From Thermoplasmatota archaeon (GTDB lineage: Archaea; Thermoplasmatota; Penumbrarchaeia; Penumbrarchaeales; Penumbrarchaeaceae), in NCBI GenBank assembly GCA_965234725.1, contig CBDDUX010000058.1, positions 1 to 46,874 on the forward strand: a DNA stretch of 46,874 nt. The letters run 5' to 3'. Positions 1-46,874 of this stretch are shown piece after piece. Both the position numbers and the translations under genes were made by a program. Every line of letters starts with the position of its first letter. Within the stretch, counting starts at the first letter, position 1. The notes beneath the pieces were generated by a model. The model saw only the letters and a list, made by a program, of their open reading frames with translations. It made no database searches and was not told where the DNA came from.

Positions 1-11
1 ATTGATCTAAA

Positions 12-51
12 GAGCCGTTAGGCTCGAGCATTCCGTAGGAATGCTTTTTTT
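12..51 (+). terminator. Tandem hairpins followed by a T-run; probable terminator of a + strand gene entering from the left edge
   Basis: GAGCC-GTTA-GGCTC (12-25), then AGCATTCC-GTA-GGAATGCT (27-45) running into a T7 tract. Confidence 0.55.
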
Positions 52-70
52 GTTGATCAACAATTTCTAG

Positions 71-105
71 AAAAAAAAAGGGGAAGGGGCCTAAACCCCT
101 TCCCC
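71..105 (-). terminator. Intrinsic-type terminator of the PKD/CARDB gene
   Basis: Perfect 10-bp stem GGGGAAGGGG/CCCCTTCCCC (80-89/96-105) with a 6-nt loop, followed on the - strand by T9 (71-79); lies 24 nt past the stop codon at 130. Confidence 0.75.
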
Positions 106-129
106 ATGTGTGGTTCCTGATATTAATTA

Positions 130-3093
130 TCAGGAATTCCTCTTGTTCCACCACTCGGCTATTGGCTCATATCCCCACATGTTCCTGGTGTATTTCATGT
201 ATACGACATACACTACTATCAGGATCAATATGATGATCGGGATCACATACCAGTAGTCAAGGAGCTTGCTTTTTTCGACCTTGATGGTTGCGGGCCTGAT
301 GATCTCGTTGTTGTCATCGGTGTCCTCCTTGATCAGGTTATCCGGATCGACGGCCACCTTGAACTCGATCTCACCATGGTAAGCAGGTGTGAAGGTGAAG
401 TTCCAGTAGTAGGACTCACCTCCATCCAGTCCGCCGTCGATGGTATGGCTCTTGATCTTCTTGTCGTTCTTGTAGAAGAAAACATCAACGGACTTGTTCA
501 TATCGACCTTACCGATGTTCCTGATCAGGACAGACATCTTAATCTTCTCTCCTTCCTTGAGTTCGTTCACATCGGGCTTGATGAACTCCATGTTCTGGAC
601 GGTCAGGTCTACTCCGTTTATCACGATGTTCCTCTCGGTCCATCCCATGTTGCCATCAGCATCGGTCACGGTCAGGTTTATCCTGAATACTCCCGGATCA
701 TCGAAGGCATAAGTTATGACATCCCCGGTACCCATGGAGGTCTGGTTCTTGTACTCGTCTCCTTCTTCATAGAAGAACCACTCGAACACAAGGCCTTCGG
801 TCACATCTTCGCCGGACCTTGGGTCATAGGACTGAGTTCCGTTGAACTCGATGTCATCACCGATCTTTATACCCTCATCACCCTCATCGAAGGGCTTGAT
901 GACGGCCATGGGATCTGTGATATCATTTACAGAGATCGACTTGTTTACGACCTCTTTCCTGTTTCCCACGGCATCCACAAGGACGAGGGAGATATTGTAG
1001 GTCCCGGGATCTGCGAACCTCTTGGTCACAACCTGTCCGTTCAGGGAACCTGAGTCGTCGGAGAAGGTCCAGATAAAATCAACGACCTCGCCATTGTCTT
1101 CGGCTGTGACATTGAACTCCACCAGTTTGTCTTCGTCAACGGTGTAAGGTTCATACATCAATTCGAATTCTGTCACTTCGCCATCGGACTCTACTTCCTC
1201 GGAGAGGGTGTAGTTGATGAACGAAGGTGCGGCGGAATCAGGCATGATGTTGACATAATCCACCTTTTCGGAATTCCTTCCGGAGGAATCTATGACCTGG
1301 ATGGTTATGTTGATGAACTGATTTGAGTTCTGTGTGAACTGGATCACGATCTGGTCCAGATCATCAGTGAGCTCGGATATGGAGAGGTTCTCATCCTCGA
1401 TCCAGATCCTTGCCGATGAGGGAATGTTCATCCAGTGATATTCAACGATATCTCCCACCGGATCGCTTGATCCCCTGGCGGAGAGTGTCACGTTCTTGTA
1501 GAGATCAACGATGTACTTCTTGTCCTCCACCTTGTACGAGTCCTGAGATGAAATAAAGTCCATGTCGGCAACTGGCCTGACCTCTTTCTTTGCATTGAAC
1601 TCGATGGGCTGATAGGCCATTAGCCTTGATGTATTACCATCAGGATGTATCGCCTCATCCTCATTGAATTCTCCGAGGATCTCGTAATCATCCGGGAGGA
1701 TGACCTCAACGGTCTCTCCATCCATAAGGGAGTATATCTCGACCTTAAGATCGTCATCAGATTCGTATCCGAGTTCAGTTGTGTAATCAGTGCCCATTGT
1801 GGCCACTGGATTGACGCCCTTCTCGGTAATTCCGCCAAGAAGTCCTTCGATGGTCACATCGTATGCTTCGAGGTCAGCCTGGTAAGCTTCGTCATTTACC
1901 TTGAAGAAGTATTCAGTATCCATCCAAGCGGGTCCGAATTCGCTTAGGACCGTTTCCGCTCCATCCACTTCGGATGCATCGAGAACGAGCCAGTCGGCTG
2001 AAGGGAATATACCGCTTACCTGCATCCTTGGATTTCCGTAGGAATTGGGTGTACCGAAGATCCTGGAATTTGCATCCATCGTCCATACGGTTGTGATCGT
2101 CGGGTTGATTATCCCATCTTCAGCAGCAAGATCGATGGTTGTCATCTTGGACTCCATTGTCTCGATAGCTGTCATGGAGAAGGTATTGTTGACGGGCCTG
2201 TAATAGTGGTCGCCTGCATTCAGATCGATGCTGGCCTTCCAGTATGGCTCGTAACCTTCTGCTTCTACCAGAATGTGGAAGGTGGAATTGTAGAGAGGAA
2301 TGGAAAGAGCGCCGTCCATAGATAGAGCACCGTCCTCGGCGGAAGGTACCATATGACCGTTGTTCTGGTCCCAGATATGGATCTCAAGACCGGGAACGAA
2401 AACCTTTCCGCTCTTCACGATACCCATGACCCTGTAGGATCCAACATCACCGGCTGGCTCATCCATGAGCTGGACGGTCTTTGTGTAGGGGTGTGTATCG
2501 TTCACCATCACGTTCATGCTGTAGACCAGCATGCCTTCGCTGGCTATGAGGATATGAAGTTCTCCGGTGGGTGCCGAGAAGTTGGCCCATCCCATGGGGG
2601 TGGTCATTTCCATAAGGTGACCGCCATTACCATCGAAGACATGGACCTTGGCATCCGCAACGGAATCATCATCAGGGACCGGTCCGTCCGTGACCCTGAT
2701 CCTTACATCAGCTCGATTTCCGATCCTGGTGAGCTTGATAATGATCTGGGGGCCATCCTCATTATCCTCGGAAACCCCGTATACCATCTGGGGTTCCTGA
2801 GGGGATGTGTATCCCTTTGAGGATGCAAAGACCTGATAAGTGCCCGGGGGCACATCAGCCTCGAACCATCCAACCGTTCCGCTCCAGCTGAGGTCATACT
2901 CCATTCCAGTATGTACGTTTAGAGCGTAGACCACTGCGGAGTTGAGGTTCTCCTCTTTCTGGTTCTTGACCAGTACCTTCAAGTTCACATTACCCTCTGC
3001 CGAAGCACTCTCTGGCAGGATAAGAAAAGCCGAGAGGGCCAGAGATAGCATCATGAAGATGCCGAGCATTCTTAAACATGTCTCCTTAGACAT
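130..3093 (-). CDS. Secreted, C-terminally membrane-anchored surface protein with carboxypeptidase-regulatory-like, PKD and CARDB domains
   Basis: Signal peptide (LGIFMMLSLALSAFLILPESASA); PKD motifs (FIWTFSDDSG...FADPGTYNISL, YAFDDPGVFRINLTVTD); CARDB motif (VDPDNLIKEDTDDNN); C-terminal TM helix. Start moved to ATG 3093, which follows a GGAGG SD. Confidence 0.8.
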   Translation of the reverse strand: MSKETCLRMLGIFMMLSLALSAFLILPESASAEGNVNLKVLVKNQKEENLNSAVVYALNVHTGMEYDLSWSGTVGWFEADVPPGTYQVFASSKGYTSPQEPQMVYGVSEDNEDGPQIIIKLTRIGNRADVRIRVTDGPVPDDDSVADAKVHVFDGNGGHLMEMTTPMGWANFSAPTGELHILIASEGMLVYSMNVMVNDTHPYTKTVQLMDEPAGDVGSYRVMGIVKSGKVFVPGLEIHIWDQNNGHMVPSAEDGALSMDGALSIPLYNSTFHILVEAEGYEPYWKASIDLNAGDHYYRPVNNTFSMTAIETMESKMTTIDLAAEDGIINPTITTVWTMDANSRIFGTPNSYGNPRMQVSGIFPSADWLVLDASEVDGAETVLSEFGPAWMDTEYFFKVNDEAYQADLEAYDVTIEGLLGGITEKGVNPVATMGTDYTTELGYESDDDLKVEIYSLMDGETVEVILPDDYEILGEFNEDEAIHPDGNTSRLMAYQPIEFNAKKEVRPVADMDFISSQDSYKVEDKKYIVDLYKNVTLSARGSSDPVGDIVEYHWMNIPSSARIWIEDENLSISELTDDLDQIVIQFTQNSNQFINITIQVIDSSGRNSEKVDYVNIMPDSAAPSFINYTLSEEVESDGEVTEFELMYEPYTVDEDKLVEFNVTAEDNGEVVDFIWTFSDDSGSLNGQVVTKRFADPGTYNISLVLVDAVGNRKEVVNKSISVNDITDPMAVIKPFDEGDEGIKIGDDIEFNGTQSYDPRSGEDVTEGLVFEWFFYEEGDEYKNQTSMGTGDVITYAFDDPGVFRINLTVTDADGNMGWTERNIVINGVDLTVQNMEFIKPDVNELKEGEKIKMSVLIRNIGKVDMNKSVDVFFYKNDKKIKSHTIDGGLDGGESYYWNFTFTPAYHGEIEFKVAVDPDNLIKEDTDDNNEIIRPATIKVEKSKLLDYWYVIPIIILILIVVYVVYMKYTRNMWGYEPIAEWWNKRNS

Positions 3094-3354
3094 CAGATGT
3101 CCTCCAGTTCTACGTCCGTTCATACCAGGAACTAGCTGGCTTGTGCGGTCAATATCCTTTTCTTATAAAGCTTTATTCATTTTCCGCAACAATTCATCCC
3201 CCTGCCTAGAGGGACTATTTGGACCGGTGTCCCGTTAAAATATAATGATATTTAAAACACTCTGTCCAACCAAGGTCCTTTGGGCTATTGTGTAAGACAA
3301 TATCACATGTTACATCTAGAAGAATGACCCTTCATTTGATCCCTATCAAAGGTT

Positions 3355-5349
3355 TCAGGCTATCTGGGGACCTTTGGATGGGAACTTTAGGGAATCGGGA
3401 ACGAATCGGGTTAGTTTGTGGACAATAGAATCCTTCCTTGAATCCGCCATCAATGCGTGTGTGAGTACCTCTTTGATATTGGCCACAGGTATGATCTCTA
3501 TCTTACCCTCATATTTGTCCTCAAGCAGGACATCATTGATGTTGGCTCGGGGTATGAGGACACGTTTCAACCCTGATTTGGCAGCCGCCTCTATCTTGGC
3601 CGTGACTCCCCCGACTGGTAGGACCTCCCCTCTGACCGACAAGGATCCTGTCATTGCAAGGGACATATCCACAGAGACACCCTCCAAAGCTGAGATCACA
3701 GCCGTTGCTATGGAGATCGAGGCGGAATCACCTTCAACACCGTAAGTATCAAGGAACTGAATATGGAGATCGTAGTCAGAGATGTCCTTCCCTGTAATGT
3801 TCTTGATCACCGCTGATACGTTCTGGACGGATTCCTTTGCTATCTCACCAAGCCTTCCCGTAGCTATGACCCTGCCCTCATCCTTTGATGAAGCAGGTGT
3901 CACTTCTGCAGCAACCCTTGTGACAATACCTGACATTTCTGAGAGGGATTCATCTCCTTGCATTACTGCTAAGCCGTTTACGACACCGATCAGCGATCCC
4001 TTGTTGATGACCCTGGCGTATTTGTTCCTCTTATGGATCATCTCATCAGCCACTTGCTGTTCTAAGGACCGAGCCATCCTCTTCCCTTTGTGGATGTCGA
4101 TCTTTGTAACAAGCTTGTGGTCCTTCTCTCGTGCAATATCCCCCCCCGCCCTGATCAGACCACCAAGCTCTCTGAACCTGAGGGAAAGCTGACCTCTCAC
4201 CCCGGCTCTCCTTTGAGCTTCGCGGATCACCTCGGCAACAGCGCCCACGGTGAAATGAGGGATCTTTCCGTCCTTGTTGACCTCCTGGGCGATGAATCTG
4301 ACAACCTTCATCCTGTTGGAGAGAGTATCGTCCATGGTCTTATTGACCATCACTTCGTAACCGTAACCCTTTATTCTGGACCTGAGGGCAGGATGCATTC
4401 CACCATACCTCTCCCCGTCTTGGGCCCTCCTTCCATATACGGAATCCAGATTTCCGGCGGCAACCAGTATGAAATCGCATGGGACCGGCTCTGTCTTGAC
4501 CATGGCCCCGGCCGATCTCTCCGACTGACCGAAGATGGAGAACTTCTTCTCCTGCATGGCTGTTAGAAGGGACTGCTGTGACTCAGGTCGAAGCAGATTG
4601 ATCTCATCCACGAACAGGACACCTTTATGAGCTTTATGTATGGCCCCCACCTCTACCCTCTCATGGGGCGGGGTCTCGAGACCTCCACTCTGGAAGGGAT
4701 CGTGTTTCACATCACCCAGAAGAGCCCCCGAATGAGCACCGGTAGCATCAATGAAAGGAGCCTTGGCCATCCTTTCATTGCCGATCAGAAGTTTCGGTAC
4801 TAGATCGTCCTCCTTCTTGGACATATTAAGGAATCTGAACAGGACGAATATCGCAACAACTGCCATGAACCCGAAAAGAAGGACCATGATATCCTGCTGG
4901 TAAAAGAAGAAATAGAAAAGTGTAAGCATCACAATGGCCGCCATTATCATGAATCGCCAGGAAGACCTCTTCTCCCTCTTTACCTGGGCCTGGGCCTTCT
5001 GATTCTTGACGATCTCCTTTCCCTTTCCACCTGGAACGGTCCTTATCCTGGGTTCGTTGGAGTCCTCGGAATTGGGATAGACAACAATATCTTCAAGCTC
5101 CTCAGAGGGTAGAAAATCCGTCATGGAATTGGCTATCATGGACTTTCCGGTCCCAGGTTCACCTATGAGCAGAAGATGCCTTCTCTGCTCCGCCGCTTTC
5201 TTTGCGACCTCCACTGCGGTTTCCTGTCCGATGACCTGATACATAAGCTTCTTTGGTACCTTGATATCCTTAGTAGACCTGATACCTTTGCCCTTCAGCC
5301 AATTCTCAAGGTCCTTTATCGAGGACAGTCCCTTTTTATCTTTGGTCAA
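3355..5349 (-). CDS. lonB: Archaeal membrane-bound ATP-dependent Lon protease (LonB)
   Basis: Walker A GEPGTGKS, two TM helices inserted in the AAA domain, Walker B LFVDE, Ser-Lys dyad GDSAS...AKIEAA; TTG start. Confidence 0.95.
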
Positions 5350-5425
5350 CTGAACAACATCCTCTGATGCAATATATCCCAGGTAGACTTGGGCCGATTA
5401 AAAATGTTTCCCCGTTCCTATCAAA

Positions 5426-5665
5426 ATGTCTCGAACGGAAAACCTTTTTTGGGGATCACACCCTTCAAAGCACATGTCCCGTGGACCTATTCCCGGTCGA
5501 AAGGATCGTTGGGGTAAAAGGCCAAGGGATCCCTTCAATAGATGGCTTCGGGCAGATCCCCGGAGAGCAGCATTTTTTTCGGTTGGAATTACCGTTGGTC
5601 TAATATTATTCTGGATAATGGTGGTGTTGGGATTGGCAGCGTTCATCCTGATCTCGCTTTGGTAG
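5426..5665 (+). CDS. Small hypothetical protein with a C-terminal TM helix
   Basis: 79-aa ORF filling the gap between lonB and the MBL gene; basic N-terminus, hydrophobic C-terminus. Confidence 0.45.
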   Translation: MSRTENLFWGSHPSKHMSRGPIPGRKDRWGKRPRDPFNRWLRADPRRAAFFSVGITVGLILFWIMVVLGLAAFILISLW

Positions 5666-5666
5666 T

Positions 5667-6311
5667 TCAAACAGATGATATCATACCCAAAGCAAGGTCC
5701 ATCTCCCTTTTAGGATCATTCTCCTCGAACCTTCCATGTCCGGGATAAAGAGAGGAGATGTCCCATCGGAGCGACCTCTGGATGGAGGATCTATGGAGTT
5801 CAAGGTTTCCCCCTGGAAGGTCCCATCTGCCTACACCACCATCGCAGAATAGAAGGTCCCCGCAGAAAAATGCACGGTCCTGCTTCGTAATGATCGAAAT
5901 TAGGCCGGGGGCATGACCAGGGGTTGAGTGGATCTCAAATGAAAGAGCGCCGACCTCCAGATCCCTCTCTATCTCTGTGATCTCCATTATGGGTTCCATC
6001 GTTGCACCGAAAAGGAAGGACCCAGTGAGGTTTGCGTCTCCTTCCCTCAATGCCCTGGCACATTCAGAAGATGAATAAAGGGGAGCTTTGAACTTTCTGG
6101 AAAGGTATAGAGCCCCTCCGGAATGATCGAAATGCTCATGGGTAAGGATGATCCCATCAAGGTGGGAGCCTTTTAGCTCCCTTTCAATGACTTCCTCGAC
6201 CGTTCCATTGTTGAATCCAGAACCAGCATCCACAAGGACCCTTGAATTCTCCTTTGAGATCAGATATATATTAGAGTCGAAGGGACCTGCCTCAATGAGA
6301 TCTATCTTCAT
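5667..6311 (-). CDS. MBL-fold metallo-hydrolase (glyoxalase II-like)
   Basis: THEHFDH motif, TPGHAPG, GDLLF, YPGHG. Confidence 0.9.
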   Translation of the reverse strand: MKIDLIEAGPFDSNIYLISKENSRVLVDAGSGFNNGTVEEVIERELKGSHLDGIILTHEHFDHSGGALYLSRKFKAPLYSSSECARALREGDANLTGSFLFGATMEPIMEITEIERDLEVGALSFEIHSTPGHAPGLISIITKQDRAFFCGDLLFCDGGVGRWDLPGGNLELHRSSIQRSLRWDISSLYPGHGRFEENDPKREMDLALGMISSV

Positions 6312-6366
6312 CCGAACTGCACCGATCGAAAGGATGGTTTATTAGTTGAAATAACATTCGATATGC

Positions 6367-7857
6367 ATGGTCGGCAATGAGGCGAGGTGGGAACTGCCCC
6401 CCATAATTCGGCAGAAGATCCTGGGAAGGATCATGCCGACCGATGAGGAGAAAGCCAGGATAGAGACCACATCCAGGATGCTCCTGGAAAGGATCCGGGA
6501 GGTCTCCTCTGACCTAGGAAGCGTGGATGTTGAACCCGTGCTTGCGGGCTCCGTTGCCAAGGGTACAATATCTGGTACAACAGACCTTGATGTATTTGTG
6601 ATCTTCCCGAAGGATACACCCAGAGAACAGATGGAAGAAATGGGGATCAAGATCGGTGAGAAGGTCCTTGAAGATCATCAACGGAAGTATACGCAACACC
6701 CCTATATCAATGGGACATTCATGGGAATGGAGGCCGATATTGTTCCATGTTTGAAGCTGGAAAGGGGAAGAAGTGTAATAACAGCAGTGGACAGGACCCC
6801 TCTCCATACCGAATACATCATTTCCAGGATCTCTGAGTTCCAGAGGGAAGAAGCGGTCCTTTTAAAATCCTTTTTAAAGGGAATTGGAAGCTACGGAGCC
6901 GAGGACACTGTAAATGGTTTTTCAGGGTATCTCTGTGAACTGCTGATCCTGCTTCATGGGTCGTTCTCATCCACTATCGAGTGGTTTGCATCCATGGAAG
7001 TCACCACAAATCCTCCGAAGAAGGCAGAGATGATTTGCTCTACCAGGTTTATGGAACTTGATGATGGACCCTACCTTTTCGACAGGGAAGCATTGGTCTT
7101 TGAGAAACCGTTCGAACCCGGTATATATTCGAAGAAGTTCAGCTCGGACACACTTGTCATTATAGATCCGGTGGATCCTGGAAGGAATGTCGCCTCCCCT
7201 GTCTCCGATCAGATACTGGCCCATACAGCCTTGATGAGCAGATCGCTTCTTCTTGATCCGGGAGAACAGATGTTCTCTCCCTTTTCCTCAAGACCATGGG
7301 AGATCGGACCCATGAAAGATATGACAAGCCGACCCGGGAGATGTCTGATCTCACTTCCTCTTCCCGATGGCAATCCTGACCTTGTTGTTACCCAGGCAAG
7401 GTCTTTTATTTCAAGATCGATAAGGGAAATGGAACGAAGAGGGGAATGGAAGGTAATCGCCGAGATGATCATGGTCTTTCCGGAGGATATCGAACCAGAT
7501 GGTGCTTATCTGAAGACCCGGTATTTACATAGATCAAATAAGGTTGATTCCCCACTGGTTCTCATACATTTCATTTCCGACCCTCCGGTCCTTGAACCAA
7601 CTTATATCCATATGGGACCACCCGTAAGTGATAGAAGAGCTGCCGATTTCACTGCGAAATGGGGTTCCAGGGTGAAGGAGGATGAAATGTCTCACAGGTT
7701 ATATGTCATTGCGGAAAGGAAATTGAGAGATCCCGCAAGCATATTGCTATCCATCTGGAACAATATCAAGATAGGTTCAGCCTTCAGGAAATACCATCCT
7801 ATCATTGTGGAAAACCAATTAATCAATGAGGTATTTCAGGGGGCGTTGGAGCGGTAG
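6367..7857 (+). CDS. cca: Archaeal class I CCA-adding tRNA nucleotidyltransferase
   Basis: GSVAKGT...DLDVF nucleotidyltransferase motif, HPY, AVDRTPLH, GFSGYLCELL, DPVDPGRNVAS. Confidence 0.9.
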   Translation: MVGNEARWELPPIIRQKILGRIMPTDEEKARIETTSRMLLERIREVSSDLGSVDVEPVLAGSVAKGTISGTTDLDVFVIFPKDTPREQMEEMGIKIGEKVLEDHQRKYTQHPYINGTFMGMEADIVPCLKLERGRSVITAVDRTPLHTEYIISRISEFQREEAVLLKSFLKGIGSYGAEDTVNGFSGYLCELLILLHGSFSSTIEWFASMEVTTNPPKKAEMICSTRFMELDDGPYLFDREALVFEKPFEPGIYSKKFSSDTLVIIDPVDPGRNVASPVSDQILAHTALMSRSLLLDPGEQMFSPFSSRPWEIGPMKDMTSRPGRCLISLPLPDGNPDLVVTQARSFISRSIREMERRGEWKVIAEMIMVFPEDIEPDGAYLKTRYLHRSNKVDSPLVLIHFISDPPVLEPTYIHMGPPVSDRRAADFTAKWGSRVKEDEMSHRLYVIAERKLRDPASILLSIWNNIKIGSAFRKYHPIIVENQLINEVFQGALER

Positions 7858-7966
7858 GGCGTTCCTTGGGGATAACGGCCTTTTCGGGTGTTCTTAATAA
7901 CGGTCTCATTCAACCTGGAAGCAAGATATCCCAGAGGACCCCAATGTCTGATCCATCCCATCGGAG

Positions 7967-8833
7967 TTGGTCCAGTTGCCCCCAGAAAGGAACGATTTTA
8001 CCGAGAACATGGATGAATATCTACCCCGCCTTTGCGAGGATACGAGAGAGGCCAGAAGATGGATAGTCAGGATGATACATGCTGCGGGTTCGGGTCATCC
8101 CGGAGGTTCACTATCTGCCATAGATGTATTGATGGTCCTTTACGCAAAGGTCATGAGGCATGACCCCTTGAATCCTACATGGCCTGATAGGGACAGATTG
8201 GTACTTTCCAAAGGTCATGGTTCGCCAGCCCTCTATACCACCCTTGCCATGAACGGATATTTCGAAAAAGAGGAGCTCCTTACACTTAGAAAGATGGGGT
8301 CGAGGCTTCAGGGCCATCCATCAATGAACAAAACACCTGGAGTTGACATGTCCACCGGATCCCTGGGACAGGGCCTTTCCATTGCAATAGGAATGGCACT
8401 GGGGGCAAGACTGGACAGAAAGGATTACAGGGTATACTGCATACTTGGTGATGGAGAGATCCAGGAGGGCCAGGTATGGGAAGCGTCCATGGCGGCAAGC
8501 CACTTCAAGGTCGACAACCTCTGCGCAGTCTTGGACAGAAACCAACTGCAGATCGACGGACCGACGGAGAAGATCATGTCCATTGACCCGATCAGACCAA
8601 AATTCGAGGCTTTCGGTTGGCATGTAATAAACATCAACGGTCACGATCATAAGGAGATCCTAAGGGCCTTCAAAGAGGCAGAATCCGTTAAAGGCAAACC
8701 CACAATGATAATATCGAATACCATCAAGGGAAAGGGGGTTTCTTTCATGGAGGGAGCTTTGAAGTTCCACGGAAAGGCGCCTAACGATTCCGAACTTGAG
8801 ATCGCCTTGAAGGAATTGGGGGGTGATGAATGA
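7967..8833 (+). CDS. tktA: Transketolase, N-terminal (TPP-binding) subunit
   Basis: SGHPGGSLS, DRLVLSKGH, LQGHP, TGSLGQG, GDGE...N TPP motif. Start uncertain (TTG 7967 or ATG 8009). Confidence 0.93.
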   Translation: MVQLPPERNDFTENMDEYLPRLCEDTREARRWIVRMIHAAGSGHPGGSLSAIDVLMVLYAKVMRHDPLNPTWPDRDRLVLSKGHGSPALYTTLAMNGYFEKEELLTLRKMGSRLQGHPSMNKTPGVDMSTGSLGQGLSIAIGMALGARLDRKDYRVYCILGDGEIQEGQVWEASMAASHFKVDNLCAVLDRNQLQIDGPTEKIMSIDPIRPKFEAFGWHVININGHDHKEILRAFKEAESVKGKPTMIISNTIKGKGVSFMEGALKFHGKAPNDSELEIALKELGGDE

Positions 8834-9777
8834 TGGAATGGGAATACAAGAACATGAGACCTGGTTTCGGTGAAGCCCTGGTAGAGCTGGGAAAGAAATA
8901 CCAGCAGGTGGTAGCATTGAATGCGGATCTGTCTGGATCAACCACCACTGCCATGTTCGAGAAGGTCTTCCCCGAGAGGTTCTTCAACGTGGGTGTTGCT
9001 GAACAGAACCTGATGGGGATATCGGCAGGTCTGGCAGCAACAGGTCATATCGTCTTTGCCTCCACATTTGCCATGTTTGCAACCGGAAGGGCCTATGATC
9101 AGATCAGACAATCTATCGCCTATCCCAAGCTTAATGTGAAGATAGTCGCCACCCATGCTGGTATAACCGTGGGAGGAGACGGCGCCTCTCACCAGATGCA
9201 TGAGGACCTGGCCCTTATGAGGGTTCTTCCTCACATGAAGGTCATTGCACCGGCAGATTATATGGAAACGAAGAAGGCAGTGCTCAAGGTTGCGGAGACA
9301 CCGGGCCCATGTTACATAAGGACCGCAAGGACCGCCACACCTGTCATATACGACGAGGATTACAAGTTCAGGATAGGGAAAGCGGACCTCCTGAGAGAAG
9401 GAGATGATGTTACCATAATGGCAATGGGCCTCATGGTATCAAAGGCCCTGGAAGCAGCTGAGACCCTGAAGAAGGAAGGTATCTCTGCAAGGGTCGTCAA
9501 CAATTCTTCCATCAAACCAAGGGACAAGAACATGATAATCGAATCGGCAAGAAGGACCGGTGCTATAGTGACGGCCGAAGAGCACAACATGATCGTGGGG
9601 ATGGGTTCGGCCGTTTCCGAGGTACTTGCGGATTACCTGCCGATCCCTCAGAGGAGGGTAGGCATCCCCGATGTTTTCGGAGAATCCGGAGAATCCGAGG
9701 AGCTCATGCAGGCCTATGGTCTTACAGTGGAAAATATCATAGATAATGTGAAGCTCGCGATCGCTATGAAAAGGTGA
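8830..9777 (+). CDS. tktB: Transketolase, C-terminal subunit
   Basis: ADLSGST, VGVAEQN, GGDGASHQ, EEH motifs; ATGA overlap with the N-terminal subunit gene. Confidence 0.93.
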   Translation: MMEWEYKNMRPGFGEALVELGKKYQQVVALNADLSGSTTTAMFEKVFPERFFNVGVAEQNLMGISAGLAATGHIVFASTFAMFATGRAYDQIRQSIAYPKLNVKIVATHAGITVGGDGASHQMHEDLALMRVLPHMKVIAPADYMETKKAVLKVAETPGPCYIRTARTATPVIYDEDYKFRIGKADLLREGDDVTIMAMGLMVSKALEAAETLKKEGISARVVNNSSIKPRDKNMIIESARRTGAIVTAEEHNMIVGMGSAVSEVLADYLPIPQRRVGIPDVFGESGESEELMQAYGLTVENIIDNVKLAIAMKR

Positions 9778-9782
9778 GATAA

Positions 9783-10430
9783 ATGAAGATATTCCTCGAT
9801 ACGGCAAACATAGACCACATCAGGGAAGGCAATGATCTTGGTGTGATAGATGGTGTGACAACGAATCCATCCCTTATAGCGAAGGAGGGAAGGAAGTTCG
9901 AAGAAGTTGTTGCTGAGATATGCTCCATTGTTGACGGACCGATCTCAGCTGAGACAATTACTGAGAAGGCCGATACAATGTTCAAGGAGGCAAAGGAGCT
10001 CTCATTGATACACAAGAACATCGTTGTCAAGATACCCATGACCGCAGAAGGTCTAAAAGCTGTCAAGATGTGCAAGGAGGCAGGAATCAGGACCAATGTT
10101 ACACTCATCTTCTCAGCAAATCAGGCTTTACTTGCTACGAAGGCAGGGGCTTCATATGTATCCCCCTTTGTAGGGAGGATCGATGATATCACTGAATATG
10201 GTATGGAGCTTGTCAGGAGGATCTCACAGATATTCATGAACTACGGGATAGAAACGGAGATCATCGTGGCATCAGTCAGGAATCCGATCCATGTCCTTGA
10301 GGCAGCTGAAGCCGGTGCGGATATCGCCACCATACCCTACAAGGTACTCATTCAGATGATCAAACATCCCCTCACCGATATCGGCATACAGAAGTTCCTG
10401 GACGATTGGGAGAAGGTGCCCAAAGGATGA
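9783..10430 (+). CDS. tal: Transaldolase (small type / Fsa family)
   Basis: [18 protein letters not shown] (Schiff-base Lys), [24 protein letters not shown]. Confidence 0.93.
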
Positions 10431-10963
10431 GCGAAGGACCAGGTCCACTCACCCTGATCGTTGGGGTGGGTTCAAGGATGAGGGGTGACGATTCGGTAGG
10501 TCCCTATGTGATCGATCTTCTCAAAGAGATGATGGAAGACCAGGGTTGTTCGGAAGGAAACAGGTTGTCCCTGATCGATGCTGATGTCATGCCCGAGAAC
10601 TATACAAGACCGATAAGGGAAAGCAATGCGGACATCTGTTTGTTAGTGGATGCCATTGATATTGGAATGGATCCTGGCACTATCAGGCGGGTACCTATCG
10701 CAATGATAGATGAGACCATCCCATGCTCCCATTCCCTCCCACTTTCGTATCTTATGAAATATATAGGAGAGAAGATAGATAGAGTGGAGCTCATAGGCAT
10801 CCAGATCGGGGCCACAGGTCTATATATGGAAATGACAGAGGAAGTGATGAAGGGGGGGGAAAGGCTTGCTGAGGTCCTCTGGAATGGTGAATGGGAGAAG
10901 ATCCCTATCCATGAGAAGTCGGATGATAGGTCCGATAAAGAGGCTACTAACTATTGCTGGTAA
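10427..10963 (+). CDS. hycI: Hydrogenase maturation endopeptidase, HycI-like
   Basis: [30 protein letters not shown] motifs; start set at the ATGA overlap with the tal stop. Confidence 0.85.
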
Positions 10964-10972
10964 TATCGGATC

Positions 10973-13900
10973 TCATCCTTCTCCAGATCTACTCCTTAAG
11001 ATGGTTACCGTAAGACCTACAATTAATGTCATTAATGCAAGGATAGAACAAATAAGAATGACCATTCCAAGATTAACCTTGAAGTTTCCAATCTTTTCAT
11101 CATCCATTTCCTGAACCTCCAAGTCCATTGTGGAAGAAACGGATGAACCTTCACCATCCCTGATTGTCAAGGTGATCTTGTGAAGACCGGGAGAGAGCCT
11201 TGTATCTAGCTCCCGATCATGCCCCAATATCCCATCCTTGTTGGAGGTCCAAACAAAAGACATATTCTGTTCCTTGTCGGGATCTTCCACTTTACTGGTG
11301 AAATAATAGGACCTCCCTTCCTCATCCTCAACGGCAGAGATAGATTTGATCCTGGGGGGATCGTTCACAGGAAGGACATGAACCCATATCGATAGATTTG
11401 CATCGGATTCTCGATCTGACGCCACAAGACATATGACCGCGGTTCCATGCCAGTTCATTTCCGGCTCCAAATTGAGATGATCTCCGGAGATGTAGACAGC
11501 AAGATGATCATTGACATTCATATGATAGCTAAGGATCAGATCATCCGGATCCTGGAATAATTCGGAAAGATCCAGATATTCTGCATGGTCCTCCAGAATT
11601 ATCAACTCAATGGTTGATGATCTTGCAAGGGGTGGATCGTTGACCTCATTGATCGTTAGCATGAACTTCCTTATTACCGATCCACCCTTTCCATCCGATA
11701 ATGTTATTTCAATCTGTTTGACCCCGACATCTTCCTGTTCCGGTGTTCCTGAAATGACGCCTGTTACCGGATCAAGATGAAGGAAAGAAAGGGATCCTTT
11801 ATTCATCGACCATCTGATAATATCCTCCGATGGATCTGGATCGGATCCGTTTAAATGGAAAATATATTCCTCATCCTCGAAGGCAGGTGGAAGGATTTCA
11901 GAATGGATTACCGGGGGATCGTTACTATTGATGACAGTTACGTTGATTTCCATCACATCATAACCACCATTCCCATCCTGGACAAGGATAGTCACTCTGT
12001 GGCGCCCGACGTCATCATTATATGGTAGCCATTCGACAGTTCCCAGGTATTCATCTACAATCATCCTTTCGGGTCCCTCGATTATTGACCATGAAAGAAC
12101 ATCTGAAGAAGTATCGGGGTCCTCTGCTTCCATGCCAATCAAAAGGAATTCATCTTCCAAAGCAATAAGATCATCATATGAACATGTGATTATCACGGGA
12201 GGGTCGTTAGTATTTTCGACATCCAATACAAATTGTTTTCTGATAACACCTCCTTGGTCATCCGTCACCCGGACAGATATTGTATGCATCCCGACATCCT
12301 GATTTCCGGGAGTGCCCTCCAATCTTCCGTTATTTTTCCCAATGGATAGGAATGATGGACCTTCCAGGAACCAGTTGAACTCATTGAGCCATCCTTGATC
12401 CGGGTCATATATCGTCAACGTGTGGTCATACGGTTGATGCTCAATTGCATGAGGAATTTCCTCATCAATGATGCTGGGCAGATCATTGATGCCTGTCACA
12501 TTCAGAGTTAGAAATAGATCCCCTGTTCCCCCTTGAGGGTCTTTAACAGCCAGTTCAATCCAATAAGAACCTCCATCCATGTCACCAGGGATTCCGTAGA
12601 TCAAACCTGAACTTTTATCTATTTTCAAGAAGGGTGCATCCGTATCCATGCTCCACTCGAAGCTGTCATCATCAGGATCAAAAGCGGTCATTTGGAATCC
12701 GAACGGAAGGTCCTCGGGAATATCAGGCAGGTCCACATCCATTATTACAGGGATATCATTGACCGCCATGACATTCAGTATGAAAGAGATATAATCGCTT
12801 GCTCCATAATTGTCCGCTACCATTATCTCAACGTTATATTCCCCTACATCAGGGTCATCGGGTATCCCTTGAAGTGTGCCATTGATAGTATCAATCTTCA
12901 AAAAAGAAGCCTCTGTCACAAGATCCCAGATCAGATCATCGTTGGTTGGATCTGGATCAAATGCGGTCAACTCCATTTTGTAGAGGACCTCTTCTGTTGC
13001 ATTCAATTTTGGTATAAGTGTAATATTGGGAGGATCGTTTGTATTTATCACTTCCAGTGTGAAGTTGATCCGGTCATACCCATCATGACCATCTGTGACG
13101 GAAAGATTGATCCAGTAGGTGCCAATATCTTTATTCAAGGGGATACCTTCGATCCTATATGGATCATCAACGATCTTCAAGAACCCGGCATCTGTCTCCA
13201 AGGACCATATAAATTCAGAATCTTCTGGATCTGTATCCACTGCTTCCAAGAAGACAGAATAAAGGACATCCTCAATTGCAGTATTGGGTGGTATGGTTTC
13301 TATCTTGGGAGGTTCGTTGGTCTGGATTATTTGGAAGGAAACGTTGGTGGAAAAAGAAGATCCGTCTGATGTATTCACACTTATCATGAAGGATCGATTA
13401 CCTATGTCCTGATAGTTAGGTTTGAAGAAGAGGTCTCCGGTAAGCTCACCGATGTCTATCCTGTCAGAGAAAGGGACTATCGAAAAGTTGCTTACTGTCC
13501 ATCCATTCATCACTAAAAATTCAAACCTGTATTCCCTTCCTTCCTTCAAAGTGATCCCGTTCAGACCCTTTAACCATGAAGGATAGGGGACTAACGAGGA
13601 CATATCGCTCTCATTCGCAGCCCTGAAAAAAATCAGAACACCCCCCCGGGATACCATTTCCTCACATATTTGGGTTGATGAATTGACCGAATGGAATATC
13701 TTCGATATACTTCCGTTCCGGTCTCGATATATGGTTGCATTATATTGTATACCTTGGACCAGAAAATCAAGGGACATGCTCACAGATCTTTCTTCCTTTC
13801 CGTTCATCGAAGCAAGGACCCATGTATTCTTGATCCTTCTTGCTATGGTCGTGTGTGAACCTGGACTCCCCTCCAGATGGATCGTCTGGTTCCAGGATGA

Positions 13901-15547
13901 GGGAAGCAAAGCCCATGCTTCCAACCCGGCACTCCCGTTGAGCTTGGCCGGAGTCTGATACCAGTAAGTGTAGGTTAGGGGACTGTAAAGGATGAAAGGG
14001 ATCGATAGCTGGTGTACAAGGGTCGTCCTGGCTTCTTTCCTGGCTAGAATAGGTGTATAATCCATGGGACCCGCTACGGCCCGAGTATAATGTAGAAATG
14101 TATTTTCTTCCCCCAATGGGAACTGCTCATTCCCTCTCACTCCCTCCTGGGTGAGGAGGTTGGGGTAGGTCCTGCTCATCCCTGTTGGTCTGTAATTGTC
14201 ATGTATGTTGACGATCATCTTCCTTTCTGCAGCCAACTCAACGATATCATGGATTTGCCCTATACCACCTTTTGATAACCCGTCGACGAATCCGAGCTTT
14301 ATCCCTTTGATACCCCATCCATTGTAAGTGTCAAGGATATTTCTTGCCCCATAGGAAAAAGCCCTGATGTTGACGTAGAGTATCACTCCGATTCCGTTCT
14401 CTTTACCGTATCTAATTACCTCAGTAAGGTTCAAACCTGGGGCTGACACTGTCCTGGGATCCGAATTCGACCATTCACTTCCATACCAGCCAGCATCAAG
14501 ATGAACGTACTGCAAGCTGTTATTTACGCAGAAATCGATGATCGCCTTGGAACCACTGGTCGTTAGCGAACAATCCCTGAAGGCCTTTCCTGCCACTATC
14601 CATGAAGTATCATTGATCTCTGTGTCTGGACATAGTGCTTGATGAATATGTCCATTAGATGCAAGATCTCCCATTTCTTTACCAAGGATGATGGTCCTCC
14701 AAGGGGTTTGAAAAGGGATATTCAAATCCACACCGGTGTGGAGAGAGGTATTGATCTGGTTTATACCAGCACCCTTAGAGACGAAAGAACGGCAGAAACC
14801 ATCAACATGAGCCTCATGAAGTGAAAGGACAATACCTTGTTTTACCTCAATCGTGAATGGAGTTGTACATTTCGTACCCATTTCAGAAATATTTCTAATA
14901 ATATAGGGTTTCTCATTCGAGTATTGGACCAGACATTTATGGTTTTCCTCGAATCTATAGCTTGACATATCCCTTTTCAGGATGATGCTTGTTCTATTAG
15001 TCGCATCTTCAACCAGGTATTTGAACGCCAAACCTTCGTTGTAATACCTAACAATAAATGAATATGAGGAATTTGGATCATCTCTCTGTGTGAGGTTCAA
15101 TCGGATCTGGTTGTATATGTCCGGTCTTAGATCCTCATCTCCCCAGGGCATTGAATATGTTGTATTGATGGAGGTAAAGGAAACCGAATTAATTTTAATA
15201 CCCTCTGAAAATAGTATCCTATCATCTTTGAATTTCAAACCAAGGGAAGATCCATTCATTACAGTTTCATTATTATATTTCAAGTCGAAGCAGAGTACAT
15301 CATCATGCCAAGAATCATTTTTCACATAGATATCCATCCTTCCATTCCTGGATGGAGACAACAAAGAATATATCAGGGACTTTGAAAAATCAACTTCAAC
15401 ATCTCTGGATATTGATGTAGAATATTGTGTCGAAGGAAGGCCTTGGAGCGATCCCATGAGGCACGACCCTGAAATAATTAATAATAAGAATATCAATGAT
15501 GCCGAAAAAAGCTGAAAGATGTTCAATGAACTTCGAATATTATTCAT
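10973..15547 (-). CDS. Secreted, membrane-anchored glycoside hydrolase family 97 with a C-terminal stalk of Ig/cadherin-like repeats
   Basis: N-terminal hydrophobic signal; GH97 motifs (TPWRTI, LDAGWYG, GIKGIKLGFVD, NIHDNYRPTGMSRTYPNLLTQEGVRGNEQ, AGPMDYTP); about eight ~95-aa repeats starting N-[DE]-[PIL]-P with DxD/GxP/DVG motifs; C-terminal TM helix. Confidence 0.88.
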   Translation of the reverse strand: MNNIRSSLNIFQLFSASLIFLLLIISGSCLMGSLQGLPSTQYSTSISRDVEVDFSKSLIYSLLSPSRNGRMDIYVKNDSWHDDVLCFDLKYNNETVMNGSSLGLKFKDDRILFSEGIKINSVSFTSINTTYSMPWGDEDLRPDIYNQIRLNLTQRDDPNSSYSFIVRYYNEGLAFKYLVEDATNRTSIILKRDMSSYRFEENHKCLVQYSNEKPYIIRNISEMGTKCTTPFTIEVKQGIVLSLHEAHVDGFCRSFVSKGAGINQINTSLHTGVDLNIPFQTPWRTIILGKEMGDLASNGHIHQALCPDTEINDTSWIVAGKAFRDCSLTTSGSKAIIDFCVNNSLQYVHLDAGWYGSEWSNSDPRTVSAPGLNLTEVIRYGKENGIGVILYVNIRAFSYGARNILDTYNGWGIKGIKLGFVDGLSKGGIGQIHDIVELAAERKMIVNIHDNYRPTGMSRTYPNLLTQEGVRGNEQFPLGEENTFLHYTRAVAGPMDYTPILARKEARTTLVHQLSIPFILYSPLTYTYWYQTPAKLNGSAGLEAWALLPSSWNQTIHLEGSPGSHTTIARRIKNTWVLASMNGKEERSVSMSLDFLVQGIQYNATIYRDRNGSISKIFHSVNSSTQICEEMVSRGGVLIFFRAANESDMSSLVPYPSWLKGLNGITLKEGREYRFEFLVMNGWTVSNFSIVPFSDRIDIGELTGDLFFKPNYQDIGNRSFMISVNTSDGSSFSTNVSFQIIQTNEPPKIETIPPNTAIEDVLYSVFLEAVDTDPEDSEFIWSLETDAGFLKIVDDPYRIEGIPLNKDIGTYWINLSVTDGHDGYDRINFTLEVINTNDPPNITLIPKLNATEEVLYKMELTAFDPDPTNDDLIWDLVTEASFLKIDTINGTLQGIPDDPDVGEYNVEIMVADNYGASDYISFILNVMAVNDIPVIMDVDLPDIPEDLPFGFQMTAFDPDDDSFEWSMDTDAPFLKIDKSSGLIYGIPGDMDGGSYWIELAVKDPQGGTGDLFLTLNVTGINDLPSIIDEEIPHAIEHQPYDHTLTIYDPDQGWLNEFNWFLEGPSFLSIGKNNGRLEGTPGNQDVGMHTISVRVTDDQGGVIRKQFVLDVENTNDPPVIITCSYDDLIALEDEFLLIGMEAEDPDTSSDVLSWSIIEGPERMIVDEYLGTVEWLPYNDDVGRHRVTILVQDGNGGYDVMEINVTVINSNDPPVIHSEILPPAFEDEEYIFHLNGSDPDPSEDIIRWSMNKGSLSFLHLDPVTGVISGTPEQEDVGVKQIEITLSDGKGGSVIRKFMLTINEVNDPPLARSSTIELIILEDHAEYLDLSELFQDPDDLILSYHMNVNDHLAVYISGDHLNLEPEMNWHGTAVICLVASDRESDANLSIWVHVLPVNDPPRIKSISAVEDEEGRSYYFTSKVEDPDKEQNMSFVWTSNKDGILGHDRELDTRLSPGLHKITLTIRDGEGSSVSSTMDLEVQEMDDEKIGNFKVNLGMVILICSILALMTLIVGLTVTILRSRSGEG

Positions 15548-15698
15548 TTTAATTCCCTGTTCCCAGGGAAAGATTTGATGGAGGTAATATTAATATATTG
15601 GTACACATTTGAATTTTGATTAAGGTGGTTTGTTGATCCATCAAAGTGTGTTTTCAATAGGTGTTTGGATTTCACCTGATCATTAATGCTGTCATTAT

Positions 15699-16151
15699 TC
15701 ATTGCTTGACTTCTGCTTTTTCGGTCCCTGAAGCTGTCCAGTTACCGGAATCAAGGACTATCATATCTTTGGAGTTCTTGTCCAGAGTAGCCATGATGAA
15801 TGTATCGGACATCCTAATGCACTTCTTCGGGCATATCTCCGTACACAGGGCACAGAAAGTACATCTGGACATGTGGAACTTGACCTTCCTCTCACCGGGA
15901 ATGAACTCGATGGTCTCGGAAGGACATACCTTCAGACACATCTGGCATCCGATACAGGCTTCCCTGTCATATTCCACTTTTCCCCGGAATCCCGGTGGGA
16001 CCTCCACCGGTGAATTCAGCTGGACCTTACCCTGCTCGACCATTTTCAGGGTCTTGTGAACGTTCTTGGGTGCGTGTTTCACCGGGAACATATTGGTGGC
16101 CGGATCCGAGAAGAACTGTTTCAGAAGCTCGAAGAATGCATGCGTTACCAT
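15699..16151 (-). CDS. mbhN: Membrane-bound hydrogenase 2x[4Fe-4S] subunit (MbhN/NuoI-like)
   Basis: CIGCQMCLKVCP and CTFCALCTEICP; PPGFRGK. Confidence 0.9.
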   Translation of the reverse strand: MVTHAFFELLKQFFSDPATNMFPVKHAPKNVHKTLKMVEQGKVQLNSPVEVPPGFRGKVEYDREACIGCQMCLKVCPSETIEFIPGERKVKFHMSRCTFCALCTEICPKKCIRMSDTFIMATLDKNSKDMIVLDSGNWTASGTEKAEVKQ

Positions 16152-16162
16152 TTTTCATCACC

Positions 16163-17215
16163 TCACACCAAAGTATCCAGGTACAGAAGCAGCACCCCGA
16201 TCACAGCAAGTACCGAAAGCGGTACCAGAAAGATCCAGGATAGCTTGTCGATCTTTAGCCTTGCAGCCCCCACCCTGATCACTGTAACCGCCAGGAAGTA
16301 GAGGACCTCGATCTTCAGCAGCCAGAATAGAATGTCAATTCCCCATGCTGCAGGATCGCTGAGTGCAACATCGAACACTCTCTCGATCACAGGGGAGAAG
16401 TTGTATGGGAAGAAAAGACCTATTGCCAGTGATGTAAAGGCAACGGTCTTAACGGCATCTGCCAGATAGAACATGGCCAGATTGGAACCGCTGTACTCTG
16501 CTATGATACCTCCACCTATCTCTGTCTCTGCTTCTGGAGAATCGAAGGGTATCTTTGAAAGCTCCGAGGGAATTATCAGGAAGAATACTACAGCAAGCAG
16601 TACGAATCCGACTATCCCCAGTGCTCCTATTCCATCAAGCGACCAGAGAGTATGATTTGGATCAGTCAATACACCGAGGTCGAAGGCACCAAGGTCTATG
16701 TCGAAGTTGCTTATCCTCCATGCGATCGAGAGGATCACAATTGCAAGAGGAAGCTCATAGGACATCATCATGACCATTTCCCTCTGGGCCCCTATGGTTG
16801 ATAACGGCGATCCGGAGGCGAATCCTCCAATTGCCATCATCAGACCGGGTACAGCCAGGAGATAGATGATCAATATAAGGTCCCCATATCCTCCCAGTAT
16901 CGGCATCCAACCATCCATCAAACCCTTGACAGGGCCAACTGGAATGTAGAAGAAAAGGAGCATAGCAGAAACCAGTGCAAGTACAGGAGCTCCATTGAAC
17001 ACCCAGGGAACGGCTCTTTCAGGGATGATGTTCTCCTTCTGCCAGAGCTTGGAAACATCCCAGAACGGCTGCCAGACAGGAGGACCTACCCTTGCCTGAA
17101 GCCAAGCGGCGAACTTCCTGTCAACACCCTTCAGGAACAGGGATAGCCAGATCATAACGATTATGAGCACTGTTCCCAGTCCCAATTTGATCAAGACCTC
17201 CAGCCACTCCTGCAT
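16163..17215 (-). CDS. mbhM: Membrane-bound hydrogenase anchor subunit (MbhM/NuoH-like)
   Basis: DRKFAAWLQARVGPP, PFDSPEAETE, EYSG motifs; ATG overlaps the mbhL stop (TGATG). Confidence 0.9.
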   Translation of the reverse strand: MQEWLEVLIKLGLGTVLIIVMIWLSLFLKGVDRKFAAWLQARVGPPVWQPFWDVSKLWQKENIIPERAVPWVFNGAPVLALVSAMLLFFYIPVGPVKGLMDGWMPILGGYGDLILIIYLLAVPGLMMAIGGFASGSPLSTIGAQREMVMMMSYELPLAIVILSIAWRISNFDIDLGAFDLGVLTDPNHTLWSLDGIGALGIVGFVLLAVVFFLIIPSELSKIPFDSPEAETEIGGGIIAEYSGSNLAMFYLADAVKTVAFTSLAIGLFFPYNFSPVIERVFDVALSDPAAWGIDILFWLLKIEVLYFLAVTVIRVGAARLKIDKLSWIFLVPLSVLAVIGVLLLYLDTLV

Positions 17216-18453
17216 CAGTTCCACCCCCTTTCCTTTCTCTTGGCGGCCTTTCTGAAGACATCCATCTCCACGATCCGTTCCTTTCCGGTGTCATTATCCA
17301 GAACAGTTACCCTGTCCATACATCCGATGCACGGATCGATGGATGCGATAATTATTGGGATATCTGCTATCTGGGCGTCCTTGAACATGGTGATCCAAGA
17401 CATGATGTTACCGTATGTAGGGACCCTTACCTTCCAGGAATCCAGTTCCATCTTGCCCTTCTTCAAACGAACATAATGGATATCCTCACCCCTAGGGGCT
17501 TCAACCCTTGCCACTGCCTCACCCTCGGCCATTCTGAGCTTGGCCATTAGAAGTGAGGAAAGGTTCGGTTCGGATGTGATCTCACCTTTAGGAAGATTAT
17601 CAAGGATCCAGTCGCACATCCTAATTGCCTCGAAGGTCTCATAGAGCCTGACTACCACCTGGGAGAAGATGTCTCCCTTATCAGGATACCCGTAATATGA
17701 GGGGATCACAACCTTGAAATCGTCCATCATATCTCCGTAGGCAGCGTGGGGCCATGAGAATCTGACATCCTTCTTCACCCCAGCCCCCCTCGTAAGAGGA
17801 CCGCAGGCGCAGAGCTTCATGGCATTATCATATGTCAGAACACCCACATCTTCTGTCCTGTGAGATATTGTTGGATCCGAGAGGAATACATTGAGAACTG
17901 TATCCTCCAGCTTCTTGTATTTCTGAAGGATCTTCCTTGATTTCGCGATCGCTTCATCGGTGATATCCCTTCTGACTCCTCCGAAGATGTAATATGAATA
18001 ATTCACTCTGTTTCCGCATATCAGCTCTAAGACATCCTGGACATCTTCCCTTACTTTCCAGGTATAATATAGGATCGAATCGAAACCGAGTTCATGACCG
18101 GCAACCCCGGCCCAGAGAAGATGGGAATGGATCCTCTCAAGTTCTGCAATAAGGACCCTCAAATAATCGGCCCTTTCCGTTGGTACGATATCAGCTGCAT
18201 GTTCCACAGCCCTTGTGAAAACGAATTGGTGAGCTCCGGAACAGATACCGCAAACCCTTTCTGCCAGATGCAGGACCTGAAGGGGGTTACGTTTCATACC
18301 CAGATACTCAATGCCTCGATGGTTGAATCCAGGCTGGAAATCCGTGTCCAATATCCTTTCTCCTTCGATGGTGAATTTGAACATGGTGGGTTCTTTGAGC
18401 GCCGGATGGATGGGTCCTATCATGAGAGGATACGGTGGGGCTTTTGCCATCAC
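17215..18453 (-). CDS. mbhL: Group 4 membrane-bound [NiFe] hydrogenase catalytic subunit (MbhL)
   Basis: GPIHPALKEP, ERVCGICS (L1) and DPCIGCMDR (L2): all four Ni-binding Cys present; about 31-aa cleavable C-terminal extension. Confidence 0.92.
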   Translation of the reverse strand: MMAKAPPYPLMIGPIHPALKEPTMFKFTIEGERILDTDFQPGFNHRGIEYLGMKRNPLQVLHLAERVCGICSGAHQFVFTRAVEHAADIVPTERADYLRVLIAELERIHSHLLWAGVAGHELGFDSILYYTWKVREDVQDVLELICGNRVNYSYYIFGGVRRDITDEAIAKSRKILQKYKKLEDTVLNVFLSDPTISHRTEDVGVLTYDNAMKLCACGPLTRGAGVKKDVRFSWPHAAYGDMMDDFKVVIPSYYGYPDKGDIFSQVVVRLYETFEAIRMCDWILDNLPKGEITSEPNLSSLLMAKLRMAEGEAVARVEAPRGEDIHYVRLKKGKMELDSWKVRVPTYGNIMSWITMFKDAQIADIPIIIASIDPCIGCMDRVTVLDNDTGKERIVEMDVFRKAAKRKERGWN

Positions 18454-19085
18454 GCACCACCTCCTTCCTTCTTCTTCTTAACGATAGGAGGTCCTCCTGG
18501 TGGGAAAGGATTGTAATCCGCGATCACCTTTGTTCCATCTCCTCCTCCGGACTCGTTGTCATGTATCCTTCTTACCAGTTTCTCAGGTCCGAACTCGTCC
18601 TTCCTCCAGGGGTAGACTCCTACTGGAACGGCATGGGTTAGCCACATCCTCCTGTTATCCTTTATACCATCAATGGAGATACCAAGGAACTCCTGTTTCT
18701 CCCTCTCTGTGGGAGTAACAGCGGGATAGATATCGGAAAGAGACGGGATGTATGGGTCATCCTTGGGTGCCCTTGTCCCGATGGTTACGGTTACTCCATG
18801 ACCATGGCTTTCGGGATAGAGTTCAAAATGGAACAAAACCTCTATCTCATCTCCAACATCTGACCCGGAGGCCACTGTGTGATGTGGCCAACCAAAGGTC
18901 CCCAGATGCCTGGCTGCATCAAGGAAACGTTCCCTTGTCACCCTTACGAATATCTCCTCGAACTTGACCTTCTTGATACCGTTTTGGAAACTTTTCTTGT
19001 AAGGCTCGGAGATGAGATCTCCCTTGAACTCTTTCTTGAACGAGGCCAGAAGGTCGTCGGCTGTAAGGAACTTCTTCTTTGTCAT
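18450..19085 (-). CDS. mbhK: Membrane-bound hydrogenase subunit MbhK (NuoC-like)
   Basis: IPSLSDIYP...EREKQEFLGI...YPWRKD; ATG 19085 overlaps the mbhJ stop after a GGAGG SD. Confidence 0.85.
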   Translation of the reverse strand: MTKKKFLTADDLLASFKKEFKGDLISEPYKKSFQNGIKKVKFEEIFVRVTRERFLDAARHLGTFGWPHHTVASGSDVGDEIEVLFHFELYPESHGHGVTVTIGTRAPKDDPYIPSLSDIYPAVTPTEREKQEFLGISIDGIKDNRRMWLTHAVPVGVYPWRKDEFGPEKLVRRIHDNESGGGDGTKVIADYNPFPPGGPPIVKKKKEGGGA

Positions 19086-19534
19086 CAGGCCTCCCCCCTT
19101 AGTTTTTCCAGTTTCTTCCATGCTTCAACCACGCCCATGATTATCGCCTCGGGTCTTACCGGGCATCCCGGGACGTAAACTATTATCGCATTCTCATCGA
19201 CCTTCTTGATAAACTCGTCAAAGGGACCCTGTATACAGTAGGAATCGTAGTAAACTCCCGAGGAGGAGCCGCAGTTACCACAGATCAGGACTGCTTTAGG
19301 TCCCGGAGTCTGCTCGTATATCCTTCTGACCCTGTCAGCCATCTGTGTGTTGACCGGTCCAGTTACCAGAAGGACATCAGCATGCCTTGGGGTTCCCACG
19401 AGCTTGATCCCGAACCTTTCCACATCATATCTCGGGGTAAGGGCAGCAACGATCTCGATATCGCAACCGTTGCATGAAGCCGCATTGATATGGAAGACCC
19501 AAAGGGACCTGTCGAATGATTTTGTCAGCTTCAG
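19085..19534 (-). CDS. mbhJ: Membrane-bound hydrogenase small Fe-S subunit (MbhJ/NuoB-like), predicted CTG start
   Basis: The reading frame extends 37 codons upstream of the ORF-track start and contains the essential SCNGCDIE motif (LKLTKSFDRSLWVFHINAASCNGCDIE); also TPRHAD, GNC and VPGCPVRPEA. Confidence 0.88.
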   Translation of the reverse strand: MKLTKSFDRSLWVFHINAASCNGCDIEIVAALTPRYDVERFGIKLVGTPRHADVLLVTGPVNTQMADRVRRIYEQTPGPKAVLICGNCGSSSGVYYDSYCIQGPFDEFIKKVDENAIIVYVPGCPVRPEAIIMGVVEAWKKLEKLRGEA

Positions 19535-21507
19535 AATACCACCCCCCAGAAACTAACTGTTGAGATTACAATGGCCATGGTAACCACAAGCCAGAAAACG
19601 TATTCGTTGATCAGACCTGAATGGAGCTTCTCCATTGGCTTGTAATATGGTTTCAGGGCCTCAATGAATCCCCAGTAGACATTACTGCCAGGGATGGAGA
19701 TTGGCTTTCCATCTATCTCGGTTGGATTGCCCCACAGATAGGGTTTCTTTCCCTCTCCCTTTGGTACGGTCCCCTTCTGGCCTCTGGTGTAAAGTACCAG
19801 TGCAATGAAGGTCGATATGAGAACAGCTCCGAGGAATATTATCGCATTCCATGATCCCTGCCCGGTGGCCATAGTAAGGGATTTCGAAGTATCTCCCGCA
19901 ACTCCTGTAAGAGCTTGCACTGCAGGGTCCACCATGGACCTTAGGACCAGTGATGGAACTGCTGAGAAGACGATTATCATGCCTGCAAGGATAGCCATAC
20001 CTACCAACATGGAAGTGGGTACTTCTCCTCCCTTCATATCGCTCCTCTTGGGTCCCATGAAGGCAGAATAGAAGACCTTCACGAAGGATGCCAGTGTAAG
20101 GAGGGACACGAGCATTGCGATCGCCCCTATCACTGGATTGAACCGGAAGACGGACTCATAGATGAGAAGTTTGGAAGAGAATCCGTTCATAGGAGGGACA
20201 CCGGCGATGGCCAGTGCACCGATTATGAAGAATACGGCAGTGAACCTCATATCACGTCCCAGGCCGCCCATCTTGTTCAGGTCCCTTGTGCCCGCCTTGT
20301 ATATTATCGCCCCGGCAGTAAGGAAGAGCAATCCCTTGTAAAGTGCGTGGTTGAAAATATGGAATATACCACCTGACATTGCGGTCCTTCCGAATTCTGT
20401 GAAATCGGCAGTGGCAAGGACAGCAAGACCCACACCTACACCAAGGAGCATGTATCCAGTCTGGGAAATGGCATGGTATGCCATGAGCCTCTTGATATCC
20501 TTCTGGACAAGTGCAAGGGTGACCCCGATGAACATTGACAGGACACCAAGTATCACCAAGATGTATCCAGCGATATGGACTATGTCCAGGAGTTCAGGGA
20601 CCTTGATAGAGAAACTATCGTTGACATATGTGTATGCATTAGATCCGTAGAGGGTGAAACATGCCCTGAACAGTGCATATAGACCTGCCTGGGAGGCGGT
20701 AACGAACATTGCAGTGATCGGAGCAGGTGCTTCCGAATATGCATCGGGTGTTGCCATGTGCATCGGGACAGATCCTGCTTTGAGGGCGAAAACGGTCACC
20801 AGGATACCCAGCACTACCTTGTCAGCGACCATAAGTCCATTGGCTGCGGCATTACCGGCTATGGCCTCGCTGAGCAGATTGATGTTCAGATGTCCATATT
20901 CACCGTATAGGAGACCTATTGCGAATAGAAACATGAGACCTGCAATTGTGGAGAATATCAGATACTTTGCAGCTCCCTCAAAGGATTCTCCCCTGTTAGA
21001 CCGGAAGGCTGTCAGACCACAAACAGCAATGGAGGAGACCTCGAACCAGACGAACAGGTTGAACACATCACCTGTGAACACCATTCCGAAGTTCGCAGCA
21101 AGCATCAAAAGGAGCAGAGTGTAGAATTTTTCTCCCCCTGTATATTTTTTGACGAATGAGAGAGAATATATCACTGCACCCAGGGCAACTGTCGCCATAA
21201 TCAGGCCCATGAAAGCGCCCATACCATCAACAAAGAAGGTGATCCTGACGGGGTGTCCTCCCAGGATGGGGAACCTGGCCCCGTTCGAACCTCCGAACAC
21301 ATATTCAAGAGCATCTCCGGAGCTGAGGACCTCCCAGCCCATCATGTATGTCAATATCCCAGCAAGGACGACTCCCATTACCACCCAGCCGTTCCTGATG
21401 GTCTTTCCCAGGAATTTATCAATAAGAGGGGTAAAGAATGCGAATAAAAGGGGAATGGCTATGATGATCGCCGGAGAGTTGTGGATAAGGGATTCGTAGA
21501 AGCTCAT
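19531..21507 (-). CDS. mbhH: MrpD/NuoN-type proton-translocating subunit MbhH fused to an MbhI-like C-terminal domain
   Basis: GDVFNLFVWFE, KAGSVPMH..PDAY, DIKRLMAYHAISQ, HIFNHALYKGLLFL; extra ~110-aa tail (GSWNAII...KPYLWGN...YWGFIEALKPYY...HSGLINEYVFW) resembling MbhI. Confidence 0.88.
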   Translation of the reverse strand: MSFYESLIHNSPAIIIAIPLLFAFFTPLIDKFLGKTIRNGWVVMGVVLAGILTYMMGWEVLSSGDALEYVFGGSNGARFPILGGHPVRITFFVDGMGAFMGLIMATVALGAVIYSLSFVKKYTGGEKFYTLLLLMLAANFGMVFTGDVFNLFVWFEVSSIAVCGLTAFRSNRGESFEGAAKYLIFSTIAGLMFLFAIGLLYGEYGHLNINLLSEAIAGNAAANGLMVADKVVLGILVTVFALKAGSVPMHMATPDAYSEAPAPITAMFVTASQAGLYALFRACFTLYGSNAYTYVNDSFSIKVPELLDIVHIAGYILVILGVLSMFIGVTLALVQKDIKRLMAYHAISQTGYMLLGVGVGLAVLATADFTEFGRTAMSGGIFHIFNHALYKGLLFLTAGAIIYKAGTRDLNKMGGLGRDMRFTAVFFIIGALAIAGVPPMNGFSSKLLIYESVFRFNPVIGAIAMLVSLLTLASFVKVFYSAFMGPKRSDMKGGEVPTSMLVGMAILAGMIIVFSAVPSLVLRSMVDPAVQALTGVAGDTSKSLTMATGQGSWNAIIFLGAVLISTFIALVLYTRGQKGTVPKGEGKKPYLWGNPTEIDGKPISIPGSNVYWGFIEALKPYYKPMEKLHSGLINEYVFWLVVTMAIVISTVSFWGVVF

Positions 21508-21863
21508 CCTCTCAACCTCCTCAACTCATCGGTAGTTGAAACCTTGAACTTCTTGTAGAGCTGCATCAGGAATGCCAGGAGCAAAGCCGTAGTGGCTACT
21601 CCAATCACAATGGATGTCAGCGTCAGAGCATGGGGTGTCGGTAGGGAATACGATGCATCATTGTTCAGTATCATTGATGTGAAGACCGGAGCATGCAGTG
21701 TATCCCCATTCCTGAAAGCAAGTGTGATAAGGAAGAGATTGACACCTGTCTCCACGAGGGTTATCCCCATTGCCAGTTTGATCAGGTTCCTCTTGAAAAG
21801 GATGATGTACAATCCTATTGCCACCAAGGCAACAACCGCGAGGTATGGAACGTTTGCCAGCAT
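21504..21863 (-). CDS. mbhG: Mrp antiporter subunit C-like (MbhG)
   Basis: NLIKLAMGI...GVNLFL, PHALTLTSIVIGVAT. Confidence 0.9.
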   Translation of the reverse strand: MLANVPYLAVVALVAIGLYIILFKRNLIKLAMGITLVETGVNLFLITLAFRNGDTLHAPVFTSMILNNDASYSLPTPHALTLTSIVIGVATTALLLAFLMQLYKKFKVSTTDELRRLRG

Positions 21864-22343
21864 CTATGCATCCTCCTTTCCTTCGAATGCAAAAAGACCC
21901 ATGGTAATGATTATCAGGGTCAATGCTGCGATCACTTCCAGACCCACAGCAATGTTCATGACGGATACCGTTCCACCGGACCAGATCGGAGCCCAGTTTG
22001 CATGGTCCCATCCGGCCATATGTGGGATCCCCTGGTTGAAGATAGGTATATCAGAATCCGAGAGGAAGTTGTAGAACATATATCCTGAGACCAGACCAAG
22101 GATACCGGTCCCGATGAACACCAGAAGTCCTCCGGACTCGATCCCTGAAAGAAGCTTCTTCTTCCATTTAGTGGCACCGAAGGCGATCATATAAAGGGCG
22201 AACAGTGACCCGATGATGGCGCCTCCCTGGAATCCGCCTCCCGGGGTAAGATGTCCATGGAGTATGATGTAAGACCCGAATGCGAACATGGGTGCAAAGG
22301 AGATCTTCACTATCGTCTTTACAACAGGTGACATTTCCTTCAT
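21864..22343 (-). CDS. mbhF: Mrp antiporter subunit B-like (MbhF)
   Basis: HGHLTPGGGFQGG; NIAVGLEV. Confidence 0.9.
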   Translation of the reverse strand: MKEMSPVVKTIVKISFAPMFAFGSYIILHGHLTPGGGFQGGAIIGSLFALYMIAFGATKWKKKLLSGIESGGLLVFIGTGILGLVSGYMFYNFLSDSDIPIFNQGIPHMAGWDHANWAPIWSGGTVSVMNIAVGLEVIAALTLIIITMGLFAFEGKEDA

Positions 22344-22732
22344 TTACCATCACCTCCCTTGCTCTTCGGGGGTAAAGCGACCCGGAGGGTCACCAAAACC
22401 CCGGATACCGCGGCGAATAGAACAGTGGCCTCACCAATGGTATCAAATCCCCTGTAATCGAAGACAACAGCGGTCACTGCGTTATTTGCAGATGGGCCGT
22501 TCTCCTCAACCTTCGAATCATTGGATTCACCATCCTGGGTGTTGGCTAGGAAGAACTCATCCATTTCCGTCCTGTCAATGACATTAGTGGAGTTGGAAGC
22601 TGAATTGTATAATGTCACATCAGAGTCCCCAACGGATCCAGGTTCGCCGAATTCCCTGAGGTTCCATGCACAGAAGGCCAAAAGTCCAATGAGAAGGACC
22701 AGGGCAGCAAGCTTAACGCCTTTGTTGATCAA
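22340..22732 (-). CDS. mbhE: Membrane-bound hydrogenase subunit MbhE
   Basis: NAVTAVVFDYRGFDTIGEATVLF; TTG start after a GGAGG SD. Confidence 0.88.
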   Translation of the reverse strand: MINKGVKLAALVLLIGLLAFCAWNLREFGEPGSVGDSDVTLYNSASNSTNVIDRTEMDEFFLANTQDGESNDSKVEENGPSANNAVTAVVFDYRGFDTIGEATVLFAAVSGVLVTLRVALPPKSKGGDGK

Positions 22733-22998
22733 TACTCCTCCCTCCTTCTCGAACCTTTGATGGCGAAAATGAATACAGCCGTGGTCAAGAGAGCTCCAAC
22801 CGCTGCCTCTGCAATGGCGACGTCAGGAGCCTGCAAGATCAGGAATTCCAGGGAAACCAGAAGAGAACATGCAGCCAGCGCGATGGCTGCAGAGATCAGG
22901 TCCTTGAACTTCACCACCATCATAGCGGACATAACTATCCCCAACAAGACCATGATGTGTGCGGAATCGAATAGAAACGTGGTCCATTCTACCATCAT
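22729..22998 (-). CDS. mbhD: Membrane-bound hydrogenase subunit MbhD (DUF4040-like)
   Basis: LQAPDVAIAEAAVGA. Confidence 0.88.
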   Translation of the reverse strand: MMVEWTTFLFDSAHIMVLLGIVMSAMMVVKFKDLISAAIALAACSLLVSLEFLILQAPDVAIAEAAVGALLTTAVFIFAIKGSRRREEY

Positions 22999-23360
22999 TC
23001 CACCTCCTCGTAATCATCAACAACTGCTTGTTCGGGTTTCACTCCTGTTCTCCTGGCCGCTCTTGCAATGGCATGAGCTCCAGTCGGGTTTGTTACCAGG
23101 AGAGCAAGGAGGGCTATTATCGACATTCCTATGAGATGCATAAAGGACCCGGAGTTGTCACCGTCGACCTCGGTCAACCTCATGATGGCATAGATAATAA
23201 CAGCCAGGATCAGGAAGATGGAACCGAAGGTCGTCGCCTTGGTGGCCGCATGGAGCCTTGTGTAAACATCCGGGAACCTGTGAAGACCGATCACCCCTAT
23301 CACCATGAAGAACATGGAAATGATCAAGATGATCATCATTGCAATGGTCCAACCATCCAT
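22995..23360 (-). CDS. mbhC: Mrp antiporter subunit G-like (MbhC)
   Basis: RFPDVYTRLHAATKATTFG; TNPTGAHAIARAA. Confidence 0.9.
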   Translation of the reverse strand: MDGWTIAMMIILIISMFFMVIGVIGLHRFPDVYTRLHAATKATTFGSIFLILAVIIYAIMRLTEVDGDNSGSFMHLIGMSIIALLALLVTNPTGAHAIARAARRTGVKPEQAVVDDYEEVE

Positions 23361-23648
23361 TCAGTTCGCCTCCTCGTTCTCTTTTGTCTGTTCCATATAT
23401 CTTGCAATGAACATGGTGGCACCGAAGGACAGCAGGGCATAGACCACTGCAATATCAACAAAGACGACCTCTTCGAAATAGGCCGCAAATGCTACCATCA
23501 GCCCGACCACGATCGTGTTCACCGTGTCAAGCGCCACCACTCTATCGGGAGAGGTAGGGCCGAGAAATAACCTCAGGAGTGCCAGTAGGATACCGAAAGC
23601 CAGTACTGCTATCACTATAAGGAGCAGTTCAGAAGGACCGAACGTCAT
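23361..23648 (-). CDS. mbhB: Mrp antiporter subunit F-like (MbhB)
   Basis: GPTSPDRVVALD; DIAVVYALLSF; ATGA overlap with the mbhA stop. Confidence 0.9.
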   Translation of the reverse strand: MTFGPSELLLIVIAVLAFGILLALLRLFLGPTSPDRVVALDTVNTIVVGLMVAFAAYFEEVVFVDIAVVYALLSFGATMFIARYMEQTKENEEAN

Positions 23649-24163
23649 TCCGCAAGCCTCCTTGCCCATTTGGCGAAATCACCGCAGACAGCTTTTATCC
23701 TCTCATCCATTGTTTTGGTGTCCTTCACCTTGATCCAGTGGATGTACATCTCGTCGCGGTCCTCCCAAAGGTCAACCGTCAGGGTCCCGGGTGTCAATGT
23801 GATCGAGTTAGCCAGTATGGTCTTTCCAAGGTTCGTCTTCAGGCCAGGTTCGATCCTTACTATACCTGGTCTGATCTTTCCCGTTATGACTAATATGGCA
23901 ACCTCGATATTCGCTTTTGTCAGGGCTATGAACCATATGGGAATATAGGCCAGGAACAAAGGGAACCTGAGGAACAGTCTGGTGTTTTGAGCCTTTCCGA
24001 GTATGGCACGTGCAATGGCGGCGGCAATGAGGGAAAGGATAACACCGGCAACCAATTCCTGCCAATGGAATAGATAGCCAAAGTTTCCCCCGTCCCCTGT
24101 GCCCAGGACCATCAATAGGTACAGTACCAATACACCGATGAAGGTCATAAAAAAGGTTAACAT
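23645..24163 (-). CDS. mbhA: Mrp antiporter subunit E-like (MbhA)
   Basis: PGIVRI...LANSITLTPGTLTVD; ATG 24163 follows a GGAGG SD. Confidence 0.9.
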   Translation of the reverse strand: MLTFFMTFIGVLVLYLLMVLGTGDGGNFGYLFHWQELVAGVILSLIAAAIARAILGKAQNTRLFLRFPLFLAYIPIWFIALTKANIEVAILVITGKIRPGIVRIEPGLKTNLGKTILANSITLTPGTLTVDLWEDRDEMYIHWIKVKDTKTMDERIKAVCGDFAKWARRLAE

Positions 24164-24193
24164 GTCATGGCCTCCTAGTCGAGATTCTATATA

Positions 24194-24229
24194 GGAACCA
24201 GGTTCCAAATACGGTTTTACTATTTAAAA
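24194..24229 (-). promoter_or_regulatory. mbh operon promoter: TATA box plus a palindromic candidate operator
   Basis: TTTAAATA on the - strand at 24221-24228; perfect palindrome GGAACC-A-GGTTCC at 24194-24206, near the expected transcription start. Confidence 0.5.
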
Positions 24230-24359
24230 TTAAAAGTATGTGGCTGTTGTGTGATCCATATGCACTTTAGTAAATGGATCCTATTGAAAATGTCAGGGTC
24301 CTCTTCATAGGAAGAGCGACTAGTATATAGGTCCCGATATGAAGACAAGGGCATGTGTC

Positions 24360-27083
24360 TTATTCACCTTGAACCTCTTCAAGGACGACGATCACGCCTT
24401 CGACATCCAGATGGTTCACCATCCTTCCCTGAAATGTCCATCTCCTCACGATCTCCACAAGGTCCTTTGTGAGAGTCACCTGTTCACCACCATCACCAGG
24501 ATCAATGTTGATGAAACCCTCTCCTTCCATTGTTGTTGCAAGTTCCAATGATTTCTCTGGGCTGGTAATATAGGAGACCACTGAATTCATCCGATCTTTC
24601 AACCTGGGACCAAGCTCCCGGAATAATGGAGAGAGACCCACTATCTCAAGGGAAAGGTCCTTTGAGGTCTCAATGGTTGCATCCTGGGCCTTGATCGTGG
24701 TCTTGATGTCAACCAGCGAGGGAGTTAGCTCTTCAGGTGAATCTGTAATAAGCCTTATGGGACCCATGGTTGCTCCAAGCGGTATCTTGTTCTCACTCTT
24801 GTACCTCCTGATCGCAGCAACCACGTCAACTGCTTTCTGACCGATCCTTGAACCATCTGCGTCTTTCAGGACCTGTGAAGGCCATTCTGAAATATGGATG
24901 GATCTCTCCGGGGAGAAGGTCCTGAAATTGGTTTGGAAGACCTCTTCTGAAATATGAGGAAGGAATGGTGCAAGAAGCTTGGGTATTCCCAGACCAAGAT
25001 TGAAGGCAGTATAGATCGTCCCTGGATCACCATCCTTGAGGCGCCCCTTGACGATCTCCAAATAGTGATCTGCAACCTCCAACCACATGAAATCCACCAC
25101 TGATTTCACTGCTTTATCGAACTGATATGTTTCGCATGCAAGGGTTGCCTCCTTGACAACCTCCGAATATCTGTGAAGGATCCACCTGTCCACCGGACAC
25201 AGATAGGTCTTGTCCCGTCTAACATTTTCTAAGATCCCCAACAGCTCGGTATTCTTCAAGCCATTGAAGGACTGGGAAAGGAGCTTTTCCATGTTGTACA
25301 ATTTCCTGATGATCTGGGCTCCCCTTTTAACGTCCTTGACCCTGAAAGGGTGGTCCTTTCCAAGAGTACAGGTAGCTGCATAGTATCTGATCGGGTCCGC
25401 ACCAAATTCCCTGTGGAAATCAAGAGGGTCCACAGCATTTCCCTTAGAAGCATGCATGGGAGTTCCATCAGGTGCAAGGATGAAACCTCCCATCATTATT
25501 GTGTCCCAGGGCCTTTTACCTGTAAGCTTCTTTCCCCTCACAAGGGAATAGAATGCCCACGTCCTGATTATATCATGTGATTGTGGTCTGAGGGACATGG
25601 GGTATAGATCTTCGAACAGTTTTTCATTCCTTAGCCAGAAGGAGTTGTAAAGCGGTGTAATGGATGAATCCATCCATGTATCGAACACCTCCTCGGAACC
25701 CTTGAGCTCACCTGCGCAATTTGGACATGATTCCAATGGTGGAGGATCTATCGTGGGATCGACGTAGCAGTCCACCTCCTGGGGAAGAACGGGATTTCCG
25801 CATTCCGTACACTCCCAGACCGGAATGGGTGTAGCGAAATACCTCTGTCTGGAAATGACCCAGTCCCAGGATAGGGAATCCACCCATTCCCTGAGACGTA
25901 CCTTCATGAACTCCGGCCACCAGGTGATCTCGTCAGCCATCTCCTTGACCTCGTCCTTCATATCCATTATCTTCACGAACCACTGTGGCACCTGAAGGAA
26001 TTCTATCGTAGTGTGGCACCTCCAGCAGGTACCAACATTCTGGGGATTGTCCCGTTGGGAGACAAGGATCCCATCGGACCTCATATCATCGATTATCGCC
26101 TGTCTTGCCTCCTTGATGTCCATTCCCTCATACTTCCCCGCAAGTGAGGTCATCTTCCCATGCTCATCGATCCCCTTCAGGAGTTCGAGCCCGTATTTGA
26201 AGACCCACCTGAGGTCCTCCTTATCTCCAATGGTGCATATCATCACCACCCCGCTGCCATATTCCCTGTCGACAACCTCATCGGCAACCACAGGTACTTT
26301 CCTGTTGAATACAGGGGTTATCATGTTCCTACCTACAAGGTCTTTGAACCTGTCATCATCCGGATGGACAGCCACAAGCTGACATGTGCAGAGCAGCTCA
26401 GGTCGAGTGGTGGCTATCTCGATCTTCTTTTCTGGTTCGTCCTCCATCGAGAAGAGGATCGTGTTCAATTTTGTAACGTTGTCCTGGTATTCCACCTCGG
26501 ATTCAGCCAGTGCAGTTCCGCATCTAGGACACCAATTGACAGGGTGGTTTGCTTTGTATATCCTGCCCTGTTCGAACAGACGGAGGAACGATATCTGGGT
26601 CAACCTCCTGTAATATTTAGCATCTGTCTGGTAATAGACAGAGGGGTCCATTGACTCTCCGAATATCTTGAACTGCCTCTTCATCTCATCAATATTGGAA
26701 TTAGCGAACTCCTCGCAGAGCTTGATGAACTCATGCCTGTCGTACTCCCTCATCTTGATACCGTATTTCTTCTCTACTCTGACCTCGATCGGCATGCCGT
26801 TGACATCGAAACAGAGGGGAAACATGACGTTATATCCCCTCATCCTCTTGTACCTGGCCACGAAATCTATGTGGGTGTAATGCACTGCATGTCCGGCATG
26901 AAGAGGACCTGAAGCATATCTCGGTGGATTGTCAATGGTGAAGGGTTTCCTATCTGATGATGGATCGAACCTGTATACCTCTTCCTCTTCCCAGAAATCC
27001 TGCCATCTCTTCTCAATGGCGTGGATATCGAAATCATTTCCCCCGCTTTCAGGACTTCCCTTGCTGGATCCAACATCTGTCAT
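24360..27083 (-). CDS. valS: Valyl-tRNA synthetase (archaeal type)
   Basis: IDNPPRYASGPLHAGH (HIGH), WCPRCGTALAESEVEY, ATTRPELL, DWVISRQR, DTWMDSS, RPQSHDIIRTWAFY; PMHAS at the KMSKS position. Confidence 0.93.
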   Translation of the reverse strand: MTDVGSSKGSPESGGNDFDIHAIEKRWQDFWEEEEVYRFDPSSDRKPFTIDNPPRYASGPLHAGHAVHYTHIDFVARYKRMRGYNVMFPLCFDVNGMPIEVRVEKKYGIKMREYDRHEFIKLCEEFANSNIDEMKRQFKIFGESMDPSVYYQTDAKYYRRLTQISFLRLFEQGRIYKANHPVNWCPRCGTALAESEVEYQDNVTKLNTILFSMEDEPEKKIEIATTRPELLCTCQLVAVHPDDDRFKDLVGRNMITPVFNRKVPVVADEVVDREYGSGVVMICTIGDKEDLRWVFKYGLELLKGIDEHGKMTSLAGKYEGMDIKEARQAIIDDMRSDGILVSQRDNPQNVGTCWRCHTTIEFLQVPQWFVKIMDMKDEVKEMADEITWWPEFMKVRLREWVDSLSWDWVISRQRYFATPIPVWECTECGNPVLPQEVDCYVDPTIDPPPLESCPNCAGELKGSEEVFDTWMDSSITPLYNSFWLRNEKLFEDLYPMSLRPQSHDIIRTWAFYSLVRGKKLTGKRPWDTIMMGGFILAPDGTPMHASKGNAVDPLDFHREFGADPIRYYAATCTLGKDHPFRVKDVKRGAQIIRKLYNMEKLLSQSFNGLKNTELLGILENVRRDKTYLCPVDRWILHRYSEVVKEATLACETYQFDKAVKSVVDFMWLEVADHYLEIVKGRLKDGDPGTIYTAFNLGLGIPKLLAPFLPHISEEVFQTNFRTFSPERSIHISEWPSQVLKDADGSRIGQKAVDVVAAIRRYKSENKIPLGATMGPIRLITDSPEELTPSLVDIKTTIKAQDATIETSKDLSLEIVGLSPLFRELGPRLKDRMNSVVSYITSPEKSLELATTMEGEGFINIDPGDGGEQVTLTKDLVEIVRRWTFQGRMVNHLDVEGVIVVLEEVQGE

Positions 27084-27215
27084 TTCTTCTTCCCCTGGTC
27101 AGGACCACCTGGGACCCCGCTCCTAGAAATCCTGATGATATTTAAGTGAAATCCAAGCAAGGGCGAGTACGGTCCGACCGATAGGTTAAAACCTGAAAGA
27201 AAGATACATGCTGCG

Positions 27216-28094
27216 GTGAAGGCTGGAATAACTTCGATCCTCACTGCCGGGGCGGCCATTATTCTCCTTTTATTGGTAATGCCGGCCACAGCCGTCGTCG
27301 ATCAGGAGGAGTGGCTGTTCAAGGACAGGACCGAGGATGTTGTGCGAACCTCTGAAAAGAGGGACCTGTCAAGGATGATAGACCTCGAGGAGGTTGAAGG
27401 AGAGGACAGTGAGATCCTCCAGGTGAACCAGATCGATATCAGATCCCTTTCTATCAGAGGTAATGACACCTACATATCCTTCGTCATAGAGACGGTGGGA
27501 GATATCTCAAATCAGAAAGGCATATCCTACATGATCGCCGGTTATGCGTTGAAGGACCCAAGGTCCACTGACCCCTTCGATTTCCGACTGGTCTATGGTT
27601 CAGGGAATGCCACACATTTCAATTTGGAAGAAGGAAAGCTTGTTCCAGGGGACAATATCTCATCTTTCAGTGTAAACGGATCGAAACTGACGTTCACCAT
27701 GAACAGGGGGAAGTTCATCCTCTCTGACAGGGAGGATCCATACGTCGTTGCGGCAATTACAGTTCTTGATCCGGGTCCGGGAGAGGACCTTCACATAGAT
27801 TATGTGATCTCAAAAAAAGAGAATGGAAGCAAGGACCCACTTATAGATGAGACCACCCTGATCATGTTAGAGTTCATCATCTTGGGTTTCGCTTTTGTTA
27901 CCGTTATCATCGTTTGGAACGTTTATATGAAGAGGAAGGGCGAGGAGAACCAGGGTGGGATCTGTCCAAGATGCGAATCCAGGTTAGACCAGAACCTGGA
28001 TTTCTGTCCTTCATGTGGAACGTTCATCCGCGGCCCCAATGCGAAGTCAAAGAAGATCAAACCCGGCATCGTTCCACCTCCGGATGAGGAATGA
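27216..28094 (+). CDS. Secreted/membrane protein with a C-terminal zinc ribbon
   Basis: Signal peptide, TM helix, then CPRC...FCPSCG. Confidence 0.75.
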   Translation: MKAGITSILTAGAAIILLLLVMPATAVVDQEEWLFKDRTEDVVRTSEKRDLSRMIDLEEVEGEDSEILQVNQIDIRSLSIRGNDTYISFVIETVGDISNQKGISYMIAGYALKDPRSTDPFDFRLVYGSGNATHFNLEEGKLVPGDNISSFSVNGSKLTFTMNRGKFILSDREDPYVVAAITVLDPGPGEDLHIDYVISKKENGSKDPLIDETTLIMLEFIILGFAFVTVIIVWNVYMKRKGEENQGGICPRCESRLDQNLDFCPSCGTFIRGPNAKSKKIKPGIVPPPDEE

Positions 28095-28101
28095 TACAGG
28101 G

Positions 28102-28620
28102 TCAAACAAACTCCTTTTGGACCTCAACTACTTCCCTGGAATCCCTGCATTCCATATATGCTTCAAGGGGTTCAAGATTTGTCTCTGTGAACCTGACCCC
28201 CCAGGTATAGATCGAAAGCATGTCCCTGGCAATTTCCCTCTCACCCAAAATGTAGTAAGCAGCAGCAAGAGCCTCCAGGGTTGATAATTCCCCCCATTTA
28301 CCGAACTTTGTAGGATTGGCTGCAAGGAGCATTGGGAGTGCTCTACCCTCGGTCCTTCTGGAGGTCTTTAGGGACCCAAAGACCGATTCAGCTTCCTCCC
28401 AGGAACAGTCCACGGCAACGATCCCTTTTGCCATGACCAGACCCCGATCCTTCGGTGAGAATGCTTTATCAGAGAAAGGATCCAAAAGGATTGGGCCGAA
28501 GGGAACCTTTTCGATCTTGTCAACGAGCCTGGCTTTCCCAAATCTTGCCAGTTTTCTTGCAGTACATTTTCTCGGATCGTCCTGGGAAAGGTGAAGTATC
28601 AATGGCAGGGGAATTCTCAT
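28102..28620 (-). CDS. tsr3: 16S rRNA aminocarboxypropyltransferase Tsr3 (DUF367)
   Basis: QDDPRKCTARKL, DCSW, RALPMLLAANP, LSTLEA, WG..F...N. Confidence 0.9.
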   Translation of the reverse strand: MRIPLPLILHLSQDDPRKCTARKLARFGKARLVDKIEKVPFGPILLDPFSDKAFSPKDRGLVMAKGIVAVDCSWEEAESVFGSLKTSRRTEGRALPMLLAANPTKFGKWGELSTLEALAAAYYILGEREIARDMLSIYTWGVRFTETNLEPLEAYMECRDSREVVEVQKEFV

Positions 28621-29450
28621 CCCCCTTCCTCCACCACCTGGACCATCCCTCCATCGATCAGTATCTTTGCAACCTGGGCCGGAAGTGTTGCAACATCTTC
28701 CCTTGCTAGCTTCACTGTCTTGTTATCAGGACCAACCAAAGGGCCAACCTCTTTGAGAGCCCTTACAACGATCCAACCATCAAATCCAGTAGTTGATCCT
28801 CTCTGTTTAACATCATCGGAAGGTGGAAGATCCAGATTCGGTCCACTCCGTTTACCTGCCTTTTCACCATCTGACCTGACCTCGGAACTCAGTTCTTCCA
28901 GATCAGCCAGGGTCTTATCCATCATGGGAGCTTTGGTTGGACCCGATGGCTTCTCACCCTCTGTTTCATTTTCAATGAAATCATCTGTGGATGTGTTGAT
29001 CCCGGTCTCCGGTCTTATGACAGGGGGTCTCTTATGCATCCTGTCATAGCGGAGGATCCGGTCCCTTATGTCCTCAAGCTCGACCTTTAGTGAGAAATAG
29101 AGCTCTTCTTCCTCGTGTATCATTTCATCCGTGGACCTGTTGATCCCACGAGAGGAATTGAGGGCTGCCAATACAATCTTTCTTTCTCTTGTTGAATAGA
29201 CCCTCTCGAGTATATCCTTTGACCGGCGATATTCTTCGGAGATCCTCATATACTTGTCATCAGGTTCCTTTGACCCTTCAGATGTACAGTTCTCCATCTC
29301 GACCAGTAATGATTTGAGGTAGCTTGCGGCCCTCTCGTAGAACTGGTCCGGTAGTCTTGTCAATGAGGTTGAACCCCTTTCAGCGGAATGTACCTCACCA
29401 AGCTCATTGAAGGTGATTGACTTCTCACCTTTTTGACCCCTGCCTGACAT
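28617..29450 (-). CDS. ginS: DNA replication GINS15-type subunit
   Basis: N-terminal ER...LTRLPDQFYE...RERKIV A-domain, a linker, and a C-terminal B-domain (LAREDVATLPAQVAKILI); close to priS. Confidence 0.78.
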   Translation of the reverse strand: MSGRGQKGEKSITFNELGEVHSAERGSTSLTRLPDQFYERAASYLKSLLVEMENCTSEGSKEPDDKYMRISEEYRRSKDILERVYSTRERKIVLAALNSSRGINRSTDEMIHEEEELYFSLKVELEDIRDRILRYDRMHKRPPVIRPETGINTSTDDFIENETEGEKPSGPTKAPMMDKTLADLEELSSEVRSDGEKAGKRSGPNLDLPPSDDVKQRGSTTGFDGWIVVRALKEVGPLVGPDNKTVKLAREDVATLPAQVAKILIDGGMVQVVEEGG

Positions 29451-29542
29451 CTCGGTCCATCAATCGCTTCTTTTAAGATATAGGTGTCGATTGGCAGGGT
29501 TGCACCGTGTTACTTTTATAATACGGTTAACAATCAGGCACC

Positions 29543-30676
29543 ATGAGATCTTACTGGCCATTATTGATCTCCATAATATTGACGCTTGGCGCATTTATGG
29601 TCCTGCCCAGCGGATCCTGTGCTGTAGAAGCATCCCTGGAAGATGATGATTATTATATCTCAGTTGACCCGTCAGACCCGTATCAGGGATACCTGGAGAT
29701 CCAAGGGGAGATTGACCCTGGGGATCTCGGAACTTTGGAAACGGTGACCGTCGCTCTTTCAGTGGTGATACATGAACTGAGATCAGGAGAGGCCACAGGA
29801 AGGAACTGGCAAGCTGAGGTGACCTACGACGATTCAGCAGTGGGAACCAGTTCGAAAGTTTTCAAAAGAGGAGATGGTCCAGAATCTTTTACAGTTCTCC
29901 TGGACCCTGCTATCTACGATCCCAATACGGCCGATGGGACCATACCTGTCCCTCCTGGTCTTTCTGAAGATACCGAGGGAAGGGTCATAGTCACAGCAGA
30001 ATTCAATGGTGTTGGAGTTCCCTCAGGTGATACAACTGTGCAAGCGACAATATATCCTGAACTTTATCATCTGGTGAACCTTTCAACCCCAGAGAACGAT
30101 GTCAGCATGGAGGCCGGTGACAGGCTTATCTATTCCATTTCTCTGAAGAATGCAGGCAATATGGTGGAAACAGTATACCTGGAAGTCCCTACACTCCAGG
30201 AACTGGACGATCTGGACTTTGAGACATCCCTTACAGAAGAGAAGTTCACCTCAGTGGAACCCGGACAGACTGTGAATTCCACACTTACAATAAAGGCTCC
30301 ACTTGAGATAAAGAGAACCGATACGATCGATCTGGTCATCAAATCCCGGACTGAAGCTCTTGATCCCAATACACTTGAACCGGCATCATCTCAGGAGATC
30401 AGGATCAAAGTAGAACTGATCAAATCCCAAATTGAGAAACCGGACCCCACCGACGATGACGATACAACCGATGATGATGACGATTTCGAACCAAACCCAT
30501 CACCTGGAACGGATCCCATTGCAACGGGAGGGGAGACTAACACATGGGTAGTTGTGATCATCGTTGGATTTATCCTTGTGGCGATCCTGATAATCGCTAT
30601 TGTCTTCTTCAGGAAAGGAGGGGGCGGGGAGGATGACGATATCTCCGAGGCCCATGATTCCACTTTCAGGATATGA
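29543..30676 (+). CDS. Secreted, membrane-anchored acidic protein with an Ig-like domain
   Basis: Signal peptide; LKNAGN...VEPGQT Ig/CARDB-like segment; Asp-rich linker DDDDTTDDDDD; C-terminal TM helix followed by RK. Confidence 0.75.
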   Translation: MRSYWPLLISIILTLGAFMVLPSGSCAVEASLEDDDYYISVDPSDPYQGYLEIQGEIDPGDLGTLETVTVALSVVIHELRSGEATGRNWQAEVTYDDSAVGTSSKVFKRGDGPESFTVLLDPAIYDPNTADGTIPVPPGLSEDTEGRVIVTAEFNGVGVPSGDTTVQATIYPELYHLVNLSTPENDVSMEAGDRLIYSISLKNAGNMVETVYLEVPTLQELDDLDFETSLTEEKFTSVEPGQTVNSTLTIKAPLEIKRTDTIDLVIKSRTEALDPNTLEPASSQEIRIKVELIKSQIEKPDPTDDDDTTDDDDDFEPNPSPGTDPIATGGETNTWVVVIIVGFILVAILIIAIVFFRKGGGGEDDDISEAHDSTFRI

Positions 30677-31910
30677 GAGCTATCTTTCTTGCCACAAGGA
30701 AATATGCCAGGTATCTTGGGACAGTTTCAGGACCTTCCTTTAACCTCCAACTTTTCCCACCCATATCCATATCGAGGTCTTTTTGCATGTTAACATTGAC
30801 CGAATCCGATGGCAGAATCACAGCATCGATAAGGGGATCGAACCTGTCGATGCAGGAAAGGTCCTTCTCGATCTCTATGACCTTCAATCCTGTTTTACCA
30901 TGAAGAGAACCGGGACATCTGATGAGCCTCTTGATGTCCGTGGTAACAGGTTCATCTGTCTCACCGGCAAGATTAACGGATGAGTAGGAGGCGGCAAGTC
31001 TGAGGAAATCGTTGTCCATGGCCTTGGTGGAGGTGATGGAAAATTTGTCCTCTTTCACCATCCTTTCCGCGGTGTTCCCCTTCCCGCTGTAGAACAGATC
31101 ATCAATTATCGATTCACATTTTCGATCCTTTATCCCGAGGTCCTTTGAAACCGATATCTCGAGCAGTCTTCTGACCTTATCTTTCCTGTCTTCAAATCTA
31201 TTCAGGTCCATTATAAGAGCATCCTTTCCTTCGTAGATCTTGCCTATCCATCCACCATTCTCCCTGCTCCTGAAATCCCTCCTCTTCTTCACCGAGCCGA
31301 ACCTGGCATTGACATCTGTTATTATCCAAGGGAAGAGGATCTCTGGATCGAGGTTCCGTCCTGTGATATAGTCCACTATCTGTCTTCGGTCCCTGGAATC
31401 CATCTTCAGGACCTCCGGGGACCTCACATGGATGTGATATCCCCTCCCACCGGAGAAATGGAGATGTGTATGCTCCTCAGGAAGGCCCAGGTCCCCCAGG
31501 ATGAAATCGAAAAGAAGTCTCTTTACTTCCTCCTTTACAGAAGCAAGCTGCTCCGGATAGGTCATGCTCTCAGCATCAGGGAGATGGTCCGCATCCAGAT
31601 CGAAGATGAGATCAGCTCCAAGCCAGGTCTTGAACTTCTCTCCCATTGGTTGAAGTCCGGGATCCCCGTAGTATGCCACCGAATAATATGCATGCATGGG
31701 ATAGGACTCCCTGAAGAAGGAATCGAGATCCTCCTTTCTCTGGAATGCAATGTGCCTGAACATCATCTTCCCGCCAAAAGGAAAGAAACCCCATTCCCTT
31801 CGCGTGAACCTGTGAGGTGGAGTAACCTGATGATCCAGGTAATACTCCCTGAAGCATTTTACAAGGAATATCTGCTCCTTCGTGGGAGGACTTCCATCAC
31901 CATACCTCAT
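30666..31910 (-). CDS. priS: DNA primase small (catalytic) subunit
   Basis: REWGF, YYSVAYY, WLGADLIFDLDADHL, FSGGRGYHIH, DEPVTTDIKRLIRCPGSLHGKTG. Confidence 0.95.
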   Translation of the reverse strand: MRYGDGSPPTKEQIFLVKCFREYYLDHQVTPPHRFTRREWGFFPFGGKMMFRHIAFQRKEDLDSFFRESYPMHAYYSVAYYGDPGLQPMGEKFKTWLGADLIFDLDADHLPDAESMTYPEQLASVKEEVKRLLFDFILGDLGLPEEHTHLHFSGGRGYHIHVRSPEVLKMDSRDRRQIVDYITGRNLDPEILFPWIITDVNARFGSVKKRRDFRSRENGGWIGKIYEGKDALIMDLNRFEDRKDKVRRLLEISVSKDLGIKDRKCESIIDDLFYSGKGNTAERMVKEDKFSITSTKAMDNDFLRLAASYSSVNLAGETDEPVTTDIKRLIRCPGSLHGKTGLKVIEIEKDLSCIDRFDPLIDAVILPSDSVNVNMQKDLDMDMGGKSWRLKEGPETVPRYLAYFLVARKIALIS

Positions 31911-32246
31911 CGCTTGGAGAGAATAATGGTTGATAAATCACTTTGACAGAGGGATGGTGAAAGTATACCTTATTGATAGGAAACATTGTGTTACAGATCG
32001 GATGCCATCAAGGTTTTACATACAATAGGTCCCAAATGCATGAACCGGAGAAAACTGGCCACGCCATGTGTGTATGGGTGGTCACATAAAATAGATATAT
32101 CAATGAGCGGTTTCTCGGCCGGTCATCCATCGGGACAGGTCCTGTTCAAAGCACGGAACCTCATTTCCCATCTTGTTATTTGAGGGGCGACCAGACACGA
32201 TATTATCGTCGATCGACCATACAAAGGGGGTATCACAATAAAGGCA

Positions 32247-34136
32247 ATGAGCAAAAGGGAATGGCTGAACTTCATAGACAGGCTCATCAAGGAGGATGAG
32301 AGTGAGATCGTAGGTGTCAAGGCAAAGGGGTCCAAATTCCAGTTTGCTCCTCTGGATGCTGCGGAAGAATTGAGGCTTGATTACGATGTTACTATCCTCC
32401 CTCCCAAGAAACAGCTCCTCCCTCCCCATGAGGACCTCATGAGCTATGATATATCCAAACCTTTCAATGTCCTGTCTAGTATCGATGACGGAAAGAAGAT
32501 CCTTGTGGGGGTCCACCCCTACGATGTCATTGCGATCCAGCAGATGGACGAGATCTATCTTGGGACCCACCGTGACGAACACTATGACAATAGGAGGAAG
32601 AACACACTCATCATCGCTTCAGACATACTCAATGTACCTGAAAGATCATTTTCAGGAAGCTTGGGTACACATATCGTTGAAACCGGCTTTGACCTGCTTG
32701 TCACCGATCTTGGTGATACAGTAGCTGTCACGATCGGCACCCCGGCTGGAAAGGAACTGCTTGAGAAATATTCTGAACCTAAAGAAGCAAACAGCAGCGA
32801 GGTCACCAGAGTGAAAAGGTTGAGAGAGGAGCTGCCGGATAAATATCAAAGAAAGCTCAAAGTCGATAAATACCAGTGGGAGAAACTTCTTGAGGAGAAT
32901 TACGAACACCCCATATGGGAGGAGAATTCAAAGAAATGCCTTACCTGTGGAAGCTGCACTCTGGTTTGCCCAACCTGTTTTTGCTATGATGTCGAAGATG
33001 TCATGAACATCAATATGAAGCAGGGCAGGAGGGTCAGGACATGGGATGGATGCCTCCTGAGGGATTTCACACTTGTAGCCGGTGGAGAGGTTTTCAGGGA
33101 GGATATAAGGGACAGATACAGACACCGTTACTACAGGAAAGGTCTCTACCTGCCGGTAAGGAACGGTTTCGTGGCATGTGTCGGATGCGGTAGATGTGCC
33201 ACTCAGTGTTTGCCCGACATAGCGGATCCCTGCGAGGTCATCAACACCCTGGCATCTTACTCCATGCATGAAAAGGTGAAATTCCCTATACCCGATGTCA
33301 AACAAGCAGGTATAGAAGAAGGTCTCCTGGTCCCGGAACCTGCTACCATAAAAAGGAAAGAAAAAATGACAGAACTGGAGACCCTGTACGAGATCGAACT
33401 GGATAATGGAGAAACATTGAAACACAAACCAGGACAGTTCGTGGAACTATCCATCTTCGGTATAGGGGAGGCTCCCATCTCCATTTCCTCATCTCCCGGA
33501 GGGAAAAGGTTCGAACTACTGGTTCGGAGAATAGGACACGTCACCACCAAGCTGGAATCCTTGGATATAGGAGAGAAGATCGGAATAAGGGGTCCCTTTG
33601 GCAACGGTTTCGATGTGAAGGAACTTGAAAGAAAGGACATCCTGTTCGTATCCGGAGGATGTGGTCTTGCACCTACAAGATCTTTGATCAATTACGTGAT
33701 GGAACATCGAAACGATTTCGGCAAGGTGACCATACTTTACGGATGTAAGGAACCAAAGGCCATTCTTTTCGATCGGGATCTCAATAGCTGGGGAGATGTG
33801 AAGGATGTGGTGGTGAAAAGGACAGTGGATTCATGCTCGGATGGTGAATGCTGGGATGGAGATGTTGGTCTGATAACAACACTGATCCCACCACTTGATA
33901 TCGATCCCGCCAATACAATTGGCATAGTAGTCGGACCACCTGTGATGTATAAATTCGTCCTGAAGGAACTTAAAGCAAAGGAGATCCCTGATGACAATAT
34001 CATCGTCTCCCTCGAAAGGAGAATGAAATGCGGTGTGGGAAAATGCGGACACTGCCAGATGAACGGGATCTATGTCTGTCTTGAGGGTCCGGTTTTCAAA
34101 TACACCGATGTTAAGGATATACCGGAGGCATTCTAA
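32247..34136 (+). CDS. hydBG: Fused beta (4Fe-4S) + gamma (FAD/NAD(P), 2Fe-2S) subunits of a group 3b soluble hydrogenase
   Basis: N-half CLTCGSCTLVCPTCFC and CVGCGRCATQC; C-half PGQFVEL..GEAPISISS, RGPFGNGF, GGCGLAP, GPPVM, ERRMKCGVGKCGHC...CLEGP, all in one frame. Confidence 0.88.
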   Translation: MSKREWLNFIDRLIKEDESEIVGVKAKGSKFQFAPLDAAEELRLDYDVTILPPKKQLLPPHEDLMSYDISKPFNVLSSIDDGKKILVGVHPYDVIAIQQMDEIYLGTHRDEHYDNRRKNTLIIASDILNVPERSFSGSLGTHIVETGFDLLVTDLGDTVAVTIGTPAGKELLEKYSEPKEANSSEVTRVKRLREELPDKYQRKLKVDKYQWEKLLEENYEHPIWEENSKKCLTCGSCTLVCPTCFCYDVEDVMNINMKQGRRVRTWDGCLLRDFTLVAGGEVFREDIRDRYRHRYYRKGLYLPVRNGFVACVGCGRCATQCLPDIADPCEVINTLASYSMHEKVKFPIPDVKQAGIEEGLLVPEPATIKRKEKMTELETLYEIELDNGETLKHKPGQFVELSIFGIGEAPISISSSPGGKRFELLVRRIGHVTTKLESLDIGEKIGIRGPFGNGFDVKELERKDILFVSGGCGLAPTRSLINYVMEHRNDFGKVTILYGCKEPKAILFDRDLNSWGDVKDVVVKRTVDSCSDGECWDGDVGLITTLIPPLDIDPANTIGIVVGPPVMYKFVLKELKAKEIPDDNIIVSLERRMKCGVGKCGHCQMNGIYVCLEGPVFKYTDVKDIPEAF

Positions 34137-34883
34137 ATGAAACCGAGAGTGGCATTTTTCGATTTCGCAAGCTGTGAAGGCTGCCAACTACAGGTGGTCA
34201 ACCTGGAGGAGAAGATCCTTGATCTGATAGATGTTGTTGAGGTAGTGTCCTTCAGAGAAGCAATGAAAGAGCATTCGGATGAATATGACATAGCCTTCAT
34301 CGAAGGATCAATAATGAGACCAATGGACGAGGAAAGGTTGAAAAAGATCAGAAAGAACGCCAAGATACTCGTTGCCTTAGGGGCTTGCGCTTGCATCGGC
34401 GGAGTGAATAAACTGAGGAATGAATGGTCTGTTGAAAATGTGAAGAAAGAGGTCTATGGCAATGCAGATATCAAGGATAACAAGTTCTTTGATGCATTCC
34501 CTACAAAAGCGGTGGACGAGGTAGTGGAAGTGGACTTCTACATACCAGGTTGTCCCATAAATAAGGTTGAGTTCGCCAAGGTCGTATCCCATCTTGCAAT
34601 AGGGAAGACACCGAGGCTACCCAACTATCCCGTCTGTGTAGAGTGTAAGAAGAACGAGAACATCTGTGTTTTCGAACTTGGAAAATTCTGCCTTGGTCCG
34701 GTTACCAGAGCCGGATGCAATGCCATCTGTCCAACCTTTGGAGACGGATGTGAAGGATGCCGTGGATATCTTGATAATCCAAAGATGCAGCAGCAGAAGG
34801 ATATTTTAAGAAAATACGGGGTCAAATTCGATGACATGATGAAGCGTTTTAACATGTTCAACTATAAGAAGGGGGTGTTTTGA
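34137..34883 (+). CDS. hydD: Group 3b hydrogenase small (delta) subunit
   Basis: SCEGCQ, IEGS, GACA, PGCP, PVCVEC, CLGPVTRAGCNAICP, CEGCRG. Confidence 0.92.
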   Translation: MKPRVAFFDFASCEGCQLQVVNLEEKILDLIDVVEVVSFREAMKEHSDEYDIAFIEGSIMRPMDEERLKKIRKNAKILVALGACACIGGVNKLRNEWSVENVKKEVYGNADIKDNKFFDAFPTKAVDEVVEVDFYIPGCPINKVEFAKVVSHLAIGKTPRLPNYPVCVECKKNENICVFELGKFCLGPVTRAGCNAICPTFGDGCEGCRGYLDNPKMQQQKDILRKYGVKFDDMMKRFNMFNYKKGVF

Positions 34884-36179
34884 ATGGCACAGGACCTGAA
34901 TGTTGAAGTTAAACATCTGACCAGAGTTGAAGGTCATGGAAATATCTATCTGAATGCAAAGTCCGGACATGTTGAAAATGTACTTTGGGAAGTCGATGAG
35001 GCCCCACGGTTTTTTGAAGCAATGGTGAGGGGGAAGAGCTACAGCCAGCTCTCTCACATCACATCAAGGATCTGCGGCATTTGCTCGATCGGCCATTCAC
35101 TAGCATCTTTGAAGGCCACAGAATCTGCAATGGGAGTCAAGATATCCAAGCAAACGGAAATGTTGAGAAGATTGGCATTACATGGCGAGAACCTTCAGAG
35201 CCACTCTCTTCATGTAGGGTATCTAGTTGCACCGGATCTGCTAGGGGTAGGATCGGTGATCCCTCTTGTTAAAACTGCAAAGGATGCAGTAGTAAAGATC
35301 GTGACCCTTCATAGGCTGGCTAATTATCTTTCGGACATCACTTGTGGAAGGACAACTCATCCGATCTCATTGGATGTTGGAGGATTCACCCATATCCCTT
35401 CCGAAAAGGAGTTGCTAGGTGTAAGGGACCAGCTTGAAGAAGCTATGAAGGTAACTGCAGATGTTGCCGGAGTCGTTCTTGCAAATGCAGACAAACTTCC
35501 TGATTTTGTCAGAGAAACCGAGTTCATAGGTCTGACCAATGACGACCATTATGCAATGTATGATGGTTTGATAGCATCCACTGATGGAGGAAAATGGCCT
35601 GCAGAAGATTACCTCTCCATCACCAACGAATACGTTGTTGGTCAATCAACTGCAAAATATGCAAAACACAACAGGGATTCTTATTTTGTTGGAGCACTTG
35701 CAAGGTTCAATCTGAACTATGACAAACTGACACCTGAGGCGAAGGATGTTGCCAAGATGTTCGGTTTGAAACCGGTCTGTCACAATCCCTTCATGAACAG
35801 TATTGCCCAGACCGTTGAGATCATGGATTCCCTGGTTGATTCCATCCATTTGATCGATGAATTGATCGATAATGGACTTCATGAAGAAGAATACAAAGTC
35901 GAGGTCCAGGCAGGCAGGGGTATTGGAGCTGTTGAGGTCCCCCGTGGTATCCTATTCCATGATTATACCATCAATAAACTGGGTAATTGTGTGAAGGCCA
36001 ATTGTATCATTCCAACGAACCAGAACCATGGAAATATCCAAAAGGATATGGAGGCCCTTGCTCCAAAGATAATTGAAAAACCGCATAAGGAAGTGGAATT
36101 GACACTTGAAATGCTTGTAAGGGCCTATGACCCATGTATTTCATGTTCAACCCATTATCTCGATGTCAGGTTCGTTTGA
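34884..36179 (+). CDS. hydA: Group 3b [NiFe] hydrogenase large (alpha) subunit
   Basis: TRVEGHG, SRICGICS, EVPRGILFH, DPCISCSTH plus a short cleavable tail. Confidence 0.94.
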   Translation: MAQDLNVEVKHLTRVEGHGNIYLNAKSGHVENVLWEVDEAPRFFEAMVRGKSYSQLSHITSRICGICSIGHSLASLKATESAMGVKISKQTEMLRRLALHGENLQSHSLHVGYLVAPDLLGVGSVIPLVKTAKDAVVKIVTLHRLANYLSDITCGRTTHPISLDVGGFTHIPSEKELLGVRDQLEEAMKVTADVAGVVLANADKLPDFVRETEFIGLTNDDHYAMYDGLIASTDGGKWPAEDYLSITNEYVVGQSTAKYAKHNRDSYFVGALARFNLNYDKLTPEAKDVAKMFGLKPVCHNPFMNSIAQTVEIMDSLVDSIHLIDELIDNGLHEEEYKVEVQAGRGIGAVEVPRGILFHDYTINKLGNCVKANCIIPTNQNHGNIQKDMEALAPKIIEKPHKEVELTLEMLVRAYDPCISCSTHYLDVRFV

Positions 36180-36192
36180 AACATATGATATC

Positions 36193-36224
36193 TGGCCTCC
36201 TTCTCCGGAGGCCAATTTCTTCTT
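36193..36224 (+). terminator. Hairpin after hydA
   Basis: TGGCCTCC-TTCTCC-GGAGGCCA (8-bp stem) followed by a pyrimidine-rich tract. Confidence 0.5.
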
Positions 36225-36256
36225 TCTCCAAATCAATATATAACGGGGGATTCTCT

Positions 36257-36727
36257 ATGAGATCAATGGATAGAACCGCGGTCATTGGTGTTGGGAATGA
36301 TCTCATGGGAGATGATGCCATTGGTCCTCACATCGTGAGGGAACTCATCAAAAGAAAGGTCCTCCCGGAAGAGGTCCTTCTCATTGATGAGGGGAGAGGA
36401 GGAATGAGACTGGTCCACCATATCAAGGATATAGACCGGGTAATCATCATCGATGCTGCAGATATTGGGAAGGACCCGGGGGAGTATGTTGTGTTCAGAC
36501 CAGAAGAGGTGGAATCGATCAAGGACCTCTCCGGTACGAATATCCATGAATGGGACCTCCTTAAGATGCTGGAATTGTCAAAGATGCTTGGAGAATGCCC
36601 TGAGGAGGTCCTGATCCTTGCGATCCAGCCAAAAGACCTGAAGTTGGGAGAGGAGATCTCTACCGAGTTATTGGAAAGAGTAGGGGAGTACATTAAGGAA
36701 GTATTGGAGCTTCTTAAGGATACTTGA
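36257..36727 (+). CDS. Hydrogenase maturation protease (HyaD/HybD family)
   Basis: VIGVGNDLMGDDAIG, IIDAA, NIHE, IQP; start at ATG 36257 or 36266, after a TATA-like AATATATAA. Confidence 0.88.
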   Translation: MRSMDRTAVIGVGNDLMGDDAIGPHIVRELIKRKVLPEEVLLIDEGRGGMRLVHHIKDIDRVIIIDAADIGKDPGEYVVFRPEEVESIKDLSGTNIHEWDLLKMLELSKMLGECPEEVLILAIQPKDLKLGEEISTELLERVGEYIKEVLELLKDT

Positions 36728-36785
36728 TCGAATATCTTGCAGATAGAGAATTATAAATAAGTTCAAATCCAATCTACAATGGGGT

Positions 36786-38114
36786 TTGAATTTGAATCAG
36801 AAGAGAGTAATTGGTCTCATTTTAATAAAATGGAATATCATTATATCCGTAATTCTTTCAATAATATCATCCATTTTTGTAATCCTATACCTAACCCTCG
36901 ATTACGAACAAATATTCAATTTGATCAAATGGGATAGGATCAGAATCGTGTTCCACTACATTGTCTACTTGATATCCATCATTCTTCTAGGTACAGGTAT
37001 TTACCTGATGATGAATAACAGCATATCAGAAAAACATAAAAAAGACCTGAAACTTGCATTCATTTTCTTCTGGATCGTAGTTACAGTATTCGTGGTCGAG
37101 ACCATCTTCAATTTCCTTGTAAGACCAAAGGATACCGTTGATTATTACAGAATATTAATAATCAGGGATATTGTATTCAGACCCATCAATATTGTCACTT
37201 TATTCCTTTCTCTGATGACATTGGTTATTCCTGTCTGGAGACTTTCTACGAAAAGGTCCAGGGACCTTTTATTCATCTGTTTCTTTCTGTTTGTGATTAG
37301 CTATCCAGTCCAGTTTCTTATTTATTTTGCATTTCTGCTTACGATATTTTCAATCCCGATATTGTATATAACTCTTGTAGTTATACTGCTTCCGACAGTG
37401 ATTTCATTGGTCGCAAAAATCATCATGATATTTGTATATTCAAAAATTATAAAGAAAGAGAGAGTAGAGGAAGATATTGAAGAGGCACCAATAATAAATG
37501 GAAATCTGTTCTTCAGAGAGAGGTTCCCTACCATTATCAGGAAACCAGTTCCAGCTATCATAGTTTTCTTCATGGTGGGATTAATAATTGGATCGGTAAT
37601 GGGCCTCAGGACCTACAGTATCAATTCTGATGTCTTTGATAATAACACAAATGATGAATGGTCACTATTGGTAGAGAGGGAGCAAAATTCAGAGGTCAGA
37701 TCGATTTCAGGTATGGTCACTGAATCCGATGATGATGTGCATATGATGGAAGTGGGAAAAAAAGTGATTTCAATTATTGTAGAATTAAGCTGGGAAGATG
37801 AGGCTGCTCCCAGAATGACGAGAAATCAACCGGATGTTTTCACTCTCACGACATCTTTCAGTGAGGATATGGAATTCAATAAAGAGCAGAAGATGGGAGC
37901 AAACCCTGAAAACGGGATAGGATCGTTGGATATAAATTATGAATATGATCCGGATATCGGTCAATATTATAGTGAATTCTTCGTATCGATTGAATTGACG
38001 GAAGCTGGTGATGTGTTGGGCCCTGCAGGTTTTATTGTGAGATCCCAGGATACAAGGAATGAATACGATCTGAGAATCGAGGTGACCTTCATCGAGGAAA
38101 TCTTTGAAACTTGA
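36786..38114 (+). CDS. Polytopic membrane protein with an acidic C-terminal extracellular domain
   Basis: About seven hydrophobic segments followed by a beta-rich acidic domain (VELSWEDE...NQPDVFTL); TTG start. Confidence 0.7.
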   Translation: MNLNQKRVIGLILIKWNIIISVILSIISSIFVILYLTLDYEQIFNLIKWDRIRIVFHYIVYLISIILLGTGIYLMMNNSISEKHKKDLKLAFIFFWIVVTVFVVETIFNFLVRPKDTVDYYRILIIRDIVFRPINIVTLFLSLMTLVIPVWRLSTKRSRDLLFICFFLFVISYPVQFLIYFAFLLTIFSIPILYITLVVILLPTVISLVAKIIMIFVYSKIIKKERVEEDIEEAPIINGNLFFRERFPTIIRKPVPAIIVFFMVGLIIGSVMGLRTYSINSDVFDNNTNDEWSLLVEREQNSEVRSISGMVTESDDDVHMMEVGKKVISIIVELSWEDEAAPRMTRNQPDVFTLTTSFSEDMEFNKEQKMGANPENGIGSLDINYEYDPDIGQYYSEFFVSIELTEAGDVLGPAGFIVRSQDTRNEYDLRIEVTFIEEIFET

Positions 38115-38187
38115 TTTGTAAGAACCGTATGATTAAAATAATACCCCTGATTACTCCTATTGCCTCGCATCAGAGGGTGAATTCTAC

Positions 38188-38261
38188 GGGCCAGTAGCTT
38201 AGCCTGGTGGAGCACCCGGCTCATAACCGGGTGGTCGTCGGTTCGAATCCGGCCTGGCCCA
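38188..38261 (+). tRNA. tRNA with CAU anticodon, most likely tRNA-Ile2 (agmatidine type)
   Basis: Acceptor GGGCCAG/CTGGCCC, anticodon arm CCCGG-CTCATAA-CCGGG (CAT 38222-38224), TTCGAAT loop, A73, no encoded CCA. The GGGC start fits archaeal Ile2 rather than initiator Met (A1-U72) or elongator Met. T-runs follow downstream. Confidence 0.9.
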
Positions 38262-38379
38262 TTCTTATTTAGGTTCAAGTCACTTTTTTTTGAAAATTTT
38301 AATTTAATTTTTTTTTGGGGGTGATCCATAGCAGCTTACAGTGATCATGAAATAGTGTTTTCATATCTAAATAGATTTC

Positions 38380-38753
38380 ATCAGAACGCTTTGTTAAGCG
38401 TTTATTCGGATTATCGACCTTTACCTTGGAGGGATCGAAATCTTTGAGATTATTATTCCCTACCCATTCAAGGAATTCCTTGTCGTTTTCATTCCTCTGT
38501 CCATTCCTAAGGATCCTGATGATATCGCTATATTCCCAAGGACCTCCGCAATCTTACGGGGGACAAGCTCTTTTTCCATCGATGTAAATGGGATATTTAA
38601 AGAACCATCATTGGTATTTATACCTCTTAAAAGGATTCTATGTTTCCAGCCGTCCCTAAAATCGCAAAAGTAACTAGATTTCTTACTATTCATGGTAAAG
38701 TGATCTGAGATTTTAAGTTCATACCCTGGTAGAACAACCATTCCGATTGTCAA
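38380..38753 (-). pseudogene. Degraded plasmid pRiA4b ORF-3 family gene
   Basis: YFCDFRDGWKHRILL in one frame; after a frameshift, KYPIYIDGKRACPP*DCGGPWEY...EFLEWVG...DFDPSKV. Matches the family motifs YDFGDxWxH and CPPEDCGG, with E changed to a stop. Boundaries approximate. Confidence 0.72.
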
Positions 38754-38905
38754 GTCATCCTTTCTTGGGATAATCTTGAGAGGTTAATAACCTTTTGTAT
38801 GAAGATTGGTATGTGAACCGGTCAACAAGTCGCTTTGGTGTGGATCAAATTGACCTCATATCCAAGTGCCTTCAACCTGTTCACAGCATTTCATTTTGAA
38901 TTTTC

Positions 38906-39973
38906 GGTGGTGTCCTAAAATAGGTACCTTATTGTATATCTAAATCCATTACCTATACGGTGATGGGATGGCGTGTCCAAGAGGAGTAATCGAGGTCACG
39001 TGTACAAATCCTAAGTGCAGATATTTCGACAAGGAGACTGGAAAGAACATCATTAAGAAAGGTAAGAATCCAGCTGGGCACCAAAGATACTTCTGCCTTT
39101 GGTGTAACACCTATTTCGTCGAGACATCTGGCACTCCATATTTCTATAAGCATTTGTCAGAAAAGGAAATAGACCAGATCTGTAGACTCCTTGTCGAGAA
39201 GAATGGAATCAGAAGTATCGAACGCATTACTGGACATCATCGAGACACCATCGGTAGGCTGATGGAAGATATAGCCGAACATGCAAAGATGATAACTGAA
39301 CACCTTGTTCATGATCTTGGTCTAACCCCATTGGAATGTGATGAACTTTGGTCTACAGTTAAAAAAAACAGAAAAAGGTTAAGCGTGAAAGCCCAAATCG
39401 AGCTGAAGAAGGTGATGCCTGGATCTATACCTGCATAAAACGACACACCTATTTTTTCGTGGCTTTTTCTGTTGGCAAATGGACCCAGAAGACCTGTACC
39501 TCATTGATTGATCATGTTTTCGACCGTATGGAGCTTCCGTTTCCGGACAGCGTAATTGATTTCTTTACAGATGGGAACGATGATTATACCTATGTTCTCC
39601 CGAAATATTATGCCAAGACCTGCATGAATTATGGACAGTTGGTTAAGATCAGAGAGAGGGGAACATTGATTGGCAAGGACAGGCGAACCATTTTTAGTGA
39701 GGTTGAACAAAGAGATATTGAAACAACAGATGTAGAGAATTTCAATGGGATCCTACGTGAGAGGAATGGCAGGCTTGTGAGGAAAAGAAAATGTTTCTCG
39801 AAGGAGAAGTGTGAGCTTGAGAACCATCTTCATCTGTTCCAGTTCTATTTGAATTTCATGAACAACTTCAGAATAAACACTTCTCCAGCAATGCTGGAAG
39901 GTTTAACAACCCATGTCTGGACTTGGAAGGATTTTTTTACTTTAGGAAAAGTGCCATAAGTTAGGACACTATC
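38906..39973 (+). mobile_element. IS1-family insertion sequence
   Basis: Imperfect terminal inverted repeats GGTGGTGTCCTAA (38906) and reverse-complement GATAGTGTCCTAA (ending 39973) enclose an InsA/InsB-type ORF pair; no exact target duplication seen. Confidence 0.85.
38968..39959 (+). CDS. IS1-family transposase produced by a -1 frameshift joining ORFs 38968-39438 and 39459-39959
   Basis: Zn ribbon (CTNPKC...QRYFCLWC), HTH (GIRSIERITGHHRDTI), ECDELW, then A8C at 39361-39369. The -1 frame reads KKQKK...GDAWIYTCIKRHTYFFVAFSVGKW...FTDG...VENFNGILRERNGRLVRK. Confidence 0.85.
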
Positions 39974-40234
39974 GTATTTTGAGCAACTACGTTGACAAAT
40001 ATCGAGATAAATCACTCAGCAACCGATGGTAAAAACCCATTTGTCAAATTGGATTTCGGCATTTCGAATCGGGCTGATCAGTGTTGGGGAAAGCTATTTG
40101 GGGAGGTTAGGTATATGTGAGGAAAATGGCGTTTGTTCGAGATCACTAAGAATCAGAGAACGATACTCGAATCGCTTGAGATCAACTTATCCTTGAACCC
40201 CTACACCTCGTTACTATTTTTCCGGGAGTTTAAG
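39974..40234 (+). pseudogene. Possible 3' remnant of a DDE transposase with an IS end
   Basis: One frame reads GKWRLFEITKNQRTILESLEI, resembling the C-terminus of IS1634/IS4-type transposases, followed by CCGGGAGTTTAAG (IS-end-like); stops upstream. Confidence 0.35.
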
Positions 40235-40294
40235 ATGCTTAGAAGGAAGTTTTAATCCGCCTTGCAGGCTTGAGATAAAATGTTAAACCAATAT

Positions 40295-41479
40295 TTAAAA
40301 ATCGTTAATAATATGCATCAAAATATCAATAAAATTGTCAATTTCCTCCTTACTATTATATATTTGAAATGATAGTGAAATAATGTTATCAAAATTATAT
40401 TTTAAAAACCAAGGTTGAGAACACATCATCCCTGTTCTAACGTAAAAATTTCCAACATTCTCTGCAATCATTCCAATATCATGAGAATTAATGTTTTTTA
40501 TTGAAAAATTACATAGATATTGGCCTATATTATTTTCATCCAATCCATGATAAGTTATCCCTTCAATATGACTTATTTGATCCTTAAAATATTTACATAA
40601 CATTAAAATGTAGGAGTCAATATTATCCATGCCAATTTTTTCAAGGTATTCAAGAATTATTTGAACGCAACTAATGCTAGGTAGATTGTAGGTACCGATT
40701 TCAAATTTTTCTGGAACTCTTATGATTTTATAATCATTAAATGAAATGGGAGATATATTACCTTCACCATAAAATAATACTGGAAAAGATTCTAATAATT
40801 CTTCCTTCCCGTATAGGATTCCTATTCCGCTTGGACCACACATATTGTCAAGTGTAAATGTTAAGAAGTCAATATCAAGTTTTTTAACATCTATTTGTGA
40901 GTAAGGAGCCATTAATTGGGCATCTACTAAGACATATGAATTATTATCATGTGCTATTTCAATTATCTCTTTAAGTGGATATTCAGAACCATCAATAAAA
41001 GAAGGTGAAGTTAAACTTACCAATTTAATATCATTCTTTATTAACTTTTTGTACATCATAAAATTGAACCCATATTTTTTATCAGAATCAATTGGATAAT
41101 GTCGAATTTGACCATTGCATTTCCAAGGATAGAAATTTGAATTTCTTTCTTTATCTGTTGTTAAAACAGATACAGGTTTGCTTCTTTTTATTATATTCGA
41201 CACCATATTGATTGCATTTGAAGAATTATTAACAAAAATTATTTCATTTGAAGAATTGCAATTAATAAAATTTCTTACTTTTTTTCTTGAACCTTTAATA
41301 ATCTCATCTTGATTGGATGAAATTGTGTGAACACTCTTTGTTCCACTTGGAATGCAATAGATTTCTCGAATTTTATCTATAACTATATTAGGTTTAAATG
41401 AACTAATTGTATTATCAAACCAAGTGATTTCACTAGATAGAGAATAGCTGAAATCAGATTTAATAATGTTATTAATAAT
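40295..41479 (-). CDS. SufS/class V aminotransferase paralogue lacking the PLP-binding Lys (probable pseudoenzyme); predicted ATT start
   Basis: The frame is open for 92 codons upstream of the ORF-track ATG, back to the TAG at 41483-41485, and aligns with the neighbouring SufS N-terminus (IKSDF...WFDNTISSFKP...SRKKVRNFINC...EIIFVNNSSNAIN). TFTLDNMCGP replaces TFSIHKMVGP; RTGMMC keeps the Cys. Confidence 0.8.
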   Translation of the reverse strand: MINNIIKSDFSYSLSSEITWFDNTISSFKPNIVIDKIREIYCIPSGTKSVHTISSNQDEIIKGSRKKVRNFINCNSSNEIIFVNNSSNAINMVSNIIKRSKPVSVLTTDKERNSNFYPWKCNGQIRHYPIDSDKKYGFNFMMYKKLIKNDIKLVSLTSPSFIDGSEYPLKEIIEIAHDNNSYVLVDAQLMAPYSQIDVKKLDIDFLTFTLDNMCGPSGIGILYGKEELLESFPVLFYGEGNISPISFNDYKIIRVPEKFEIGTYNLPSISCVQIILEYLEKIGMDNIDSYILMLCKYFKDQISHIEGITYHGLDENNIGQYLCNFSIKNINSHDIGMIAENVGNFYVRTGMMCSQPWFLKYNFDNIISLSFQIYNSKEEIDNFIDILMHIINDF

Positions 41480-41482
41480 TGT

Positions 41483-41743
41483 CTATCCCTCCTTTCTTAA
41501 TGATTGAATTTTCCACTTAATAATACCGAAAGGGCTACTTGGTGTTATTTCTAACAAATACTCCTTCTTTACCATTGCTCTAATAATAATTGGGACATTG
41601 CACCCTGTAAAAAGCTCAAAATATTTAGTATTCTCTGATTTCATTTCATCTAAATTGGAAGTGATATCATTCAAGGATGCAATACCTTTTATCCTTACAA
41701 TATCATATATTAATTTTTCTTTTTCATTCATATATTCCCTCAT
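41483..41743 (-). CDS. Small hypothetical protein, winged-helix-like, with a single Cys (FTGCN)
   Basis: ATGA overlap with the sufS stop; 86 aa; helix pattern EKLIYDIVR..GIASLNDI...IIRAMVKKEYL. Confidence 0.65.
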   Translation of the reverse strand: MREYMNEKEKLIYDIVRIKGIASLNDITSNLDEMKSENTKYFELFTGCNVPIIIRAMVKKEYLLEITPSSPFGIIKWKIQSLRKEG

Positions 41744-43023
41744 GTCCAATTGGAGTCTTCACTAATAATTTTATTAATAACATCTATAAATAAATCTATT
41801 TCTTCAAAGGTATTATATATATATAAAGAAGCACGAGCTGATCCGACTTTACCAATCCCCTGGGCATTGAACCAACTATGCACACAGTGATCCCCTGATC
41901 TGATCATAATATTTGAGGTATTATCCAATATTCTAGCTATTTCACTAGGTGGTATTTCCGTTATATTTCTCTTGATTTTAAAACTTACAATTCCAGCCCT
42001 ATCTTTTGGATTTTTCGGACCCAATATCGTCACTTCTGGAATTCTCAATAACTTTTCAGACATGTATTTATTAAGTTCATACTCATAATTATGAATATTA
42101 TCCATACCAATATTCATTAAATACTCCGCAGCAGCTCCAGCTCCAATTTGACCAGCGTAGTTTCTTAAACCGGCTTCAAATTTATATGGCGCATCCTGCC
42201 AAACAACATTGTTATAAAAAGAATTTTCAACGGTATCACCCCCTACAATAAACGGTGATAAACCTGCTATTTCCTCTTTTTTGCAATAAAGAACCCCCAT
42301 ACCACTAGGCCCTACCATTTTATGTATAGAAAAAGTGAAGAAGTCCACATCAAGATCAATCACATCTATTTTCTGATGAGGGGCACTTTGTGCTCCGTCA
42401 ATTAAAACCTTTATATTATTATCATGAGCAATATTTACGATCTCCTTTACAGGTATCGACCTGCCATCAAGATTTGAAGTATGTACCATACTTATCAATT
42501 TTACCTTCTTAGTTATTTTCTCTTGATAAGTGTCTATATCAAATAATTGTTCTTCATTGCTCTCTACTATTCTTACTTTGATCTTATTTCTAAGGTTCTC
42601 TTGATTTACTCTATGTAACCATGGTATTAGATTTGAATTATGTTCATGATCAGTTATTAAAACCTCATCTCCTTCGGAAAATGGGTAACTGTTTGCAATT
42701 AAATTTATACCCTCCGTAGTATTTCTTGTCCAAATAATCTCCTTGATTTCCTCTTCATCATATAAACTTGGATTTCTAGCATTGATAAATGATCGAATTT
42801 TATCTCTGGCATCATATGTTGCTTCTTGAACTCTCTTTGCAAACCAATGTGCACTCCTTCCATGCCCTCCACAGGCAGGAAATTCATTGTAATAGGAATT
42901 CATTTTGTTTATTACAAATGAAGGTTTCAAAGTCATACAAGCGTTGTCCATATATATGGGACATTTACCATTTCTCTCTTGATTTAAACATGGGAAATCA
43001 TCCCTGATTCTATTTACATCCAT
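41740..43023 (-). CDS. sufS: Cysteine desulfurase, SufS/group II type
   Basis: YMDNA, RNTTEGIN, EHNSNLIPW, DGAQ, SIHKMVGPSGMG (PLP Lys), FEAG, IRSGDHC (catalytic Cys), RASLYIYN; GGAG SD. Confidence 0.92.
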   Translation of the reverse strand: MDVNRIRDDFPCLNQERNGKCPIYMDNACMTLKPSFVINKMNSYYNEFPACGGHGRSAHWFAKRVQEATYDARDKIRSFINARNPSLYDEEEIKEIIWTRNTTEGINLIANSYPFSEGDEVLITDHEHNSNLIPWLHRVNQENLRNKIKVRIVESNEEQLFDIDTYQEKITKKVKLISMVHTSNLDGRSIPVKEIVNIAHDNNIKVLIDGAQSAPHQKIDVIDLDVDFFTFSIHKMVGPSGMGVLYCKKEEIAGLSPFIVGGDTVENSFYNNVVWQDAPYKFEAGLRNYAGQIGAGAAAEYLMNIGMDNIHNYEYELNKYMSEKLLRIPEVTILGPKNPKDRAGIVSFKIKRNITEIPPSEIARILDNTSNIMIRSGDHCVHSWFNAQGIGKVGSARASLYIYNTFEEIDLFIDVINKIISEDSNWT

Positions 43024-43073
43024 AGTCTCCCCATGATGAACTCCTCTACTAGAATATATAATTATTCAAATGG

Positions 43074-43250
43074 CAGTAGTTCACTAAGTTTCATATCATG
43101 ATCTGGTACACTGGCCCACCGGTACCTTTATATAAAAGGTGGGCGTCCCCCCATGCCCACCAAAGCAAAGGGGGGACAATCCCACAAGAACGAGTATGTA
43201 CTGAAAGCTCATGAATGTTTTGATTCGGTTGTTTCGAACCTGACAAAACA
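43074..43250 (+). mobile_element. Truncated left end of a related ISH3-like element
   Basis: CAGTAGTTCAC end, GTACACTGGCC...CGGTACCTTTATATA and ATGCC, all paralleling 43251-43333; a short frameshifted transposase start (...HECFDS vs ...NECFAP). Confidence 0.7.
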
Positions 43251-44576
43251 CAGTAGTTCACCAGTTTTTACATAGTTGATTTGTACACTGGCCTATCGGT
43301 ACCTTTATATATGAGGGGACGCTACCCTATGCCTTCCAAAACAAAACGGCATAGGCCCCAGGGAACACTGAAACGTTTTGGTCCTAATGAATGCTTTGCT
43401 CCTGCTATGAATGCACTTGAGAAATTTATCCCGATCAAAACTCAAGGGAAATGGAACCAGAAAGATATTCATACATCATCGATCGGAATGACGTCGGAAA
43501 GAATGTCCATTCATTCCATACAACCTGTGATCAAGGATTGTCCAACAGAAACACCATTTCGCAACCACTTATCTAAGCTCAACATGGAATATCTCAAAAG
43601 AATCAATCAAGAATTGCTTACCAACAAAATTATCGAAGAAATCTTCAGACATAAACCAGTCAAGATTGCAATTGATGAAACAGATGACACATATTATGGA
43701 GAGATTACATCGATAAACAATGAAAATGTGGTGAAATATAAAGTAAAGAAATCAACCAAGTTCTTCTACATATACATCACTCTATATCTGATACTGGGTG
43801 ACTGGAAACTGACACTCAGTATCTTGCCAGTCAAAAAGAAAACAACCATACTGGCATACATCAAGCAAATGTTGAAAAAGGTTGAAAATCTCGATTTCTC
43901 CATAGAAGTTCTACTTTTGGACAGGGGATTCTATGGATCTGAACTGTTCAGATACCTCATGCAGGAAGAGATACCGGATATTGCGCCCGTGAAAGTTCAC
44001 AGCGAGGATATGAACCAATTGCTCAAGGGACGCAAATCAAGATATGCCAAGTACACCATGAGTAAAACCACAAACCCACTTGAACTCGATGTGGCTATAT
44101 GTGTGAAGTATCTGAATGGAAGATATGACAAACATGAGAACAGAAATTATGGATACTTCGTATATGGAATAGACTGGAAACCTAACAAGGTCACTTCTGT
44201 CTACAGTAAAAGATTCGGCATAGAATCATCATATCGAATGAGGAACATTGTCAAACCGAGAACAAATACCAAGAATCCTGTTATCATGTATTATTTTGCG
44301 CTAGTATCATTGTTGTTGAAGAACATCTGGGTATCGCTTCGATATCGTTCATTTCCTCAAATACGAAGAGGTCCAAGAATCGTGGATGAGGATAAGTTCA
44401 GGTTCGACCAATTCAGATTGATGTTATGGTATGCATTTTGTAGACTGTTCGGTTTTGAACGACTAATACCCATTCATAGGTCCAAGGGATCGCATGTGAT
44501 GATTATGATGCTTGCATACGAAAATCGTTCATATAAAGGAGAAAAATGGTGAAGTACTGAAAATGGTGAAGTACTG
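43251..44576 (+). mobile_element. ISH3-family (IS4-like) insertion sequence with a tandemly duplicated right end
   Basis: Left IR CAGTAGTTCACCAGTTT (43251-43267); right IR AAAATGGTGAAGTACTG present twice (44543-44559, 44560-44576), matching the left IR at 15/17. Confidence 0.85.
43329..44552 (+). CDS. ISH3-family DDE transposase
   Basis: IAIDET, LLLDRGFY, YSKRFGIESSYR, LLKNIW; ATG 43329 lies downstream of the TATA box CTTTATATA. Confidence 0.88.
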   Translation: MPSKTKRHRPQGTLKRFGPNECFAPAMNALEKFIPIKTQGKWNQKDIHTSSIGMTSERMSIHSIQPVIKDCPTETPFRNHLSKLNMEYLKRINQELLTNKIIEEIFRHKPVKIAIDETDDTYYGEITSINNENVVKYKVKKSTKFFYIYITLYLILGDWKLTLSILPVKKKTTILAYIKQMLKKVENLDFSIEVLLLDRGFYGSELFRYLMQEEIPDIAPVKVHSEDMNQLLKGRKSRYAKYTMSKTTNPLELDVAICVKYLNGRYDKHENRNYGYFVYGIDWKPNKVTSVYSKRFGIESSYRMRNIVKPRTNTKNPVIMYYFALVSLLLKNIWVSLRYRSFPQIRRGPRIVDEDKFRFDQFRLMLWYAFCRLFGFERLIPIHRSKGSHVMIMMLAYENRSYKGEKW

Positions 44577-44635
44577 ATAAAAAGTAAATACTAAAAAAGA
44601 AATCGCAAACTTACCGACACATTGGAGGAAGGAGA

Positions 44636-46015
44636 ATGGATCCGGATAAATTGTTTTTAGAGCAGGTAAAGGAATCTACAGGATGTACTGAAATTGTTGC
44701 AATTGCGCTAGTTACATCATTAGCAAAAAATTCATTGCTCGGAAGGATTCCTCCTTTCTTACCACATGAAGGACAAAATGAAGTGGGTGGGATAGATGAG
44801 TTTGATGTAAATAACATAGAAGAAATTTATATTGAATGTGATCGTAATGTTTTTAAAAATGCAAAATCTGTTGGAATACCAATGGACAATGGGAAGGGAA
44901 AAGGCATTAAACTAGCTGCTACTATTGGACTATTTTGCAATTTGGAGGATTTAGATAAAAATGTTAGTATTTTACAAATTTTCGAGACAGTGAATGAACC
45001 AGATATTGAAAAAGCAAAACAATTAAATAAGAAAATAAAAATAAAAATCTCAGTAAAAGATGAATATAAGTCCCATTCTAACATTGATATATTTTGTAGG
45101 ATTGCTTATACCACTCCATCATTCTTCGGAGTTGCTAGGATTACAGGTGAACATAGCTATGTTAACGAGATAGCAAATAAAAATGGTATATTATTTTCAC
45201 GCCCTAAAAAAGAGCTCACACCAAATGAAAATAAAAGGAATTATTTCCAGTCTTTGACACTAAATAAAATCATATCATTATCTGAAAATCTTTCAGAAGA
45301 TGTTAAAAAAAGAATTGAAACCGGAATTATGATGAATAATAAACTTGTTGAAGAAGGATTAAATAATCCTTGGGGAATGGAAATTGGAAGAAAACTTAAT
45401 TCGATGATTAAAAATGGTAAATTGAAGGAAGATGTAATTTCTGTAACAAAAATGAATGCGTCAGCTGCAGCGGATGCAAGAATGGGGGGGAAAAAATTAC
45501 CAGCAATGGGATCCGCAGGATCTGGCAATCAAGGAATTACTGCTTCAATCCCAATAATAACTGTAGCAAAATGGTATGGTATTACTGATCAAGATCTTAT
45601 CAATAAATCACTTGCCATTTCCCATTGGGTGACTTCATGGATTACTGGCCATTCGGCAGAATTATCAGCTATGTGTGGATGCACAGTGAAAGCCGGGATT
45701 GGAGCTACTGCGGGAATTACATACCTCCTTGGAGGGAAAGAAGAAGATATTATGAGCTCGATTAACTTAATGGCTGCAAATATCACGGGAATCATTTGTG
45801 ATGGTGCAAAGGAAGGTTGCTCTTTAAAAATAGCAAATGCATCTGGCGTGGCTGTTGAATCTGCATTGTATTCTCTTGAGGGCATTCGTGTTCCATCTGA
45901 TAATGGTATTATCTCTTTTTCCAAAACGGGTACAATAGAAAATGTTGGAAAGATATGCCTTAACATGGTGGATGTAGATAAAGTGTTAGTGGAAGATATT
46001 ATGAAGATGGATTAA
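44636..46015 (+). CDS. cyuA: L-cysteine desulfidase (CyuA/YhaM, serine dehydratase-alpha-like Fe-S enzyme)
   Basis: GCTE, NVFKNAKSVGIP, AADARMGG, GSGNQGITAS, LSAMCGC, GIICDGAKEGCSLK; GGAG SD. Confidence 0.88.
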   Translation: MDPDKLFLEQVKESTGCTEIVAIALVTSLAKNSLLGRIPPFLPHEGQNEVGGIDEFDVNNIEEIYIECDRNVFKNAKSVGIPMDNGKGKGIKLAATIGLFCNLEDLDKNVSILQIFETVNEPDIEKAKQLNKKIKIKISVKDEYKSHSNIDIFCRIAYTTPSFFGVARITGEHSYVNEIANKNGILFSRPKKELTPNENKRNYFQSLTLNKIISLSENLSEDVKKRIETGIMMNNKLVEEGLNNPWGMEIGRKLNSMIKNGKLKEDVISVTKMNASAAADARMGGKKLPAMGSAGSGNQGITASIPIITVAKWYGITDQDLINKSLAISHWVTSWITGHSAELSAMCGCTVKAGIGATAGITYLLGGKEEDIMSSINLMAANITGIICDGAKEGCSLKIANASGVAVESALYSLEGIRVPSDNGIISFSKTGTIENVGKICLNMVDVDKVLVEDIMKMD

Positions 46016-46027
46016 ATAAGTGATTGA

Positions 46028-46648
46028 ATGAAAAAGTTAAAAATACTTATCGCTGCGGGCCCTACTCGAGAATATATTGATCCCATTAGGTATATTCAAA
46101 ACAGTTCATCAGGAAGAACAGGTATTGAAATTGCCAAGGAATCAAAAAAACTTGGACATTATGTGAAATTATTATATGGACCCGGTAGTGAAAAAGTCCC
46201 TGAAGATATTGATTGGATCACATATATATCCACTAATGACCTTCTAAACTTAGTATTAAATGAAATAAAATACTATGATGTATTCATTTGTGCTTCAGCT
46301 ATCGCAGATTATTCTCCAATTAAAGTAGAAAAGAAAATAAAATCTTCAAATAGAAATATCCACTTAGAACTAAAACCTAATAAAAAAATAATAAATGAAG
46401 TAAAGAAAATTGCACGAAATGGCACACTTATCGTTTCCTTCAAACTTGAAGTAGGAATTACTGAAAGTGAACTAATTGATATAGCAAAAAAATCTTTGAG
46501 TGATATTGTTGTTGCAAATGATTTTTGTAAGATGGATTCAAATTTCCATCCAGCAATTATAATTTCTAATAATAAATTAATAAGAGTAAATAACAATCAA
46601 GAATTAGCAAGAGAACTTCTCGCTACTATAGAAGCAATAAAAAGGTGA
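46028..46648 (+). CDS. coaB: Stand-alone phosphopantothenate--cysteine ligase (CoaB) domain protein
   Basis: GPTREYIDPIRYIQNSSSGRTG, AIADY, LKPNKKII, SFKLE, VVAND; no N-terminal CoaC flavoprotein domain. Confidence 0.85.
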   Translation: MKKLKILIAAGPTREYIDPIRYIQNSSSGRTGIEIAKESKKLGHYVKLLYGPGSEKVPEDIDWITYISTNDLLNLVLNEIKYYDVFICASAIADYSPIKVEKKIKSSNRNIHLELKPNKKIINEVKKIARNGTLIVSFKLEVGITESELIDIAKKSLSDIVVANDFCKMDSNFHPAIIISNNKLIRVNNNQELARELLATIEAIKR

Positions 46649-46709
46649 GAAATACAAGTAATGATAAAATTAATATAAAACAAGGATATCCATCCAATAG
46701 TTCATCTCG

Positions 46710-46785
46710 GGAGAGGTGGCGGAGCCTGGTTTCGCGTCCGACTGCAGATCGGTTAACATGGGTTCAAATCCCATCCTCTCCTCCA
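46710..46785 (+). tRNA. tRNA-Cys(GCA) with encoded CCA
   Basis: Acceptor GGAGAGG/CCTCTCC, D stem GCGG/TCGC, anticodon arm TCCGA-CTGCAGA-TCGGT (GCA 46744-46746), T arm ATGGG-TTCAAAT-CCCAT, U73, CCA at 46783-46785; AT-rich TATA-like tract ~30 nt upstream. Confidence 0.92.
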
Positions 46786-46874
46786 TTTCTTTTATTATTA
46801 CAATGACGACATTCGAATAGGGTGCAATCCCATTTATTAGGTAATTTTTCATAGCATCCAGAATGATAGTACCA

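Follow-up and report, generated by a model that had tools for sequence, protein, structure and literature searches.

How do genes that serve four different uses of cysteine come to lie side by side at the end of a contig from a Thermoplasmatota archaeon, and do they form a system of their own? The window analysed here (the whole 46,874-nt stretch of contig CBDDUX010000058.1) closes with an AT-rich block in which a preliminary description had recognised a cluster of cysteine genes and a possible new dedicated system. All the genes that it named were recovered at or near the positions first reported by ORF calls and by Pfam and NCBIfam profiles, and the clustering of cysteine genes is confirmed as real. 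The block is laid out as follows:

40295-41479, minus strand: SufS paralogue, 394 codons (Pfam/NCBIfam, translation)
41483-41731, minus strand: small predicted winged-helix protein, 82 aa, other possible starts 41743 and 41749, no match in Pfam or NCBIfam
41740-43023, minus strand: sufS, 427 aa (Aminotran_5, TIGR01979)
43024-43073, no strand: left 50 nt of the intergenic region that first separated the divergent units (read from the sequence)
43074-44576, plus strand: ISH3-type insertion (NF033541, terminal repeats)
44577-44635, no strand: right 59 nt of that intergenic region (read from the sequence)
44636-46015, plus strand: homologue of the CyuA-type [4Fe-4S] L-cysteine desulfidase, 459 aa (SDH_alpha, alignment to 9fsl)
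46028-46648, plus strand: stand-alone CoaB, 206 aa (DFP C-terminal domain, PF04127)
46710-46785, plus strand: tRNA-Cys with anticodon GCA (ARAGORN, Rfam RF00005)

The outer ends of the insertion sequence, at 43074 and 44576, leave 109 nt (50 + 59) between the start codons of sufS and cyuA, in agreement with the distance of about 110 bp proposed for the two divergent units once the insertion is removed. Because the sufS stop overlaps the upstream ATG of the small ORF (ATGA), and only 12 nt separate cyuA from coaB and 61 nt coaB from tRNA-Cys, the tight spacing within each unit suggests operons. The left intergenic part carries a TATA-like AT-rich tract and GGGGAG 5' of the sufS ATG, with no enrichment in a consensus scan, and the right part carries GGAGG 5' of the cyuA ATG. 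Both units would be transcribed divergently from this common 109-bp control region. The insertion that now occupies it contains a transposase ORF (43281-44552, plus strand) scoring 216 bits against NF033541, just below the cut-off of 225. An insertion sequence is present between the units as described, but it is not a simple single insertion: there are two left ends (43074 and 43251) and two right ends (44559 and 44576; repeats D1 and D2), and the 11-mer at the termini occurs four times in the element, with 0.47 occurrences expected in the whole window. The segment 43074-43250 is a 177-nt remnant of a related ISH3-type copy, and inspection of the sequence revealed no clear target duplication at the ISH3-type ends. 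The insertion may have uncoupled the two divergent units.

SufS matches Aminotran_5 (PF00266) over the entire profile at 349 bits and TIGR01979 at 400.3 bits, under the cut-off of 475.1, which marks it as a divergent member of the family. It combines the class V aminotransferase fold with the PLP lysine and the catalytic cysteine, the motifs HK (PLP lysine), DGAQ and GDHC (Cys loop) being in register with 119 relatives. Its best database relatives are 50-56% identical, it forms a clade with P0050/P0073 (support 99/97), and the named SufS-family matches come from Aenigmarchaeota, Nanohaloarchaeota and Nanopusillus. SufS-family enzymes can also be selenocysteine lyases, and a weak match to NF040779 (152 bits, cut-off 525) is what might be cited for one of the earlier proposals, namely that the block holds back-up copies, which might duplicate host functions and make the cell tolerant of an analogue of cysteine, for example selenocysteine. 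The window, however, has no selenium or resistance-type genes, and we regard this explanation as highly improbable.

The CyuA-like protein contains an SDH_alpha domain (PF03313, 160 bits) and aligns with the CyuA of M. maripaludis (9fsl, 100 bits) through GCTE, MCGC and CDGAKxGC. In a 36-sequence alignment (A1) these motifs are invariant (Cys17, 347, 349, 388, 395 and Lys398), and the protein has the three cluster cysteines and the N-terminal Cys/Glu of GCTE expected of a CyuA, the residue roles being those given in the available excerpts of PMC12647591. Its best database identity is 41-44%, with named matches in Patescibacteria, Aenigmarchaeota, Promethearchaeota and Thermoplasmatota. It belongs to the same family as the enzymes of M. 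jannaschii and M. maripaludis and of the E. coli cyuPA operon with its regulator CyuR, with cluster cysteines and GCTE aligned, but is about 60 residues longer than MmCyuA. The island cyuA has no transporter gene beside it and is followed by coaB and tRNA-Cys, an arrangement found in 0/80 relatives.

CoaB matches PF04127 at 147 bits and TIGR00521 at positions 184-391 only (132.7 bits, cut-off 219.7), and aligns with PDB 5int over residues 5-202 (78 bits), where NxSSG and ADY, which we take to be CoaB motifs, are visible. It is homologous to the CoaB half of the archaeal CoaBC (PPCS-PPCDC) but lacks the CoaC flavoprotein half, and the gene immediately upstream is cyuA. According to the excerpts of PMC6650551 available to us, characterised archaeal CoaBC enzymes are bifunctional. 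The nearest relatives of the island protein are also stand-alone (210-218 aa, 49% identity), and next come proteins from Altiarchaeota with a length of 214-215 aa. The tRNA-Cys has a GCA anticodon, a cloverleaf, U73 and an encoded CCA, and was found by both ARAGORN and RF00005 (58.7 bits against 29). Its GC content is 0.58, against 0.66 for tRNA-Met, and AT-rich DNA continues beyond it. Nothing points to a tRNA dedicated to its neighbours, as had been proposed. The assignment of SufS, CyuA and CoaB as cysteine-consuming enzymes is borne out at the level of sequence, and all three keep the catalytic motifs checked; as judged from these motifs, they are intact members of known families.

The SufS paralogue required a revision of its extent. 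Aminotran_5 matches the ORF 40295-41206 at 189 bits and covers profile positions 90-371 only. The frame, however, is open and SufS-like from 41479, and as the earliest ATG, GTG or TTG lies at 41206, the 303-aa gene call (P0002) is truncated. No such start exists across 92 SufS-like codons; an in-frame ATT at 41479, at the start of the paralogue, lies 7 nt 3' of GGAGGG. By BLASTP, it is 33% identical to the adjoining SufS, in an alignment that starts at residue 21. A model of the full-length protein (pLDDT 86.6, pTM 0.89) superposes on B. subtilis SufS (5zsk) with TMq 0.95 and rmsd 1.8 over 406 columns, so that a SufS fold is predicted over the full length. The description of the paralogue as PLP-less held, whereas the truncated extent gave way to 394 codons from 41479.

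In place of HK, the paralogue has DN, and the substitutions K to N, H to D, H112 to R, N161 to F, Q189 to L, H193 to Y and R48 to K remove PLP-site residues that include the cofactor-stacking His, Asn, Gln and His-Lys. It is therefore predicted not to be a working desulfurase. It deviates at 19/58 columns of at least 95% conservation, its tree branch is long, at 3.27 where the median is 0.35, and its composition is skewed. Such divergence, the missing start, the double insertion in the control region and the lack of close relatives would all be expected if the block were unused passenger DNA in decay, with the paralogue a pseudogene in the making, the promoter broken by the insertions and the cysteine theme simply that of a donor operon. 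We consider this improbable. A stop-free frame of 395 codons has a chance of 1.8e-14 at the local base composition, GGAGGG stands 7 nt ahead of the in-frame ATT, and SufS, CyuA and CoaB retain their catalytic motifs. Moreover, the losses cluster at positions for PLP and catalysis. The glycines and prolines that define the fold remain, as does the Cys loop, with Cys353 in RTGMMCSQP aligned to the invariant persulfide-forming Cys. A database protein, P0021, has lost the same seven active-site positions and also kept the Cys, and a tree that places both in one clade is not rejected (p-AU 0.35). Among the papers listed by our literature searches, none concerned a PLP-less SufS copy.

The small protein between the two SufS-type genes had been described as a small Cys protein. 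It does have one cysteine, in an invariant G-C-N motif, and it is here predicted to be a winged helix: its model (pLDDT 88.2) has the topology H-b-H-H-b-b, and its fold matches are weak but all of winged-helix type (E 0.011-0.08, TMq 0.48-0.68). It has no match to SufE, SufU or TusA. Seven library matches were obtained, of which two are real relatives (76-80 aa), and none of the seven is fused to a SufS-like domain. An Atlas lead for this protein falls in an HTH_5/WHD cluster (score 0.90). The arrangement recalls the SUF pairs (SufS-SufE, SufS-SufU, CsdA-CsdE), in which the gene after a type II desulfurase, within one operon, encodes a small protein that has a single conserved Cys. The island differs in that its small protein is a predicted winged helix, its third gene encodes a SufS copy that is PLP-less, and the window has no sufBCD. 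The small protein also ends in a TAG in frame with the paralogue, so the pair, in frame across that one stop, resembles MocR/GabR regulators, where a winged helix is fused to a sensor domain with an aminotransferase fold. The MocR domain is of fold-type I class I/II and keeps PLP. That of the island is class V, no longer looks catalytic, has lost the PLP lysine and is encoded by an ORF of its own.

To what extent this gene content recurs was addressed from the CyuA side, in 80 loci of CyuA relatives with flanks of up to 10 kb. Matches to SufS, the paralogue, the small protein or CoaB occurred in 0/80 loci at E<=1e-5 (one chance-level match at E<=1), and tRNA-Cys likewise in 0/80; the conserved neighbourhood suggested earlier was thus not found, and the cluster does not recur among these loci. 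Seven of the closest loci, picked by hand (archaeal ones and the best Patescibacteria locus), carry permeases, a beta-eliminating lyase and wHTH regulators instead, the wHTH regulators adjoining cyuA itself in two of the seven (L002 and L041). The scanned CyuA loci are 30-53% identical in the best matching segment, and the true donor lineage is therefore not sampled.

That four cysteine functions are adjacent here when 0/80 CyuA loci show any of them, that CoaB has no CoaC partner, and that both the G-C-N protein and the paralogue are out of the ordinary, might all recommend a dedicated pathway for a sulfur metabolite or a CoA/pantetheine analogue, in which the CoaB-like ligase, the CyuA-like lyase, SufS, the pseudo-SufS and the small Cys protein would form a sulfur relay, possibly with Cys-tRNA. 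We think this very unlikely: Pfam and NCBIfam profiles found in the window no CysRS/SepCysS paralogue, no extra tailoring enzyme and no cysteine transporter, and the window holds no export or tRNA-dependent enzyme for such a pathway; the motifs of the ordinary enzymes are retained in CoaB and CyuA, a stand-alone form of such a size is nothing unusual among the nearest relatives of CoaB, and the cluster is not conserved among the 80 CyuA loci. The earlier idea of a new dedicated system thus keeps its foreign block and its cysteine enzymes, but loses its conserved neighbourhood and has no tailoring enzyme. As the cluster was not found elsewhere, it looks like an acquired cassette for the use of cysteine as a sulfur source, and not like a new pathway.

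The foreign character of the block was clear from composition. GC is 0.26-0.34 and GC3 0.17-0.29 in the island genes, against 0.43-0.52 and 0.44-0.64 in the host genes (29 upstream genes), as expected from the statement that the block is much more AT-rich. Relative synonymous codon usage (RSCU) correlates at 0.65-0.77 among four island genes, but at -0.13 to 0.18 between these and host genes; as a control, two halves of the host genes correlate at 0.97. The block stands amid IS elements and tRNA genes, and IS copies both adjoin and interrupt it. With tRNA-side islands and DPANN-host transfers it shares deviant GC and codon usage, tRNA genes at its flanks and IS elements; the tRNA at the border is present, and the right border falls beyond the window. 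Unlike in tRNA-side islands, Pfam and NCBIfam detected no integrase domain in the window, and there is no att-type direct repeat of the tRNA-Met 3' end anywhere in it. Gene exchange between DPANN archaea and their hosts is a published theme, as far as the excerpts of PMC7414124 and PMC8407114 indicate. The nearest relatives of the island proteins are at 36-56% identity, none higher, and the named ones are mostly of DPANN/CPR type.

Several of these features would also be expected from an assembly or binning chimera, in which the block belongs, in its native gene order, to a separate DPANN-like organism with a small genome that lives with the host, and was joined to the host contig. GC falls abruptly at 40295, from about 0.40 to 0.24-0.30, the block closes a contig that is no longer than 47158 bases, leaving next to nothing beyond the window, its codon usage is unrelated to that of the host, its relatives are mostly DPANN/CPR, and IS copies lie next to it and inside it. 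Nevertheless, the switch in composition occurs about 320 nt outside the end of IS1 (39974) and not within a repeat, the block is preceded by a zone of intermediate GC (36.7-40.3 kb, 0.31-0.43) with tRNA-Met and a membrane protein gene, and ISH3-type elements have inserted twice within it. The same proteins are also recorded on two contigs, although these are not necessarily independent assemblies. A chimera is, in our judgement, unlikely, if a real concern.

The reading that we favour, to which we give an about even chance, is that the block was acquired from an AT-rich, DPANN-like archaeon and lets cysteine serve as a sulfur source. Everything in the window from 40295 onward would be a single horizontally acquired piece of such a genome, and it would have entered a plastic host region composed of tRNA-Met, an IS1 copy and then the block, hit twice later by ISH3-type elements. 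The winged-helix protein would be the most likely regulator of the 109-bp region, and the PLP-less paralogue a pseudoenzyme that acts together with SufS, whether by pairing with it in a heterodimer or by accepting persulfide on its kept cysteine.

For the host, acquisition from such a donor would mean that cysteine is broken down by CyuA to sulfide, pyruvate and ammonia, that SufS draws sulfur from cysteine in the form of a persulfide bound to the enzyme, for use in Fe-S clusters and thio-cofactors, and that CoaB puts cysteine into the CoA pathway, the tRNA-Cys having travelled along. Among the three functions first proposed, there was no positive evidence for a pathway to a sulfur metabolite or CoA analogue or for back-up copies, whereas cysteine scavenging or detoxification fits the published physiology of CyuA. 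According to the available excerpts of PMC12647591, the enzyme has spread to archaea via gene transfer, allows growth with cysteine as the only source of sulfur and protects against cysteine, which is what the block may have brought to this archaeon.

The genes that the preliminary description had named are all present in the last 6.6 kb of the window, as seen from ORF calls, Pfam, NCBIfam, ARAGORN and Rfam, and are arranged as two divergent units:

ending at 40295, minus strand: SufS-like ORF
41483-41749, minus strand: small ORF without a family match
41740-43023, minus strand: SufS-type cysteine desulfurase of 427 aa (Aminotran_5, 349 bits; TIGR01979, 400 bits, cut-off 475)
44636-46015, plus strand: SDH_alpha/CyuA-type protein
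46028-46648, plus strand: CoaB-half-only protein (positions 184-391 of CoaBC in TIGR00521)
46710-46785, plus strand: tRNA-Cys(GCA), with U73 and an encoded CCA

At E<=0.1, Rfam returned the two tRNAs and no other match over 36000-46874. The genes of this block have a GC content of 0.26-0.34 and a GC3 of 0.17-0.29, against 0.43-0.52 and 0.44-0.64, respectively, in 29 upstream genes. Moreover, RSCU is correlated among the SufS-like paralogue, SufS, CyuA and CoaB genes (0.65-0.77) but not with the host genes (-0.13 to 0.18), whereas the correlation between the two halves of the host gene set is 0.97. Because of these contrasts in GC and codon usage, the four genes form one compositional unit, foreign to the rest of the window. 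Consensus scans showed no enrichment of promoters (32 vs 36.1 expected) or terminators (3 vs 3.7 expected), although both rely on bacterial models that are of little use for an archaeon.

The host part of the window belongs to an anaerobic archaeon and encodes a membrane hydrogenase of the Mrp/Mbh type, a sulfhydrogenase-like set, LonB, an archaeal CCA-adding enzyme and ValRS. Its matches to Thermoplasmatota in the Atlas are weak. The features of this part and of the zone that leads to the block are:

10973-15547, minus strand: 1524-aa protein with GH97, Ig, cadherin and He_PIG domains
15699-24208, minus strand: Mrp/Mbh membrane-bound hydrogenase-type gene set (large subunit, 342 bits to P. 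furiosus MbhL)
32247-36727, plus strand: sulfhydrogenase-like cluster, whose first gene encodes 629 aa with fused Fer4_22, NAD-binding and DHODB Fe-S domains
36786-38114, plus strand: Pfam-less protein of 442 aa, rich in hydrophobic segments and ending in an acidic domain (GC 0.36)
38460-38753, minus strand: 97-aa ORF with a weak match, below cut-off (E 2e-4), to a plasmid pRiA4b ORF-3-like family
38905-39974: IS1-type element with 14-nt inverted ends and ORFs at 38968-39438 (zinc ribbon and HTH) and 39459-39959

Downstream of its first gene, the sulfhydrogenase-like cluster encodes the two NiFe subunits (small, then large) and a maturation protease; another such protease is encoded at 10406-10963. 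The gene of the 1524-aa GH97 protein has a GC content of 0.43, below that of its neighbours, and a codon usage between those of host and island. The gene of the 442-aa protein sits between the hydrogenase genes and the tRNA-Met, and its matches in the Atlas are weak (<=0.79). The 97-aa ORF, just past the tRNA-Met, may be a mobile-element remnant. After the IS1-type element come about 320 nt of non-coding DNA of 40% GC, and then the AT-rich block.

The GC content falls at 40295 from about 0.40 to 0.24-0.30, and the block is preceded, at 36.7-40.3 kb, by a zone of in-between GC (0.31-0.43) that holds the Pfam-less membrane protein, the tRNA-Met and the IS1 copy of 38905-39974. An assembly chimera is possible, given the sharpness of this step and the terminal position of the block on a contig no longer than 47158 bases; against it, the step is located about 320 nt beyond the IS1 end, and the block has twice been invaded by ISH3-type elements. 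The two units are separated by the gene of an ISH3-type transposase (43281-44552; NF033541, 216 bits, cut-off 225). An 11-nt terminal repeat has copies starting at 43074 and 43251 to the left of this gene and copies ending at 44559 and 44576 to its right; the window contains five matches to this repeat, these four among them, where 0.47 would be expected by chance. In addition, 43067-43139 (73 nt) and 43244-43316 share 74% identity, and 44543-44576 contains a tandem duplication of a 17-nt unit. Because of these repeated ends and duplicated stretches, we interpret the insertion as a complete IS inside or beside the remnant of a related one. Excising 43074-44576 leaves 50 + 59 = 109 nt between the start codons of sufS and cyuA, in agreement with the 'about 110 bp' proposed from the sequence alone.

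Two routes of entry were considered and rejected. For integration at the tRNA-Met, a search of the window with up to 3 mismatches allowed did not find its 22-nt 3' end a second time. For an origin from a plasmid or phage, the 6.6-kb block had a single blastn match, of 180 nt and within a desulfurase gene of a bacterium, with no match in phages.

All island proteins lack close relatives. SufS shows 50-56% identity to its best relatives, groups with two database proteins (support 99/97), and has intact HK, DGAQ and Cys loop motifs. The CyuA-like protein (best identity 41-44%; named matches in Patescibacteria, Aenigmarchaeota, Promethearchaeota and Thermoplasmatota) aligns with the M. maripaludis enzyme of known structure at the GCTE, SGNxGI, MCGC and CDGxKxGC motifs, which contain the residues named as cluster ligands and catalytic residues in the structural study of that enzyme (PMC12647591). 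CoaB aligns along its entire length to a solved ligase. Judged from these conserved residues and alignments, SufS, the CyuA-like protein and CoaB look functional. CoaB shares 49% identity with two stand-alone proteins and 37-43% with the next ones, including stand-alone Altiarchaeota forms of 214-215 aa. The characterised archaeal CoaBC enzymes are bifunctional (PMC6650551), and a CoaB-only gene is therefore unusual for a large archaeon; among the closest relatives of the island CoaB, the CoaB-only form is normal. According to the published work on CyuA (PMC12647591), M. maripaludis with CyuA grows slowly when cysteine is its only source of sulfur, CyuA protects it against cysteine, and archaeal CyuA is patchily distributed, has been moved by gene transfer, and is mostly found in genomes that also possess cysteine desulfurases.

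For the SufS-like paralogue, the database gene call (P0002) starts at the ATG at 41206 and comprises 303 aa, but the frame is open right from the TAG of the small ORF (41485-41483), with 92 SufS-like codons ahead of that ATG. By BLASTP, the paralogue is 33% identical to the neighbouring SufS over 400 columns (E 2e-65, aligned from residue 21), and the model of the full-length protein, which is confident (pLDDT 86.6, pTM 0.89), matches the SufS structures of B. subtilis and E. coli with TM 0.93-0.95 over about 400 columns. ATG, GTG and TTG are absent from the first 92 codons, and a GGAGGG followed, after 7 nt, by an ATT at 41479 marks a possible start. Paralogue and small ORF share a frame, with the single TAG at 41483-41485 between them; its read-through would yield a winged-helix-SufS-like fusion of about 477 aa, similar in organization to MocR. 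TAG serves elsewhere in the window as an ordinary stop (3 of the 38 tabulated genes, two of them host genes), and no sign of recoding was seen; TAG as a pyrrolysine or read-through signal therefore enters only the speculative reading given below.

At the 58 columns conserved in at least 95% of 39 SufS relatives, the paralogue keeps 39 residues and has lost 19. The losses include the PLP lysine (to N), the preceding His (to D), H112 (to R), N161, Q189, H193 and R48, and the catalytic-loop Cys353 is retained. Neutral decay of the block is argued against by this selective pattern of losses and by the open frame; as a frame of this length would occur by chance with a probability of 1.8e-14 at island base composition, it has been held open by selection, at least until recently. 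The paralogue branch is very long (3.27 substitutions per site vs a median of 0.35), and its placement in the tree has no resolution. A sister relationship to the neighbouring SufS is disfavoured, although not rejected (delta lnL 16.2, p-AU 0.075). Its best identity to database proteins is 36%, with named matches in Aenigmarchaeota, Nanohaloarchaeota, Nanopusillus and Thermoplasmata. Among 119 other relatives examined, one also lacks the lysine (P0021, 403 aa, on a 1834-base contig), which is replaced by R. Seven of its nine losses, at active-site positions, are common to the paralogue, including an identical His-to-Arg change, and both keep the catalytic Cys. A clade of the two was not rejected (p-AU 0.35), which does not demonstrate it; pseudo-desulfurases of this kind may be a recurrent class.

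For the small protein, HMMER was run exhaustively against 1.84 billion representatives and returned seven matches: the query, two proteins with lengths of 76-80 aa and 35-37% identity, and four polyubiquitins. The latter (P0296-P0298 and P0301) were rejected as repeat-inflated, with 5-8 weak repeats each and Pfam ubiquitin domains. In all three real members, the G-C-N around the sole cysteine of the small protein (Cys44) is invariant, and in none of the seven matches is a SufS-like domain fused. The model (pLDDT 88.2) has a winged-helix topology with the cysteine right before the third main helix, and its PDB fold matches, all winged-helix, are weak (best E 0.011; AspA, DsrD, MecI and Fur). 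The protein had no tblastn match in plasmids and phages.

In order to examine the conservation of the neighbourhood from the CyuA side, we scanned genomes with an alignment of 36 CyuA sequences (591 of 600 matched stretches encode relatives) and took the best 80 loci together with up to 10 kb of flanking sequence. In none of them did tblastn at E<=1e-5 detect SufS, the paralogue, the small protein or CoaB, and relaxing to E<=1 gave a single, chance-level match. The family profile of the small protein had no match, and ARAGORN detected four tRNAs in total, none of them tRNA-Cys. The cluster is thus not recurrent in these 80 loci, and the adjoining of SufS and CoaB to cyuA is far from background expectation. 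As these loci are only 30-53% identical in their best matching segment, the donor lineage itself lies outside the sampled loci. Among seven of the closest loci, hand-chosen as six archaeal ones and the best of Patescibacteria, 38 flanking ORFs hand-picked from the 76 listed included wHTH regulators (L002 and L041), a beta-eliminating lyase, permeases and unrelated genes. At the Patescibacteria locus (L002, 9028-13119), the genes flanking that of the CyuA relative encode a wHTH regulator of the TrmB type and a beta-eliminating lyase of 527 aa, and this is a different amino-acid-degrading neighbourhood.

The simplest account is that the block was acquired as a fragment from an AT-rich archaeon with a small genome, in which cysteine-consuming functions are grouped. 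The preliminary description had gone further, to a new system; the cluster is real and odd, yet falls well short of that. There is no positive evidence for either a dedicated new pathway or an analogue-resistance function. Among the papers listed by literature searches, none dealt with a PLP-less SufS paralogue or a sufS-cyuA-coaB cluster, although such a paper may still exist.

Both units may be under common control, to judge from their divergent layout, the close spacing of the genes and the presence of a winged-helix gene. The paralogue could be a SufS partner or persulfide acceptor, and the small protein a regulator or carrier. More speculatively, and in our opinion improbably, sufS, the winged-helix G-C-N protein and the PLP-less SufS might form an undescribed sulfur-relay or cysteine-sensing module controlling a mobile 'live on cysteine' cassette. 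The pseudo-desulfurase, possibly made by ATT initiation or in-frame TAG read-through, would pair with the active SufS or accept its persulfide on Cys353; the single cysteine of the small protein would carry or sense that persulfide, and the protein would set transcription of the cyuA-coaB-tRNA-Cys cassette, which would move between small-genome archaea and hosts.

The families of all parts are known, and novelty lies at the level of variants: in the arrangement, in the PLP-less copy of SufS and in the winged-helix protein with its G-C-N motif. Should the block be a chimera, it still shows the grouping of cysteine-consuming genes in a reduced archaeon. If it truly resides in this genome, it is a concrete multi-gene cassette of sulfur metabolism passed from an AT-rich, DPANN-like lineage to a larger archaeon, and imported cysteine could then supply the recipient with sulfide, persulfide and the sulfur of CoA. 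Cysteine-desulfurase biology could gain a new accessory pair in the PLP-less copy of SufS and the winged-helix protein with the G-C-N motif.
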